The notes: generated by a model from the sequence alone, not told the origin. Counted from the stretch's first letter, positions 1 through 64,000 are shown. The stretch is 64,000 bases of DNA from Shigella phage vB_SflM_004 (MK295205), one strand, 5' to 3'. Program-made: numbers and translations.

Positions 1-119
1 GCTGAAGGTGACTTTTACCGTTGCTACGATGCAGATTTAAAAGGTGTAACACCTAGAGGGAAAGTCCTGCAAAGACTTGTTGACCTTGAGTGGAATAAAC
101 GATTGAGAGAGGTTGGAAA

Positions 120-623
120 ATGATTTACGAAGAAAGATACAAGATAGATTATCAGGATACCCGTCATCACACTTCTTTGAGAGTAACCAAACCAAATGGG
201 GATACTGGTATCATAGCACATTTTGGTGGTGATTATTGGTACGGTACAGGTTGCTTTGAAGGCTACACTCAAGAATACTTGAAAGCCTTCTACAGAGACT
301 TTACAAACGACTACAACAGAGTTGTTGACGAAAAGAATAAGTGCATTAAGCATGAACACCATGCCAGAGGCTGCCTAAGTATTGTTATGGTACTGGCGTT
401 CTTCTTAGCAATGTTACTGGCAGTATCAGCAATTAGCTGCATAGCTCAAGATTTGACAATTACACAGATTACTTCAAAGATACATGATATCTGGTACTTG
501 TATGCTGTTCCTTTAGCTGGTATTATCATCTCACTAATGAGGTTCAGAGTTCATAAGAAACGACTTAAGGACTCTGAAGTTAAACTTGAAGAGGTAAGTA
601 AAGAATGCAACCTACAATTATAG
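120..623 (+). CDS. hypothetical membrane protein
   Basis: 167-aa ORF; hydrophobic stretch LSIVMVLAFFLAMLLAVSAISCIA consistent with a TM helix; no catalytic motif recognised. Confidence 0.4.
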   Translation: MIYEERYKIDYQDTRHHTSLRVTKPNGDTGIIAHFGGDYWYGTGCFEGYTQEYLKAFYRDFTNDYNRVVDEKNKCIKHEHHARGCLSIVMVLAFFLAMLLAVSAISCIAQDLTITQITSKIHDIWYLYAVPLAGIIISLMRFRVHKKRLKDSEVKLEEVSKECNLQL

Positions 624-1007
624 CTGTATGTGTTCGTTTTGCAATCGCTGAAATGATTAACAAGGCAATCTTAAAAGATGCCTATGGAGAGACTAAGTAA
701 TGATTAAGACACCTGTACCAATTTTTGGATTCCCTTCTATAGAAGAGTTCAAAGTTTATCTTGACAAAAACTTCTACAACGAGCAGCCTGTTACTTTGCT
801 GAAACCACTCACTTCTGTGAAGGTTTTTATCGGAGAGTGACTTATCAGAGCTTCTTGATATGGTTATTAAGGCAACTTCTGAGAAGGAGCCTGAACAGAA
901 AGCTGAGAAGAAGACTAGTAAGAAATCTGATAAGAAGACTGAAAAGTCTGAGTAATAACTTAGGGGTTACTTGATAGCCCCTTTGTAGAAACTTAGAAGG
1001 TAGCGAA

Positions 1008-1430
1008 ATGAAAGAGCTTATTGGTAAAAGATTGACAGTTTACTGCTCTAAAACAAAGAAACCACTCACTTCTGTGAAGGTTTTTGATGTTGACACCACT
1101 GGTGTAGAGTACCCAATCCAATGCACAATAATTACTCCATTCAATGCAGATGATATGGATTTTAAAGAGTGTGAAGTGATATCTTTTAATGCTGATGGGT
1201 ATTGGAGAGGTAAGTTAAACAAGCAATCAAAAGATTTTGATATGCAAATCCTTATCAATGAAGGCTATATCTGTGTAAAAGATATCCTCGTAGAAGCCTA
1301 TGAAGAGGGTATAATAGATGTTGTGCATGATGTTGAAAAAGCTTTAAAGCTTGTTATGCCACATTTAGAATCTGGAAAGCTGACTTTAGAGATGCTTAAT
1401 AGGGTTATTCGGAGAGCTTATGAAAATTAA
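1008..1430 (+). CDS. hypothetical protein, present only in copy 1 of the duplication
   Basis: 140-aa ORF using the duplicated leader/RBS (gaaggtagcgaaATG); shares a 28-nt stretch encoding KPLTSVKVF with an upstream mini-ORF at ~808-835. Confidence 0.45.
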   Translation: MKELIGKRLTVYCSKTKKPLTSVKVFDVDTTGVEYPIQCTIITPFNADDMDFKECEVISFNADGYWRGKLNKQSKDFDMQILINEGYICVKDILVEAYEEGIIDVVHDVEKALKLVMPHLESGKLTLEMLNRVIRRAYEN

Positions 1431-1884
1431 AGAAACAGTTCGAAAAGCAATGCTTGATAACTCAACTAAAGATGAAATGTACAAAGAAATTTGTGATAAG
1501 TTGAATTGCTCAAGACATGCTGCTAAGGTTCTTGTACATTGTTTTATCTGGGAATGCTCAGAAGCTTATATGCAGTACGTAGCGTTTGAGAGTTCTCACT
1601 TACTAGGTGATGTAGAAACTGGTGAGAAGCTAAAAGAACCTGAGATGAAAACAGTCCCTAAAGTTGGTAATGTATACCCTCTTAAAGATTTCAAGACTGG
1701 AAAGATTGTTGCAAAAGGTGTAGTAGAATCTGTTTATCACGATGGTAAATACTTACTTAAAATATTTGAGTATGATAGCCACTACACACACTTGTGTGGG
1801 ATTACATTCTTAGTAACAGAAGAAGACCTCATTAAGAACAACGGCAACAAGTTTGCGGTTCCAGCTTACCAAGTTTTACGATAA
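1420..1884 (+). CDS. hypothetical protein, paralog A copy 1
   Basis: 154-aa ORF, about 90% identical to ORF 2846-3310; Cys-rich HCFIWECSEAYMQ motif. Confidence 0.55.
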   Translation: MKIKETVRKAMLDNSTKDEMYKEICDKLNCSRHAAKVLVHCFIWECSEAYMQYVAFESSHLLGDVETGEKLKEPEMKTVPKVGNVYPLKDFKTGKIVAKGVVESVYHDGKYLLKIFEYDSHYTHLCGITFLVTEEDLIKNNGNKFAVPAYQVLR

Positions 1885-1897
1885 TGGTGTGATAGCT

Positions 1898-2446
1898 ATG
1901 GAAAAAGATAACTTAAAAGAAGTTGAAGGTAACTATCTAGTCCTTGATTGGAGTGATGCTCAAGAAGCACTCTCTGAAGAAAGTCTTGACAGATTAAAAC
2001 AGATTGTTTTTGCAGTACGGGGTTACAGAGAAGTTAAAAATGGTAAAGACCCACTTGAAGGAGTCTTTGTAGAGAAATCTTATCCGTTCTATGAAGACAC
2101 TTTGCAGAAAGTTAAGATGTACTTTAGACAGAAGAACCGTAAAGTGGTCACTATGGTCTCTCTTGGTGGACAGAGTATGTCTGTGATGGAAGATATCAAC
2201 CCTAAGAGACCGAGTAAAGGTGTTTGTATAAAAATCACAGGTCATGAAGAGTATATCTCAGTGGATGACTTTAGAGCATTCTGTAGTGGTTCTTGTGTCT
2301 TTAATGGTTTTCACTATGATATCCGAGTGTACCCAATCAAGGGAGATGATATCATGATGCAGGTATTTGATAACAACAATGGATTTACTCATTTTTATCA
2401 GACAACCAAGTCATCACTGAAGACAGTTCTGGAAACACTGATTTAA
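1898..2446 (+). CDS. hypothetical protein, paralog B copy 1
   Basis: ORF 1853-2446 begins on a TTG; first ATG at 1898 (MEKDNLKEV); paralog of 3324-3872. Confidence 0.5.
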   Translation: MEKDNLKEVEGNYLVLDWSDAQEALSEESLDRLKQIVFAVRGYREVKNGKDPLEGVFVEKSYPFYEDTLQKVKMYFRQKNRKVVTMVSLGGQSMSVMEDINPKRPSKGVCIKITGHEEYISVDDFRAFCSGSCVFNGFHYDIRVYPIKGDDIMMQVFDNNNGFTHFYQTTKSSLKTVLETLI

Positions 2447-2466
2447 AATATCTCAAGAGCCTCCTT

Positions 2467-2498
2467 AATTGGGGGCTTTTTAATTTTTATAAAATTTA
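2467..2498 (+). terminator. rho-independent terminator
   Basis: GC stem GAGCCTCC/GGGGGCTT followed by a T-run directly after the stop of ORF 1898-2446. Confidence 0.5.
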
Positions 2499-2845
2499 TC
2501 GGTTGTCCCAACCTCTGGGTCACCACCATATGTGAATAAAATATCTATCCTTCTTAACAACCTTCTTAATCTTACTCTCTATATAGTTATATAGTACTAT
2601 ATAGTATCTTAGTAACTATCTAGTGGTCTTAATAGCGACTCTGTATAGTCCTTCTAAACACTCTTCTAACTGAGTGACTTATCAGAGCTTCTTGATATGG
2701 TTATTAAGGCAACTTCTGAGAAGGAGCCTGAACAGAAAGCTGAGAAGAAGACTAGTAAGAAATCCGATAAGAAGACTGAAAAGTCTGAATAATAACTTGA
2801 GGGGTTACTTGATAGCCCCTTTGTAGAAACTTAGAAGGTAGCGAA

Positions 2846-3310
2846 ATGAAAATTAAAGAAGTCGTTCAAAAAGCCATGCTTAACAATTCAACTAAACATG
2901 AAATGTACATAGAGATTTGTGATAAGTTGAATTGTACAAGACATGCTGCTAAGGTTCTTGTACATTGTTTTATCTGGGAATGCTCAGAGGCTTATATGCA
3001 ACATGTAGCTTTTGAAAGTTCTAACTTACTAGGTGATGTAGAAGCTGGTGAGAAACTAAAAGAACCTGAGATGAAAACAGTTCCTAAAGTTGGTAATGTA
3101 TACCGCCTTAAAGACTTCAAGACTGGAAAGATTGTTGCAAAAGGTGTAGTAGAATCTGTTTACCATGATGGTAAATACTTACTTAAAATATTTGAGTATG
3201 ATAGCAGATATACACACTTGTGTGGTCTTACATTCTTAGTAACAGAAGAAGACCTCATTAAGAACAACAACAACAAGTTTGCAGTACCAGATTACCAAGT
3301 TTTACGATAA
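2846..3310 (+). CDS. hypothetical protein, paralog A copy 2
   Basis: 154-aa ORF; paralog of 1420-1884; preceded by the duplicated leader and RBS. Confidence 0.55.
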   Translation: MKIKEVVQKAMLNNSTKHEMYIEICDKLNCTRHAAKVLVHCFIWECSEAYMQHVAFESSNLLGDVEAGEKLKEPEMKTVPKVGNVYRLKDFKTGKIVAKGVVESVYHDGKYLLKIFEYDSRYTHLCGLTFLVTEEDLIKNNNNKFAVPDYQVLR

Positions 3311-3323
3311 TGGTGTGATAGAT

Positions 3324-3872
3324 ATGGAAAAAGATAACTTAAAAGAAGTTGAAGGTAACTATCTAGTACTTGATTGGAATGATATTCGGGAAGCACTCTC
3401 CGAAGAAAATCTTGACTGGTTCGAACAAATTATCTTTGCAGTACGGCATAACAGAGAAGTTGAAAATGGTAAAGAGCCACTTGAAGGAATCTTTGTAGAA
3501 AGGTCTTATCCGTTCTATGAAGACACTTTACAGAAAGTTAAGATGTACTTTAGACAGAAGAACCGTAAAGTGGTCACTATGGTATCTCTTGGTGGACAGA
3601 GCATGTCTGTGATGGAAGATATCAACCCTAAGAGACCAAGTAAAGGTATCTGTATAAAAATCACAGGGCATGAAGAGTATATCTCAGTGGATGACTTTAG
3701 TGCATTCTGTAATGGTTCTGCTGTATTTAATGGGTTTCACTATGATATCCGAGTGTATCCAATCAAGGGAGATGATATCATGATGCAGGTATTCGATAAC
3801 AACAATGGGTTTACTCATTTTTATCAGACAACCAAGTCATCACTGAAGACAGTTCTGGAAACACTGATTTAA
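3324..3872 (+). CDS. hypothetical protein, paralog B copy 2
   Basis: ORF 3279-3872 begins on a TTG; first ATG at 3324; paralog of 1898-2446. Confidence 0.5.
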   Translation: MEKDNLKEVEGNYLVLDWNDIREALSEENLDWFEQIIFAVRHNREVENGKEPLEGIFVERSYPFYEDTLQKVKMYFRQKNRKVVTMVSLGGQSMSVMEDINPKRPSKGICIKITGHEEYISVDDFSAFCNGSAVFNGFHYDIRVYPIKGDDIMMQVFDNNNGFTHFYQTTKSSLKTVLETLI

Positions 3873-3882
3873 AATATCTTAA

Positions 3883-3914
3883 GAGCCTCCTTAATTGGGG
3901 GCTTTTTAATTTTT
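3883..3914 (+). terminator. rho-independent terminator, duplicate of the one at 2467
   Basis: Same GC hairpin plus T-run after the stop of ORF 3324-3872. Confidence 0.5.
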
Positions 3915-3929
3915 ATAAAATTTTATCGG

Positions 3930-5990
3930 TTGTCCCAACCTCTGGGTCACCATCATATGTGAATAAAATATCTATCCTTCTTAACAACCTTCTTAAGCTT
4001 ACTCTCTATATATAGTTATATAGTACTATATAGTATCTTAGTATCTATCTAGTGGTCTTAATAGCCCCTCTGTATAGTCCTTCTAAATATCTTAATAGCG
4101 TGGGCCCTCTAAATAGCCCTCTAAATAGCCCTCTAACAAGCCTTCTTAACAACCTATACAATCACCTTAACCATCTCTCTATAGCCTCTTAGAAGCCCCT
4201 ATACACCTCTTAATCTCTAGAAAGCCTTCTTAACAACCTATACAATCACCTTAACCATACCTCTACACCCTCTTAGAAGCTCCTATACACCTCTTAATCT
4301 CTATGTTACCTATGTTACCCTCTATAGGTGTTCACTAGGTATTACTAAGCCTCTATATAGAATATACACACTTGTGTGGTCTTACATTCATTGTTTTATC
4401 TGGGAATCTGTTTTAACAAACTTAACAGGAATATCTTTACAGACCTTATCTCACAAGGTCTAACACGGTACTAACAAGGTATCTTATAAGCCTGTTTATG
4501 CCTGTATTTTTAGAAGACTGTCTAGGTAATTATTCAGAATTTTAAAATTTTTATAAAATAGGACTATCAAGTCATTTTTTAGGGTCTTTGAAGGAACTCA
4601 AAAATATCTGTAGAAGATGTATATCTGCTTGGTAGCCCTTAACATCCCTGTAACATCTCCTTTGCAGAATTTTAAAAACCTAGAGGGAAAGTCCTGCAAA
4701 GACTTGTTGACCTTGAGTGGAATAAACATGCCTGTATATCCTTAACAATCTCTTAACAGTTACTACATCCTCTTAACATCTCTTCAGAGGTCTTAACAGA
4801 TTCTTAACAGAACTAACAAGGGCTTAACAATTTCTTAACAGTTGATACATGGTCTTTATAGTTCCCTATGTCAAATCTATCCTTAACAATCTCTTAACAG
4901 TTACTACATCCTCTTAACATCTCTTCAGAGGTCTTAACAGATTCTTAACAGAACTAACAAGGGCTTAACAGTTTCTTAACAGTTGCTACATGGTCTTTAC
5001 AGAGTTTTTATAAAATTTTATCGGGGTCTTAACAGATGACTAACAAGAGCTAACAAGTTAATTTTTAAGAGTTATTTTGTTAAGATAATTAACAAGTTCC
5101 TAACAAGTGTCTAATCTTTTTAACAAGCTATTAACACGGTCACTATCTCTTTTCTTATCGTTCCCTCTCTTTCTTAGTGATTCTCTAAATAGCCCTCTTA
5201 AAAGCTCTCTATAGCTCTTTGTAAGCTCTTTTAAGTCTCTTCCTAGTAATTACACCCCAACTGTACAGATACCTCTTTATAAGGCTTTACGGCTGTGTGG
5301 CAATATTCCTTGAACCATAGTCAAAAGGTCACAGAAGCTTTAAAGGCTATGTCAAAGACTCTTACAAGGCTTTTACGTGGTCTTAACAGAGATTTAACAA
5401 GGGGCTAACAAGTTGCTAACAAGTGCCTTATTCTTCTTATGCTGAAACTGCACATAAGATGGTTATAAGAAATTGTTAAGAAAATGTTAAGGGGGCTAGC
5501 ATTTACGTAACTTTATAGCCTCTTTTACGTAACTTTATAGCCTCTTTCACGTAACTTTGAAGCCCCTATAACATACTTTTAAGGCACTAACAAGCCCTTT
5601 TCAGATATTCACAAGATAACTAACGAGATGATAAAGCTTATACCCTTATAAGATTCTTTTAAGGCTATAGGAAGCTCTATAAAGGGCTTTTAAGGGTGAG
5701 TTAATGCAATCCCTTAAGTTAGGTTGATAAGGCTGTTATAGAGCTTTATAGAGCGTTTAAACGGTTGCCCTTCCCTTTCGGGTTATGGGCTTTTATTTAA
5801 GTTGATTTGATAAGAGGTTATAGAGTAGACTATAGAGTTATTGTTTTTAAGGTATGAGATAGATTCTATTGAATCAGGAGGATAGATTCTGGAAAGGAAA
5901 GGGAAAGGGTTGTATAGAGGCTATTACATAGACGTAAAAAAGCCCCATTTAAGGGGCTGTAAAGGTATCTGGGGCTATTTAGCCCCGTTG
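3930..5990. repeat. gene-free repeat-dense region (iteron-like direct repeats)
   Basis: About 2 kb with no ORF of 60 aa or more on either strand; dense cttaacag/ctaacaag motifs; ~80-bp unit repeated at ~4141 and ~4221; tacgtaactttatagcctctt x3 at ~5500-5570; copy of window nt 24-72 at ~4681-4729. Confidence 0.7.
4740..5000. repeat. near-perfect tandem direct repeat, ~117 bp x2 with a 141-bp period
   Basis: ccttaacaatctcttaacagttactacatcctcttaacatctcttcagaggtcttaacagattcttaacagaactaacaagggcttaaca... occurs twice in tandem. Confidence 0.8.
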
Positions 5991-5996
5991 CGTCGA

Positions 5997-6245
5997 TTAG
6001 TTGTAACCTTGTTTATTGTAGTACAGTGAGATAATCAAGTCACCCCAGTAATGATAGTGATGCTCGTCGTTTAATGCCTCTTTTACAGCGTCTTTCCAGA
6101 AGTCATCAGTAGGGTTATAATCTGGGATAACTTGCTTGATAACTGTCTTCACTAATGAAAAGCATTCATCAGTTCCACCAATATCAAATTTAACGTCCAG
6201 AGTATAACAGCCATAAGCATTGATAGTTGCGCGGATAGTTGCCAT
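5997..6245 (-). CDS. hypothetical early protein
   Basis: 82-aa ORF; ATG preceded by ggagattcgaaa RBS inside a family-1 intergenic element. Confidence 0.5.
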   Translation of the reverse strand: MATIRATINAYGCYTLDVKFDIGGTDECFSLVKTVIKQVIPDYNPTDDFWKDAVKEALNDEHHYHYWGDLIISLYYNKQGYN

Positions 6246-6313
6246 TTTCGAATCTCCTAGTTTAAGGACTTTATTTAGTGGGGAAGGTCATTCCCTCCCC
6301 GTTGATTAGTAAT
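6246..6313 (-). promoter_or_regulatory. intergenic hairpin+RBS element, family 1
   Basis: GGGGAAGGtcattCCCTCCCC hairpin followed on the minus strand by ctaaactggagattc and the next ATG. Confidence 0.5.
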
Positions 6314-6577
6314 TTACTGCATGTTGGCGTATGTTGCAAGCCTTTTTTCGTTGTATTTTGTCAGAATCTCACAAGATAAAACATCATATTTTGTAACCGC
6401 TTTGCCTTTGTCGAGGTCAAAGAATCCAAATGATTTACCATCTTTGAATCCGACAACTTCGTAAGATTCTTTAATGATTTCACCATTGAACAAATCACTT
6501 TCGATACGGTGGAATAGTGCTACATCCTCTTTGTCGGTTGCAATTTGTAAAAGTGTGTTCAGTTCGACGTGTTCCAT
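6314..6577 (-). CDS. hypothetical early protein
   Basis: 87-aa ORF; ATG with GGAG RBS from a family-1 element. Confidence 0.5.
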   Translation of the reverse strand: MEHVELNTLLQIATDKEDVALFHRIESDLFNGEIIKESYEVVGFKDGKSFGFFDLDKGKAVTKYDVLSCEILTKYNEKRLATYANMQ

Positions 6578-6638
6578 TTTGAATCTCCAGTTTAGGATTT
6601 TATTTAGTGGGGGAGGTCATCCCCCGTTGATTGACAAT
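6578..6638 (-). promoter_or_regulatory. intergenic hairpin+RBS element, family 1
   Basis: GGGGGAGGtcatCCCCC hairpin variant. Confidence 0.5.
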
Positions 6639-6959
6639 TTACAGACTTTTGATTGTCTCGTCAATATCTTTTTCAATTTCTCTTAAAGTTTTTTCTAAGT
6701 TCTTGATATTCAGCATTAACCCCTCTCCCAGTGTCTTAGCGTAACCATTTGGGCGATGGTCATAAAGCTCGATTTCTTCCACTTCGTAAAGGCTGACATT
6801 GAAGCCCCCTACCCCGTAGGCTGTGGATGAAGTGCCTTCCGGTGCTTTGTAGTACTTATTGAGATTCTTTAAAGAGCGCTCGTAAGCCATACGATAACCG
6901 TTTAACACTGTTTTAGTTGCCTTAATAGCAATCTCGTACACCTTCACACTGTACCGCAT
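6639..6959 (-). CDS. hypothetical early protein
   Basis: 106-aa ORF; weak RBS; alternative ATG at 6890; overlaps the upstream gene end. Confidence 0.4.
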   Translation of the reverse strand: MRYSVKVYEIAIKATKTVLNGYRMAYERSLKNLNKYYKAPEGTSSTAYGVGGFNVSLYEVEEIELYDHRPNGYAKTLGEGLMLNIKNLEKTLREIEKDIDETIKSL

Positions 6960-7179
6960 ACTTTTCTAAGAACAGCGGGAGGAGTTCCGCTACCGCTTGC
7001 ATGAAGTTCGATACTACAACGGTAGAAACATTACGACGATGAACGTAATAAGCCCCGTTTTCTGATTTAGTGATAGTTGCGAAATGTTCACCATTGCAAC
7101 GGAATTCATAGGTATCTTTTACAGGCTTGGACATTACATGATTTGAACGAATGTAGTTGATAGCTTGAAACTTGTTCAT
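6922..7179 (-). CDS. hypothetical early protein
   Basis: 85-aa ORF; ggagattctaaaATG start. Confidence 0.5.
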   Translation of the reverse strand: MNKFQAINYIRSNHVMSKPVKDTYEFRCNGEHFATITKSENGAYYVHRRNVSTVVVSNFMQAVAELLPLFLEKYAVQCEGVRDCY

Positions 7180-7256
7180 TTTAGAATCTCCAGTTTAGGA
7201 TTTTATTTAGTGGGGGAGGTCATCCCCCGTTGATTAGTAATTTACTTGTTTTAATT
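7180..7256 (-). promoter_or_regulatory. intergenic hairpin+RBS element, family 1
   Basis: Same consensus as 6246-6313. Confidence 0.5.
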
Positions 7257-7529
7257 TTCACCAATGATGAGCATTGCTAATGGCAACACAACAGAAACAA
7301 TCATACCGCAAAGGATAGGGTTTTTAATGATATCTAACATTTAGTGATTCTCCAGTTTAGGAAGTTGCCTTTTGAAGATACTATATAGATGTCTTTGCAA
7401 GCAATTTTTTAAGTTTATCTATAAAGAATCTTTTAAGTTAATCCCTTTTAGATAAACCCCCTCGAACAAAGTTACCAATGTCAAGGGGAGTTGTCAATAC
7501 TTTTTTAAAAGTTTTTTGTAAGTTCTTGA

Positions 7530-7871
7530 TTAACTGATGAATATTTTTTCAGGTTTTACATAGCTGATACGCTGGCTTTTTAGCAGGTCATCCCAGATTA
7601 ACGCGGCAATATGAGAATAGCCGGATTCACGTAAAAGCTTCATTGTTTTACTTCTCGTTTCAAAACGGCTTGCATAGTACTCACTATTCAGTGTCGTTTT
7701 ATTCCCTTCGTTATCTGTATGGATGATTTGCATCACTTGAAAGGGGCTTACATCCTCGCCTTTGTTCCACTGCTCAAAGTATTTTAGGCACTGCATAGGT
7801 GACATCTTATCACTGACTTGAGTTGACCAAGATGAATCTTCTTTATTGGTAATTACAGTTACATAAGCCAT
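7530..7871 (-). CDS. hypothetical early protein
   Basis: ORF 7530-7955 trimmed to the ATG at 7871 (MAYVTVITNK), which follows the element-type RBS cctaaacttgagaatctgaaa. Confidence 0.5.
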   Translation of the reverse strand: MAYVTVITNKEDSSWSTQVSDKMSPMQCLKYFEQWNKGEDVSPFQVMQIIHTDNEGNKTTLNSEYYASRFETRSKTMKLLRESGYSHIAALIWDDLLKSQRISYVKPEKIFIS

Positions 7872-8381
7872 TTTCAGATTCTCAAGTTTAGGATTATTGG
7901 TAAAGCTCTTTGTTAGGGTCTCAGAATAATAGCACCCGGGCCACATGTAGAGCACTTTAATAAACTCTAGCCATCAGTTTATTTACTGCCATAAATGTAT
8001 TATCTTTGCAGTGTAGACGACAGCTCTTCTATAAGAAAAGAAATTCTCCGTTGGATGCTATTTCTAGGCCTATCCTTGAGGCTTCCATGTTAAGGTTACA
8101 CTCTACACCTTTTAAACACCACAAGGTAGAAAGTTTTTGCATCAGTGATAACATTTTAGATTCTCCAGTTTACCCCATGTAAAGCACTTTATTAGTTATT
8201 TGTAGTAATAATATGTAAACTCATTTATCAGGAGCTAGAATTTCATCAATCAACTTTTTAGCGTCATCATTGGGAATTCTAACTTCCAGCCTCATCATTA
8301 TACTGCTTATGACTAGCCAGATAACCGCCATTCTGTGACATTAGGAGGTTGTAGATGCGTACAACTAACACCTGAGTATTT

Positions 8382-8460
8382 ATTAATCTCCAGTTTAGGA
8401 TTTTATTTAGTGGGGAGGCTATCCCTCCCCGTTGATTAGTAATTTACAGACTTTTATCAG
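8382..8460 (-). promoter_or_regulatory. intergenic hairpin+RBS element, family 1
   Basis: GGGGAGGctatCCCTCCCC hairpin copy. Confidence 0.5.
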
Positions 8461-8466
8461 GCTTGT

Positions 8467-8700
8467 CTAGTCTTTTTCAATGATAATTTCATACTGACCA
8501 TCAACACTATCAAAATAGACGCCGTCTTCATCTTCTGTCTTAAAGTAGCATTGTATGTCATCACTGGCGGGGTAGTCTTGTCTTGCTATCTGGCAAACTT
8601 GAATAGCATTTTCTTTACTTCCTGTGAACTCTTCAAGCCCTTTAAAATCGCATGAATGGCCGTTACAAATGGAAAGGATGAGATAAATGGTTGTAAGCAT
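8467..8700 (-). CDS. hypothetical small protein with hydrophobic N-terminus
   Basis: 77 aa; MLTTIYLILSICNGHSC looks like a signal peptide or TM segment. Confidence 0.45.
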   Translation of the reverse strand: MLTTIYLILSICNGHSCDFKGLEEFTGSKENAIQVCQIARQDYPASDDIQCYFKTEDEDGVYFDSVDGQYEIIIEKD

Positions 8701-8763
8701 GGTTTAAGCCCTCTAAATGGCCCTGTATGGGCCTTAAGTTGGAAGTTGGTGTCTTTGTATTGA

Positions 8764-9327
8764 TTAACCTAAAAAGTCGCTTAGATTGCGTTCTGTGATG
8801 TTTGCCGTGATTTTATCCAGCAAGTCACAAAACACGGAACTATCACCGCTATTCTGTACAATTTTCGCCATACTTAACAAATCATCGTCAACATAGCCTA
8901 AATTGCGGTTAGTTGCATCTGGTACAAAGAAAGGTGCATACATCGCACTAAATTTCGTTGAGTGTATGCTAACAATCCAATTTTTATCAAAGTATCCGGT
9001 AAAGCTGGCAATTTCGCTCATGTTGTCACAAGAATAATCATCCTCTAGCTCTTCCTCTGGGATATCCATTTCAATAACAATCACTTCCTGCGTCTCCATT
9101 TGGAAAGCTGCCGTGATAAGCCCAGACTCTAAAGCGCTTTGAATGCAGCGTTCACGGATGTAAGAATCTTCCTCATCTTCCAGACATTCCGTTTTGATAA
9201 CCTTGTTCATTGGGTAAACGTAGAAACAATCGTCCATGTAGGAGCAGTTCCAGATTCCTTCCGGCTTGTCGCCACCATTCAGCAGGTTTACAAAGTTTTT
9301 GAGGGTAGTTCCGTGATAGCATTTCAT
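8764..9327 (-). CDS. hypothetical early protein
   Basis: 187-aa ORF; canonical ggagattcaaaaATG start. Confidence 0.5.
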   Translation of the reverse strand: MKCYHGTTLKNFVNLLNGGDKPEGIWNCSYMDDCFYVYPMNKVIKTECLEDEEDSYIRERCIQSALESGLITAAFQMETQEVIVIEMDIPEEELEDDYSCDNMSEIASFTGYFDKNWIVSIHSTKFSAMYAPFFVPDATNRNLGYVDDDLLSMAKIVQNSGDSSVFCDLLDKITANITERNLSDFLG

Positions 9328-9412
9328 TTTTGAATCTCCAGTTTAGGATTTAGTGGTAAAGCTCTTTATCTGGGGCTTACTTTATCGAACTATAAGCCCC
9401 TTGTAAAGTACT
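9328..9412 (-). promoter_or_regulatory. intergenic hairpin+RBS element, family 2
   Basis: GGGGCTTActttatcgaactaTAAGCCCC hairpin plus taaactggagattc RBS. Confidence 0.5.
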
Positions 9413-9661
9413 TTATTTAACTTTTTTTGAGAAAATTAGTTTAACTGCAACCGTAGGAATCTCGTCAGCGGTTGTAACCCGCATTACTTTTTGAGTGACC
9501 AACTTATAGCCGTTCTTTGCAGCGTATGCGGTAAAACGGTTAACGTTGTAACTATAAGTTTTTGGTGTGTTATCTGGCATGTGGTAAAGAAAAGGTTTAC
9601 CCAAATTTTCTTCTTGTGTCAACAGTCGGCAGGTATCAGGGATATTGAAATAGTTCATCAT
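9413..9661 (-). CDS. hypothetical early protein
   Basis: 82-aa ORF with ATGATG start after a family-2 element. Confidence 0.5.
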   Translation of the reverse strand: MMNYFNIPDTCRLLTQEENLGKPFLYHMPDNTPKTYSYNVNRFTAYAAKNGYKLVTQKVMRVTTADEIPTVAVKLIFSKKVK

Positions 9662-9751
9662 TTTTGAATCTCCTAGTTTAAGGATTATGTAAAGCTCTTT
9701 ATCTGGGGCTTACTGTACAGACTTATAAGCCCCTTGTAAAGTACTTTTTAT
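9662..9751 (-). promoter_or_regulatory. intergenic hairpin+RBS element, family 2
   Basis: GGGGCTTA...TAAGCCCC hairpin copy. Confidence 0.5.
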
Positions 9752-9949
9752 TTAATTTTTGACAACTTTTAAAACTGCAAGATAACCTAAGCAATAAGAG
9801 TCACCGAAGAGAGTCCTACCCATGAAAGAATCCTCTTTGATATCCTTTGCAGTGACAGTTTTTTCTACGCCGTGGGAAAGGACTACATCACCAACTTTGA
9901 TATCTTTGATGTGTGTTGTTTCAATGGTTAAGCCGTTAATAATAGCCAT
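9752..9949 (-). CDS. hypothetical early protein
   Basis: 65-aa ORF; element RBS. Confidence 0.45.
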   Translation of the reverse strand: MAIINGLTIETTHIKDIKVGDVVLSHGVEKTVTAKDIKEDSFMGRTLFGDSYCLGYLAVLKVVKN

Positions 9950-10030
9950 TTTAGAATCTCCTAATTTAAGGACTTTATTTAGTAGGGAGGTTATTGCCTC
10001 CCCGTTGATGAGTAATTTAATCTATCTAAA
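9950..10030 (-). promoter_or_regulatory. intergenic hairpin+RBS element, family 1
   Basis: GGGAGGttattgCCTCCCC hairpin variant. Confidence 0.5.
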
Positions 10031-10049
10031 AATCAGTGTCAACATCTTT

Positions 10050-10457
10050 TTAAAGTTCTGCGTAGATTGCATCACAGACATCACGGAAATCATGATTTGT
10101 TAAGTTACGTTGTAACCAAGTGGCAAAGAAATCAGCGATTGCAAAATTAGCGTCATACTCGACGGATAGCCACACTTTAACAGCAAATCGGAACATCTTT
10201 AAATCAAGCTCTTTATTCATTACCTTTGATTTGCCTAACATGTCGGCCATCTCATGTTGTGCACCGTCTAGCGTGATACCGGCTGCAACGTCAGCCAATG
10301 AGTTTTTTACGCTTTCAACGTCTAAGATAATACTTTGAATCTTCCCAATAATGTTTTGCAGTGTTTCATCTGGTGCTGATGATGTGATAACATTAATCCG
10401 GTTGACGGTCAAACGTGCTTTTAAGATAGATAACTCTTTACGATTATTAATAGCCAT
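10050..10457 (-). CDS. hypothetical early protein
   Basis: 135-aa ORF; element RBS. Confidence 0.5.
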   Translation of the reverse strand: MAINNRKELSILKARLTVNRINVITSSAPDETLQNIIGKIQSIILDVESVKNSLADVAAGITLDGAQHEMADMLGKSKVMNKELDLKMFRFAVKVWLSVEYDANFAIADFFATWLQRNLTNHDFRDVCDAIYAEL

Positions 10458-10545
10458 TTTTGAATCTCCAATTTAGGATTTAGTGGTAAAGCTCTTTATC
10501 TGGGGCTTACTTTATCGAACTATAAGCCCCTTGTAAAGTACTTTA
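10458..10545 (-). promoter_or_regulatory. intergenic hairpin+RBS element, family 2
   Basis: Near-identical to 9328-9412. Confidence 0.5.
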
Positions 10546-10818
10546 TTAGGCTAAATGCAGCTTTTTGCCTTTTACTATGATGTAACTTGATGCGCTATTG
10601 CCGCATACATCTTGATAAATTCTACGCAAACGGCCTTCGTAGTATACTTTCCAGCTAGTTGGAATCTTTTTCCCGTATCCGGTAGCAGTTTTTTGGAATC
10701 CTGCAAGTTGCCAATCCAAAATGTGCTGTTCAGCTTGTAAATCCTCGAAGTGCATTACACCGTTTACATAGTGGCGTAGGGTTACGTTTAAGGTGCGACC
10801 GTTGTTAGTAGTGTACAT
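10546..10818 (-). CDS. hypothetical early protein
   Basis: 90-aa ORF; element RBS. Confidence 0.5.
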   Translation of the reverse strand: MYTTNNGRTLNVTLRHYVNGVMHFEDLQAEQHILDWQLAGFQKTATGYGKKIPTSWKVYYEGRLRRIYQDVCGNSASSYIIVKGKKLHLA

Positions 10819-10895
10819 TTTTAGAATCTCCTAGTTTAAGGATTTTATTTAGTGGGGAAGGTCATTCCCTCCCCGTTGATGTGTAATTTAACCTA
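10819..10895 (-). promoter_or_regulatory. intergenic hairpin+RBS element, family 1
   Basis: GGGGAAGGtcattCCCTCCCC copy. Confidence 0.5.
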
Positions 10896-10909
10896 TCTAA
10901 AAATCAGTG

Positions 10910-11248
10910 TCAAACACTTTGTTTTCGTTTGCTCAATTGTATATCTTGAACAATTACAGCGTGATAGTCTTTCAAGTCACTGATGTTTAAAGCATTTATC
11001 AGAGAATTATAATCATCAACTAACTGGAAATCATCTTTGAAGATGTCACTTATCTGATAGGTTTTCGCTTTATATCTGAAGCTCATCTCTAGCCGCTTTA
11101 TTTGCTCATCACTTAAACGCCCTAGAAAGCTCTCTACAAGGTTATTGCTAACTTGCTGTGTGATTGCCTTATTTGCTAGATTATAGGCTTTATATGCCTT
11201 ATATAGCGCGAAAATGGCAATGATTGCAGTGATACCAGTCATTAACAT
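10910..11248 (-). CDS. hypothetical membrane protein
   Basis: 112 aa; N-terminal hydrophobic helix MLMTGITAIIAIFALY; GAGGA RBS. Confidence 0.5.
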   Translation of the reverse strand: MLMTGITAIIAIFALYKAYKAYNLANKAITQQVSNNLVESFLGRLSDEQIKRLEMSFRYKAKTYQISDIFKDDFQLVDDYNSLINALNISDLKDYHAVIVQDIQLSKRKQSV

Positions 11249-11538
11249 GGTGTTTCCTCTTTACGTGATACTTTGCCATTTACAGTTATCTCATAGGATT
11301 CTAATAAATCGCTTTTAGACTTTACAGGACTTTTAAAAGTATCATCATAAACATTAATTTGCAATACAGGCTTTTTATACTCCCTGCAACTATTCCATAA
11401 GCAAATCACTACACGACGGCCTTTTATTTTGCCGTGTAACCATTCCATAACATCATGACTATTCCTTGATGTCTCTATAAAATCAATTTTGTTGAGTAAT
11501 TTGCTAAGGTTTTCCCTAACTTTATTTGACAATTTCAT
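11242..11538 (-). CDS. hypothetical early protein
   Basis: 98-aa ORF; element RBS. Confidence 0.5.
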   Translation of the reverse strand: MKLSNKVRENLSKLLNKIDFIETSRNSHDVMEWLHGKIKGRRVVICLWNSCREYKKPVLQINVYDDTFKSPVKSKSDLLESYEITVNGKVSRKEETPC

Positions 11539-11626
11539 CTTTGAATCTCCTAGTTTAAGGGTTAATTTGATAAATCTCTTTATCTGGGGCTTAAGATATC
11601 AACTTTTAAGCCCCCTGTAAAGTACT
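11539..11626 (-). promoter_or_regulatory. intergenic hairpin+RBS element, family 2
   Basis: GGGGCTTAagatatcaacttttAAGCCCC variant. Confidence 0.45.
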
Positions 11627-11932
11627 TTAGATATTAAAGATATTCATAACAGAATCTTTCAAGGCTTCTAAACGTTCCATTACTTCAGATTCTCCATCGG
11701 AGTTCGACACTTCCTCTTCTAATCGTGAATCTAAATCTTCCCCGTCAAGATAGCACCAATCGAAGCCATAAGCAAGAGAAAAGCTATTTAATACTGTATT
11801 ACCTTCTTTATCTTCTACCTTTGCAAATAGCACGTAGCTGTTAGCCTCTAAATCTCTTTGTAATTCATCTTGTAAGCTCTTGTAAGCCTCTATAGATGGA
11901 TTTTCGCGGCCTTGTTTAGCATAATCACTCAT
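11627..11932 (-). CDS. hypothetical strongly acidic small protein
   Basis: ORF 11627-11935 starts on TTG; first ATG at 11932; very Asp/Glu-rich (EEEVSNSDGESEVMERLEALKD). Confidence 0.45.
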   Translation of the reverse strand: MSDYAKQGRENPSIEAYKSLQDELQRDLEANSYVLFAKVEDKEGNTVLNSFSLAYGFDWCYLDGEDLDSRLEEEVSNSDGESEVMERLEALKDSVMNIFNI

Positions 11933-12203
11933 CAATTGTGAAAGGCTGTAATGCTGTGGAATTGCATATTTGTACCCGTTACGCTCTGGATTTTTAAGTT
12001 TGATTGTAACCCCGCCTTTGTGCTCATCAGTTAATTTTCAGCTTTGCATACAATGGGATGCTTCACAAATATTGAATTTTTCTTTTTGAACTTCAAAGGT
12101 AGCTTCAACAAAATTCATTTTAACCTCTCATTGTACGAATGGGGGATGTTAAGGCTATGCGTCTAAATCTTATCTAACTATAAACCCCATGTAAAGCACT
12201 TTA

Positions 12204-12461
12204 TCAGATTAAATTGTCAGTTAATGATAAGTGCATTTTATATGCCTTTTTCGTGTATACATTTGTCTTCCCGATAGTGCTTACGCATGTAAAAAGGTTT
12301 ATCGGTGAATTTTTTAGCTTCAACTGTTTATCAACCTTTACGCCCCATCTTACAGCAGATTGTTTTCCGTTGTCAATCACTTTTCCGCATAACTTTTTAG
12401 CCATAACGCGAGCGTCATCACGAGTTTTTGCAGCAATTACAACGTTTTTGATAATAGCCAT
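12204..12461 (-). CDS. hypothetical early protein
   Basis: ORF 12204-12476 starts on TTG; ATG at 12461 (MAIIKNVV) with GGAG RBS. Confidence 0.5.
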   Translation of the reverse strand: MAIIKNVVIAAKTRDDARVMAKKLCGKVIDNGKQSAVRWGVKVDKQLKLKNSPINLFTCVSTIGKTNVYTKKAYKMHLSLTDNLI

Positions 12462-12476
12462 TTTTAAGTTCTCCAA

Positions 12477-12552
12477 TTTAGGTTATTTAGTGGTAAAGCT
12501 CTTTATCTGGGGCTTACTTTATCGAACTATAAGCCCCTTGTAAAGTACTTTA
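12477..12552 (-). promoter_or_regulatory. intergenic hairpin+RBS element, family 2
   Basis: Family-2 consensus copy. Confidence 0.5.
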
Positions 12553-12933
12553 TCAGTTAATTTTGAAAATTGTCACATAGCCGTCACTGCCGATTATTTG
12601 AGACACTCCAGCTTTTTCCACTGAATAGCCCATATTTTCAAGATGATAAGCAGCATCATCATAACCATATGCGCCACCCTGATAACGTCTCTTATCGCAT
12701 CTTATCAGGTTTTTACCACGTCCTGCAAGTGCATTCAGTACGGCTTTTTCACTTGATAGCGTACCATCTAACATGGTTGCCGTGTAATGGTTGATTTTAT
12801 TCCCGTTAATATCATACTTAAAATTGAATGCGTGAACAACAATCAATTTGCCGTTAAATTTTTCATCAAGTGACTTCTCCAGTACATTGCGAAAGTTGTC
12901 TTTATTGATAAATTTCGGTGCGCGATAAGCCAT
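12553..12933 (-). CDS. hypothetical early protein
   Basis: 126-aa ORF; element RBS. Confidence 0.5.
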   Translation of the reverse strand: MAYRAPKFINKDNFRNVLEKSLDEKFNGKLIVVHAFNFKYDINGNKINHYTATMLDGTLSSEKAVLNALAGRGKNLIRCDKRRYQGGAYGYDDAAYHLENMGYSVEKAGVSQIIGSDGYVTIFKIN

Positions 12934-13022
12934 TTTTGAATCTCCTAGTTTAAGGTTAGTTAGTAAAGCTCTTTATCTGGGGCTTACTTTATCGAACTAT
13001 AAGCCCCTTGTAAAGTACTTTT
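12934..13022 (-). promoter_or_regulatory. intergenic hairpin+RBS element, family 2, overlapping the 3-prime end of the upstream gene
   Basis: Family-2 consensus; the hairpin encodes the last codons of ORF 12984-13181. Confidence 0.45.
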
Positions 13023-13181
13023 TGCAATAATTTTTATAAAATCTTTCATGGTTATTTTGTCGCTATTTGTAAGGGCTATACAGTCATTACCCATAGCAGA
13101 CTTATAGAGATAGAAGACTTTACCAATTTTTGGGTATCCGTCTAAATCTTTGTATTGTATTAAATCGTTTTCTTTAATCAT
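12984..13181 (-). CDS. hypothetical early protein
   Basis: ORF 12984-13187 starts on TTG; ATG at 13181 (MIKENDL). Confidence 0.45.
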   Translation of the reverse strand: MIKENDLIQYKDLDGYPKIGKVFYLYKSAMGNDCIALTNSDKITMKDFIKIIAKSTLQGAYSSIK

Positions 13182-13183
13182 TG

Positions 13184-13402
13184 TCAAGCCTTTTTAAATT
13201 TATCGTAGTAGTAAATCGCTGTCTGCCTTGTAAAATTCCGTGTAGTTCTTGTCAGATAGCAATTCGAATTAATAGCTGTTTCTACATAGTTGCAATAATC
13301 GGCTTCTGATATTCTAGACCATACGCCACAGATTTGCATGTAAAAACGTTTTGCCTTTGTGTTAACGTTAGTTGTAACCATCAATTCACGACTATACAGC
13401 AT
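13184..13402 (-). CDS. hypothetical early protein
   Basis: 72-aa ORF; ggagaatccaaaaATG start. Confidence 0.45.
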   Translation of the reverse strand: MLYSRELMVTTNVNTKAKRFYMQICGVWSRISEADYCNYVETAINSNCYLTRTTRNFTRQTAIYYYDKFKKA

Positions 13403-13922
13403 TTTTGGATTCTCCAGTTTAGGAAGTGGGCTGTCTTGCCCGTCTGATGCAAATATTAAATAACCATAGTCAAAGAGTCAATAGGAATTTTAAAAATATT
13501 TTTGCAAAAAACTGTAATGAAACGGGCGCACGCGACTACCACAAAACAGAAATATAATCAAGAATTATTTTTCAATCCGCTACAAATTTTTCTGTTGACT
13601 TTTATTTCCAGATGTGGTATTTTTGTGAGAAATGGCGACATCCCCACCTGCACCCACCTACCTGCACAATTCTAAAATGATTTTTCTTGCCCGACCTGAG
13701 CGGGGTCTGCACGTTTTGAAAATAAAAAAGCTCTTTGGAGATTATCTGCACAGTTTGAAAATGAATTTTCTCTTTGGAGTTCAAAATTTTCTCTACAGAT
13801 TTCTGTCCAGAGTTCTATGCAACTCTACCTGCACAATCCTGAAATGAAAAAGCCCTCCTTACCTGAAAAATTTAACCCAGATAAGAAAGGCTTAACCTAT
13901 TGTGAATATTCTACAGAGTTTC
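13403..13922. promoter_or_regulatory. gene-free control region with repeated ctacctgcacaatYctRaaatga motifs
   Basis: Motif at ~13656 and ~13826 with related ctgcaca repeats between; only short ORFs, probably spurious. Confidence 0.35.
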
Positions 13923-14717
13923 TTAGTTCTTTGCGTCTAAGAAGGTTACTTCCGGTGAAGAGAAAATTTCCTCAACATCCTCATCAGTTCTTGCATAGAT
14001 ATATGTATCTGCATCACTGCCAAATGTTACTGCAATCCTGTGATTGCTCTTTGACAGGTGGGTAACTAGAGCGTTACTTAGAGACATCTTTTCAACCGGA
14101 GGGTTACTTTGATGTATCTTGCCTTTTCTTCGTCTGAAGAGGGTAACTATATCATCTGTGAACACAACTACACCTGCAAAGTATTCTGGTTCACAGTAGT
14201 TCTTCCAACCTGAGCCAGGACTAGGTAACTTGTGGTACATCTCTCCTTCATAGACATACAGATACACATCTACACTCTTCATCACCTGATTTATGATGAC
14301 TGTGACGGCTTGAGAGTCTAGTCCACCGATACCTGCACCAATCATAGGTAACCCAACTTTCTTCAACTGATTGACTTCACAGTATCTGTTTAATTGTTTC
14401 AAAGATGATTCTAAAGCACTGTATCGGGCATCTTTACCAGTCTTAAGCTGAGTGTAAAGGTTAGCTATACGGCCTTGTTCTAAACGTGCTACAGAGAAAT
14501 TCCCTAGTAAATTTTCACAGGGTTTGTGACCTATGCCACCTGCATACAGATAAACTTCTGTATCGGTTTCATATGCTTTTGGGTAAAGTTTGGAAATCTT
14601 GTCAGCGATACCTGCACCCATTAAGTTCATACAGTTGCAACCGTGGCCAATGATATCAAACTTACCTTTATCAAATGCGGAGAAGATATCCCCATTGATG
14701 ATTTTTACAATACCCAT
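13923..14717 (-). CDS. macro-domain protein (ADP-ribose binding/processing) with a C-terminal extension of ~100 aa
   Basis: N-terminal IINGDIF...GHGCNCMNLMGAGIA and second Gly loop PMIGAGIGGL match macro-domain ligand-binding loops; GGGAGAGA RBS. Confidence 0.6.
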   Translation of the reverse strand: MGIVKIINGDIFSAFDKGKFDIIGHGCNCMNLMGAGIADKISKLYPKAYETDTEVYLYAGGIGHKPCENLLGNFSVARLEQGRIANLYTQLKTGKDARYSALESSLKQLNRYCEVNQLKKVGLPMIGAGIGGLDSQAVTVIINQVMKSVDVYLYVYEGEMYHKLPSPGSGWKNYCEPEYFAGVVVFTDDIVTLFRRRKGKIHQSNPPVEKMSLSNALVTHLSKSNHRIAVTFGSDADTYIYARTDEDVEEIFSSPEVTFLDAKN

Positions 14718-15167
14718 TTAGCATCTCTCCCAAGATTCTTTATCTTCTGAAGGTTTTACACGTTGTCCTTCGTGGTCTACCCAGATACATCCACAACCTT
14801 CACAGATTACTGGCATTGCATAGCCAGCTTTAAAGTCATCTTCAGTGATAAGACCTTTTAAGTCTCCTGTATCACGCCCGAACATTTCGATAGCACAATC
14901 TTTGCAGAAGTCAGCCATGAATAATTGCCTCTTGAATGATGATACCTTTGCCACAACGACTTTTGAAGTCTTCCAATGGTCAAGTTCCTCTGTGAGATGA
15001 AGCCACGCAATATAGTGGCAATAACTAAATGCTAATTTTTCCCTGTAGGCTATCACATCATTTTTATAGATTCGTGCTGTAAATGGAATCACTTTATTCC
15101 TTCCAATGAATACTGCTGACCGGATAATTTTCCGTGTCTTTTTATCTCTGGCTAGAATTACTCTCAT
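14718..15167 (-). CDS. hypothetical protein with C-terminal Cys-rich (zinc-ribbon-like) region
   Basis: 149-aa ORF; CKDC...CEGCGC cysteine pairs; start uncertain (internal MADFCKDC possible). Confidence 0.4.
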   Translation of the reverse strand: MRVILARDKKTRKIIRSAVFIGRNKVIPFTARIYKNDVIAYREKLAFSYCHYIAWLHLTEELDHWKTSKVVVAKVSSFKRQLFMADFCKDCAIEMFGRDTGDLKGLITEDDFKAGYAMPVICEGCGCIWVDHEGQRVKPSEDKESWERC

Positions 15168-15468
15168 AATTTACCTTCTCAGTCAGTTCATACAAGTCAA
15201 CATGTTCAATGCTATCAATGTTGATACCAATCTTTTTGAAGCGTTCTATCACTTCGTTGTCAGTCATCCATATCAGACACCAATGATTGTGGATGGATTC
15301 TTCAAGGAGGTCAACACAATCTTTAAAAGTTTTTGTATCACTCCTTGTTCCGACTACTGCGATTGTCCCATACAACCACTTACCATTACCATAAGATACT
15401 TGTGCTACGCCAACTTCTTTATCTTTCTCGTAGTAAACGGCTACAAAGTCTCTTCCATTAATCTGCAT
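15142..15468 (-). CDS. hypothetical protein
   Basis: 108-aa ORF with GAGGG RBS. Confidence 0.45.
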   Translation of the reverse strand: MQINGRDFVAVYYEKDKEVGVAQVSYGNGKWLYGTIAVVGTRSDTKTFKDCVDLLEESIHNHWCLIWMTDNEVIERFKKIGINIDSIEHVDLYELTEKVNYESNSSQR

Positions 15469-15477
15469 AGTTAACCC

Positions 15478-15747
15478 TCACTTCCTCGTTTTAAGAACTG
15501 CTAAGATTTCTTTAGAATCTGGTAAGAACCATGTGTAGTGATTTTCTTTGATTTCTGGATGGGTGTCAACCTTTATTTTGCACTCTTTACCAACGTGCTT
15601 AAGCTGTGCTGTGACACCTTGCATAAAGATATGACACATCACATTATCCATAATGGTTGGTAAGAAGTCAATTCGCATATAAGTTTCTTTTGGTCGTGGT
15701 AACAGTAAGTAACCTTCTACGTAAAAAGTATCTTCATTCTCTGTCAT
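15478..15747 (-). CDS. hypothetical protein
   Basis: 89-aa ORF with AGGAAA RBS. Confidence 0.45.
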   Translation of the reverse strand: MTENEDTFYVEGYLLLPRPKETYMRIDFLPTIMDNVMCHIFMQGVTAQLKHVGKECKIKVDTHPEIKENHYTWFLPDSKEILAVLKTRK

Positions 15748-16013
15748 TGCTGTTTATTTCCTAATAAAATCATATCAATAAGGTTATTAGCTTTGATTGT
15801 GCACTGGTAAAAACCATCACGATAAAACTCAAGGGCTTCTGCCACATCACTACCAGTATTACCTTTAATGATATACCGTGATTCTTCTTGAGTGTACTTG
15901 TCACTCTCACTTACTTGGGAGTTTTTGAATGTACTGTTCATTTTGTTCGTTGAACACCCTGACATAATTATCAGTAACACAAACATTATAAAACTCTGGC
16001 TTAGTTTTTTCAT
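15744..16013 (-). CDS. putative o-spanin (outer-membrane lipoprotein)
   Basis: Signal peptide ending in the lipobox-like IMSGC; start lies inside the 3-prime end of the upstream membrane-protein gene in another frame. Confidence 0.5.
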   Translation of the reverse strand: MKKLSQSFIMFVLLIIMSGCSTNKMNSTFKNSQVSESDKYTQEESRYIIKGNTGSDVAEALEFYRDGFYQCTIKANNLIDMILLGNKQQ

Positions 16014-16254
16014 ATGTTAGTACCTCTTTTGTGTGCTTATTCTTAGCAAGCACATCTTTCAAATCATTTTTGTAATTGGTGCTGAGTGTGGCTAAACCTT
16101 CCTGATAAGCATCTTTAGCAACACTTATTAGTTTCTCATTGCTTAACTCAGCTTCAGCAACTTGGTAGTCTCTGTAAGAGTATCCTCCCCAGACACCTAC
16201 CCCAACTAAGAAAACAATTATGAAAGTAGCTTGACAGAACTCTTTAAATGTCAT
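15907..16254 (-). CDS. putative i-spanin (type II inner-membrane protein)
   Basis: N-terminal TM helix ATFIIVFLVGVGVWGGY, then a periplasmic region; overlaps the lipoprotein gene by ~107 nt; AGGAGA RBS. Confidence 0.5.
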   Translation of the reverse strand: MTFKEFCQATFIIVFLVGVGVWGGYSYRDYQVAEAELSNEKLISVAKDAYQEGLATLSTNYKNDLKDVLAKNKHTKEVLTYEKTKPEFYNVCVTDNYVRVFNEQNEQYIQKLPSK

Positions 16255-16273
16255 TTAACAATCTCCTGAAATG

Positions 16274-16294
16274 AAAAAGGCTCCCGAAGGAGCC
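16274..16294 (-). terminator. rho-independent terminator
   Basis: Minus strand GGCTCCttcgGGAGCC followed by TTTTT. Confidence 0.5.
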
Positions 16295-16306
16295 TGTATC
16301 TTAACC

Positions 16307-16771
16307 TTAACCGAGAACTTTAGCAAGGATATTTGCAGCCATCGAAGAAGCTTTTGCAGCAGCAACTACGCCAGCTTTGACAGTGCTATCCTTAATAGCA
16401 GATACCGTTGCAGCATCAGTAAAGAGGTAAGTGATTGTTTTAGAACCACTTGTAAAGGAAAGCATAAGAGTAGTTTCCAGATTGAAAGAGCGATACGGAG
16501 CACCTTCTTTAACGATACCTTCAGCACCTAACTCTGAAGCCTTACCCATATCATAAATAGTCATCAGGTTTTCTTTGTGTGCAGTCGTTGAACCAGCACC
16601 TTTTACGTGCTTTTTAACATTCAACAATGCGCGATATTCACGAATGCTGCCATCAGCTTTTACATTAACAGCACGAAAAATTTTACCTTCAAAGTTACCT
16701 TGAATCATTTTACGAACTACTTCAGATTTGTTTGCCGTATCGTCCAGTGCTACCGTAATGATATTGTTCAT
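16307..16771 (-). CDS. hypothetical protein
   Basis: ORF 16307-16786 starts on TTG; ATG at 16771 with GAGAGA RBS. Confidence 0.5.
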   Translation of the reverse strand: MNNIITVALDDTANKSEVVRKMIQGNFEGKIFRAVNVKADGSIREYRALLNVKKHVKGAGSTTAHKENLMTIYDMGKASELGAEGIVKEGAPYRSFNLETTLMLSFTSGSKTITYLFTDAATVSAIKDSTVKAGVVAAAKASSMAANILAKVLG

Positions 16772-16782
16772 AAGTTTTTCTC

Positions 16783-17478
16783 TCAATGTTTAACTAACAT
16801 GGTTTTAATGTGTGGAAGGATTCTGTTTACCTTCTGAACATTCTTCTCTGTATCTTCTATAAAACATACTATATTAAAGTAAGGCAGAATGCAAGATTGA
16901 ATCATCCTCACTTTCAAACTTTCTGCACTTATAGAGTTAGTTCCAAAACCACGCATAAAAAGCATGTAGTCATGCTCTATGTTATGCCTTAAGAACATCT
17001 CAGTAGGTATTCTCTGAGATTCACCTCTTGCTGTCAAGAGTCCAATGGCAGCATGATTAGCGATTGCATCAATAATACTAAAAACATACGTTGGTTTTGC
17101 TCTTACAGAGTCAAGAAGATTAGTGTACTGTGAGAATGACCCATCAGTCAATTCCGTTGAGCAATCTTCGTGATTAAAATTTGTAAGAACACCATCAATA
17201 TCTGCTAAGATGAGGTTACCTTTTTCTACAAGGTCTTTATTGACTATGACTAAACTGTCACGTCTTACACCTATAGATTGCCCCGTCTCTTTATCCACAA
17301 CGTTCACAACTGGTTGTGATGTGTGGAACTCTTCAAGTGAACATACAACTTCTCTTGCAGTATCTTCAAAATCCCTGCACTGTTCTGAAGTCCATACACA
17401 GGAATCAAGACCTAACTCATAAGGATGCAAGTCATAAGCATGACACAATACTTCATCAGACTTTCTTAATTTTTTCAT
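16783..17478 (-). CDS. HAD-family phosphatase (possible 5-prime deoxynucleotidase)
   Basis: HAD motif I LADIDGVLT (DxDG[TV]); 231 aa. Confidence 0.5.
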   Translation of the reverse strand: MKKLRKSDEVLCHAYDLHPYELGLDSCVWTSEQCRDFEDTAREVVCSLEEFHTSQPVVNVVDKETGQSIGVRRDSLVIVNKDLVEKGNLILADIDGVLTNFNHEDCSTELTDGSFSQYTNLLDSVRAKPTYVFSIIDAIANHAAIGLLTARGESQRIPTEMFLRHNIEHDYMLFMRGFGTNSISAESLKVRMIQSCILPYFNIVCFIEDTEKNVQKVNRILPHIKTMLVKH

Positions 17479-18004
17479 GATTTACCTTAGAAATGTTTGT
17501 TGCAAATTCACATTGAGCGATAACTTTCATATTGTTATAGACATCTTGAGAGTATTTCTTAGCTTTAGGTATTTTGTACGAATACCCAGCATTATATGAT
17601 GCTAAAACTTTTTGTAAAGTCTTCTTTGATTTTGGCTGACCATGTACCTTTGTCCAAAACTCAAGCTCTTTATGTGTTTCTTTTGCGGCATAATCAAAAT
17701 CTTTTAAGAGTTTCTTTTTAGCCACATTAGGACTGATTTTGTTACGCTTTACAACAGTCTTCAAGTGATTCTGGAAAATACCATAGTCATGGGTCTTTTT
17801 GTTCTCTACCTTCAGACCTAACTCTGACTCTTGTAAGGCTATAGCTGCTAGGGTGATACCCCAACCTTTACCCATATTATTCTCACCATACTGGTAAGCC
17901 TTTAACATGTTCACTTTTTGGCTAATTGATAGCTCTGGGCAGTCAACTGCATAAGCTAATTGTGCTGTAAACATTAAGCACAAACCTAGAATCAATTTCT
18001 TCAT
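17456..18004 (-). CDS. secreted lysozyme-like / lytic transglycosylase-like protein (candidate endolysin)
   Basis: N-terminal signal peptide MKKLILGLCLMFTAQLAYA; AIALQESELG resembles the SLT catalytic Glu-Ser motif. Confidence 0.45.
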   Translation of the reverse strand: MKKLILGLCLMFTAQLAYAVDCPELSISQKVNMLKAYQYGENNMGKGWGITLAAIALQESELGLKVENKKTHDYGIFQNHLKTVVKRNKISPNVAKKKLLKDFDYAAKETHKELEFWTKVHGQPKSKKTLQKVLASYNAGYSYKIPKAKKYSQDVYNNMKVIAQCEFATNISKVNHEKIKKV

Positions 18005-18061
18005 TGGTTCTCCTGTTTAGTTTATCGTGACAACAATTATACAGCACTCTGCACAAAATAC

Positions 18062-18088
18062 AAATAAAAAAGGCCGCCGAAGCAGCCT
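18062..18088 (-). terminator. rho-independent terminator
   Basis: Minus strand GGCTGCttcgGCGGCC followed by a T-run, downstream of rIIB. Confidence 0.45.
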
Positions 18089-18104
18089 TTTAAGAAATTA
18101 CTTA

Positions 18105-19244
18105 TTAGATTTCACGTTTACGTTGAGAGATAAGTTCACCAGCAGTACCAACGATGACATGCAAAGCTTCAGTCTTACCATCCCACGCTTTCAGCACTTT
18201 ACGCTGATTATCAACGATTGCTGCAACTTCATAGCGAGAGGAACGCATCTTCATATCATTGTAATCAGTTGGTACAGATACAACATCTCGTGGATGGACA
18301 CGAACCTTCAGGATGGTATCACCTGAGAAGCAACGAACATAATCCCAAGCACCAACATGAAGACCTTGAGAGCAAGTTACGTTACGGTTGTTATCAACCA
18401 TCCAACGTGGCATCTCTACAATGTTACCCAAATCATTAGGCACTTTGTAGGTGTGAGAGTCAACCAGCTTGCCTTCACGAGTAGAGACTTTCTTCCAACC
18501 AATGATGTAGCCTTCTTCATCAATTTCAACATCAAGGTGAGATACAAAGCCCCAAAGTTGTTCTACAGAATCTTTAGATGGGTTTTCCATCAGTTTTTCG
18601 AAGAACATTACAAGTCGTTCAAAACCTTTATCGCCAGTCTTCATCATGTGAAGAATACGGTCAACCAGAGTAGAACGCATCTCAACAGCACCGTAGAAGA
18701 GCTTATCGCCTTTGATTGTGATAGCACCCTGAGTGAAGTTTTCGATAGACTTACGAATGTTCATTAGTTCAAATGCTTTCTTGAACTCACCTTTCACAAC
18801 ATGAACTACAATTTCTTGATAGTTCGGATGAGTAGACTCAACAATTTCAGATTCTGAACCGTAAGTCATAATTACAGAGTCACCAGTAATCATGTACTCA
18901 ATCTTGTCATCTTTCTGCATAGCTTCATGCAGTTTATTTACTGGAGCTTTCTGTACAGCATCTTTAACGGCCTTTTCAACTGGTTTCTGCTTAGATACTT
19001 TCTTGGTCGCGCCAGCTTTCTTAGCACTTTTAACTGACTTAGCAACTTGCTTTAAGGTCTTCTTAGCTGGTGTAGAAGTCACCTTCTTCTTACCTTTTAA
19101 GGTTGCTTCATGACGCTCTACAGCACGACCAACTGAACGGGTTGAAGTATTGAACTTCTGTGCAATAGCTGTTTTAGTCAGCTTACCCTCTTTAACCAGT
19201 TCGTAAATTTCTGCGTCAATCTGTGCTTTAGTTTTAGTAGTCAT
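18105..19244 (-). CDS. rIIB: rIIB-like protein
   Basis: 379 aa; directly downstream of rIIA in T4 order; motifs recalled from T4 rIIB (GDKLFYG...LVDRIL, KVHPRDVVS.P.DYND.KMR); not alignment-verified. Confidence 0.65.
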   Translation of the reverse strand: MTTKTKAQIDAEIYELVKEGKLTKTAIAQKFNTSTRSVGRAVERHEATLKGKKKVTSTPAKKTLKQVAKSVKSAKKAGATKKVSKQKPVEKAVKDAVQKAPVNKLHEAMQKDDKIEYMITGDSVIMTYGSESEIVESTHPNYQEIVVHVVKGEFKKAFELMNIRKSIENFTQGAITIKGDKLFYGAVEMRSTLVDRILHMMKTGDKGFERLVMFFEKLMENPSKDSVEQLWGFVSHLDVEIDEEGYIIGWKKVSTREGKLVDSHTYKVPNDLGNIVEMPRWMVDNNRNVTCSQGLHVGAWDYVRCFSGDTILKVRVHPRDVVSVPTDYNDMKMRSSRYEVAAIVDNQRKVLKAWDGKTEALHVIVGTAGELISQRKREI

Positions 19245-19323
19245 CTTATTACTCTCTCTTGTTAGTTAATAAATCATTTTGTAAGGCTATTCTAAGGGGC
19301 TTTGAAGCCCCTTGTCAAACACC

Positions 19324-21696
19324 TTAATCGTAAATTGTAGTCCCTTCTGGAACACACTTCACATCAAAGCCTAAGAACTTACTCACTTCGATGGGTGACA
19401 CTTTATTCCAATCTAAATGAGAAAGCAAGAAGTTTTCTTGTTTTCTTTTTGAAAGGTAGTTTGTCACCTTAATGACCATGCGGTCACCAGCTTTCTTAAT
19501 TTTCTTGTACAGCTTTGTATCGTTGTCAAGACAACTTTTCAAATCTTGCAACACGCTAATAGTGTAAGTGTATGCAAACGGTGCAGCAACGTATTGGATT
19601 TTACCAAACATTGCCTCAACAGCGTCTTCATTGCCTTCTAAGAAGATAGTTTTGTTTGTGTCTCGTGAATAGCAATAGCCACGAGAAATCTTCCTGTTAT
19701 TGAACGTAAAGTTTCTGGCAATAATCCAACTGCTTGTGAGGTCAAGGACACCATTCATATAGATACGTGTCATATATCTGTTATGATTAATCCAGTGAAC
19801 ATCAGTTAAGCTGTCGTTCAAGAGCTTCTCATCTACTTCAATCCAATCTTCTGGTATCTTTTTCCAATTTGCTTTTCGGAAAACATAGACTGTCTTCCCT
19901 GTAACATTAGCAACTGACTTAGCTACATCTTCTGGAGATGAGCAAAAACATTCGCCATCAACTGTGTCGCCGACTGCCTTAATGTAAAGCTGAGGTTCTT
20001 CAATTGTGTCTAAGTCTTCTGACACCTCTTTATAGGAAGCTACACCTTCTGCTGGACACTTGACAGCTTTCCAGAGTTTTACAACACCTCTTACAGCTTC
20101 TTTACGCTGATAATGGTGTTCCTTCTCAGACATCTTCACAATCTTTAACAAGCTTTTATCAAGTTTGTGTAGATTGATTAAGTCGTCTAGCTCTTTTTCA
20201 GTCGAGAATACAAAGACAATACCATTGTATCTGTGAAACAGATTCGACTCACTGGCATAGTCTCGACATGCACCACGCAAGATTTGATTGCGCCCTACAG
20301 TCTTCTCAGTACCGTTTTTATTGCGACGGTCATTTATAACAAACAAAAACTGTTCAATTTGGCTTTTACGCATTGCGCCAAAGATATTGAACATACTTGC
20401 CTCTTGAGTGTAGGAAAGCGATGTTGCACGAATCTTACTCTCTAAAGAGTTGAACTTGACATAAGCAACTGGGTCATAAAGATAATCTACTTTAGGGATA
20501 TTGTTCCCGTTCCTATCAACCTTAATATTACCTTTACCGTCACGTTCGTAAATGACTGAGCCGTCTTCTGCGTAGATAATTCCACGACGAATGTTTAGTA
20601 ATTCTTCTTCCAGAGAATCAAGCTTAACACCTCCCCACTCTAGCTTTGGACACACAACATTAAACATCTCTCGTGAGTTCAAGCGTAACTCAGCATAAGC
20701 CTGTGCAGCATCCATGAGTGTAGGTTGACTATTAACTTTCTTGATGACATCCTTTGTAATTGCTTCAGTTATCTTTTTAGTAGCCTCGATGATAACATTT
20801 TTTGTCGTGTCATTCATCTGCAATGCTTCACGGGAAGCTGCAATAGCAACTGAACCAATAGGCATGTAGATGTTTACAAGGTCTATGCTCCTGCGGAAAA
20901 ATTCTGGTAATACTTTGAAGAAATCATCACCAAGTAATGCCTCCATATTAACTGGGTAGGCAATATTACCCATAACCACGTTAAACTCTGTTCTATTGCT
21001 GCTTGAACGCCAGCTATGCTTATGAGTCATGGCATCATAGACACCTTCTTCACGAGCAATCACATCCATATCTGCTAATATATCATTATACTCCACATTA
21101 CTCTCTGGTTTTACAGCAAAGTATGAGTATACATTACCAGCCTCTTCAAAGAACTTTGAAATACGGTGGTCAGCAACTGCCACGCGTACAGCTAAACCAT
21201 TAGGTTCTTTTGTTGGGTTAGTGGTCAGCTTAGTTACTTGAGGGATACCATTCTCAAGATAAACAGAGTACTTATTAACAACACCGTCAACATAGCTAGA
21301 CACTGTGAATGACTGAGCAATTGCAAATGGTGATTTTGAGCCGATACCCATTGCACCAATGTAGTCATTAGAGTCATTCTTCGTAGAAGCCCCATAGTTT
21401 AGGTACAAACTCATAACTTTATCATGAGTCAATCCAGTTCCAAAATCACGAACTTCAAAGTAAGGCTCAAAACGAGTAGGTAAATGCACATGGAACGGGA
21501 TGTTCTCTTTTCCAGCCTCTTTCTGAGCATCTACTGCGTTACATGACAGTTCACGAATCACTGCCCTTTCTTTAAAGGTATATACACCAGAACTCAAAAG
21601 GCTGAACATTTCAGGTGTCATTGTAATCTGTGCTTGAGACGTCTCTAAAGAAGTTGAACTCTTAATCACTTCTGCGTGGTCGTTTACCATGCGCAT
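19324..21696 (-). CDS. rIIA: rIIA-like protein with N-terminal GHKL-type ATPase domain
   Basis: 790 aa; RELSCNAVDA, VRDFGTGL, GIGSKSPF motifs (HATPase_c-like); ASREALQMND; strong RBS. Confidence 0.8.
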   Translation of the reverse strand: MRMVNDHAEVIKSSTSLETSQAQITMTPEMFSLLSSGVYTFKERAVIRELSCNAVDAQKEAGKENIPFHVHLPTRFEPYFEVRDFGTGLTHDKVMSLYLNYGASTKNDSNDYIGAMGIGSKSPFAIAQSFTVSSYVDGVVNKYSVYLENGIPQVTKLTTNPTKEPNGLAVRVAVADHRISKFFEEAGNVYSYFAVKPESNVEYNDILADMDVIAREEGVYDAMTHKHSWRSSSNRTEFNVVMGNIAYPVNMEALLGDDFFKVLPEFFRRSIDLVNIYMPIGSVAIAASREALQMNDTTKNVIIEATKKITEAITKDVIKKVNSQPTLMDAAQAYAELRLNSREMFNVVCPKLEWGGVKLDSLEEELLNIRRGIIYAEDGSVIYERDGKGNIKVDRNGNNIPKVDYLYDPVAYVKFNSLESKIRATSLSYTQEASMFNIFGAMRKSQIEQFLFVINDRRNKNGTEKTVGRNQILRGACRDYASESNLFHRYNGIVFVFSTEKELDDLINLHKLDKSLLKIVKMSEKEHHYQRKEAVRGVVKLWKAVKCPAEGVASYKEVSEDLDTIEEPQLYIKAVGDTVDGECFCSSPEDVAKSVANVTGKTVYVFRKANWKKIPEDWIEVDEKLLNDSLTDVHWINHNRYMTRIYMNGVLDLTSSWIIARNFTFNNRKISRGYCYSRDTNKTIFLEGNEDAVEAMFGKIQYVAAPFAYTYTISVLQDLKSCLDNDTKLYKKIKKAGDRMVIKVTNYLSKRKQENFLLSHLDWNKVSPIEVSKFLGFDVKCVPEGTTIYD

Positions 21697-21758
21697 AATA
21701 CTTTCCTCTTAGTTGTCGTTGCGGTTCGCTATATAATAGTATAGTTCTTACTGTTAAA

Positions 21759-21938
21759 TTACTTGTTAAACATTTTACCAGAACCACCACACATAGGGCA
21801 ACAATGTCCTGCCCTTATGTACCCCTCTCCATTACAGTAGTCACATTTTTTGTGCTCTGCAAAGTACTTACAAAGGAGGTAAACAAATACTGCTACACTA
21901 CCAAGTGACAGCAAAATTTCTATCCAATATGCTTGCAT
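21759..21938 (-). CDS. small membrane protein with C-terminal zinc ribbon (59 aa, below the ORF-track cutoff)
   Basis: Hand-translated MQAYWIEILLSLGSVAVFVYLLCKYFAEHKKCDYCNGEGYIRAGHCCPMCGGSGKMFNK; GAGGTGA RBS. Confidence 0.35.
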   Translation of the reverse strand: MQAYWIEILLSLGSVAVFVYLLCKYFAEHKKCDYCNGEGYIRAGHCCPMCGGSGKMFNK

Positions 21939-22255
21939 GACTCACCTCTCATATTCTTGTAAAGGATAAAGCTTCTGTCATGGACGATACTTGTAGACAC
22001 TGCAAAGTTACTTTCAAGCATCTGTTTGTTTGGATTGTAGAAGCTCTCTTTAAACTCGTCAAGTGCAAATTGGTGATTGTCTGGAAGACCTTTTACACAG
22101 ACCTTTATTGTGATTGCTGCTGCAATCTTACCAGTCAGTTCTTCTTTAGCTGCTACTAAAATTTTGTTAAGGAACTTATGACCATTTTCAGGCTTCTTAA
22201 TGTTCTCCCAACGCTCTTCTAAGACAATGTTGATATTCATCTCTTTGATTTTCAT
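21920..22255 (-). CDS. hypothetical protein
   Basis: 111-aa ORF. Confidence 0.45.
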   Translation of the reverse strand: MKIKEMNINIVLEERWENIKKPENGHKFLNKILVAAKEELTGKIAAAITIKVCVKGLPDNHQFALDEFKESFYNPNKQMLESNFAVSTSIVHDRSFILYKNMRGESCKHIG

Positions 22256-22467
22256 AATCTGTTAGTGCCTTTGCAGGTTTTACGCCACTCTCTCCGAAGC
22301 TTTCTAATCTGGCGTTTAGTAGGTTTTGCAGGGAACTTATAGTCCATTACAAAGACTTGTCTATCCTCTCTGTAATCTTCTGAAAACCATAACTGCCAAG
22401 ATGCTACACAATATCCACCAAAAAATCCAGTGCTATCTGTATAAAATAAATCTGTATTAAATCTCAT
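22252..22467 (-). CDS. hypothetical protein
   Basis: 71-aa ORF, stop/start-coupled to the downstream gene. Confidence 0.4.
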   Translation of the reverse strand: MRFNTDLFYTDSTGFFGGYCVASWQLWFSEDYREDRQVFVMDYKFPAKPTKRQIRKLRREWRKTCKGTNRL

Positions 22468-22485
22468 AACACTCTCCAGAAATTA

Positions 22486-22506
22486 AAAAGGCTCCCGTAG
22501 GAGCCT
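22486..22506 (-). terminator. rho-independent terminator
   Basis: Minus strand GGCTCCtacgGGAGCC + TTTTT after the NAMPT-like gene. Confidence 0.5.
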
Positions 22507-22520
22507 CTTATCATATACTT

Positions 22521-24335
22521 TTAAAGCTGCTTGTCAATATTATTTCGAATATCACCAAGAGTCGTGTAGCCGAACTGCTCAGAGTCGCTAAAGACTAGAC
22601 GTAAAGCACAAGCTGGATGCTCAAGTGCATCTGCAAAACTCTGGAATCCATAGCCATCTACAGCTTTCAGGTTCTCACCATCCCACATAGGGGCTACACC
22701 ACCAAAAGCAGACTTCTTAATACCACTATCTGTTTTAGGGTCTTTTGCAAGCATAATCTCTTTACCACCAATGCTTGCAAGAGTTGCTTTGACAGCAAAT
22801 GCAAAGGTGTCACGAGTCATGTACTGGTAAGTGTAAGAACCTACACCAAACACTACGTTAGAACTTGCAAAACCCATTTCATACAAACGCTTCAGTATTT
22901 CGTTTGCACGTTCCAACGTGATAGAGTCACCATAAATAAGTCCGATATGCTCATCCAGTACTTTAAAACCTTTAGAGTTGATAGTTCCTCCAAAGATGTT
23001 ATACAGTGTCTTGATAGCTCCATCAATCTCCGCCACAGGACGTGTTACAACGTTTGCAGAACCAACCATATAAGCGTTTTTCAACAGCACTGTATCAGCA
23101 ACTTCAAAGTCTTCTCTGTCAACAACCATTTCGTAGCCTTCTGACAGTAGCCATCCAGCAATACCATAATTGATGTTTTCAAGCTTCATGTTCAGAACAG
23201 CATTCAACATTGTGTCGCTGGCTTCCAGCTTGCTTAAGTGTTCGTAATAAGCCTTTTTAGCACACTCTAAATGGATTGCTTTGTATCCTGTGACAATATG
23301 TACAGGGTCTCCAGAATCAGGACGAATTACCAGTTTGCCATTGCGTTCCATAATCTCTTTACGGAGTTCTGGTAATATAACTGATACAGTTCTCCAGAAG
23401 TTATAAGTATCTGAAACAACACTTGCAATACCAGTTGGGTAAGTTTCTGTTAAGAAACGACGGAAGGTTTGTAACTCACCTTTAAAGCGTCTTTCTTCTA
23501 GCAAGTTGTCAGACTGTAACAGATGCCAATCATCAATCAACTCATTACCACCTTCCCAAGCAATGTTTGCACACATTACAGAATGTTCAGTGGCTGGTAC
23601 AGAACTACCAATATCAGAAATTGGGTAAGCCTGTCCATAGATGCGTTTAGCCGTGTATACAGCAGGGAAGCTATCAGTTCCTTTAAAGCTGGTTAAGTGG
23701 CCTACAGCGTTAAATGCGTCATCAGTAAAGCCAGACATACCACGCATAGCAAAGTCATGGCACTGATAAGGCAAATGTAAGTCGTTGTCACAAGTAAGGT
23801 CAGACCACTTCTTACAGATGCGTTTGTAGTGCAATGCAATAGTTGCAATGGTACAAGCCTTCCAAATCTCAGCAGAGAAAGCATCTTCCAGATACCCAGC
23901 TACCCAGTGGAAACCTGAAACAGTGTTCTGGAAGACAATCATTGGTACACGCATAGGGACAACTGTGCCTTCTTCTACAGCGTATACTTCAACTGGCAGA
24001 TAACCTAAGTCGTGAAGTGCTTCCCAATGCTCTCGACCAATAGCATCTTTACCCAGAACTCCGTTCATGACTTCTAAGATTTCATCAATTGCTTCTTTTT
24101 TGTCACGTTCGAAGAAGGTGGCGTTCCAGTGGTCTATCAGGTAATCTTTAACGAAACGTTGAATACCAAAAGCAACTACACCATCAATTGCTAAGGGGCT
24201 GTTAAACCATTTGTCACTACGTGGTGTCAGGTTCAACATAAGATATTGCGTAGCATCTGGATACTGATATATATGTGATGCCTTGTAAGCATCTGCATTA
24301 AGACCTGCTGGTACTGCGTAAAGTGACTTACTCAT
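22521..24335 (-). CDS. nicotinamide phosphoribosyltransferase family protein (NAMPT-like; candidate nicotinamide-ADPR transferase)
   Basis: 604 aa; NAMPT-type motifs GTDS, HSVM, RPDSGDP, YGDSIT; GAGAGAGA RBS. Confidence 0.85.
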   Translation of the reverse strand: MSKSLYAVPAGLNADAYKASHIYQYPDATQYLMLNLTPRSDKWFNSPLAIDGVVAFGIQRFVKDYLIDHWNATFFERDKKEAIDEILEVMNGVLGKDAIGREHWEALHDLGYLPVEVYAVEEGTVVPMRVPMIVFQNTVSGFHWVAGYLEDAFSAEIWKACTIATIALHYKRICKKWSDLTCDNDLHLPYQCHDFAMRGMSGFTDDAFNAVGHLTSFKGTDSFPAVYTAKRIYGQAYPISDIGSSVPATEHSVMCANIAWEGGNELIDDWHLLQSDNLLEERRFKGELQTFRRFLTETYPTGIASVVSDTYNFWRTVSVILPELRKEIMERNGKLVIRPDSGDPVHIVTGYKAIHLECAKKAYYEHLSKLEASDTMLNAVLNMKLENINYGIAGWLLSEGYEMVVDREDFEVADTVLLKNAYMVGSANVVTRPVAEIDGAIKTLYNIFGGTINSKGFKVLDEHIGLIYGDSITLERANEILKRLYEMGFASSNVVFGVGSYTYQYMTRDTFAFAVKATLASIGGKEIMLAKDPKTDSGIKKSAFGGVAPMWDGENLKAVDGYGFQSFADALEHPACALRLVFSDSEQFGYTTLGDIRNNIDKQL

Positions 24336-24353
24336 ATTTTATCTCTCTCTCTC

Positions 24354-24845
24354 TTAGTTATGTCTTGCAAACTCACCATGAAGTTCTATTCGCTTTTTAA
24401 TTACAGCTTCTTTTGCTTCTTCTACCGTTTTAAATCTTCCACAAAAGTATTCTTTATGGTAAAGCATGACTCTTGCTTTGTAAAGACCTGTTTGTTTACA
24501 AAAACTTACACCCTTCACACCAGTTTTATTATTCTTGTATATACCCCTATTCCTCTGATTTTGTGACTTTGTGCTAAGTCTTAAATTCTCCAACTTATTA
24601 TTAGATTTATCAAGGTCTATGTGGTCTATCTCATATCCACTTGGTATCTCACCTCCAGACATAATCCATGCAATATTATGTGCATAGTACCTCTTCTTAT
24701 TTATCTGGACTTGGATATAACCCTTCTTAGACCTTGTGCCAGCAACATTACCAGCAATAGCGGTATTGCAAAGGGTTACTTTCCAAATTAGTAAACCTGT
24801 CTCCGGTTCGTATATTAGGTATTTTTCGAAGTAACCCTTATCCAT
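24354..24845 (-). CDS. HNH homing endonuclease (HNH + AP2-like DNA-binding domain)
   Basis: 163 aa; YEPETGLLIW N-terminal motif, HIDLDKSNNKLENL HNH core, GVKGVSF...ARV AP2-like; sits between the NAMPT-like and Prs-like genes. Confidence 0.75.
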   Translation of the reverse strand: MDKGYFEKYLIYEPETGLLIWKVTLCNTAIAGNVAGTRSKKGYIQVQINKKRYYAHNIAWIMSGGEIPSGYEIDHIDLDKSNNKLENLRLSTKSQNQRNRGIYKNNKTGVKGVSFCKQTGLYKARVMLYHKEYFCGRFKTVEEAKEAVIKKRIELHGEFARHN

Positions 24846-24853
24846 TTTAATAC

Positions 24854-25735
24854 CTAATCCAAATTTGCTACAGTAACTTGACCATAATGTGTTAAACCAC
24901 GGTCTTTATCTTCCCCTAAAGAGTTTGTAGTGTAGATGTGGTCAATACCATTGTCAAGAAGGTTTTCAACACCTTTAGAAAAGATACCATGTGTTACATA
25001 GAGTTCCACACGTTTTGCACCTGCTTCACGAAGATGTTTAGCTGCTTCTATGAAGGTTCGTCCTCCATCACAAATATCATCCAGAATCATGACGGTTTTA
25101 TCTGTCAAATCAACATCATCAAGGATTCGTATACCAGTAATTTCACCAGTCTTAAGGTTACGTACTTTAGACATTGTGATGTATGGCTTATCCACCTCTT
25201 TAGCAGTCTCTGCAATCTTCTTAGCAGCACCTGCATCTGGGGCTACTAAGTAATCAACCAGTGGGTCATTTGCATAGTGGACTGCAATTTCCTTTTGAGG
25301 AATACTCTGGAAGCAGTTAAACAGGTTATCTGGTACATAACTGTGAGGGTCAACTGCACAGACTGCACCAAACCCCATTGCATTAACCTGTTTAGCAAAA
25401 ACCTTCAAAGCTGCTGCATCACCTTTAAACATGTGACGGTCATATCGTGCATTTGGTAAGTAGTAAAAAATGACAGTCTTTAAGGCATAGTCATGAGGGA
25501 CTAAATCATCAATTGCTTCTTTAGCAAGTGCCACAGCAAACAATGTGTCCTTATCATAACCTTTCACAATCATAATCACATTGTTGATAGATGATGCTGC
25601 ATAAGCAGTAAAATCAACAAGCTCTTGTGAAAAGTGTCCACCAATCTCACCAGAAGGGAATTGAATGATGTTAAACTCTTCTTCATGAGTCCCTTTAGTC
25701 GGTGAATGAACTGTAACACGGATAGATGTTTTCAT
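24854..25735 (-). CDS. ribose-phosphate pyrophosphokinase family protein (Prs-like; candidate ADP-ribose pyrophosphokinase)
   Basis: 293 aa; PRPP-synthetase fold signature including the ILDDICDGGRT loop; GAGAGAGAG RBS. Confidence 0.85.
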   Translation of the reverse strand: MKTSIRVTVHSPTKGTHEEEFNIIQFPSGEIGGHFSQELVDFTAYAASSINNVIMIVKGYDKDTLFAVALAKEAIDDLVPHDYALKTVIFYYLPNARYDRHMFKGDAAALKVFAKQVNAMGFGAVCAVDPHSYVPDNLFNCFQSIPQKEIAVHYANDPLVDYLVAPDAGAAKKIAETAKEVDKPYITMSKVRNLKTGEITGIRILDDVDLTDKTVMILDDICDGGRTFIEAAKHLREAGAKRVELYVTHGIFSKGVENLLDNGIDHIYTTNSLGEDKDRGLTHYGQVTVANLD

Positions 25736-25747
25736 AGTTTCTCTCTC

Positions 25748-26026
25748 TCAATCAAAAGTTACGTTTGTTACTGCCATTGCAGATTTGCATTTTGCAGGGT
25801 CTACAACGTGATAAAGTACACTACAGTTACCTGTGCTGTCTGGTACAGGTTTAACCCATTGTTGCTTGACAGTTGGTTCTCCTAAGTCTTTGTAAGAGCC
25901 ATCTGTAAAATTGTTTACCATCTCAAGTGCAATTGGTTCTGGGACATGACCACGTATCATGTACATTTCACAACCATTACCACCCTCACTGACTAGTGGT
26001 AAAATCTCCCACTTTTCTTTAGCCAT
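25748..26026 (-). CDS. hypothetical protein
   Basis: 92-aa ORF. Confidence 0.45.
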   Translation of the reverse strand: MAKEKWEILPLVSEGGNGCEMYMIRGHVPEPIALEMVNNFTDGSYKDLGEPTVKQQWVKPVPDSTGNCSVLYHVVDPAKCKSAMAVTNVTFD

Positions 26027-26534
26027 TGTAAGTTGCCCTATAAACTGTCTCGAACTTCAACAGGAGAGATATTGCCAAATATGTATAGTTGTTGTCAAGC
26101 ACATCTGGCATATTATTTTTGATATATTTCTCTTGCTCTTCATAGGTCATCTTAGGGGTGCTTAAAAGACTATCGCCTTGCCTCTGGTTATCAAGTTTAG
26201 TCTGGATAAACCAGTTTGCACAGTGATGTTCACCACCTTTTGTAACGGGTTTGTGATGACCTAATGTGAAGGATTGATTACCTGTGTATCTGCAAAGTTT
26301 ATTGAGAACTGTAATAGTGTTCTTCACAACAAAACATTCATACAGGTTGTCTATAGTGTAGTGTGGGTAATAGCGGAATAGTGCTCTTTCACGAGTACTA
26401 TCACGATTCCAGAGAATCATGTGATTAGAGTTAGAAGGGTCGTATTGGTGGGAGTCGATGAACTCTTGACGTTCCTCAAAGCTGAGTCTTAGAACTGACA
26501 TTGCAACCGAACGTTTCAGGTTTGACAGATACAT
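26019..26534 (-). CDS. HNH endonuclease domain protein
   Basis: 171 aa; LGHHKPVTKGGEHHCANWFIQTKLDN matches the HNH His-Me finger pattern; GGAG RBS. Confidence 0.6.
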   Translation of the reverse strand: MYLSNLKRSVAMSVLRLSFEERQEFIDSHQYDPSNSNHMILWNRDSTRERALFRYYPHYTIDNLYECFVVKNTITVLNKLCRYTGNQSFTLGHHKPVTKGGEHHCANWFIQTKLDNQRQGDSLLSTPKMTYEEQEKYIKNNMPDVLDNNYTYLAISLLLKFETVYRATYNG

Positions 26535-26585
26535 TTTATCTCCAAAATAAAAAGGGAACCTTTACAGTCCCCTTATAGTATCTGT

Positions 26586-26906
26586 TTACTGAGCTACTTT
26601 CAAGATGCTTGTGAATGAGATTTCACTCTCATCCATAAACTCTTTTGCTTCTCCAGTAACTTTTACAAAGTTATCTAGGCAGATAATCTTCTTATCTTTC
26701 TTGCTGTAGGTTAACTTAACCTTTTCAATATCTTTCTTAGGGCTTACCTCTTCATTGAAGAGTTTTACAGCCTCTTTGAATGGTAGATATGAGCCGTCAT
26801 TGTCACTGATGAATCCTGTACCACAGTAGTAGTAGTTATACTCTTTAGCCATAAACTGGCACAGTACGAAAATCTGTAATTTACGAGTGTTATAAACTTT
26901 GCTCAT
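26586..26906 (-). CDS. hypothetical protein
   Basis: 106-aa ORF with GAAGG RBS. Confidence 0.45.
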   Translation of the reverse strand: MSKVYNTRKLQIFVLCQFMAKEYNYYYCGTGFISDNDGSYLPFKEAVKLFNEEVSPKKDIEKVKLTYSKKDKKIICLDNFVKVTGEAKEFMDESEISFTSILKVAQ

Positions 26907-26908
26907 GA

Positions 26909-27166
26909 TTATTTAGCCTTCTTGTTACGTTTACGGTTACGAGCTTTCTTAGCTGCCCGTTTAATAGCTGCTGCACCAGTTGGTCGATGCGCTTGTTTTT
27001 TACCACCTTTGCCACGGCCTACATAGATACTTTTCATAATCTCATTAGCCAGCTTCTCATCCATCTTGAAGTTTTGCATGAGATGAGTCACATCAACACC
27101 AGTGAGCATACCTAGTGATGCCAGTGCTGCTTTTACTTTTGATTTAAAACTGTTCCAGAGTCCCAT
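26909..27166 (-). CDS. hypothetical protein with strongly basic C-terminal tail
   Basis: 85 aa; tail AAAIKRAAKKARNRKRNKKAK. Confidence 0.4.
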   Translation of the reverse strand: MGLWNSFKSKVKAALASLGMLTGVDVTHLMQNFKMDEKLANEIMKSIYVGRGKGGKKQAHRPTGAAAIKRAAKKARNRKRNKKAK

Positions 27167-27921
27167 TTCGTATCTCTCTCAATCTTTTCACAAAATGTTT
27201 TAAGTTCTTCTTCAGTGACACCAACAATACTGTCACCGACATTTAAATTTGTCGCGTAAAAGTTTGAGAAATGTGCTTTGTATTTTACTTTAAATACTCC
27301 GGCGTCCTCAATCTGCTTCAAGGCTGTCATTCCAGTGGAATCAAATAGGCTTTTTGTGTAGTTTCTCCACTCTTCAAGAGTTTCTGGATTGACTTTATAG
27401 CTACCAAACAGTGACATGTTACAAGCTACCATAACAATCTCACCACGTTTGAATCCACCATTTTCTGCTCGCCATTGACAATCACCTTGCCACCCATACT
27501 CTTTTCTCCAGAGGTTTTGGTTATCAGAACCGCGATAAGGTTTAACTGTTGGTTTAGATGAATCATACTTGCCGTCAATCACCACGTCAACATATTTCAT
27601 CACATCTAAGTGAATTTTTTCGTGTAACTGAAAACCTGTCCAAAGCCATATAGACTTCTCTGGGTAAACTGTCTTAATACGTTTGCAAATGTTGGTGACC
27701 TCTCGAATATTTCTATCATCCAGAGGTTCTCCACCAAGTATTGACAATCCACTAACGGCATTATCACCCATTAATTGGATGATTCCATAAAGGTTTGCAT
27801 AAGTAAACTCTTTACCAGCATTAAACTTCCAAGATTCCCTGTTAAAGCAGCCTTCACAGTGGTGCTTACAACCAGCTACAAAGAGGCTTACACGAACCCC
27901 TTCACCATTAGCGTGTGTCAA
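27133..27921 (-). CDS. nrdG: anaerobic ribonucleotide reductase activating protein (radical SAM)
   Basis: GEGVRVSLFVAGCKHHCEGCFN Cys cluster near the N-terminus; apparent TTG start with GGAG RBS ~10 nt upstream (no in-frame ATG nearby). Confidence 0.8.
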   Translation of the reverse strand: MTHANGEGVRVSLFVAGCKHHCEGCFNRESWKFNAGKEFTYANLYGIIQLMGDNAVSGLSILGGEPLDDRNIREVTNICKRIKTVYPEKSIWLWTGFQLHEKIHLDVMKYVDVVIDGKYDSSKPTVKPYRGSDNQNLWRKEYGWQGDCQWRAENGGFKRGEIVMVACNMSLFGSYKVNPETLEEWRNYTKSLFDSTGMTALKQIEDAGVFKVKYKAHFSNFYATNLNVGDSIVGVTEEELKTFCEKIERDTKWDSGTVLNQK

Positions 27922-27981
27922 ATGGTCGAATCTCCATGTAATTCATCTAGTTACCTCACCAATATTATTTAATTGTTTTAC

Positions 27982-28377
27982 TCATTCAAACACTACCTGA
28001 CAAGGAACCTGTTTAGTAATAAATTCTTCACAGTGTTCTTTAATGAAGTTTTGTAATGGCACACAGTCTTGTGCGCAAGTCATTAGCATAATGTACTCTG
28101 GATTCATGATATTTTCAAGACTGTAGAAGACAACATCACCAGATAGTTCGTGACCATCTTCTTCAGACCAAGTTCCAGTGACTACAGCTAATTTGTCAAG
28201 CAATTCATTAGGCAATGCTACACCGTCTTCTACGGAGTCACTTAGAACGTTGTCGCTGATGTACAATGTGAAGACCGTGTGGAATGTTGAGTATCTTACG
28301 TGATTCTTTTCGCAAGAGCCACACTCTGAGGCATAATCTTTAATCCACTCTAACTGTTTTTGGTTCAACTTAATCAT
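27982..28377 (-). CDS. hypothetical protein
   Basis: 131-aa ORF with AAGGTGA RBS. Confidence 0.45.
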   Translation of the reverse strand: MIKLNQKQLEWIKDYASECGSCEKNHVRYSTFHTVFTLYISDNVLSDSVEDGVALPNELLDKLAVVTGTWSEEDGHELSGDVVFYSLENIMNPEYIMLMTCAQDCVPLQNFIKEHCEEFITKQVPCQVVFE

Positions 28378-28420
28378 AATTTCACCTTAGTTGGTAATGC
28401 ACTGAATGCTATAGCTAACC

Positions 28421-28693
28421 CTAAGAATGGTTTGAAGCATGACCATAAATCCATATTGTTTGGTTGTTATCACAAACATACAGGTACTCTGTCCCGATTT
28501 GTGGGACGATGATTGTAGTGTTGCCTGATATGACTGTCATATAGTATAGGTAATTTCTACTCTGTGACGTTTGCTGACCATGATATGAGAAACCCCATTG
28601 TGGGTCTGAAAAACCCCACACCATAACACTAGCCCCAAAGAAGAAGACTAGAATATGTAGTATGTATATCAACGTTTTTGGTATTTTAAACAT
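28421..28693 (-). CDS. hypothetical membrane protein
   Basis: 90 aa; N-terminal hydrophobic helix LIYILHILVFFFGASVMVWGF. Confidence 0.4.
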   Translation of the reverse strand: MFKIPKTLIYILHILVFFFGASVMVWGFSDPQWGFSYHGQQTSQSRNYLYYMTVISGNTTIIVPQIGTEYLYVCDNNQTIWIYGHASNHS

Positions 28694-28847
28694 TTTAACT
28701 TATCTCTCAATTCACAATAAGAGAGTCCTAAAAAGAACCCTAGTAAGACAGAACCTATGAACAATCCAATAATATTCTCTGCCATATCTAACATCCAATA
28801 AAAAAGGTGATGTAAGCTTATCAAGACCCACATCACCTTGTCAAGTT

Positions 28848-30992
28848 TTACATAGAGATTCTGTCACGAATCTCAGCGATTTTTGCATCGTTCATTCGGG
28901 ATTCACCTTTAATCTTAGTCCATCCAAGATACCCACACACCCTGTTAATCACAGAGATATCATGTGAATGGCAAACCTCACATTCCTCAACATCAGCCTT
29001 TGGTCTGTTACCACAATGCTCACAGATTGCTAAGTCAAAGTTAAGCCCCTGATAAAAACCTTTCAACATCCCTCTTGTAATACAACTTTTAAGTGCTGGT
29101 AAGTTTTCTGGGTTAGCTACTCTTACATACTGGATTCTGCCACCTCTACAGATATGGAAGAATGGCTCTTCTAAGTCCTGCTTCTCAAATGGTGAGATGT
29201 CTGCTGCAACATTCATATGGAAACTGTTTGTAAAGTATTCTTTGTCAGAAACACCTTTAATAACACCAAACATATCTCTGAACTGTTTTAACTGAGTTCC
29301 ACAAAGTGATTCTGCTGGAGTGCCATAGACTGCATATAAGAAACCATCTTCATTTTTAAACTCTTCAGTCTTCATGTTGATGTATGCCAGAACATCGTAT
29401 GCAAAACTATAGCTTCCAACTTCATGAAGTCGTTTACCTTCAGCAAGAACAGATAACTCATCAAGTGCAGTAACCCCAAAAGAAGCTGTGAAGGACTTCA
29501 CGATATCCCAACCAACCTTATCAGTAGGTTTCTTAGTGCCTTTGTACAGACCGCCTTGTGTGAATGCAAGAGGGTTAGAACTTGCTGGCATATTAGCAAT
29601 CATTTCGTAGCGTTTCTTGTGGAAGCTGCGAATCATCTCTAGGTACTTATCAAGCTCTTTCCAGAAGTCTAAACCATTCTCTTTAGAATACTGGTAAATC
29701 ATTGGCAAGTTCAAAGATACAGCACCAATGTTAGCACGACCAACATAGAACTCTTCCCCATCCTCATTAAGATATGGAGATAAGAAGGCTCTGCAACCCA
29801 TCGGTGAAATCACCTTGCCAGAACGCTCAAAAGCCTCTGCTACAGCACCGTGACCAGATACACTTAAGAAATCTGGATACATTGCTTTAGAGCAACACTC
29901 AATAGCTTTACTGTACAGGTGACCTTGACAGATATTTTCATCATGTCTCTTCTGGTCATAGATATAAACCAGTTTAGGGAATACAACAGGTTTTTTGCTC
30001 TTACCTTGTCCATTCATACGAACATCTAAGAGAGTACTTGCAATCATGTATTGTAGTCGGTTGTCTTCATTAGACATATCTGAGTCAAGTAGTCCGAATG
30101 TCAAAGTTGTGAATGCAAAATCACCACGGCTGCAAGGTACAGTGTTCAGTTTCATTTCAAGTGACTGAAAACCTTGAGTTAATTCAATCTGTAGCTGCTC
30201 CATGACATAATTATGGTAATGTTCTTTAGGAATACCATAAGATGCTGCTTTCTCAGCATGGTAGCGTAGAGACTTCTTAGCATACGGTACAAGTACCTTA
30301 TCAATCTCTGCTAAAGTAAAGCCGCCAAATTGCTGTGCAGTTGCTGAAAGAACTACATCACCAATAACCTGTAAGGCTGACAGTACAGACTTCGGTTCAC
30401 AGTATTCGATGCCAGACATTTCAAAGCCACCTTTCAGTACTTTACCAATGTCAAACAGACAACAGTTGATACCACCAAAAATTAGGTCTCTTAAGTCATG
30501 GATGTAGATAAACCCTTTTTCAATGGCTTCAAGTTCCTCTGGTGTTAAATGGTACTGTTTAAAGATTTCTTTAGTCAGATAACCACGAATAATTGAGCCT
30601 TTTGTGGAAATTAAACTGCTGTCAAAGTTAGCATTTTCACGGTCACCTAAGAAGAGTGTGTCTCTAGTCTTTTGGTAAAGCTCATCCCAATTTTGAGCAA
30701 CCTCTTTACGGTAATTTCTATATGTTGAGTAAGACTCATAAATCTCGTGATTGACTTCTGCCAAAGCACCCTCAACAATACTGTGAATATCATTTACCGA
30801 GATTAGCAAATTATTCTGCTTAGTGGACTTTACCAGAATCCTCATAAATGCTGACTCAAGAGCTTGGGTAACATCTGGTGGAAGTTCTTTATACCCAACC
30901 CTGTTAGCTGACTTAGTTACTGCTGCTAAAACTTTTTTGATATCAGGTTCTTCAAGTGAGCCATTCTTTTTAATAATCTGTACTTTGTTCAT
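28848..30992 (-). CDS. nrdD: anaerobic ribonucleoside-triphosphate reductase, class III
   Basis: 714 aa; N-terminal ATP-cone; C-terminal glycyl-radical motif RVCGYLG; Zn-binding CEHCG...CEVCH. Confidence 0.9.
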   Translation of the reverse strand: MNKVQIIKKNGSLEEPDIKKVLAAVTKSANRVGYKELPPDVTQALESAFMRILVKSTKQNNLLISVNDIHSIVEGALAEVNHEIYESYSTYRNYRKEVAQNWDELYQKTRDTLFLGDRENANFDSSLISTKGSIIRGYLTKEIFKQYHLTPEELEAIEKGFIYIHDLRDLIFGGINCCLFDIGKVLKGGFEMSGIEYCEPKSVLSALQVIGDVVLSATAQQFGGFTLAEIDKVLVPYAKKSLRYHAEKAASYGIPKEHYHNYVMEQLQIELTQGFQSLEMKLNTVPCSRGDFAFTTLTFGLLDSDMSNEDNRLQYMIASTLLDVRMNGQGKSKKPVVFPKLVYIYDQKRHDENICQGHLYSKAIECCSKAMYPDFLSVSGHGAVAEAFERSGKVISPMGCRAFLSPYLNEDGEEFYVGRANIGAVSLNLPMIYQYSKENGLDFWKELDKYLEMIRSFHKKRYEMIANMPASSNPLAFTQGGLYKGTKKPTDKVGWDIVKSFTASFGVTALDELSVLAEGKRLHEVGSYSFAYDVLAYINMKTEEFKNEDGFLYAVYGTPAESLCGTQLKQFRDMFGVIKGVSDKEYFTNSFHMNVAADISPFEKQDLEEPFFHICRGGRIQYVRVANPENLPALKSCITRGMLKGFYQGLNFDLAICEHCGNRPKADVEECEVCHSHDISVINRVCGYLGWTKIKGESRMNDAKIAEIRDRISM

Positions 30993-31012
30993 TATTGCCC
31001 CTTTACATGCTA

Positions 31013-31033
31013 AAAAGGTCTCCGAAGAGACCC
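31013..31033 (-). terminator. rho-independent terminator
   Basis: Minus strand GGTCTCttcgGAGACC + TTTTT. Confidence 0.5.
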
Positions 31034-31040
31034 TTTCATT

Positions 31041-31247
31041 TTAAATCTTTTTAGAAAACTTTGAAACGAGTTTTCTTAGTTTTTCAGTGATGCCTAGCTG
31101 TATCTCTAATATTTCAAAGATAACCCATAGTAACATGGCTCCAAACAATGAACCTTGTTCAAAATCAGTAAATAGGTTAACAATGAGCATACCAATCACA
31201 ATGGCTGGTGCATCAACAACCAAGCCTTCCCAAAGGCGTTTAAGCAT
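31041..31247 (-). CDS. hypothetical small membrane protein
   Basis: 68 aa; hydrophobic core AIVIGMLIVNLF...LLWVIFEIL. Confidence 0.4.
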   Translation of the reverse strand: MLKRLWEGLVVDAPAIVIGMLIVNLFTDFEQGSLFGAMLLWVIFEILEIQLGITEKLRKLVSKFSKKI

Positions 31248-31482
31248 TATTCACCTCTGCCATAAAATTCTGTAGCGTTCCAACAGGTTTTAGATTTTGA
31301 CCATCAGTTTTCATGATGAATGGCATCTGACGAACTGGCATCTGTGCAATATCCATCAGGTCTGACAGTTCATAGTCCTGCCCTAACATTCTCACAACAT
31401 GGTCAATACCACGAGCTTTTGCAAAATTCTTTGCAGTCTCACACTGAGGGCATCCAGTTTTGGAGTAAATTACATAAGTCAT
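31240..31482 (-). CDS. glutaredoxin-like redoxin (RNR hydrogen donor)
   Basis: 80 aa; CPQC active-site motif near the N-terminus; immediately downstream of nrdB. Confidence 0.7.
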   Translation of the reverse strand: MTYVIYSKTGCPQCETAKNFAKARGIDHVVRMLGQDYELSDLMDIAQMPVRQMPFIMKTDGQNLKPVGTLQNFMAEVNNA

Positions 31483-32555
31483 TAAGGAACCTCTAAAAAT
31501 CCACTATTCAAATCATCTACAACAGTATTCAATAAATACGCACCGTTTTGTTGCTCCTGATTAGCATTCTGCTCTTTATCAATTTCCATCTTCTTAATCA
31601 TATACTTCAAAGGTGGTTCTTTAGGAGCTACAAAATCTCTGGGAATGCCAAACATATCATACAGTGGGGCAGCATTATAGTAAACCCACTCATGAAGAAG
31701 TTTTGTATTTAAACCAACTACAGCACGTCCTTCGGAGAAGATATAATACGACCATTTTTCTTCACTTTCAACTACTTCATCTAAGATTACTTTAATCTCT
31801 GGAAGAATTTGTTGGAAAGCTTTTTGCCACTCATCATCTCTTAAAGTTTCTTTTAAAACTTCAATATCAATTTTAGTGTGAAGGATTTCATCAAGCATAA
31901 TTTTCTGGACAGCTTGAGCAATACCCTGAAATTTATCTTGAGCATCAAGTGCAAAAGTACATGCAAAGGATGCCATAAAGGATATTCCTTCAAGTGCAGT
32001 CACTGCAAATAAACCTTTTAGAATCACTTTATGGAAGTGCAAAGGGTCTTTGTCCAGAAGTGAGTCACGTACATAACCCAGTCGATAGTTTATACCTTCA
32101 TCCAGTAATTCTTCAAGAACACGATTTACAGTTTTTAATCGGTCTTGTACAGCAATGTTCTGGTTAATCTCATCTAAGATTGTTTCAGGGTTTTTAATAC
32201 ATTGCCTTACAATCTCCGAGTAAGTCAGAGCGTGTAGGTTTTCAATCTCAGACTGCTTCATAATTGCAGTTGCATAAATGTCATCAGAGATGAATGGTGC
32301 AAAAGCAAACGCTAAACTCTTAGCAACTTGGGTATCTGCTTCCCACTGCCACTTAAGAATCTCAAGCATTACACCTGACATTGATGCTGGTACACTCTCA
32401 AAATCAAGACGTGATTGTTCAAAAGGAAACTCATCTTCTGACCAGTCTTGTGCTTTTTGTTGTTTATATAGCTCAAAGATTTTTGGGTAGTGTTTGTTAA
32501 GTGAGTCGAATGTCTTTCTCTCACCACCTAAAAAGATTGGGTGTTGGTTAATCAT
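31482..32555 (-). CDS. nrdB: ribonucleotide reductase small subunit, class Ia
   Basis: ORF 31482-32615 starts on TTG; first ATG at 32555 (MINQHPIFLGG); ferritin-like di-iron fold; follows nrdA. Confidence 0.85.
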   Translation of the reverse strand: MINQHPIFLGGERKTFDSLNKHYPKIFELYKQQKAQDWSEDEFPFEQSRLDFESVPASMSGVMLEILKWQWEADTQVAKSLAFAFAPFISDDIYATAIMKQSEIENLHALTYSEIVRQCIKNPETILDEINQNIAVQDRLKTVNRVLEELLDEGINYRLGYVRDSLLDKDPLHFHKVILKGLFAVTALEGISFMASFACTFALDAQDKFQGIAQAVQKIMLDEILHTKIDIEVLKETLRDDEWQKAFQQILPEIKVILDEVVESEEKWSYYIFSEGRAVVGLNTKLLHEWVYYNAAPLYDMFGIPRDFVAPKEPPLKYMIKKMEIDKEQNANQEQQNGAYLLNTVVDDLNSGFLEVP

Positions 32556-32809
32556 AATGTGATTTCTCCTTTCTTTATCATCTCTAAGGCTTGTTTTCTG
32601 TCTAAAACTTCCCAATTTTCTTTATTAAACATGTCATAAGGTCTTGCATAGATTTTACCATCTGCTGTAGAGATGTAAGAGACACCAGCGACCCATGAAT
32701 CATCAGCCTGTTTTATCATCATATCTGTGCTACTCACATAGTACAGTGTTTTTCGAGGTTTGTGGAGCAAGTATATAGGTCGCTCGTGATTTGCTATCAA
32801 ATCTTTCAT
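32552..32809 (-). CDS. hypothetical protein between nrdA and nrdB
   Basis: ORF 32552-32893 trimmed to the ATG at 32809 (MKDLIANHERPIY) with GGAG RBS. Confidence 0.4.
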   Translation of the reverse strand: MKDLIANHERPIYLLHKPRKTLYYVSSTDMMIKQADDSWVAGVSYISTADGKIYARPYDMFNKENWEVLDRKQALEMIKKGEITL

Positions 32810-32864
32810 AGTTTCTCCAAAGTTAATTTTAGAGGGTCTTTTACGACCCTCATAGTTATTAAAA

Positions 32865-35099
32865 CTAAACACCACAACCCTCGCAATAAGCATCTTGCAG
32901 TGCAGATTTACCTACACCGATGCGACTGTTAAGGTAGTACATGGTTTTCATACCTACCGAGTTGGCATAAACCATATACTTCAAAGCTTGAGCCAATGAT
33001 ACCTTCTTAGACTTTGCATAGTCAACATAGAAATCTGAAGAGATAGCTTGACCAGTGAACTTTTGAACAATTGCATAACAATCAATCAGGTCAAAGGTAT
33101 CAATATCCCAAGCAATTTCATAGACATACTTCAACTCTTCATAATCTGGAACAATAAACAGTACGTTACCAGTTGCAGACTTTTTAGTTAAAATAAAGTC
33201 ACGAATTGGGTACAATCCATTTGTTGTATTAGTCGCCAGTGAAGAACTCTCGTTAGGCATGTAAGCTTCTAATACAGAGTTGCGGATGCCACCATTTTCT
33301 TTGATACGTTGTGCTAAGTCATCCCAATCATATCTTAGTTTTGCATCATGCTTCTCATCAATCTTCTTGTTAGCTGTCTTCGGAGGAACCCAACCTTCAG
33401 GATACTTAGTGAACTTCATGTATTCGGGTACACCACGCTCTTTAGCAAGTCTTAGAGAAGCTTCATGCAGATAGTAAGAGTGCATCTCTGCAAGTTCGTG
33501 AAGCTTTGTCTTACCTGCTCTTGAAGAGTAGTTCACATAGTTTTTCGCAAGGTAATGAGCCACATTTGTAAGGCCAATCCCAACAGAGCGACGCTTCTGA
33601 ACATGGTTGCGCATCGACGGATACGGATAATCCATAAGGTCAATAACGGAGTCAACCATTGCAAGAGCATAATAAGCAACGTCAGCGTATTCATCTTCTG
33701 AAATTCTCCCTGCAACCAAACTAGCTAGGAAGCAAAGAGCTACCTCACCATCCTCTTTCACAGCATCATCTCTGTAAAGGTCTGTCTCTTTCTCAAATCC
33801 GTACACTGGCAACACAATTTCCATACAAAGATTTGACATCTTCAAAGGCTCTTTAAATGGTGTATGTGTGTTTGCATTATTTGTGAAGAATGGATACACA
33901 CGACCTGTTGCATAACGCTGCTGGATAAACAGTTTAGCAATTTCACGAGCCTTGACTCGTCTGTGTTTAACACCAGAATGTACTGCGTGACCAACTGCCA
34001 TAGCAAACTCATCAGCAGATGCAGTGTAGAACATATCATAAAGTTTTGGTGCATCCTTGTAAGAGAATAGCAACCAATCTGTATCATACTGAACACACTG
34101 CCAGAAATAATCATTTGTACCAAATGAGTAGTCCATCTCGTTAATACGTTTAGAAGGAACCGTTGTAGGGTGCTTCAAACGCAGTAAATCTTCAATCTGC
34201 GGGTCTAGAGCAGTGTAGAAGTTGTTAGCTGAACCACCACGACTCTTCTGTTTATTTGCCTCTACAGATGAACGTACAAGCTTGTAATAAGGCAGTTTAC
34301 CCATGTGTTCGATAGTGTTTTGACGGATACCATCACCAATAGTCCGAGTCTCCATCAGCATACCGATACCAGCTTGCTTTGTAGTCATGTCATAAGCAAC
34401 CTTTGCAGCAATACCAAGAGATTCAGCAGTATCGTTTGCCTTAATCAAACAGCATGACGCATAACCTGACTTAGTAGCACGTAAGCCATTCAGATAAGGC
34501 GTAGGTGCGTTAATCTTCAGGTCAGATAGGTAAGTGTACAGCTTAATAACATCTTGCAGTCTACGGTGCTTTGGTTGCTTCTCAAAGGCTTTCATAGCCA
34601 TACCCATAAACATAAATTGTGGTGACTCAAAAAGTCTTCCCGTTTTAATATCACGGATACCATATTTATCTCTGAACTGTTTCAACACTGCATAGCCGTA
34701 AGAGATATCTTTTGAGTGCACAATGTACCCTTGCAGATATTCAAGCTCTTCCTGAGAATAGTCCATCTTCTCCCAAAGTCCTGCTCTCTCCATATTTTTA
34801 ACGAAGGTAACCAGTGTAGGAACCTTAGTAAAGCCCCCAAAGGCTTCTTTGTAGATAATCCCCAGAAGTAGCCGCCCAGCCATGTCTGAGTACTCTTGAG
34901 TTTGCTTATCAACACAAACATCAATCATGGCTTGGTGCATCTCTTTTGTAGTGCAACCCTCATAGACACGCTTCATGGCTTCCATAGTGACTTCTGACCA
35001 GATGATTCCACGCTTATCTGCCCATGATGCCCACTTATTCAATCTTTCTGGGTCAAAGCTTACTACTGTACCGTTTGATTTTTTAATTGTCTTAATCAT
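32865..35099 (-). CDS. nrdA: ribonucleotide reductase large subunit, class Ia
   Basis: 744 aa; N-terminal ATP-cone; C-terminal Cys pair (CEGCGV) typical of NrdA tails. Confidence 0.9.
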   Translation of the reverse strand: MIKTIKKSNGTVVSFDPERLNKWASWADKRGIIWSEVTMEAMKRVYEGCTTKEMHQAMIDVCVDKQTQEYSDMAGRLLLGIIYKEAFGGFTKVPTLVTFVKNMERAGLWEKMDYSQEELEYLQGYIVHSKDISYGYAVLKQFRDKYGIRDIKTGRLFESPQFMFMGMAMKAFEKQPKHRRLQDVIKLYTYLSDLKINAPTPYLNGLRATKSGYASCCLIKANDTAESLGIAAKVAYDMTTKQAGIGMLMETRTIGDGIRQNTIEHMGKLPYYKLVRSSVEANKQKSRGGSANNFYTALDPQIEDLLRLKHPTTVPSKRINEMDYSFGTNDYFWQCVQYDTDWLLFSYKDAPKLYDMFYTASADEFAMAVGHAVHSGVKHRRVKAREIAKLFIQQRYATGRVYPFFTNNANTHTPFKEPLKMSNLCMEIVLPVYGFEKETDLYRDDAVKEDGEVALCFLASLVAGRISEDEYADVAYYALAMVDSVIDLMDYPYPSMRNHVQKRRSVGIGLTNVAHYLAKNYVNYSSRAGKTKLHELAEMHSYYLHEASLRLAKERGVPEYMKFTKYPEGWVPPKTANKKIDEKHDAKLRYDWDDLAQRIKENGGIRNSVLEAYMPNESSSLATNTTNGLYPIRDFILTKKSATGNVLFIVPDYEELKYVYEIAWDIDTFDLIDCYAIVQKFTGQAISSDFYVDYAKSKKVSLAQALKYMVYANSVGMKTMYYLNSRIGVGKSALQDAYCEGCGV

Positions 35100-35115
35100 T
35101 TTTGAATCCTACAGA

Positions 35116-35139
35116 TGAAAAGAGCCTCCGAAGAGGCTC
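35116..35139 (-). terminator. rho-independent terminator
   Basis: Minus strand GGAGCCTCttcgGAGGCTC + T-run. Confidence 0.5.
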
Positions 35140-35145
35140 CCTAGT

Positions 35146-35484
35146 TTAAATCTTGAAAATTTGCTCGTTCTGCCACATATCGTAAAACTTATCACTTACC
35201 TTTGTGACTGAAGAAGTGTGCATACAATTCAGGGAGAACCATGATGATGTATTATCATCCATAAGTGTTTCAAGTTTTTGTGTGATATTCACATCCATGT
35301 CTGCAACAACGTAATTACCTCGCATCTTGCAAACAATTCTTCCAAACAAGATTGCACTTCTGCCTCTTCGGTCGTCACAGTACATGACTGTGTCCCCGTG
35401 CTTAACGTCTTGTCCGATACTATCAACACCTAATTTAGCACCTGAGATAATGTCATCATAAGATAGCTTTTTTGCTTTAGACAT
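35146..35484 (-). CDS. hypothetical protein
   Basis: 112-aa ORF. Confidence 0.45.
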   Translation of the reverse strand: MSKAKKLSYDDIISGAKLGVDSIGQDVKHGDTVMYCDDRRGRSAILFGRIVCKMRGNYVVADMDVNITQKLETLMDDNTSSWFSLNCMHTSSVTKVSDKFYDMWQNEQIFKI

Positions 35485-35809
35485 GGTATTTCTCCAAGTT
35501 TCTTTTTAGATATAACCAACCATAGTCAGTTCTTTCTACACCCATGAAGAGTGGAGCCATTACAACTTTACCAAAAGTATTCCTGTGTTGACAGATTTCA
35601 AAAGAATACTCTTTCTCAATATCAATCCCGTATTTGTACAGAACTGCTTTTAAAACTTGTTCATTATCCAGAAGTGTATCTGGAGTCTCACCATACTTCT
35701 CAAGTAACGGGTCATTCATAAACACCGTCATAGAGATATTGTAGTTTGAGAAGTGGCTCTTCTGAGCCACACCTTCTTTATTAATGTTCTGTGAATCCAT
35801 TATAACCAA
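35477..35809 (-). CDS. hypothetical protein
   Basis: 110-aa ORF. Confidence 0.45.
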   Translation of the reverse strand: MVIMDSQNINKEGVAQKSHFSNYNISMTVFMNDPLLEKYGETPDTLLDNEQVLKAVLYKYGIDIEKEYSFEICQHRNTFGKVVMAPLFMGVERTDYGWLYLKRNLEKYHV

Positions 35810-36536
35810 CCCCTTTTAACCAGCACTTCAGGTTATTAGCATCATAATTCAGTTTTGGGTATGAGGTTACATGGAACTGCTCACCATCATAGTAGACAAT
35901 ATCTGCAATCCATAGTCCATTCTCTTTACAGAAATCTTTATCTGCTTTAGAGGTAATTGGATTAACTTCTACAAAACCATCTACACCCAAATCCTTTAAG
36001 CTACATACAATACCTTTGCAGATAACGCATGTCTCAGATACTACCACAAAAAGTTCTTGGCTTTCAAGTTCTACAATGTATTCACCAAGCTGAACTTTAG
36101 GGAGATTAGATTGCTTCATAATCTTCCCATCGGCTGCACGAACAATTGCATACCATTCTTTGCCATCAACTACTGACATTCTGATGATACACTCTTGACC
36201 AGTACGCTTCTCAATATCTGCAAGACGTTTTAAAGCTTCTTCATAGTCGTCTGTGTACTTCAGGTCATTATTATGGCAAACAGCTTCCATAGCACCATTA
36301 TGGTCATGTTGTGACAGGTAAATCAAACCGTCAAGAACATATTGCAAATCTGCCTGAGCATCCAGTGCCTCAATGGGGTCTTTCTCTTCAATTGCTTTTA
36401 CAAGCTCTTTTGCTTCTTCAAGCATACACAGGGACTGGGATTTCAAAGATTCCCAATACTCATCACTGTAAGGTTGCTTTTGGGTGTTTCCGCAACGAAG
36501 ATTCCAGTTTTTTACTGATTCTCTTGAGTTAAACAT
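35781..36536 (-). CDS. MazG-like nucleotide pyrophosphohydrolase domain protein (N-terminal) with C-terminal domain of unknown function
   Basis: LEEAKELVKAIEE...EALDAQADLQYVLDGLIYL resembles the MazG EExxE...D motif; 251 aa. Confidence 0.4.
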   Translation of the reverse strand: MFNSRESVKNWNLRCGNTQKQPYSDEYWESLKSQSLCMLEEAKELVKAIEEKDPIEALDAQADLQYVLDGLIYLSQHDHNGAMEAVCHNNDLKYTDDYEEALKRLADIEKRTGQECIIRMSVVDGKEWYAIVRAADGKIMKQSNLPKVQLGEYIVELESQELFVVVSETCVICKGIVCSLKDLGVDGFVEVNPITSKADKDFCKENGLWIADIVYYDGEQFHVTSYPKLNYDANNLKCWLKGVGYNGFTEH

Positions 36537-36774
36537 TCGGACTCCTTAAAAATCTGTTAACTTTTAGCTCTCGTGTTTCAATATATTCCAGATGCTCACG
36601 TAACTCTTGACGTTTAAGCATTAGGTGCTGCATTTGAGATTCAACAGCTTCAACCTCTTTAATTATTGACTCTCTGGCATTTGCAAGAATGCGCTCAAGT
36701 TCTTCAATCTTGCTGTCAACTTTTGCTACATGACTCACAGCTTTACTTTTGTTAAACATTTTATTCTCTCTCAA
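36529..36774 (-). CDS. hypothetical coiled-coil protein
   Basis: 81-aa ORF, charged/helical. Confidence 0.4.
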   Translation of the reverse strand: MRENKMFNKSKAVSHVAKVDSKIEELERILANARESIIKEVEAVESQMQHLMLKRQELREHLEYIETRELKVNRFLRSPNV

Positions 36775-36780
36775 TAGTTA

Positions 36781-37278
36781 TCAAGCACAGTTTGCTTTCA
36801 TTACCTTATGGATTCTTTTTTCAGCATCTTCATAAGTTTCTTTAGTAATAAACTTAATTGCTGCAATATTGGCATTGTAGAAGAGTCTGAGCTTAGAGTC
36901 AATCCTTTTTGTCATTACATCGAATTTATGTTGAAGGTTTGCTTCACCATAAACTAGACCACCTTTTGTGTAGTAGGTTTGAATAATGTAAAAGTCAAAA
37001 AACTCTTTTCCAAAACTCTCAATATCTTTTTTAATATACTCAGAAGAAGTCTCATAAGTCATCCAATCACTTTCCTTAGTGACTACCTTCTTCCGAGTCT
37101 TACCAGCAACTTTTCTTTTGGTCACACTATTAAGCTGTTTCTTTCCAATATAGTATTGTCCGGTTTTCTTACAGTGTACTAAATAGACAAAACCAAAATG
37201 TTTAGTGGGGTCAACTTCCCCACATAAAGATACCCAATGACCATAGGTGGGACAATTGCCAAATCCTTTAATCTTCAT
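36781..37278 (-). CDS. GIY-YIG-like domain protein (possible homing endonuclease)
   Basis: FGFVYLVHCKKTGQYYIGKK resembles the GIY...YIG core; adjacent to an HNH endonuclease. Confidence 0.4.
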   Translation of the reverse strand: MKIKGFGNCPTYGHWVSLCGEVDPTKHFGFVYLVHCKKTGQYYIGKKQLNSVTKRKVAGKTRKKVVTKESDWMTYETSSEYIKKDIESFGKEFFDFYIIQTYYTKGGLVYGEANLQHKFDVMTKRIDSKLRLFYNANIAAIKFITKETYEDAEKRIHKVMKANCA

Positions 37279-37774
37279 TCATACACGGCTCCTGATTTGT
37301 GAACTCTCTGTGAAGTTCTTCTCTTTTCTTTCTAATTGCTTCTTTGGCATCATCAACGTTATCAAACAGACCAAGGAAATGTGTTACACCGTGAACCATA
37401 ATCCTTGCTCTCCACTTCTGTGAAGCTTTGTTGAATGATACACCTTTTACACCAGATGTATTGTTGGAGTGTATTTTTCTATTCCAACAATTTTCAGCTT
37501 GAGTGCAAACTCTCAAGTTCATTCTTCGGTTGTCATCAGTAATTCCGTTACGATGGTCTACACGGTCTGGTAAGAACCCCTCTGTGTAAAGAATGGCTAA
37601 ATCATGAGCCATGTATGATTTTCTCTTTATGGTAATCCTGATATAACCCCTTTTATGGGGTGTTCCAGCAACTGAACCAATGACTGTCCTATTAGCCGAT
37701 TTCTTCAACCAAGTAAAGACCCCTGTTTCGGGGTCATAATGAAGATACTCTTTAAGTGTCTGCTGAGTCAACAT
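37268..37774 (-). CDS. HNH homing endonuclease (HNH + AP2-like domain)
   Basis: 168 aa; YDPETGVFTW, VDHRNGITDDNRRMNL HNH core, GVKGVSF...ARI AP2-like. Confidence 0.75.
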   Translation of the reverse strand: MLTQQTLKEYLHYDPETGVFTWLKKSANRTVIGSVAGTPHKRGYIRITIKRKSYMAHDLAILYTEGFLPDRVDHRNGITDDNRRMNLRVCTQAENCWNRKIHSNNTSGVKGVSFNKASQKWRARIMVHGVTHFLGLFDNVDDAKEAIRKKREELHREFTNQEPCMNED

Positions 37775-38798
37775 TTGGAGTCCAATTATATTTCTTAAAA
37801 GAGAAATTATCTTTTGGATTTCTCTCTTGATATGCTATCCAGAAATGCTGTTCCATTAGTTCTAATGGTGTCTTTGTGACAGTCTGTCCATCCCATGACA
37901 CATAGGTGTAAGACTCTTTTTTAGCATAGAGTTCATAGATAGCGTCAAGACACTCTTTATAGGTCTCTTTACCATCTAAAGCATTCATCACAGCTACTTT
38001 GCCAGCACCTTTAAGGCCGAAGTAGTTGTCTGCATTATCTCCAGCAACAGCCTGATAACACAAAAATTTAAAACCTACACCAACAGTTTTTGCAGCTTTT
38101 GGTTTTGATTTGATAGGACAATCCCAGATATCACCAACATTATTATCAGCAATAAAAATTAGTGGTGACTTTTCATAAGTCATATCAATACAATAAGTCC
38201 CTTCAGCTTGTCGAAGGTCTTTGTCAATACTCATAAGAGCAGCCTTCTTACCCATCTTTTCAGCTTTAGCAATTACGATGGAATCGGCTTCGAAGCCTCC
38301 CTTTAAGAGCTTGAACTCTGGTCTTGATAGAAGATATTCACGACAAGCAACTAAGTGTGTTGGTGTGACAGCCTCTTTACGGTTACCTTGATATTGGTGC
38401 TCAAGACCTTTAATGTCTTTATGTTTATGTACACCCTTCTCTGTTAAATAACCTACCCAAGTTCTTTCTTTACCAACAACCTTAAGCCATTCCTGAAGAA
38501 CCTGCTGAGTAGCCATGATAGCTTCTTTTTCACTCTTAGCTTCTTTCCAAGTCTGTCTTTCCCATTCATCTTCATCAAATGTCAGGCCAAGTTCTTCCAC
38601 AAGGATTCTCTGGTCTGCTAACCATCTTGCAGCATCTTTTGCATTATCAAATGGTTCAGATTCTTCTGCTGTGAGTTTATTGACATATTTATATTTTGCT
38701 TTCTCAACTACACAAGCACCTTTATAGGCAATACTGTCAGAGTCAATAAAGACATGTGTAACTGAATCGGGAAGTTTTTTTAATGTGTACTTCTCCAT
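37752..38798 (-). CDS. 5-prime-3-prime exonuclease / flap endonuclease (FEN, RNase H family)
   Basis: 348 aa; FEADSIVIA and MSIDKDLRQ match FEN acidic-cluster motifs; GGAGAG RBS. Confidence 0.6.
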   Translation of the reverse strand: MEKYTLKKLPDSVTHVFIDSDSIAYKGACVVEKAKYKYVNKLTAEESEPFDNAKDAARWLADQRILVEELGLTFDEDEWERQTWKEAKSEKEAIMATQQVLQEWLKVVGKERTWVGYLTEKGVHKHKDIKGLEHQYQGNRKEAVTPTHLVACREYLLSRPEFKLLKGGFEADSIVIAKAEKMGKKAALMSIDKDLRQAEGTYCIDMTYEKSPLIFIADNNVGDIWDCPIKSKPKAAKTVGVGFKFLCYQAVAGDNADNYFGLKGAGKVAVMNALDGKETYKECLDAIYELYAKKESYTYVSWDGQTVTKTPLELMEQHFWIAYQERNPKDNFSFKKYNWTPNVDSADT

Positions 38799-38860
38799 TG
38801 TGACTCTCCATATGAAAAAGCCCCATACTAAGTACAGGGCTTTAAAGTAACTTTTAGATA

Positions 38861-39718
38861 TTAGTCTTCTGTATCGAAGTCTTCATCTTCTTCGTCATCT
38901 GGGTCTGGCAAGTCTTCATCGTCACCATCATCAGAATTATTCGAAGGTTTGTGGTCTGTTGCGTCTTCTTCAGTGATTTCACCGTTATCTTCAACGCCGT
39001 CAAGACCAAGCATAGCCAGTTCGTCTTCATCCAGTTCAGGTTCACCGTTAGCACCATTACCGTCAGTGTAAGGCACAAGAGTATCAATGATAAACTGTTC
39101 CTGAATAGGTTTTGTCAGGACATTGTTCTCAAAAGTGTAGAAGTGAGTAGAAAGAATCACACTACCAAAAGAACCGTTACCAACTGCAATATCTGGATGA
39201 ATTACATCATAGTTTTTGTCATCTTCATGTTTGTCAGATGCTTGAGCTTTGATTTTCTTCATCGGTTGTTTAACAGCTACACGCTTACCATTTACTTCTT
39301 CAATCAGCATTACAGGGAATGACTGTTTAGCTGTCCACACAGCACCATCTTTATAAGCTGCTGCACGACTTACTTTCAAGATGTAGTAAGTGTCTGCTTC
39401 AAATGGTGGTTTGCAACCAAACTTCTCTTCGAAGTCATCTGCATCAACTGCTTCAGTAGTAACTTTATCCCAACCTTCTGGGTTTTTCTTAGACTTAGTA
39501 AACTCTTTAAACAGCTTGTTACCATCTTCTGCCAGAATTGAAACACTGTAGTTACAGTCTTTGCCTGGGAATTTCTTATCAATGGATTTACCTTTTCCCG
39601 GACGTGGTGAAGTGTTCAGGTAATAAAACCAGACATCTTTCAGAAGGTAACGCAGAGTTTGACGTTCAGTACCGTTGTACTTCTCTACCGGAGCTTTCAT
39701 TTTAACAACTTTAGACAT
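38861..39718 (-). CDS. putative ssDNA-binding protein with acidic C-terminal tail
   Basis: 285 aa; long Asp/Glu-rich C-terminus (DDGDDEDLPDPDDEEDEDFDTED) typical of phage SSBs; sits between FEN and primase-helicase; no alignment done. Confidence 0.4.
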   Translation of the reverse strand: MSKVVKMKAPVEKYNGTERQTLRYLLKDVWFYYLNTSPRPGKGKSIDKKFPGKDCNYSVSILAEDGNKLFKEFTKSKKNPEGWDKVTTEAVDADDFEEKFGCKPPFEADTYYILKVSRAAAYKDGAVWTAKQSFPVMLIEEVNGKRVAVKQPMKKIKAQASDKHEDDKNYDVIHPDIAVGNGSFGSVILSTHFYTFENNVLTKPIQEQFIIDTLVPYTDGNGANGEPELDEDELAMLGLDGVEDNGEITEEDATDHKPSNNSDDGDDEDLPDPDDEEDEDFDTED

Positions 39719-39936
39719 TATTTAAACCTCTATCTCAATTTATGAAGAGTACCAATTCTAATTTGTTGATACTCTATTGTCAAACATTAATTACTGGAAG
39801 TTGTGCTTATCTTTAGAAGCTGCTTTACGTGCAGTTTTTCCAGTTCTTACACGCTTCTCTTCATAGTATTTTGCTGGTTTACCAGCAGTGGCTTTTAAGG
39901 AATCCCCAAAAACTTGTTCAAATGCTTTAGAGTGTT

Positions 39937-40230
39937 TCATGATATTCTCCGATATACTTGATATTCAAACACATTTTCTTTAATTATAAACAGCCAACCA
40001 ATATTATGTTTAGGTATAGTAATGGTGACTGTGATTATGCTGTGATGGAACTTTTCCTCTACCTCAACGCCTCCATCACATTTCATGTAGAGCATTCTAT
40101 AGAACCTATCAACCTTTGTCAAACACTCTTCCTGAAATTCATTTAAACTTTTTTCTTCAAAGAAGGGTATGAAACCCTCTCTTTTGTAACTATCACTCAG
40201 TTTCAAACGGGCAGTCATCTGCATCCTCAC
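39937..40230 (-). CDS. hypothetical protein
   Basis: 97-aa ORF. Confidence 0.35.
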   Translation of the reverse strand: MRMQMTARLKLSDSYKREGFIPFFEEKSLNEFQEECLTKVDRFYRMLYMKCDGGVEVEEKFHHSIITVTITIPKHNIGWLFIIKENVFEYQVYRRIS

Positions 40231-42178
40231 TTAATACAGGTGGAATCGTTGAGCTTTGACGCTGTTCTTCAGTATAGACTTCACCAGTCTCACGGTCAAA
40301 CACTTCATCCTCATAATGAGGTAAAGAGTCGTCATAATGGTCTTCAGCTTCACCAATACCAAACTGTTGACGAATATTTTCTGCTGCACCATCAATGTCA
40401 ACACCACATCCAGAAGCTTTGATAAGACGTCCTGTGTCTGGATTGTACCAAGTATGACCAGCAATACCTGTTGACTTACCATGACGACGACACTTAGTTA
40501 ACTTGATTTTTGTCAAGTTTTTCTTAACAGGGTCTGGGTCAACCTTATTACGCATTAACAGAATGTTGTTCATGGAAATCTGGAAATACGCACCAGAACC
40601 CTTAATATCTTCTTCAGAGATATCTCCACCTTCAGAGTTAGCTTTCTGACCACCTGCACTCTTACGAACGTGACAGACGTTTACCTGTGCATACTGGTAG
40701 CGTTTGCAACGACGCAATAGTTCAGACAAGACTTCCTCTTCATCCGTATCAGAACGTGACAGAGCCAATGTAATAGGGTCAAGAATAATAATCTTACAGT
40801 CTAAACTGTTAACAAGATAGTCAACAAACTCCAGCAGGTTATCTTGGTCAATCGCCCCTTGATGGTCAACGATATGGATGCGACGACCTTTTGAAAGCTC
40901 GGCGTGTGCTCCCTTTAATTCATCCCAATCTCGTTCATCATAAGGAATCTCAGAAATCTGCTTGCTCAGGTGGATTGCACAGAGCATCTCCATCAACTCT
41001 TCATAGGTATCTTCTACAGGAATTACACCGATATTATAATCAGTTTCTTTCCAAGCTGAATAAATCATCTCACGAGTGTAAGCTGACTTACCTACTGAAG
41101 ATGGTGCTGCAATAGTCGTAATCTCACCTAAACCGTAACCACCGTAAGTTAGCCTGTTCAAGTCTCCGAAAGATTCTGGAAAAGGAATCAATGGAATCTG
41201 ACCACGATTCTTCATTGCCTCGAAACCATCTGCAAAGTTCTTGATACCAGCAGGGCAATAACGAGGTGCGTTGTAGATACGCTGCTTAAATCCTTCCAGA
41301 ACTGTATCTTTCTCTTTATAGAACTTTGTCCACCATTCATTAAGGTCTTTTACACCTTCTGGATACTGGAATAAACGAACCTTCTCAATAGGTAGGATGC
41401 CAGCAGCCTCTTTTGTTGCTTTAGCACCTGCTTCATCGTTATCAAAGCACAAGTAAATCTCATCAAATGATGTAATGTACTGATAGTTGTCTTTGATAGA
41501 CTTAATGTTTGCACCTGATGGAACAGATACGTGACAGTAGTTCTTACGACGAGACTTGTCTTTAATTGCCAGAGAAGTCATGTAGATTGCTGTAGCACAC
41601 TCCATCTCACCTTCCCAGATGAATAGACGGTTGCCACCTTCTGGAGCAATCCATGAACCGAACATTGCCAGTTCACCTTTAATGTCTCCAACACCACCTG
41701 AAAAGTCTTTTAACTTACCACGTAGGTGTTCTTTTGGATGGTCTTCTGGGTAACGGTGACGAACACGGTAGCCAACATGTTCTAGCTTGCCATCTTCATT
41801 ACGCTTGTAAGTCGGATAGAAATGTGCATCAATTTCACCATCACTGTCAATGTCAACCTTGATACCTAAGCGTTCAAGAACTTTTGCAGGAATCTTCCTG
41901 TCTTTCAAGTCCATTGCTTCAAGGTTTTCTTTTACATCGTCTAAATCCATTCCACGGAAAGTACGGTTTTTATTATCTGAACCAGTAGAATAAGTGCTCA
42001 CAATCTGTCCTTTATCAAAATCCCACTCTGGGAAACCTTTATTACAACTAAAGCAAGTCATCGAATAAGAATCATCGTCGTGATGGTAGATTGAACCAGC
42101 ATCTGATGAACCACAACGTGGACATGCACAATGACCAACAAACTGACCAGCCTCTTTCAATTTACGACCTTTAGACAT
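40193..42178 (-). CDS. bifunctional DNA primase-helicase (T7 gp4-like: zinc ribbon, TOPRIM, DnaB-type helicase)
   Basis: ORF begins on GTG; ATG at 42178; CPRCGSSD...CFSC zinc ribbon, TOPRIM FIWEGEMECATAI, Walker A APSSVGKSA. Confidence 0.85.
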   Translation of the reverse strand: MSKGRKLKEAGQFVGHCACPRCGSSDAGSIYHHDDDSYSMTCFSCNKGFPEWDFDKGQIVSTYSTGSDNKNRTFRGMDLDDVKENLEAMDLKDRKIPAKVLERLGIKVDIDSDGEIDAHFYPTYKRNEDGKLEHVGYRVRHRYPEDHPKEHLRGKLKDFSGGVGDIKGELAMFGSWIAPEGGNRLFIWEGEMECATAIYMTSLAIKDKSRRKNYCHVSVPSGANIKSIKDNYQYITSFDEIYLCFDNDEAGAKATKEAAGILPIEKVRLFQYPEGVKDLNEWWTKFYKEKDTVLEGFKQRIYNAPRYCPAGIKNFADGFEAMKNRGQIPLIPFPESFGDLNRLTYGGYGLGEITTIAAPSSVGKSAYTREMIYSAWKETDYNIGVIPVEDTYEELMEMLCAIHLSKQISEIPYDERDWDELKGAHAELSKGRRIHIVDHQGAIDQDNLLEFVDYLVNSLDCKIIILDPITLALSRSDTDEEEVLSELLRRCKRYQYAQVNVCHVRKSAGGQKANSEGGDISEEDIKGSGAYFQISMNNILLMRNKVDPDPVKKNLTKIKLTKCRRHGKSTGIAGHTWYNPDTGRLIKASGCGVDIDGAAENIRQQFGIGEAEDHYDDSLPHYEDEVFDRETGEVYTEEQRQSSTIPPVLSEDADDCPFETE

Positions 42179-42371
42179 TAGCACCTCTTCGTTGTAGTTC
42201 TGCCTTCAATCCATTTTCAATCTTGTCAAGTTCATGGACTTCATCTGCAATCTCTTTCCTTCGTGATTCAACTCTCTTAAGACGTTCAATCATTACCTCA
42301 TTGGAAAGAGATGAGAGTTCCACTAAACGATGGTCAATAACTTTGAAATTATCTTTTACTCTCATCTTCAT
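42171..42371 (-). CDS. hypothetical coiled-coil protein
   Basis: 66-aa ORF. Confidence 0.4.
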   Translation of the reverse strand: MKMRVKDNFKVIDHRLVELSSLSNEVMIERLKRVESRRKEIADEVHELDKIENGLKAELQRRGANV

Positions 42372-42379
42372 TCTCTCTT

Positions 42380-43123
42380 TTAAATTTTAAGGATAGCTCT
42401 TAGCTTGCTTTCAAGGTCTGCAAGAGTACCATTATTATGAATAATGTCACGCGCATATTTGGTAGAAATCCCATTTTCTGAAACATGTGACGAAACCTTA
42501 TCCACATTGTCTCTTTTTACTTCAATAATTTGGTGTGCAAATCTGCTCAGCCACTCAGCTTCAGAGTCAAACCTTAAGTCACTGATTAAAACAACACCAT
42601 CTTGATTCTTAAGTGAGCAAACGTCAAAGAAATTTGCCATTCGTTTTTCGAGGTCTTTAGCCCAGAATTTGTCACCCATAACTTTACGGATAACTTCAGT
42701 GCCCCAAATCTGTTGAATCTGTCTTGATGAGAATTTATACTTTTTACTAAATCCCAGACGTGTTAATAGAGTCGGTTTAGCAACCTTCTTTAGTTCCATA
42801 ATTAGTCGTCCGGTCAACTCTGACATGAGTTTGAAGTCATTATGGTAACTTTCACCTCTGAAGGTAAACTCCATAGCTTCTTTGACTTTGAACATCAGTT
42901 CATGGTATGATAAATCAAAAACCTGTGGAGTCTCTTTAGTTTCACCGTACAGGTCATTCCATGTCAAGTCAAATATCTTTGACGCAGATAGCTTAAGATT
43001 GTCTGCATAGGCCATTACTGCAACATTGTATCCGTACTCATCCTCTAAGATGTTCTTCACAATAGAACATGAGGTATCTTTTCCAGAACGTGCCTTTCCA
43101 GTAAATGCGATAATATTACTCAT
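42380..43123 (-). CDS. deoxynucleoside monophosphate kinase
   Basis: N-terminal P-loop IIAFTGKARSGKDT resembles T4 gp1 dNMP kinase (FLSGVKRSGKDT). Confidence 0.65.
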   Translation of the reverse strand: MSNIIAFTGKARSGKDTSCSIVKNILEDEYGYNVAVMAYADNLKLSASKIFDLTWNDLYGETKETPQVFDLSYHELMFKVKEAMEFTFRGESYHNDFKLMSELTGRLIMELKKVAKPTLLTRLGFSKKYKFSSRQIQQIWGTEVIRKVMGDKFWAKDLEKRMANFFDVCSLKNQDGVVLISDLRFDSEAEWLSRFAHQIIEVKRDNVDKVSSHVSENGISTKYARDIIHNNGTLADLESKLRAILKI

Positions 43124-43184
43124 TCTATCTCCCTTAATTACTAAAAAGCCCCCAACTAAGGAGGCTTGTAAGGTTTATAAAGAC

Positions 43185-43997
43185 TTAGTGCAGTTGGTCA
43201 GTATTAATCTGTGAATACTCTTTTTCAGCCATAGCCGAGATTTGCTTCACAAAATCATCGCCAAAGTTAATGCGAAGCTTCTCTTCAATGATTGAAGCAC
43301 CAATGTTCACCAAAACATCGTTGATTGCTTGCATACTTACACCACCAGTCATGCTCTCAATGAACTCAATGCTTGTACCCATCATCTGTGAAAGCTGGAT
43401 TAGTGCAACGATATTCATCATCGTAGAGATGGCTGGAACCATCAATGCAACTTTCACCTGAAGTGGCTCTATGTCAGCTACAGAATCATTTTTTACAGCT
43501 TCTTCCAAAGAATCTTTGGTTTGCTGGATAATCTCTTTGATTCGTGGGTTTAATTCCTCTACACCCCAATCAAGCTTTTCATATCGTGACAGCTTCTCTT
43601 CCATTCGTTTCTCAAGAGCAGCCATAACAGCACTCGTTGACGAAATTAATAGGTCAATTAGCTCATTATAATCTAAGAGCAGCAGTGAGTCTTTTTCTTC
43701 AGAGGTCATGGCAATATAGTCATTTTTCTGCATCTCATAAAAAATGAACTCTGCAAGGGCATCAACACCTACAACAATAGATGCTAAAGCAAGTGTTTTG
43801 TCACACAGCATCATGTTAACCTGTTCTGCAAAAGCACCGTTATCAGACTTGTCTTTAGGCATGTTATAGCTTGCAGGCATAAACTGTTCTGTGTAGTTAT
43901 TTCCACGAAGAATCATAGCCATGCTTTCTACGGCATTGATTAAGAATGCTTCGTCAATACCTTTTTCTTCAAGCATTTGTTCTACATTGATATTCAT
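43185..43997 (-). CDS. hypothetical protein
   Basis: 270-aa ORF. Confidence 0.45.
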   Translation of the reverse strand: MNINVEQMLEEKGIDEAFLINAVESMAMILRGNNYTEQFMPASYNMPKDKSDNGAFAEQVNMMLCDKTLALASIVVGVDALAEFIFYEMQKNDYIAMTSEEKDSLLLLDYNELIDLLISSTSAVMAALEKRMEEKLSRYEKLDWGVEELNPRIKEIIQQTKDSLEEAVKNDSVADIEPLQVKVALMVPAISTMMNIVALIQLSQMMGTSIEFIESMTGGVSMQAINDVLVNIGASIIEEKLRINFGDDFVKQISAMAEKEYSQINTDQLH

Positions 43998-43998
43998 A

Positions 43999-44421
43999 TT
44001 ATTTCTCTCTCAGTTGGTTAAGTTTCTTTCTAGAACATTTTAAGTTTTCGGATGAAGAAAAGTCAAGTGTCTTTTCAGAACGTGGATAGTAATGTCTATC
44101 CCAAGAAGTTTCAACATCATTAATCAGTGACGCTAGATTACACAGGTCTGTACCACTTTGCAACCTCTTTTTAAGAGAATCTAGTAAAGCAACTGTGTCT
44201 TTAGCTTTACGTCTCGCTGTAGCAACATCTTTCATATGCTCAAATACAGAGCATTTTAAGTCATCTTCATAGTTTTCAGACAACTCTATTTCATGTTGTA
44301 TATCAACCATTCTCCTGTGATGGTGAGCATATTCCCGTTGAGCAGCAATGTCAAGTTCTTCCAACTTCTGCAAAGCTCTAACAAAGTCAGCTATGTCTGG
44401 GTGAACAAACATTTTCTGCAT
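43999..44421 (-). CDS. hypothetical protein
   Basis: 140-aa ORF. Confidence 0.45.
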   Translation of the reverse strand: MQKMFVHPDIADFVRALQKLEELDIAAQREYAHHHRRMVDIQHEIELSENYEDDLKCSVFEHMKDVATARRKAKDTVALLDSLKKRLQSGTDLCNLASLINDVETSWDRHYYPRSEKTLDFSSSENLKCSRKKLNQLREK

Positions 44422-44678
44422 GTAAGCCTCTTTTAAGTAACTATTAAGTTTTAATCTTTTATCTTAACGTATTCTATACGTTATACTTTAAAGCTTTTTA
44501 AAAGCTATTAAATAATCTTTTAAGAGTTTTAAAGTATCTGTATAGTTAAACTGTTAAGTAACCTTTTAAGTAAAAACCCACTTCGCAAAGATTAACACCT
44601 TGTCAAGTACATTGTCAACTTGCTTTTTATAATTTTTTGCAGTAATGTATGAGGTTAATGATTTTAGAGGGAGTAAAA

Positions 44679-47378
44679 ATGGAAAACGTAGATTTTAAAA
44701 ACTTACATTTAGTTGGTGATACAGAAACTGATGGTTTACTCCTTGAGTTCACTAAAGTGCACGTAATGGCTTTCGCAGACTATAAATCTGACGATGAAGA
44801 GCCACCTGTATGGGTCTTTACAGATGAGCCTATCCTCGGTCACAAATACACTAAGTACATCAAAGGTGGTTTACGTGAAGGTATTGAGTTTGCGTTAAAG
44901 GCAAAACGACTTTGCATCCACAATGGTCTAGGGTATGACTGGTGGGTTTTCAATCACATTGCACCTGATTTGTGGAACTTTGATAATCCAAAGTGTAAGC
45001 CGTGGAGTAACTTCTTTCAGGATTCTCTTATCCAGTCTCGTGTTCAGTGGATGGATAGACCAACTCCAAAAGGTTATAAAGGTGCTCATGGCTTGGCAGC
45101 ATGGGGTGCTCGTGTTGGTGTCCGTAAACCAGAGATTGAGCATTGGGGTGTGTGGAATGCAGAAATCTTCACTCGTGTTGTAGAAGATATCCGTATTAAC
45201 GCCAAAACTAAACGTGCACTGGATAATGAATATCTGAAGCTAAAGAAGTGTGGTATAGACACTTATGAAACCTATATGCGAGCTAAAGAAACATCTTTCT
45301 GGATGAGTCAACAAGCTATCAATGGTTGGAAAGCTGATAAAGAGCTTATGGAGTTCCATGTAAAGGAACTTGACAAGTTGACCAATGAGCTTGCTTCAGA
45401 AGTTGAACCACATCTTCCTCCAACTATTAAGACTAAAGGTAAAGTTACTGGAGAAGAGTTTGCAAAAGCTTGGAATGAGTATGTTGAAACATTCGGTCAT
45501 GCAGATGGACTGAAGAGAATTACCAAGTACCCTAAGACGAAGTACCGTCAGCAGGTACGTAACGGTGAGATGCAGACATATGAAATCAAGCCATTTGGTA
45601 AACCAACTACAAAGATTTTTAACATTGAAAAGAGAAATTGCTATACACCAACCAACTCTGTAACTGGTGAAGAGTACAAGGAAGGTTTTGTAGCAATGAA
45701 GGATGCTCGTGCAATTTGCAATGAGTTGAATGCAAAGATTGGTAAGAAATGCAAAGACTGGAAGCCAGTAAAAACAGTTAAAACTGTGAAGTACTATAAT
45801 AGTCATGTTGTTAATCACTTTGAACTGGAGTCAAGTCGCTACACAGGATTGATTGATGCACCATATACACCAATTGAGTTTGAAGTTTCTCGTATGACTC
45901 AGGTAGCAGTTGTTAAAGACTACTTAAAATCAGTTGGTTGGATTCCAGATGACTGGAACTACAAGAAAGACTCAGATGGTCGCCCTGTAAAAGTTTGCCG
46001 TTTCAAAGACAACAAAAAGATGATTACAAAACATCCTAAGTGGCAGGAGATGGTTGAACGGTGTGGCTTGAGTTATGTTGAACATGAAGGTGTCCAGTAC
46101 ATTGAACATAACTGGTCTGTGAAGAAGTACACAGATTTGCTTGAGCCTTGCTTAATCCGTACTTCACCAAAACTTACTGAATCATCTTATGATACGATTG
46201 AAGGTGAGCTTGGACAGAAGATTGCTAAATACTATACTTTGATGCACCGACGCAGAACTATTGAGAACTCAAAGGATGATGAGAAAGGTTGGCTAAACCA
46301 GATTCGTCCAGATGGTCGCCTTAGTGCTGGTGCAATGGTGTTTGGTACTTCAACTGGACGTATGACACAATACGGTATTGTAAACGTACCGTCTGGTGCT
46401 GCTGTCTATGGGGAACCAATGAGGGCAGTGTGGATTTGTGAAGAAGGTACTAACGTTGTCTCTGTAGACATGAACTCAGCCCAGCTAGTTCTCCTTTGTA
46501 ACTTTATGGGTGACAAAGACTTCACCAAAGCGGTAACGCAAGGTAAAGAAGAGATTGAGTTTATTCGTCAAGAAGATGGACGCTATTACTGCAAACACTT
46601 TGATGAGTACCTCAATCCAGATATTGATAAGTACCTTCGCTATGACTCTGAGAATGACCTGTACGTTGTCTATTCAGGGACTGATGCACACACACTGAAC
46701 AGTATTTACTTTAGCTTGAATGATGAGCAGGATATCTTGACTTGTCGAGCTACTCAGGATGAGAACCTTCTCCATGAGATTAGCAAGGGTCGTAAGAAAG
46801 CTAAGAATGGTATCTATGCACTGCTGTTCGGTGCAGGTGATGAGAAGTTTGCTAAGACAATTAAAGCTGCAACTACTCAGGAAGGTGCACTGACTAAACA
46901 GACTTACTTTATTCGTTTGCCTAAAATTAAGAAGCTGCTGGATGACTTGGAAGCTGACTACAAAGCAACTAAAAAGGCACTTGAAGAGGTATTTGGTAAG
47001 ACTGCTGCAATATCTAAAGGGGGTTTTGTAAAGGTTGCTGGAGCTTGGTTGTGGTGTAAATCTCCACATAAGTTGTTGAATTATTTGCTCATGGGTTCAG
47101 AGGCTCAGATTCAAAATGAGGCAATTAACCTTGCTTGTAGAAGAGCATGTGAAGAAGGGTTGACAAAATTAAATGGACGAAAACCAGCAATTGGTGCTAG
47201 GCTTTTGCTGGCATACCACGATGAAAACAGTTGGGAATGCCCAGAAAGTATGACTCAAGAAGTTAAAGCCATAACTGACTGGATGTATGGTCAGGCATCT
47301 AAGAATTTAGGTTTGAAGAGTGAGACGCTTGTAACTGGCACAGGTAAGGTTGGTAAGAGCTGGTTGGAAGTACATTGA
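44679..47378 (+). CDS. DNA polymerase, family A, with 3-prime-5-prime exonuclease domain
   Basis: ORF 44649-47378; best start ATG 44679 after GAGGGAG RBS; Exo I motif VGDTETDG; motif C YHDE; canonical PolA C-terminus ...GKSWLEVH. Confidence 0.9.
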   Translation: MENVDFKNLHLVGDTETDGLLLEFTKVHVMAFADYKSDDEEPPVWVFTDEPILGHKYTKYIKGGLREGIEFALKAKRLCIHNGLGYDWWVFNHIAPDLWNFDNPKCKPWSNFFQDSLIQSRVQWMDRPTPKGYKGAHGLAAWGARVGVRKPEIEHWGVWNAEIFTRVVEDIRINAKTKRALDNEYLKLKKCGIDTYETYMRAKETSFWMSQQAINGWKADKELMEFHVKELDKLTNELASEVEPHLPPTIKTKGKVTGEEFAKAWNEYVETFGHADGLKRITKYPKTKYRQQVRNGEMQTYEIKPFGKPTTKIFNIEKRNCYTPTNSVTGEEYKEGFVAMKDARAICNELNAKIGKKCKDWKPVKTVKTVKYYNSHVVNHFELESSRYTGLIDAPYTPIEFEVSRMTQVAVVKDYLKSVGWIPDDWNYKKDSDGRPVKVCRFKDNKKMITKHPKWQEMVERCGLSYVEHEGVQYIEHNWSVKKYTDLLEPCLIRTSPKLTESSYDTIEGELGQKIAKYYTLMHRRRTIENSKDDEKGWLNQIRPDGRLSAGAMVFGTSTGRMTQYGIVNVPSGAAVYGEPMRAVWICEEGTNVVSVDMNSAQLVLLCNFMGDKDFTKAVTQGKEEIEFIRQEDGRYYCKHFDEYLNPDIDKYLRYDSENDLYVVYSGTDAHTLNSIYFSLNDEQDILTCRATQDENLLHEISKGRKKAKNGIYALLFGAGDEKFAKTIKAATTQEGALTKQTYFIRLPKIKKLLDDLEADYKATKKALEEVFGKTAAISKGGFVKVAGAWLWCKSPHKLLNYLLMGSEAQIQNEAINLACRRACEEGLTKLNGRKPAIGARLLLAYHDENSWECPESMTQEVKAITDWMYGQASKNLGLKSETLVTGTGKVGKSWLEVH

Positions 47379-47634
47379 TGGTGTTGAAATGATGCTCATG
47401 GAAGAGTACCTTATACTATATATTGTATAGGAGACTTGTATGACTATTTCAGAAATTGAAGTTCAACTGCAATGTGCTGGATATTCTCAAAGTGAGATTG
47501 AGGCTATGTGCATCATCATTTGCAGTAGCCATAAGCACCTCAAGCTTTCCAGAAATTCGTCTTAAGGTTGATATTTTTATTGCTGGAGGTAAGATTATCA
47601 AGGATAAGACAGGCTACCTTAAAGGTGAACGTCT

Positions 47635-47844
47635 ATGAGCCATCGTGGAAGAACTCATCTTGCCATGATGCAAGGTGCTTCAAAAGAGACTATCAAGAAT
47701 CGGAAGAAAACTCTTTTTGACAGAATGAATAGACTCATTGATAATGCAAGCCTACCTAACTCTGAAAAGGTTTTCTTGAAAGGGAATCTGAAGAGTATTG
47801 CACAGGAACTTATTGACATTGAATTTTGGAGACACCAAAAATGA
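47635..47844 (+). CDS. hypothetical small protein (cassette ORF1)
   Basis: 69 aa (MSHRGRTHLAMMQGASKETIKNRKK...). Confidence 0.4.
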   Translation: MSHRGRTHLAMMQGASKETIKNRKKTLFDRMNRLIDNASLPNSEKVFLKGNLKSIAQELIDIEFWRHQK

Positions 47845-48092
47845 CATACGCAGACGTTATTCAGCAACTTCACGACAACTGCTATACCCCAGAGTTGATT
47901 CAGGAGATGTGTATTGTAGTGATGCCTAGCAAGTTCGTAAAAGCCTTTAGAAATGAAAATTTCACATCTGATGAGTTCTTTGAAATAAAAGACGGAAAGG
48001 TTGTATGTGAAATGGGTTACCCAATGGCTGCATGGTACAAGGGGGAACCTTGGCAGAAAACTGGATGGAGTATCTTTAATGAAACTTTATAG
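47826..48092 (+). CDS. hypothetical small protein (cassette ORF2)
   Basis: 88 aa (MTYADVIQQL...[11 protein letters not shown]...). Confidence 0.4.
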   Translation: METPKMTYADVIQQLHDNCYTPELIQEMCIVVMPSKFVKAFRNENFTSDEFFEIKDGKVVCEMGYPMAAWYKGEPWQKTGWSIFNETL

Positions 48093-48888
48093 CATTTGGG
48101 GAAGAGTTGGTGAAGGTTATGACTGGACTCTTCTTAAAACAAATGTTAAAAGTAACGAGATAGCTTACTACAAAATCTATTACCATAAAACTTTTAGAGA
48201 GGTAGAGTATCGTGAGCAATAAAGAGCAAGAAGCTTTAGCAATCTTCAAGAGCGAAGACAAATCAATAGCTATTGGACTACGACCCCGAAACAGGGGTCA
48301 GACTATCAATGGTACTTAGATTTGTGTAAAATGAAATCTGTAGAGCCAGTTGATGAAACCCGATTCAAAGAACTGTATAATATCTGCCAAGAGGGTTATG
48401 AAGAACATTACGAAGGTTCTTTGAATCCTGTAAATTCAAAAGCTTCAGACTTATTTTACTTGGAAGTTTAGAGAGAGTAGTCCTACTGGTTGGATGTAAC
48501 CCTTCTTATGAGAATAAGGATGCTTCTTACAGACTTCCTCCGGTATCACGAGGCAATAAGAACTTCAACTCTCGTGCCATTAGCAGGGATGTTATTGTAG
48601 TTCGCTGCCCAAATTCTCAAGACTACTACTTCTTACAAGTATGGAAAGAATAGTCAGTCACATACTACTGTTTTTGATTGAGGATATTAATATGCAGGTT
48701 CTTGTAAATTTTATCTATAAGTATGAAAACATCTTCAGTAACATGACTGTAGCACAACGTAATCCTGTTATACCACGAGAAGGAAAAAAGGCAGGAAATT
48801 ATAGTTGGAACTACAAAGTTGAAGAAGTCAAACACAAATTCAAAGATGGTTATGACCACCAAGTTGTAAATGTGTATTTAAAAGGTAA

Positions 48889-49284
48889 GTGGCAATGAGT
48901 GAAAAAAGGTTATTCAAAGAGTCCTACAGTAATCTGAAGATGGGTTATCAAGGCTACTCAATACCTTGGTATGAAGATAAGAAAAAACAGTATTCAAACC
49001 CTTTTATATATCAACCTGTAAAACTCTCTGTACTGGAGTTTTGGCATGAAACTGGAGCTACGCCATACCAATTTGACAACATGGAATATGCGCGTATTTG
49101 TAAAAGTCTTGGTGCAAGACAAGTTGATAATATCATTGAACATTTGAAGGATTTGTATAAAGATTTTGCTGGATACTTATACGAGAAACAGTTTGGGGAG
49201 TGCTTAAAATACCCAGATGGGCACTCGTTTTTCACAAAAGGTTGTCTTAATGGTAACATAAAAATTGCATACAAAGGCTTGTGA
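48889..49284 (+). CDS. hypothetical protein
   Basis: 131-aa ORF. Confidence 0.4.
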   Translation: MAMSEKRLFKESYSNLKMGYQGYSIPWYEDKKKQYSNPFIYQPVKLSVLEFWHETGATPYQFDNMEYARICKSLGARQVDNIIEHLKDLYKDFAGYLYEKQFGECLKYPDGHSFFTKGCLNGNIKIAYKGL

Positions 49285-49379
49285 GGCACGTAATATGATT
49301 TTTATACTAGATTGAGACTACCATACCCAGATAGCTCCTTTTCCTTATCTAGCAATGCAATGACGCACTCTGGGAATAT

Positions 49380-50001
49380 TGTTTCTGTTGAAAAATGATA
49401 AACACAGATGGTCACAAGTCTGTTCAGTTATTGCTTGATGGTAAAGGCTACCAAGCTAACCGTCTAGCAATACTATATGTGGATGGATACCTGCCTGATA
49501 AAACCTTAGAGCGTAATGCTGAACAGCAAGCTCCAGGTTGACCATAAGAATGGAGATGGTTGGGACAATAGGTCCAAGATAAGTCATAAGAAATATTTGA
49601 AGTTCCCTGCTGACGCTCAACTTAAATTTAAGGGTTTCGTTGCAGGATTTCAAGAGATGCTGACTCAGAAAGCTTTTACAGCATATTCTCGTGAGAACAC
49701 GGTATACAACATTCCTATAGAGTTGATTCCTGATGTTCTTCTTATGCTGAAACTGCACAAAGATGTTGAGGATTTCGATGGTGAGATTTATGCTCATGGT
49801 TGGGACTTAGAAGATATTGTTTCGATGATTAAGAATGCTGACAATCCAGACCGTCACCTTCTTAAATTCTACTGGTATGATATCTGTGACAAGACTAAAT
49901 CTTGGCCTGAGCGTCGTGAAGTTTCACCATTGTACAGCTTCACAAAACTCTTGCAATCGGTCAAGAAAGAAAACTCCTTCAACGAGTGTTGTCACCGTTA
50001 A
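49380..50001 (+). pseudogene. HNH endonuclease remnant (frame-disrupted)
   Basis: Frame a reads ...GKGYQANRLAILYVDGYLPDK...APG then stop; frame b continues VDHKNGDGWDNR (HNH core); a matching N-terminal fragment LLDYDPETGV lies ~1.1 kb upstream at ~48270. Confidence 0.5.
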
Positions 50002-50369
50002 TACTCCGGGATTAAGCAAGATGCACGGGGGGGGGGTTAAATTAAAGTAACTGGTGTCAAAACTGATAAACGTGGTCATGGTAAGTTCGTTGTAGAGACT
50101 CTTCCTAACGTCCCTATCTGGGTTGCCAAAAGGTGTACAGAAGATAAGTAAAAGCCCTGAAGAGTTTATCGGGAAACCTTTAACTGTTCAGTTCCAGAAG
50201 ATGAGTTTCGAGCAATGATACGTTTATTATCATTGGCTTACTTCACAAGTAAACTCTTAAGTATAACATACAAAGCCAAGGTAAAAACTATCATCTTGGT
50301 ATGTTTGACACACCGTAACTGACTTAGAAAATTTGGTGAGTATACTGAGCATCATAAACCAACGGGTAC

Positions 50370-50715
50370 TCACCAACATCACTTAAGAGTCTTTCTAAGG
50401 GGTTTTTAAGTGATGCTCGGTAAGGTTCGGTTCGGTTGGGTGTGGTATGGTGGTGTAAGGTGGTGTAAGGTGGTGTCAGGTGTAGTATGGTGCGGTGAGG
50501 TTCGGTATGGGTAGTTAGTCTCAGCTACATTAAAATGAGACTTACCTTTTTAAAAGGTCTTTAATAGGGTCTTTTAATAAGGTGATGTGAGGTGGGGTCT
50601 GGTCTGGTTTGGTAAGGCGCGGTCTGGTTTGGTAAGGTAAGGCTCGGTAGGATGTATGGTAGTAGCCACGTTAAAAATCTACAGGCATCTAAGAAATCTT
50701 CTGTTGAGGGTTCTT
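50370..50715. repeat. GGT-rich composite repeat element, copy 1 (two GGT-rich tracts around a hairpin/T-run core)
   Basis: Tracts of the form ggttcggttcggttgggtgtggtatggtggtgtaagg...; core gggtagttagtctcagctacattaaaatgagac + ttttaaaaggtctttaa; repeated at 51805-52245. Confidence 0.7.
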
Positions 50716-50740
50716 TACAAACAACTTAACAATTAACTAA

Positions 50741-51340
<600 letters not shown>

Positions 51341-51342
51341 TT

Positions 51343-51783
51343 ATGAATACAAAAGCATTAGCAGCAAAATTTAGTTACGGTGATACTGTATCACACTCTG
51401 AGATGGACACCTTCTTAGGTATTGTGAAGCCGACTTATCAAGGTGACATTGTTAAGTACGAAGATGAAATGAAAGCTTACGCACTTACACGTCTAAACCG
51501 ACTTGAGAAGTTTATTGAGAAGCTTCTTAAAGAAGAGAAGATTTATCTGGTCACTTCAATGGGTGTTGGTTATCGTGTGGTGGAACCTAAGCATCAAGCA
51601 ACTATTGCAAAACGTAAAATGTCTGGTAAGATTGGTCGTGCTTTAAAACAAGCCACTCAAGCGATTGAGAATGTGAACACTATGGTACTTAGCCATCAAG
51701 AACGTTCACGACTGATTGAACAGCAAAACCACTTAGCTGCTATGAAAGCTAACATTAATAAGCAACGTAGAAAACCTTTCTAA
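51343..51783 (+). CDS. hypothetical protein
   Basis: 146-aa ORF; start overlaps the upstream stop. Confidence 0.45.
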   Translation: MNTKALAAKFSYGDTVSHSEMDTFLGIVKPTYQGDIVKYEDEMKAYALTRLNRLEKFIEKLLKEEKIYLVTSMGVGYRVVEPKHQATIAKRKMSGKIGRALKQATQAIENVNTMVLSHQERSRLIEQQNHLAAMKANINKQRRKPF

Positions 51784-51794
51784 GTTGACTAGGT

Positions 51795-51820
51795 AGCCTC
51801 TTCGGAGGCTCCTTTTTAAA
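51795..51820 (+). terminator. rho-independent terminator
   Basis: AGCCTCttcgGAGGCT + CCTTTTT after ORF 51343-51783. Confidence 0.5.
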
Positions 51821-52245
51821 AGGTCTTTAAACAGGGTCTTTTAATGAGGTAGTGTTCGGTCTGGTTAGGTCTGGTCTAGTTCGGTTTGGCAAGGTGGGGT
51901 TAGGTATGGGTAGTTAATCGGAGCTACATAAAAATTCGATTGCACCACTTAAGAGTCTTTAAATTATATTCGAAAGAGTATCTCATAGGGTTTTTAAGTG
52001 TTGTTTGGTATGGTACGGTTCAGTGGTGTATGGTTTGGTTCGGTGGTGTAAGGTGTGGTCCGGTAAGGTATGGGTAGTTAGTCTCAGCTACATTAAAATG
52101 AGACTTATCTTTTTAAAAGGTCTTTAAACAGGGTCTTTTAATGAGGCTGTGCTCGGTACGATTCGGTTGGGTCAGGTAAGGTTGGCGAGGTCAGGTCGGG
52201 TGCGGAAGGATGGCAGTAGCCTTATAAAAAATCTGCCAAATAAGC
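51805..52245. repeat. GGT-rich composite repeat elements, one half copy plus one full copy
   Basis: Same hairpin/T-run core and GGT-rich tracts as 50370-50715, in direct orientation. Confidence 0.7.
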
Positions 52246-52329
52246 TATAAAATCTGTTGACAAGTCAGGTGTTATAGCTTATTTTTATACTCAATGTAAT
52301 ACAAAATTTAATATAACTTTGAGGTCATT

Positions 52330-52713
52330 ATGAAAAAGATTTTATTAGCTTCTGCAATGGTTATGGCAATGAATTTACCAGTCAAGGCTATGAAGATGCC
52401 TGAAGCAAACTTTAACGGTGTTGCTTTAGAATCTTGTAAGATTGTACAGAAAATTGCTTCAAATGCTGGAGAGTTGACGAAACCATTATCTGCTCCAACT
52501 GTTCAAGAAATGACTGATAAGATGGTTGACTACAACTACCATTTTATGGGAGATTACTATGACAGATTGGCAGATGAGATGGTTACCCAGAATGTTGATG
52601 TTCTTGACAGCAAAGGTATCGAAGCTGTAGAAGATGTGAAAGATAATTTTATGCGTGAGTCTTTCAAAGGTGTCCAATATTTTATTGAAAATCGTAACTG
52701 CATAGGTTTATAA
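52330..52713 (+). CDS. hypothetical secreted protein
   Basis: 127 aa; N-terminal signal peptide MKKILLASAMVMAMNLPVKA. Confidence 0.45.
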   Translation: MKKILLASAMVMAMNLPVKAMKMPEANFNGVALESCKIVQKIASNAGELTKPLSAPTVQEMTDKMVDYNYHFMGDYYDRLADEMVTQNVDVLDSKGIEAVEDVKDNFMRESFKGVQYFIENRNCIGL

Positions 52714-52913
52714 TCATGAAGAAGAACATCCCAGAAGCGGTTATGGTAAGATAATTGACGATACAGACGGCTTTACAGTTTACAGAGTTTGGGCTAATGA
52801 TTTTTCAACCGTTGTAGAGTCTTTAGATAACTACATCAACGGGACTCGTGAAAACGTCAGAGCAACTAATCTTGATTCGTTAATAGACACTTCTCGAAAG
52901 CGGAGAAAGAAAG

Positions 52914-53213
52914 ATGAATGAAGTCTTTGACCCTTATGCACCTCAAGATTCTTGGGAGGCTGATAGTGAGGCTGAAATGGAGAGTTATATCTATCCAATG
53001 GATATTGAAGAGATGAAGGACTTTGTAGCCTTCCGATTCTCTAAAGAGGTTGAGAATCAGAAACTTTCTCAGGCTCAGGCAGCAATTATTTGTGAAATCT
53101 CACAGAGTCGTGTTTCAAATATCATTAACGACCCTCAAAAGATTTCTTTAGAGTACATGCTTAATGCTTGTGCAAAACTTGGTGTAAACTTTAACTTAAG
53201 GCTGGCAGATTAA
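52914..53213 (+). CDS. putative helix-turn-helix DNA-binding protein
   Basis: 99 aa; LSQAQAAIICEISQSRVSNIIN resembles an XRE-type HTH. Confidence 0.4.
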   Translation: MNEVFDPYAPQDSWEADSEAEMESYIYPMDIEEMKDFVAFRFSKEVENQKLSQAQAAIICEISQSRVSNIINDPQKISLEYMLNACAKLGVNFNLRLAD

Positions 53214-53554
53214 TATGAAACGTGAAAATGCAATCTTTAACGATAACTTTGCAATTGGCTTCTATGGTAAACCAACTCCGGCAGAGAAGCTTTATGGTAA
53301 TGCAATTCTGGAGACCTTGAAAGAGGTTTAAGAGCTGGTATGAGGTACATTGATGCAAACCGTGTAAGAGGTTATATGGCAATTGGCTCTGCAATCTCTA
53401 ACATTAAGCTGGAGACTACCAGTGCTAAGAAGGTACGAGACCACTTCATCAAAGAGTTGTCAGAGATTGTGGATGGTGTTGATATCAAGGCTGTCTGGTT
53501 AGATGTTGAAGGTCACAACTACACCACTTTTGTATTTAAAAATGAGGATATCAA

Positions 53555-53947
53555 ATGTCTCTTCCCTTAAAACTTGATTTATACTTTGGTTACAGTGTAT
53601 TACAGGGTAGCATACTTTCACTACCAAAGTCAGATTACCGTTGTGATTTAGGTTCTGTGAAACGTGCATCACACATGAACAGCAACATTTTAGGCTTGCA
53701 GACACTTCACAGGTGGCTTGAGGAAGATGGGCATTTGAATGAGTATCTTCACCAACTCGAACTAGCCAAAGAAGAAGGGCATATGGGTTGGGATTTACTA
53801 CCCCATCTGTACAAACCTGCAAGCCCTATGGAGATACGCTATAACGAACAAGCGATTGATAGTTATAACAAATATAATATAACTATTGGCTTAAAATCTT
53901 GGTTAGATTATGACAAATCATTATACAGACCATTGGAAAGCGTGTAG
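53555..53947 (+). CDS. hypothetical protein
   Basis: 130-aa ORF. Confidence 0.35.
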   Translation: MSLPLKLDLYFGYSVLQGSILSLPKSDYRCDLGSVKRASHMNSNILGLQTLHRWLEEDGHLNEYLHQLELAKEEGHMGWDLLPHLYKPASPMEIRYNEQAIDSYNKYNITIGLKSWLDYDKSLYRPLESV

Positions 53948-54069
53948 CAAAAGGTATTGCTTATGATGAAAAGGTTGACTGGAATACACAAAAGTGTATA
54001 AAATTCTTCAAGTACGATAATGACAAAGATACTTTTGTAGAGGTTTAACATGAAAATTGGAATTACCCT

Positions 54070-54381
54070 TTGCCAGCCCGAAACAGGGGTCTTAACATTA
54101 TGAAAGCTACAAATCATACTGAGAAGACATTCTTGATTGATACAAACTATGATGCAGGAACTATTGAGTTCATTGATGAAGACACTGCTGATTCCTTGTG
54201 TGTTCTTCCTGCTCACTTATTTACTCCAGAGCTACGTGAGAGTCGTTCTATTGAAGTTAATCTTGAGCCAAGTATTGAACTGTACTCAGATACACAGTAT
54301 CCAAGAAGTTTTAAAGGATTGGCAGACCTCCACATAGTAGTAGGATGGTTATTGGAAGCCAAGCCGGAGGTGGTCATGTAG
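54070..54381 (+). CDS. hypothetical protein
   Basis: 103-aa ORF. Confidence 0.35.
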   Translation: MPARNRGLNIMKATNHTEKTFLIDTNYDAGTIEFIDEDTADSLCVLPAHLFTPELRESRSIEVNLEPSIELYSDTQYPRSFKGLADLHIVVGWLLEAKPEVVM

Positions 54382-54813
54382 TAACTGCTGAGTGTGAACA
54401 AGGCACTATCAAGCTGACAGGTGATTTTGGTTCTATGAGTTTCTTAGACTTTGTTCCAAAACACTTTGAAGACTTCCTGTCAAGTGAAGTTGATGACCTT
54501 GATTTCATACTAAAATTTGAACGCACTTTTAAGGTAAACAAAAAATGAAAATCTTAAGCGGAGTATCACAGTGTTACATGAATGATGGTGAGCCAGTTAA
54601 ATGCTGCCATTGTGGAGGTGAGAACTTCCAAGGTGAAGTTTCAGAGATTGTCTCTGGCAATATCAATTAAGCGCACAAGGTCTGGTGTGTATATGCACAC
54701 ATTTTATCTTTTTGGGCTTATGGAAGTTATGAACCACAACCCCACCTTATTTACCATCCAAACAGGATTGTGAAGCGTGTTCTGAACTGGTTCATTATCA
54801 AAGGATTTACAAA

Positions 54814-55253
54814 ATGATTAAGTTAATTTTTGCAAGTGGTATTAACGGGGAGTTTGGCACAGCTACTGGAATGCCTTGGCCTCGTAATAAACAGATTTTA
54901 GGAAGCAGACTGTTAACCAGTTAGTCTTGATGGGTAGCGAAACTTGGAAGACTCTTGGGAGCAAGCCTTTGCCAAACCGTGAGAACATTGTCTTGACAAA
55001 CTCTCTTGACTTTTATGGTCTGGATTTTAAAGATGACTCTCATTGTAAAGCAAGAGTTAAGCCTGAAGCTTTTGGGGCTTTCCTGAAGTATATTGATAGC
55101 TCTATTGATGAAGATGTTTTAGTAATCGGTGGAGCCAATATCTTAATCTCAGCTTTGCCGTATGCTGACGTAGTTTTCCACAGCGTCATTCAGGAAGTTA
55201 CAGGACAGGTAATCACCGAATTGCTTGGTGGGTTTCTTCCAGTACTTGTATGA
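54814..55253 (+). CDS. frd: dihydrofolate reductase, with an apparent -1 frameshift near 54880-54900
   Basis: N-terminal MIKLIFASGINGEFGTATGMPWP in one frame, then DFRKQTVNQLVLMGSETWKTLGSKPLPNRENIVLT...VIGGANILISALPYAD in another; AAGGA RBS. Confidence 0.7.
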
Positions 55254-56237
55254 CACAGATTTATTTGCTAAAGTACAGTCCAAACCTCTGGATGACAGGT
55301 AAGTGGCCTGACAAACACATTGACCACAAAGAAGAGGGCTTTTCTAATATGTCACAAGCAGATGTAAGCTACAAAGCTATTTTAAACCATGTTTTATCAG
55401 TTGGTGAGTTGCGTAAAACCAGAACTGGCTCAGTGATTTCTACCTTTGCTCCACCTGAGTTCCGTTTTGATATGCGTAGTGGATTTCCATTAATCACCTC
55501 AAAACAAACGTTTATGCGTCAAGTCCTCGGTGAAGCATTATGGTTTATGAACGGTGAAAACCAACTAGGCCATTTGCGTTACAGAACTTGGGGGGAGAAT
55601 GACGGAGAGCGTTGGACTATCTGGACAGATGATTTTAAACGTTGGTTGAAAACAACCTATGCTACAGAGAATGATTGGCTGGAGGACGCTGGAGGAAGAA
55701 TCTATGGAGTCCAATGGAGAGCCTACGAAGGTCATGGTGGAGTTGTTGGAGATGGTTTGAATAACGCTTGGGACAATCTAAGAGAGGCCACAAAAGAACA
55801 GAACATGTCTAATAACGCATGGAATGCAGCAGATATATCAAGTAACTCTATGGCATTAGCACCTTGCCATGTACTTTTTCAGATTTACATCTCGAACACT
55901 AATGAGGTAGATTTGAAATGGTATCAGCGCTCTTGTGATACGTTCTTAGGATTACCATTTAACATTGCTTCCTATGCCTTTATCTTGGAAGTGTTGTGTA
56001 AACTGACGGGGTATACACCGCGATATCTGATTGGTACTTATGGTGATACTCAAATCTATCAGAACCATATGTCGCAGGTTTTTCAGCTTCTTGGTAATGG
56101 AGACAACCTAGAACATCAATCAAGATTTGAAGTCTCTTGAAGACTTGAGACATATGACAGCAGATGACTTCCTAGGTGGGTTGAAAGGGTATAAACATGC
56201 TGGTAAGATTGAAGCACCTTTATCAGTAGGTAAGTAA
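55250..56237 (+). CDS. td: thymidylate synthase, with an apparent +1 frameshift near 56110
   Basis: MALAPCHVLFQIY (catalytic Cys), RSCDTFLGLPFNIASYAF, YGVQWRAY; the C-terminal ...DDFLGGLKGYKHAGKIEAPLSV continues in another frame after the ORF stop at 56140; true start may be the internal ATG at ~55349. Confidence 0.75.
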
Positions 56238-56334
56238 AAACTTAAAAGGTACAAGTAGAAGCAAGTCTGGTAAGTTGTTCTGTAATTGCTTGCAAAGCTG
56301 ATATGGATAGCCCAGATTAACCATAACGGCAAGA

Positions 56335-56622
56335 CTATACATATAGGAACATACACAACTTTGCGTTCTCACCCTTAACATTCTCTAGCTGAACTTTCTG
56401 GTTCTCCATCCCTAATTGTAGGAGCTTCATATCAGATTGTAAATCACGAATAGCTGAATAGTTACCTTTTGAGTAACTATCCAACTGTTGTAACTTTGTG
56501 TTGATAGAAACTTCTTGCTTTCCGTCAGAGACCTGCATCGTAGTGTACATACCAATTACACTGAAAATACCTACAACGATTGCACCAATATTGTTCTTGA
56601 AAGCATCTTCTAACCACTTCAT
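56335..56622 (-). CDS. hypothetical membrane protein
   Basis: 95 aa; TM helix IGAIVVGIFSVIGMYTT then coiled coil; a 59-aa TM mini-ORF lies upstream at ~56635-56812. Confidence 0.4.
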   Translation of the reverse strand: MKWLEDAFKNNIGAIVVGIFSVIGMYTTMQVSDGKQEVSINTKLQQLDSYSKGNYSAIRDLQSDMKLLQLGMENQKVQLENVKGENAKLCMFLYV

Positions 56623-56887
56623 TATTTCTCACCTTTAAAAGCCTTTTCCAAGGTATCAACAAATTCATCATCAATAGGTGTATCTGTTTTACTCGCAAGG
56701 TATCTTGCAAGCTTAAAGAACACTTTTTCAATCATGTATTCACTGAGAAGAGGAAGAAGAAGCCCATAAAGTTTCATGAGGATTGCTAGAATGGTCGGCA
56801 TTTAATCACCTTACTTCTTGAGCCAAGATGGTGAGAATACCTATTAAGAAATATTAACACCATCTTGTCAGTTAGTCAACAAGGTAA

Positions 56888-57844
56888 TTAAGCAGTTTTT
56901 ACCCAAGCCATTAATTTAATAAAGGCGTTAGTAACATCAAATGCTGCACCAGAACCTGTACCACCAGTTGTACCACTTAATGTGTGGGCATGAGCACCAA
57001 TTGTCACAGTGTGTGTATGGTCACCTACCCAACTTGTTCTCCCTGTCCAAGTTCTTGATGCGTAGAAGTTAACTGGTGTACCATAAGTGAACTGTGAACC
57101 AGTATAACCTCTAGAGGCTTGCGATGACATCTTACTACCACCTGCACCAGTCCCGTTCCATCTTACTGTGAAGCTGCTATTTGCAACATTATGGGCGTGA
57201 CCACCCGCACCAGAGATTTCCATGTTACCTCTGTCATGGTCGTGAGCACCTTGAGCGTCTGTGTACTTAGTACCATAATCAAAGGTAGTGGTTGTTCCAG
57301 AGAAGCTGTGAGTATGACTTGGAAGATGACCTACAGCAATACTCTTAGAGTCTGAGCCACCTACAGAACCAACATCCTCACCAGTTGAAGAGGCAATTCT
57401 AATAGTTCTGAACTGACCATTTGATAGGTAAGCCCAAGTAGTTCCTGCAAATGCTGTATTAGGGTTTACATTCGATGCAAAGAACGTTACCATACCAACT
57501 GGATAGATTTTGTTAAGGTCTGTTGAGTTAGAAATAGCTGTTGCAATCTTCTGGTCAGTCTCTGCTTTAGTGTAAGCTCCAACATCTCCAGCAGAAGGTT
57601 TCTGTGCTTCCGTGAAAGTGTTGTAATCAATTACCACATAACCATCAACCGCATTAGCTGGCTTAGTAGATGACACAGTAGGAGCAGAATGGACAGTAAT
57701 AACTGCACCATTGTTGTAGTTAAATTTAAACTGTGCAGTCGGTGTAGATGTACAAACTCCACGCATCATAGTTATCTCCACCAACTGAAACAGTACATAC
57801 ATCAACACCAACACCACTATCTGTACTTCTGTAAAGAACAGCAT
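56888..57844 (-). CDS. tail fibre protein (His-rich distal/receptor-binding type); N-terminal limit uncertain
   Basis: HxH repeats (GHLPSHTHS, GDHTHTVTIGAHAHT) and C-terminus ...AFIKLMAWVKTA paralogous to the end of ORF 59486-60481. Confidence 0.5.
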   Translation of the reverse strand: MLFFTEVQIVVLVLMYVLFQLVEITMMRGVCTSTPTAQFKFNYNNGAVITVHSAPTVSSTKPANAVDGYVVIDYNTFTEAQKPSAGDVGAYTKAETDQKIATAISNSTDLNKIYPVGMVTFFASNVNPNTAFAGTTWAYLSNGQFRTIRIASSTGEDVGSVGGSDSKSIAVGHLPSHTHSFSGTTTTFDYGTKYTDAQGAHDHDRGNMEISGAGGHAHNVANSSFTVRWNGTGAGGSKMSSQASRGYTGSQFTYGTPVNFYASRTWTGRTSWVGDHTHTVTIGAHAHTLSGTTGGTGSGAAFDVTNAFIKLMAWVKTA

Positions 57845-57899
57845 TTAGACCCGATGGGTTTGCATTTCCACTTCTCAATACTAGTTCATTTTTGCAAAA

Positions 57900-59440
57900 C
57901 TAAGTTGAACCAACGTTGAAACCTGTACCACCATAGAGTCTTAAAGTTGCTGTTGATGGTGTTTGTGGCATTGTTACAGTAGCAATTTTCACCCAACCAC
58001 TGTCATAAGTTGTTGCATTCATAGCAGTAGCTCTTGAGAATACAGTATTAGCAACACTTTGTGTGTAGTACCTTGCATCAAAGTTAGATACATCTGTAGG
58101 GATAACTTGACCTTCAACTCTTAAAGGTTTATTGAGATAAGCTACATCCCTTAACTCTAGATATGTATTCACTGACAAGGTGCTCAGGGAAGAGTACCTT
58201 AGTCTGCTACCTTCACCGTTACCAACATACCAACGTCGCATCAGTACTATCTTTTGCAATAACCCCGTTGCTATTCATTGGCTGGGTAGCTGTCCCACTT
58301 TGCAATGTGAAAGCAGCATCTGTAGTAACAATAGTTTGAGCACCTGTGAAAGTGTTTGCAGAGTTATTTCTTGCAAGACTACTTAATAAAGAGCTTACAA
58401 TATCTTATATAGGAGGACTTATGAGCCACCGTGGAAGAACCCATGCAGCGATGATGAAAGGTGCTTCAAAGGAGACACCAGATGAGTAGAGTCTCATAGT
58501 TGCACCTGTCATCTGGTTAAACAAGTTAACATCCTGCTTAGTCCCATCAGGTTGACCAAGATACCAAGACTCTGAACCAGAACCTGCGTAGGCTTGAACA
58601 AATACTGCACCGTTTGCTGTAGCTGGTTTCAATCTAAGCAAAGACCCATCAGAAATAATTGTCTGATAGTTTGTGAAGTTGTTTGCACCTGAGAAGGTAT
58701 TATTTTCAGTTAGTCTTGCAAATCTTTGGTCAGCAGCTATCAAAAATCGTAAGCAGAAGTTGTTTGAGAGAATGAACAGGTTAATTGACAATTCATCTCT
58801 TTCAGGTTCTGAGAAGGTTTTTAACTAGGGAACCGGTCTTGTTGTTGTAGAAAATAACATCGTCACTTCCGAATCATTACCTACATACCACCTATTAGCT
58901 CCAGTACTATCCTGGCTACAATAGCGGAGTATGCCTCACTTGCACCAGCAGGGGTCTTCAGTGTCATAGCTTCACCATTTGCTTGAATAACTTGTTGGGA
59001 GGTAAAGATGTTATTTGCAGCTAGTCTTGAGTATCTTGCATCATTTTCCTCATTTGTTCTCATACCTAATTCATTAGGAGATGGTTTATTAAGTGTGTGA
59101 TAAACTGTTGCAGACCTTGAAGCATCTGCAATAGTTAGTCTAAGACCGTTTGAGTTAATTTTAAATCTTGAAAGGTAATCTGAAAAGCATTGCACAAGAA
59201 CTTGTAGAATAAATCTTTTCCACCGTAAGTTAACTTAACAATACCCAGATTACCTGTCATATTCCCGCCAGCTAATTGCAAGAATCTTTCAAGTCTGAAT
59301 GAAGCTAAGAAATTTGCATAGGTCATTTTACGGTCTTCATCACCTAGCATATCAGACCTTTTAATTACTCTCAAATGTAATAGGTCGTCTGAGCGAACTG
59401 TATCAATTGTGTTTAGTTCACTTAGTTTGTATTCAGCCAT
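57900..59440 (-). pseudogene. tail-fibre repeat region broken into at least four ORFs, with embedded cassette fragments
   Basis: ORFs 57900-58259, 58405-58791, 58881-59195 and 59135-59440 carry tail-fibre-like repeats (RL..NN.F.G.N.F...QTI); cassette-derived fragments at ~58394-58476, ~58738-58823 and ~59166-59207; frequent frame changes. Confidence 0.35.
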
Positions 59441-59485
59441 TTATCAATCCTCTTTATAGGGGCTGTGTAGCCCCTTTATAAATTT

Positions 59486-60481
59486 TTAAGCAACTCTCTT
59501 CCACACATAAACAACATAAGATGGTTGTTCAACACTGAAAGCTTGTCCACCACCAGATGCACCAGTTGTACCTGAGTGAGTGTGCTCAGAAGATTGAACT
59601 GTCACAGTACCACTGTGTGTATGTGAACCAATACCGACTGTGTGGCTGTGAGCACCAATACCGACTGTGTGGCTGTGGTCACCGGATGCACCAGATGTAA
59701 CATCTCCAATCGTCACAACGTGAGAGTGGTCACCTGCCCCATAAGTTGGTTGTGACGCATTACCAACACCTGCATCAGCCGTTGCCGTAATAGCATTCAC
59801 ACCACGTCCACCAACGTTCTGTACAAGAGCTTGGTGAGTGTGATTGCCAGAGTTGTTTGTATTCCTTGAACCATAGTCAAAAGTACTGGTATACTTAGTT
59901 CCATAGTCAAAGTCACTTGTAGATTTTGTACCATAATCAAACACACTCGTTGTCTTATTTCCGTGGTCGAAACTTGAAGCTGACGCACTATTACCATGCG
60001 TGTGTCCACCACCAGTTAACAATACAGAGTGTGTGTGACTTGGAATGTTATTTTGAGAAAGTGCTACAGATGCACTACCAAAATTAGTTTCAACTGGTCT
60101 TGTGTCAGAATCATAACCAACTAATGCTCTACCTTTAGAGACAAGTTCCCAAGTACCACCACAAAGTAAATATGTAGATGGGTTTGCAGGGTTAACTGAC
60201 AAATGGATAGTACCAATTGGGTAACTATTCTGGATAGCTCTATAAAGAGCATTCACAGCTTTTGCAGTAGCATACTTATCAGCATCTTCAGAGTAAGAGT
60301 TTGAATAAGTCCAGTATTGAATATTGGAGACATCTACCTGAATCTTGTTAGTATTGTGAGGGTTGTTCTTATCATTGATGTGGTTCTGAATAAGAGTATT
60401 AACTTCATCACTTGATAGAATATTAAGGTTCTGCCTAGCCTCTTCAACACTAACCACGTCTGACAAGTTATTAGCAGCCAT
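59486..60481 (-). CDS. tail fibre protein (His-rich)
   Basis: 331 aa; repeated HTH/HSH motifs (GDHSHVVTIG, GDHSHTVGIGAHSHTVGIGSHTHSG); conserved C-terminus ...YVVYVWKRVA. Confidence 0.6.
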   Translation of the reverse strand: MAANNLSDVVSVEEARQNLNILSSDEVNTLIQNHINDKNNPHNTNKIQVDVSNIQYWTYSNSYSEDADKYATAKAVNALYRAIQNSYPIGTIHLSVNPANPSTYLLCGGTWELVSKGRALVGYDSDTRPVETNFGSASVALSQNNIPSHTHSVLLTGGGHTHGNSASASSFDHGNKTTSVFDYGTKSTSDFDYGTKYTSTFDYGSRNTNNSGNHTHQALVQNVGGRGVNAITATADAGVGNASQPTYGAGDHSHVVTIGDVTSGASGDHSHTVGIGAHSHTVGIGSHTHSGTVTVQSSEHTHSGTTGASGGGQAFSVEQPSYVVYVWKRVA

Positions 60482-60677
60482 TAATTGGAGTGCGTTAACA
60501 ACATTACCAAGTTCTACGTGAACCTTTGTAACGCCGTGTGGGTTATTTCTTAAAGATGCGTGTGGAGCAAGTAATTGCTCAAGTGTGCAACGCTTATCCT
60601 CAAAAAAATGACACTTGTGTCAATAGGTAAAGAGGCTTGAGGCAATGCACTAATTTGAATTTCACCAACTGCCATTA

Positions 60678-62061
60678 TTAGCTCCCTTTATATTCGTATG
60701 TGTAAAGGTTAGTCGTGCTAGTGGGTGCAGTTCCTGTTACTGTGTCAATTAATTCCCAACCATTGGAAACTAAATCAGGTTGCTCCGTAGCAAATGAACG
60801 AACCTCTCCAACCGTACCATTTACTTTGTTAAGCAAATAGTTAATAATATAGTTAAACCACTGGCGACCCATAGGCTCTCCCCTTAATAGGCCAGTGGCT
60901 TGAATTTCTGGAGGTGGTAATACTTTAAGCTGGTTACTCCCTTCTTGTTGTGATTTATCTTTTCTACCTTTGACGATTTGAGCAACTTCTGCCATAATAC
61001 CATAATCGCCACCAGTTACCATTTCTTTACCAGCAATAAAATAGTCACTGCTATTGTTTGTCTTGCTGACTTTCATATAATCTTTACTGGTACTTCCACC
61101 AGTTTTGTCAACTCTAAAGTAACCATCCCTAATACCAGCATCTGCAAAGCTACCAAGCTTGTTAGCCTCCAGAGAACCACCTGTGTTGTTCGTAATAAGA
61201 CCCTTGTTAGTGTCTGTAACAAACCAGTTGTTGTTCTCATCAGTAATTGCCAGACGTTATTCAGCAACTTCTACAGGAGTCCACGCAGTACCATTTAGCG
61301 TAATATCTCTTATGATAACTGCTACACTAATAGTTGCCAGAGTTAATTCAGGAGATGTGTATGCTGTATCTACAACGTTGTTTCGAGTGTTTACACGAAC
61401 AACAATACCACCCGTCATAGGTGTGATATGTTCAAAGATTTGACTAAACGTTGCATTGTAGTGATGCCTAGCAAGTTCGTAAAAGCCTTTAACAGTGACA
61501 CTTTAAGGTCTGCACCAAATGCACGAATACCAGCAGGTTTTGTGTCCCAGATTGCTTGTGCGATGTTAACATTCTTATTGTTGAAAGAAGAAGCCCATAA
61601 AGCTTACTGTGAAGCCCATCATAATTTGTAGTCTCTGTGTCGTTCTCTACACCAGAAGCATCAGATACACCTTGAACCCTCTTGACAGCAGCTACAATAG
61701 CATCTAAAGTACCTACACCAGTAACGGCTAAGGATTCTAGATAACGCTGTCTAAGTTCTGTATCAGTTTCTTCGTTACGACCTGCTGTTAAATCGTATCT
61801 GTTAAATACCCCATCAAGACCATCTACAGTCGTTTCAATCTCAATAAAAACTCCACGGAGAGTTTGCAAAACTCCAGTTTCTTCAGCTACAACGTCACTA
61901 ATTGATACAATCTTTGTAAATGTTAGGAAGGTCGTTGCAGTTACAACCATAGGGTTTGTTCTTGCAATGATATCTCCAGTATCTTTATAGATTCTCAGAA
62001 GAGAACCGTCATTGATGACTTCAGCTTTTGCTGCAATACCACCATTGATAGAGTCTGCCAA
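60678..62061 (-). pseudogene. virion structural (baseplate/tail-fibre-like) coding region, fragmented
   Basis: ORFs 60678-61076 and 61489-62061 separated by frame breaks; cassette fragments at ~61251-61272, ~61336-61362 and ~61451-61512. Confidence 0.3.
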
Positions 62062-62117
62062 GTGTTGTAACAGAGTCGTAATGGTATCTGAGCTTGTAGG
62101 ATGGTAAGAGTACTAAG

Positions 62118-62650
62118 TTGACAAGGTGCCCTTATACAATATCTTATATAGGAGGGCTTATGAGCCACCGTGGAAGAACCCATGCAGCGATGATGAAAGG
62201 TGCTTCAAAGGAGACTATCAAGAATCGTAAGCAGAAGTATTTCAAATGTGGTGTCATCTGTTGTTACTTTATTCTTTTGAGATGTTTGAGAGAATGAACA
62301 GGCTAATTGACAATTCATCTCTTTCAGGTTCTGAGAAGGTTTTCTTGAAAGGTAATCTGAAAAGCATTGCACAAGAACTTATTGACATTGAGTATTGGAG
62401 ACATCAAAAATGACACTTGCAGACGTTATTCAGCTCCAGAGTTAATTCAGGAATGTCCATTGTAGTCATGCCTAGCAAGTTCGTAAAAACCTTTAACAAC
62501 GACGCTTTAAGGTCTACACACATCCTTATCGTGATTGCAAAAGACCGTACTGGAGTACTCAAAGGTGAACGTATTGATATTCTGGAGTCTGGGGAAGTGT
62601 TGGTAAAGGTTTTGACTGGACACTTCTTCGTGATTCCTTAAAAGTTCTGG
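62118..62650 (+). repeat. small-gene cassette, copy 2 (promoter-like leader, ORF1 with a 46-nt insertion, ORF2 variant)
   Basis: ttgacaaggtgcccttatacaatatcttatataggagggcttATG leader; MSHRGRTHAAMMKGASKETIKNRKQK... reading frame; ORF 62417-62641. Confidence 0.6.
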
Positions 62651-62658
62651 TATAAAAA

Positions 62659-62690
62659 CACAAAAGGGGAAGACCTTTTACAGTCTCCCC
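62659..62690 (-). terminator. rho-independent terminator
   Basis: Minus strand GGGGAGACtgtaaaagGTCTTCCCC followed by TTTTGTGTTTTT, after ORF 62740-63144. Confidence 0.45.
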
Positions 62691-62739
62691 CTTATTAGGA
62701 TTTGTCAAACGTTAAACGTAGTGATTGTTGAAGTGTAGT

Positions 62740-63144
62740 CTAACTTCTCACAACCAAAAATCCAAGTTTTAGAGTTCTGGTCACGTCCAAGTTCAATCTG
62801 TGGAAGCTCTTGCAACCAAGCATTATTACCAGAACTGAACCGGATGGGTCATAAATTACGAAGTTAGATGAAATGTCTTCTTCAAGTTCCATGTCATCTT
62901 GTTTAGCTTGAATTGCAGAAAGCATCTGGTTAGATAGAGAAGTCTGCATTAGCTCAATCTCAATCGTACCTGTTTTATCTGCGTTTCTTGTCAGAGCTAC
63001 TTGACCACCTGCACCTACAACTGGCGTAACAAGTGGAGAAGTTCTCTGAAGACGTAAGAATGAGTCTGGTGCAAAACCTTCAATGGCAATGCCATTCCAG
63101 CTACAAACTACATCTTTAGGGGAATATTGCTGATACATAGCCAT
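62740..63144 (-). CDS. putative virion structural protein
   Basis: 134-aa ORF in the structural block; no specific motif. Confidence 0.35.
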   Translation of the reverse strand: MAMYQQYSPKDVVCSWNGIAIEGFAPDSFLRLQRTSPLVTPVVGAGGQVALTRNADKTGTIEIELMQTSLSNQMLSAIQAKQDDMELEEDISSNFVIYDPSGSVLVIMLGCKSFHRLNLDVTRTLKLGFLVVRS

Positions 63145-63159
63145 TCCTATTTACTCCTA

Positions 63160-63468
63160 TTATTCGTAAGCCACTGTGCCTTTCAAGTCCACATCCAAGA
63201 TTGCCCCTGCTAAGATACCGTGGAAGGTAATGTCTTTCAGGATACGAGCTTTCTTATCTGCAAGTGATACTTGTGAGGCTTTAGGAACAGTAACGGTATA
63301 AGTAGACAAAAAGTTTCTGTTAACTGCTCTCTGAAGAGATGTTTCAATGACCTGACGAACACGAGTAATACCTGTATCATCATAAGTAATCTTACCACCC
63401 TTCTGATTAATTAGCAAGTCTCTTAGAGAAGTTTTCAAGTCTGATTCAAGCCAATCGACATCACTCAT
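63160..63468 (-). CDS. putative virion structural protein
   Basis: 102-aa ORF; 3-nt gap to the upstream ORF, so possibly one frame-broken gene. Confidence 0.35.
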   Translation of the reverse strand: MSDVDWLESDLKTSLRDLLINQKGGKITYDDTGITRVRQVIETSLQRAVNRNFLSTYTVTVPKASQVSLADKKARILKDITFHGILAGAILDVDLKGTVAYE

Positions 63469-63471
63469 TAT

Positions 63472-63816
63472 TTAAAAACATACACCACCAGAAGTGATAC
63501 CTCTACGCACTACGAGAGGTAGACTATCGTGAACAATAAGGTTACAGCTACGTGCATCAAGTGCTGACTTCTGAATGCTTGTCAGAGGTCTCTTGTTAGC
63601 TGGCTGCATAGATGCTGCTACACCAGTTAACTGAGCATTACCCCAAGCAATAGAACCTGCATCGTATGGAGCACCATAAGCAATGTAAGCCATTTCTGGG
63701 TAGTCAAAGCTTGCTGTGTGATGCCATAGACATACTGTACGAGTGTACTTACTCTTAGAGAGTTGTGTGAAAGCAATGGTTGCAGAAGCCAGTTCAGTTC
63801 CTTGCAGAGCTTTCAT
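63472..63816 (-). CDS. putative virion structural protein
   Basis: 114-aa ORF in the same block. Confidence 0.35.
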   Translation of the reverse strand: MKALQGTELASATIAFTQLSKSKYTRTVCLWHHTASFDYPEMAYIAYGAPYDAGSIAWGNAQLTGVAASMQPANKRPLTSIQKSALDARSCNLIVHDSLPLVVRRGITSGGVCF

Positions 63817-64000
63817 GTCATTGCTTGCCTTGGAGTAATTTTTCTATCTGGCTGTAATCCCTCATTGCAGTAACGAACTGTGAAGTTCTGTCTTCAGTTG
63901 CAATAAAGTACCAATCAGTTGAGTACGTTTCAATTGCAGCCAGAGCTACAGAAGCACTATCAGCAGTTGTTGCAGAGATTGAAAGAGTCTGTGCAGTTGT

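Follow-up and report, generated by a model that had tools for sequence, protein, structure and literature searches.

Mosaic tail-fibre genes arise naturally by homologous recombination in Ounavirinae and other myoviruses; in such mosaics reading frames are kept, crossovers fall within shared identity, several isolates carry the pattern and no block length is preferred. Other described systems move sequence in different ways. HNH homing in Felix O1-like phages concerns one intact gene at one site, and diversity-generating retroelements pair a donor-like repeat with altered stretches inside receptor-binding genes. Computational processes also create mosaics: in chimeric co-assembly or a mis-merged consensus, blocks of different relatives abut without homology, and a global aligner scatters non-homologous sequence while keeping its order and strand. 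The locus described here lies in a 64,000-nt window of Shigella phage vB_SflM_004 (MK295205), and very probably represents an assembly or finishing artefact in the deposited record and not a DNA molecule that existed in the phage.

As in natural mosaics, two natural alleles alternate along the locus; however, frames are broken, the pattern is unique and block lengths fall on multiples of 50; the identity shared at the switches, about 8 nt on average, seems short. As in homing, the threaded sequence begins with the polymorphic HNH gene found downstream of the polymerase, but here it is distributed as 8 and 14 pieces over 2-5 kb in unrelated genes; the window holds no intact HNH ORF, only these dispersed pieces and a replayed tail.

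Seventeen of the 20 tested ORF products are identical to annotated proteins of vB_SflM_004 (record length 85,887 nt), and these exact matches include products of broken ORFs (AZV01467, AZV01472, AZV01474, AZV01476 and AZV01478). When ~15 billion proteins were searched, six of the nine mosaic-region products with a match, including these five, fell into singleton clusters holding vB_SflM_004 only. A junction 47-mer was not found in IMG/VR, the JGI metagenomes or 185,579 species genomes, and about 300 relatives have a collinear and intact locus, none with similar threading. The 2021 paper on vB_SflM_004 reports three rounds of plaque purification, intact contractile tails by TEM, HiSeq (Illumina) data at 4,115x assembled using SOAPdenovo 2.04 with default settings, and a genome with no tRNAs, two rIIA/rIIB pairs and a ~10 kb 'deletion'.

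The genes upstream of 48 kb are all intact. Within the 3' end of the gene for DNA polymerase (47.1-47.4 kb), Felixounavirus-type sequence (ULIM8, 94-100%) gives way to the Mooglevirus type (KPS64, 95-100%), and in the first cassette copy that follows, the gp38 homologue encodes a protein 100% identical to Moogle gp38. A polymorphic HNH gene, present in KPS64 (gp36) and Henu12 (gp45), is absent from the polymerase-cassette junction of the window (47378-47393) and from the same polymerase-downstream site in Moogle and ULIM8. Beyond ~48.3 kb and as far as the window end, exact copies from no fewer than five GenBank lineages are patched together; five GenBank genomes in two genera account, in exact blocks of at least 16 nt, for 88% of 47950-64000, and a sixth lineage, of Sf15 type, spans 48890-49402. 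Backbone blocks alternate at homologous positions between 100% identity to Moogle (Moogle/Henu12-identical) and 96-100% identity to KPS64. A sequence-only reading had proposed two alternating templates, with tail-fibre repeats between inserted cassette fragments; the alternation is real, but it draws on at least five source lineages, and the supposed repeats are instead the alternating Moogle-identical and KPS64-identical blocks.

Threaded through this backbone over 15 kb are ~50 ordered plus-strand pieces of a foreign locus, comprising an HNH endonuclease gene and the small-gene cassette found after the DNA polymerase (Table 1). Each piece restarts at the source position where the preceding piece ended, the source-contiguous ends being 738|739, 819|820, 865|866, 23782|23783, 3341|3342, 3372|3373 and 3398|3399. 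The pass from 53329 to 61585 alone contains 23 pieces, strictly ascending and on one strand, which excludes chance (random-placement P ~1e-29, from 1/23! x 2^-23). Together the cassette pieces span the whole 62.1 kb copy, without overlapping and with hardly any loss. All cassette fragments listed by the sequence-only reading were recovered in cassette order and plus orientation, at 91-100% identity to the 62.1 kb copy, although the piece at 60315-60334 had been missed; the affected region, placed at 57900-62700, does contain threading but is only the last third of a series running from 48279 to 63845. The copy at 62118-62650, thought near-complete, is dense but is interrupted by a 47-nt baseplate-hub piece and lacks 22, 9 and 24 nt relative to Pr103Blw; its gp38-like ORF is out of frame.

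Table 1. Features of the polymerase-downstream region and of the threaded pieces, in window coordinates.
Feature	Position	Strand	Details
DNA polymerase gene	44649..47378	+	Intact, 909 aa
Cassette copy 1 (small genes after DNA polymerase)	47393..48271	+	Mooglevirus (KPS64) type, 97%
Series A, KPS64-type HNH gene, ordered pieces	48279..50314	+	KPS64 locus 16023 to 16429; pieces 48279-48299, 48455-48474, 49400-49423, 49480-49508, 49534-49571, 49930-49969, 50126-50146, 50277-50314; host sequence: broken small genes and DNA ligase gene
Series B, Henu12-type HNH gene, 14 ordered contiguous pieces	53329..58201	+	Henu12 585-1147; pieces 53329-56, 53669-82, 54077-96, 54316-69, 54664-701, 55199-229, 55287-332, 55747-814, 56236-75, 56304-59, 56753-71, 57162-81, 57891-908, 58173-201
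Tail-fibre gene remnants	56888..59440	-	Moogle gp56 homologue, 843 aa
100-nt foreign patch, cassette leader and gp38-like gene start	58388..58487	+	58396-58476 vs 62135-62215, 99%; 58420-58473 exact match to ULIM8
gp38-like gene middle	58737..58821	+	Matches 62215-62238 and 62283-62343 (96-98%); 58745-58821 exact match to ULIM8 23507-23583
gp38-like gene end	59166..59203	+	100% vs 62343-62380; 59177-59203 exact ULIM8
gp57, gp58, gp59, gp60 homologues	59486..62114	-	Tail/baseplate genes
20-nt piece	60315..60334	+	Matches 62387-62405; exact Pr103Blw 2982-3001
14-nt piece	60604..60617	+	Exact (100%) vs 62406-62419
21-nt piece	61251..61271	+	Exact Pr103Blw 3016-3036 and ULIM8; 61251-61265 = 62420-62434 (100%)
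22-nt piece	61337..61358	+	Exact Pr103Blw 3054-3075; 61337-61353 = 62436-62452 (100%)
Pieces 61461-61515 and 61569-61585	61454..61585	+	Exact ULIM8 23728-23782 and 23783-23799, contiguous in source; 61454-61511 vs 62458-62515, 91%
Rewind, HNH gene tail replayed	61585..62129	+	61585-61615, 61848-61873, 62112-62129; Henu12 1051-1129, 100%
Dense copy 2, Felixounavirus-type cassette	62135..62631	+	Exact ULIM8 and Pr103Blw blocks
47-nt baseplate-hub gene piece inside copy 2	62239..62285	-	Exact Moogle 45037-45083
Series after copy 2	62706..63845	+	62706-62724, 63469-63484, 63514-63544, 63759-63784, 63829-63845; match Pr103Blw 3285 to 3415, contiguous in source; inside structural-protein and tail-sheath genes

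The effect on the backbone genes is severe. At least five frame changes split the tail-fibre gene into ORFs of 318, 119, 128, 104 and 101 aa, its remnants being made up of Moogle/Henu12-identical blocks, KPS64-identical blocks and foreign patches. Frame changes had been noted in the tail ORFs, which holds for the tail fibre, but the damage is broader: tblastn places frame changes in 12 genes, and the tail fibre, gp57, ligase, DHFR, ThyA, gp48-50, gp69 and sheath genes are all frameshifted, patch length differences often not being multiples of 3. In the gp57 homologue (tail protein), the piece at 60604-60617 stands in for 30 nt of Moogle sequence and shifts the frame at 60604; gp58 is cut short by the loss of 47 nt at 60936, 72% of baseplate gp59 is present and 40% of wedge gp60. 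The piece at 61461-61515 occupies the place of 725 nt of Moogle sequence and cassette copy 2 that of 6,522 nt of backbone; the 47-nt hub piece within the latter is the sole exact-identity remnant of this missing 6.5 kb. The gp61, spike, gp64, gp65, tape measure and chaperone genes are absent across the whole window, a seven-gene stretch from gp61 to the tail chaperone being lost with the baseplate hub surviving at only 8%. Given the documented plaques and intact contractile tails, this gene loss makes the sequence incompatible with the known biology of the isolate.

Several properties of the blocks and junctions, taken together, identify the origin as computational, namely the quantisation of block lengths, the in-register resemblance between pieces and the stretches they displace, and junctions without usable homology. 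Among 61 Moogle-identical blocks, 18 have a length that modulo 50 is 0-2 (expected 3.7, P = 1e-8); across the tested moduli 17 to 60, the only other signals were the divisor 25 (P = 2.5e-7) and a weak spill-over at 48 and 49. The KPS64 blocks show the same 50-nt quantisation (P = 0.001), and a control region at 23.9-48 kb compared with ULIM8 shows none (P = 0.17-0.59). Whether counted in window, Moogle or pairwise-alignment coordinates, the 50-nt lattice is constant only within segments. In ungapped, in-register comparison, 18 of 28 foreign pieces resemble the Moogle stretch that each displaced significantly more than controls do (40-70% identity, against ~30% for controls), and replacement is roughly length-conserving, a patch displacing about its own length. 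Junction microhomology is 0-6 nt (mean ~1.4, against ~0.7 expected by chance), insufficient to form a k = 23 graph edge or to support homologous recombination, and the identical run shared at Moogle/KPS64 switches averages 7.7 nt, which seems short. The sequence-only reading had asked that an artefact be considered first, on the grounds that an intact phage could not tolerate so many breaks in its tail genes; quantisation, the alignment signature, gene loss and a single anomalous record of a viable phage now bear out that priority.

Chimeric co-assembly resembles the record in its tandem allelic copies, lost essential genes, one-record anomaly, very high coverage and default settings. The 25-100-nt grain, the decimal quantisation and the second voice kept in order over 15 kb, however, go further than ordinary strain-mixing chimeras do, and point to an additional align-and-merge step absent from the paper. 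Global alignment of non-homologous sequence accounts for the retained order and strand, exact resumption, 40-70% in-register similarity and replacement of about a piece's own length; alignment alone leaves sequence unchanged, however, so that some consensus or merged sequence must have been output from it. SOAPdenovo defaults by themselves explain neither the 25/50-nt quantisation nor the global-alignment signature, and an undocumented step has to be assumed, in which some program or manual operation would have merged the sequences.

We propose that the data behind MK295205 held several related Ounavirinae, namely a Felixounavirus (ULIM8/Pr103Blw type), two or more Mooglevirus types (Moogle/Henu12 and Sf17/KPS64) and probably one of Sf15 type, and that the record would pass from the Felixounavirus to the Mooglevirus backbone at the polymerase 3' end. 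From ~48.3 kb, a software step may have placed competing sequences on one axis by order-preserving alignment and then output a block-wise mosaic merged column by column. Homologous alleles vying for one slot would yield the Moogle/KPS64 alternation, and orphan alleles without a slot (the HNH gene and the Felixounavirus-type cassette) would be spread along the downstream genes, overwriting the backbone at the best-aligning places as an ordered series in which each piece takes up where the last ended; unfilled slots would become deletions and frameshifts. The junctions would then be expected to lack read support. The three rounds of plaque purification speak against a mixed lysate, which leaves cross-contamination or reference sequences as the origin of the extra genomes; the ULIM8, Henu12 and Pr103Blw genomes were all deposited later than MK295205, so these cannot themselves have been pasted in and only close relatives could have been in the data. 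The inputs were probably co-sequenced or contaminating phages rather than pasted references. On this account the biological interest of the patchwork is low, and the ordered fragments would reflect no biological mechanism.

Related templates are known to form chimeras during library amplification, and the data plainly include several related genomes, which could suggest that PCR-mediated recombination of mixed phage DNA produced chimeras that the assembler joined faithfully. This is nevertheless very unlikely: PCR chimeras cross over within shared identity, whereas the non-homologous junctions here overlap by 0-6 nt and identical runs at the backbone switches average only about 8 nt, and chimeric reads are rare and would hardly win a 4,115x consensus at ~100 successive sites. 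It would also leave unexplained why ~50 pieces stay ordered and contiguous across 15 kb, why block lengths are quantised at 50 nt and why the pieces are similar in register to the stretches they displace.

Still less probable is a real defective or hybrid genome, arising from mixed infection by a Felixounavirus and Moogleviruses through copy-choice or microhomology-mediated template switching. All sources are natural relatives able to share hosts, the junctions show a slight excess of 1-3-nt microhomology, and tail-fibre genes of the group are naturally mosaic, the KPS64 and Moogle fibres for example differing in length; polymerases, however, do not count in fifties, and template switching would neither swap equal-length stretches 40-70% similar in register nor keep an ordered, single-stranded, gap-free read-out over 15 kb together with a rewind. 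A genome without genes for tape measure, spike and chaperone and with 8% of the hub is also at odds with a phage plaque-purified three times that forms intact contractile tails; nor could such a defective genome have prevailed in data of 4,115x depth.

Programmed diversification of receptor-binding genes, either DGR-like or by cassette switching with the small-gene cassette as donor, is scarcely credible, even though tail-fibre genes make up part of the affected region and a cassette resembling a donor occurs more than once. The pieces are on the plus strand and the tail genes on the minus strand, and the frame is destroyed rather than recoded; the threading equally affects genes with no part in host binding and also reaches the ligase, DHFR, ThyA, baseplate and sheath genes. 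Fragment/copy pairs are 95-100% identical with few, mixed differences, in contrast to the adenine-specific mutagenesis of diversity-generating retroelements; the large ORFs all correspond to annotated genes of collinear relatives, with no reverse transcriptase among them. The records of ~300 relatives hold nothing similar at the locus, and the length quantisation speaks against such a process.

That the sequence was generated by a genome language model, or deliberately built as a scripted chimera, is just as implausible: verbatim blocks of several database genomes, a looping second 'voice' and decay after 48 kb recall a preprint in which generated genomes degrade progressively with distance from the prompt, but the broken ORFs are annotated proteins of a GenBank record with a 2021 paper and Illumina data, and three best-matching genomes postdate the record, indicating that their sequences came via real related DNA or reads.

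Elsewhere in the window, a tandem duplicate at 835-4087, whose copies are 91-97% identical and which is single-copy in 173 relatives, is a second sign of co-assembly.

The phage in the window is of the Felix O1-like myovirus type (Ounavirinae), and from position 1 to ~47.1 kb it is a ~95% match to Escherichia coli Felixounavirus genomes, with ULIM8 among the best and the large genes of this part intact. Within the 3′ end of the DNA polymerase gene, at 47.1-47.4 kb, the best match turns to Mooglevirus (KPS64, 95-100%). Across 47100-47400, identity to ULIM8 drops from 94-100% to about 80% and identity to KPS64 climbs to 95-100%; the polymerase ORF is open across this change of genus, so the deposited DNA polymerase may be a hybrid of two genera. 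From 48.3 kb on, the sequence is collinear with Citrobacter phage Moogle in blocks of 100% identity that reach 627 nt and are separated by non-Moogle patches of 10-300 nt, and the backbone blocks are by turns identical to Moogle/Henu12 and to KPS64 at homologous positions. When 47950-64000 was parsed greedily into exact matches to five GenBank genomes (block minimum 16 nt), the exact blocks took in 88% of the bases; this segmentation replaced a three-state HMM, which broke down in stretches lacking a KPS64 alignment. A stretch of 513 nt upstream of the ligase remnant (48890-49402), not present in Moogle, has 95.7% identity to Shigella phages Sf15, 3HA14, ESh20 and SFPB and is an additional source lineage of the patchwork. 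Within the gp57 homologue, a patch of 92 nt (59612-59703) is built of internally repeated 27-nt units (GACTGTGTGGCTGTG...) and has no exact match in the five-genome panel; it may represent a different allele of a tail protein.

The sequence threaded through this backbone is the locus that follows the DNA polymerase in relatives, comprising an HNH endonuclease gene and the cassette of small genes. Its pieces lie on a single strand throughout and in ascending order, each starting in the source where the preceding one ended (Henu12 738|739, 819|820 and 865|866; ULIM8 23782|23783; Pr103Blw 3341|3342, 3372|3373 and 3398|3399). The cassette allele in the proper place (47393-48271) is that of a Mooglevirus, and the Felixounavirus allele, expected after a Felixounavirus polymerase, is present solely as the threaded series. 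The sequence-only reading had listed plus-strand cassette fragments in cassette order within 57900-62700; all of these were found on that strand and in that order, at positions coinciding exactly with the non-Moogle patches, together with one piece that it had missed (60315-60334), and the patchwork proved far larger than the interval it gave, running from 48.3 kb to the end of the window. With the added piece, the fragments line up head to tail along the copy at 62135-62515, broken only by one interruption of 44 nt and two 5-6-nt gaps.

Threaded pieces, duplicated segments and annotated products of broken ORFs
Feature	Position or accession	Remarks
KPS64-type HNH endonuclease pieces	48279-50314	
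Henu12-type HNH gene	53329-58201	14 contiguous pieces
Felixounavirus-type cassette pieces	58420-61585	Exact to ULIM8 and Pr103Blw
Rewind of the series to the HNH tail	61585	
Dense cassette replay (the copy)	62135-62631	
Baseplate-hub gene piece interrupting the tiling	62239-62285	47 nt, exact; Moogle 45037-45083
Further pieces after the dense copy	up to 63845	
Tandem duplicate pair	835-1013 / 2672-2851	
Tandem duplicate pair	1420-1719 / 2846-3145	
Tandem duplicate pair	2471-2658 / 3898-4087	
"Tail fiber protein"	AZV01472 (128 aa), AZV01474 (331 aa)	Broken ORFs, exact match
"Baseplate assembly protein"	AZV01476 (190 aa)	Broken ORF, exact match
"Thymidylate synthase"	AZV01467 (296 aa)	Broken ORF, exact match

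Two stretches are missing in comparison with Moogle, the first of 725 nt and the second of 6,522 nt; a 515-nt cassette copy stands in for the second. No gene for gp61, the baseplate spike, gp64, gp65, the tape measure protein or the tail chaperone was found anywhere in the window, the hub gene is reduced to 8%, and the tail-fibre gene is scattered over at least five frames. Also broken are the genes encoding gp57, gp58, gp59, the wedge protein, gp69 and the sheath protein and, on the opposite strand, those encoding the ligase, gp48-50, DHFR and ThyA. As no myovirus is viable without its tape measure and baseplate hub, the record cannot represent the isolate's genome.

The same broken genes are carried by the deposited entry, where 17 of the 20 ORF products tested, broken ORFs of the patchwork included, are exact annotated proteins of the 85,887-nt record of Shigella phage vB_SflM_004. 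The four annotated products of broken ORFs are each singletons among about 15 billion proteins. Searches of IMG/VR with three junction or variant patterns gave no match, and one pattern had none in metagenome and genome collections. The isolate itself was taken through three rounds of single-plaque purification and CsCl banding (PMC7925395; MK295205), its contractile tails were intact by electron microscopy, and it was sequenced by Illumina HiSeq at 4,115x and assembled using SOAPdenovo 2.04 at default settings (PMC7925395). The same paper describes two rIIA/rIIB pairs and a "deletion" of roughly 10 kb around position 18,000, and does not mention a tape measure protein for this phage (PMC7925395). 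No tRNA genes were identified in the window using ARAGORN and none are reported for the whole record (PMC7925395); Moogle has 21, and the tRNA cluster may have been lost through the same mis-assembly, as the ~10 kb "deletion" of the paper.

The block lengths of the patchwork are quantised. Exact divisibility of the length by 50 is seen in 11 of the 61 Moogle-identical blocks that are 40 nt or longer, three of the 11 being exactly 250 nt, and 18 of the 61 fall 0-2 off a multiple of 50, where 3.7 would be expected (P = 1e-8). Besides 50, a scan of moduli 17-60 gave a signal just at its divisor 25 (P = 2.5e-7) and, as weak spill-over, at 48 and 49. The KPS64-type blocks show the same quantisation, and a control comparison of the window's natural part with ULIM8 detected none. 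A single 50-nt lattice in window, Moogle or Moogle-KPS64 pairwise-alignment coordinates was rejected, the phases being only piecewise constant in all three, and a fixed reference tiling or fixed FASTA line length is thereby rejected as well. Foreign pieces displace backbone of about equal length, and in 18 of 28 cases the ungapped, in-register similarity to the displaced Moogle stretch is significant (40-70% identity versus ~30% in controls), which is the look of an order-preserving alignment of unrelated sequences and not the trace of a polymerase jump. Microhomology at the junctions is 0-6 nt (mean about 1.4), and homologous Moogle/KPS64 switches have only about 8 identical bases common to both, overlaps too small to give a de Bruijn edge at k = 23 or to support homologous recombination, so the pieces were placed by coordinate and not by overlap. 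De Bruijn-graph strain switching as the only cause was rejected, the identity at switches being far below 23 bases.

These observations bear on several alternative origins. Chimeras formed by PCR during library preparation are very unlikely, failing on four counts: the quantised lengths, the similarity in register, the strictly ordered series with its rewind, and essential genes missing from a phage that was purified and is viable. Real defective recombinant phage genomes fail on the same four counts and are extremely improbable. A diversification system acting on receptor-binding genes, an option in the sequence-only reading, is scarcely credible; it too fails on all four, and the breakage is not specific to such genes, since it also strikes the ligase, gp48-50, DHFR, ThyA and sheath genes. 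It is just as hard to credit that the stock holds scrambled recombinants from serial Felixounavirus/Mooglevirus template switching during co-replication, the deposited sequence being a faithful read-out of one molecule; if true, lytic phages would show a new kind of recombination, fine-scale and between genera. An origin as generated or scripted sequence is dismissed, as the broken ORFs are annotated proteins of an entry that itself derives from sequencing, and the best-matching relatives were deposited after MK295205.

An assembly or finishing artefact is very probable; this explanation, which the sequence-only reading had asked to be considered first, is supported by the quantisation, the in-register similarity, the ordered pieces, the essential-gene loss and the identity with the record. 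In the most likely course of events, one assembly would have taken in several related Ounavirinae, a Felixounavirus and at least two Mooglevirus types, the record switching genus at the polymerase 3′ end. Downstream, the competing sequences would have been aligned on one axis and written out as a block-wise mosaic in which homologous alleles take turns; orphan HNH and cassette alleles would be spread along the following genes, overwriting at the best-aligned spots, and unfilled slots would become deletions and frameshifts. The source sequences, their order, the alignment signature, the quantisation and the identity with the record are direct findings; what entered the assembly, contaminating libraries or added sequences, and which program was responsible are points that we infer, and the 25/50-nt step is not accounted for by the methods published for the record. 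From at least the DNA polymerase 3′ end onward, MK295205 appears to be a chimera of several genomes, and the ordered-fragment feature is not real biology, nor is there new biology in it.

The importance is curatorial only: MK295205 is to be treated as a chimeric, mis-assembled record. Broken proteins stand annotated in the public record as "tail fiber", "baseplate assembly" and "thymidylate synthase", and the broken products tested make up clusters of their own in a large protein collection. Users of the entry for taxonomy, tail-fibre host-range inference, pangenomes or model training would take over spurious genes as well as spurious signs of recombination. A recipe for spotting such records is provided by parsing into exact blocks against relatives, a block-length quantisation test and an in-register similarity test of inserts.

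Repeats were also observed elsewhere in the window. At 835-4087 a block of about 1.4-1.8 kb is duplicated in tandem with 91-100% identity depending on the segment. A 3.6 kb query from this region maps to only about 2.0 kb in relatives (173 records cover at least 80% of it), indicating a single copy there; the duplicate probably represents two alleles from co-assembled phages side by side and is a further sign of co-assembled alleles. Degenerate GGT-rich arrays with a period of roughly 10-11 nt (e.g., GGTAAGGTTCGGTTCGGTTGGGTGTGGTATGGT) occupy intergenic positions after the ligase gene (50389-50640) and after the gp44 homologue (51812-52240), with a conserved CTTTTTAAAAGGTCTTTAA motif upstream; they are also found in Moogle (30249-30497 and 31630-32025) and are therefore natural. 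A non-coding stretch near the start of the window contains two short tandem repeats, one of 84 nt x 2 (4131-4298, 92% identity) and one of 125 nt x 2 spaced by 141 nt (4737-5002, 98% identity).
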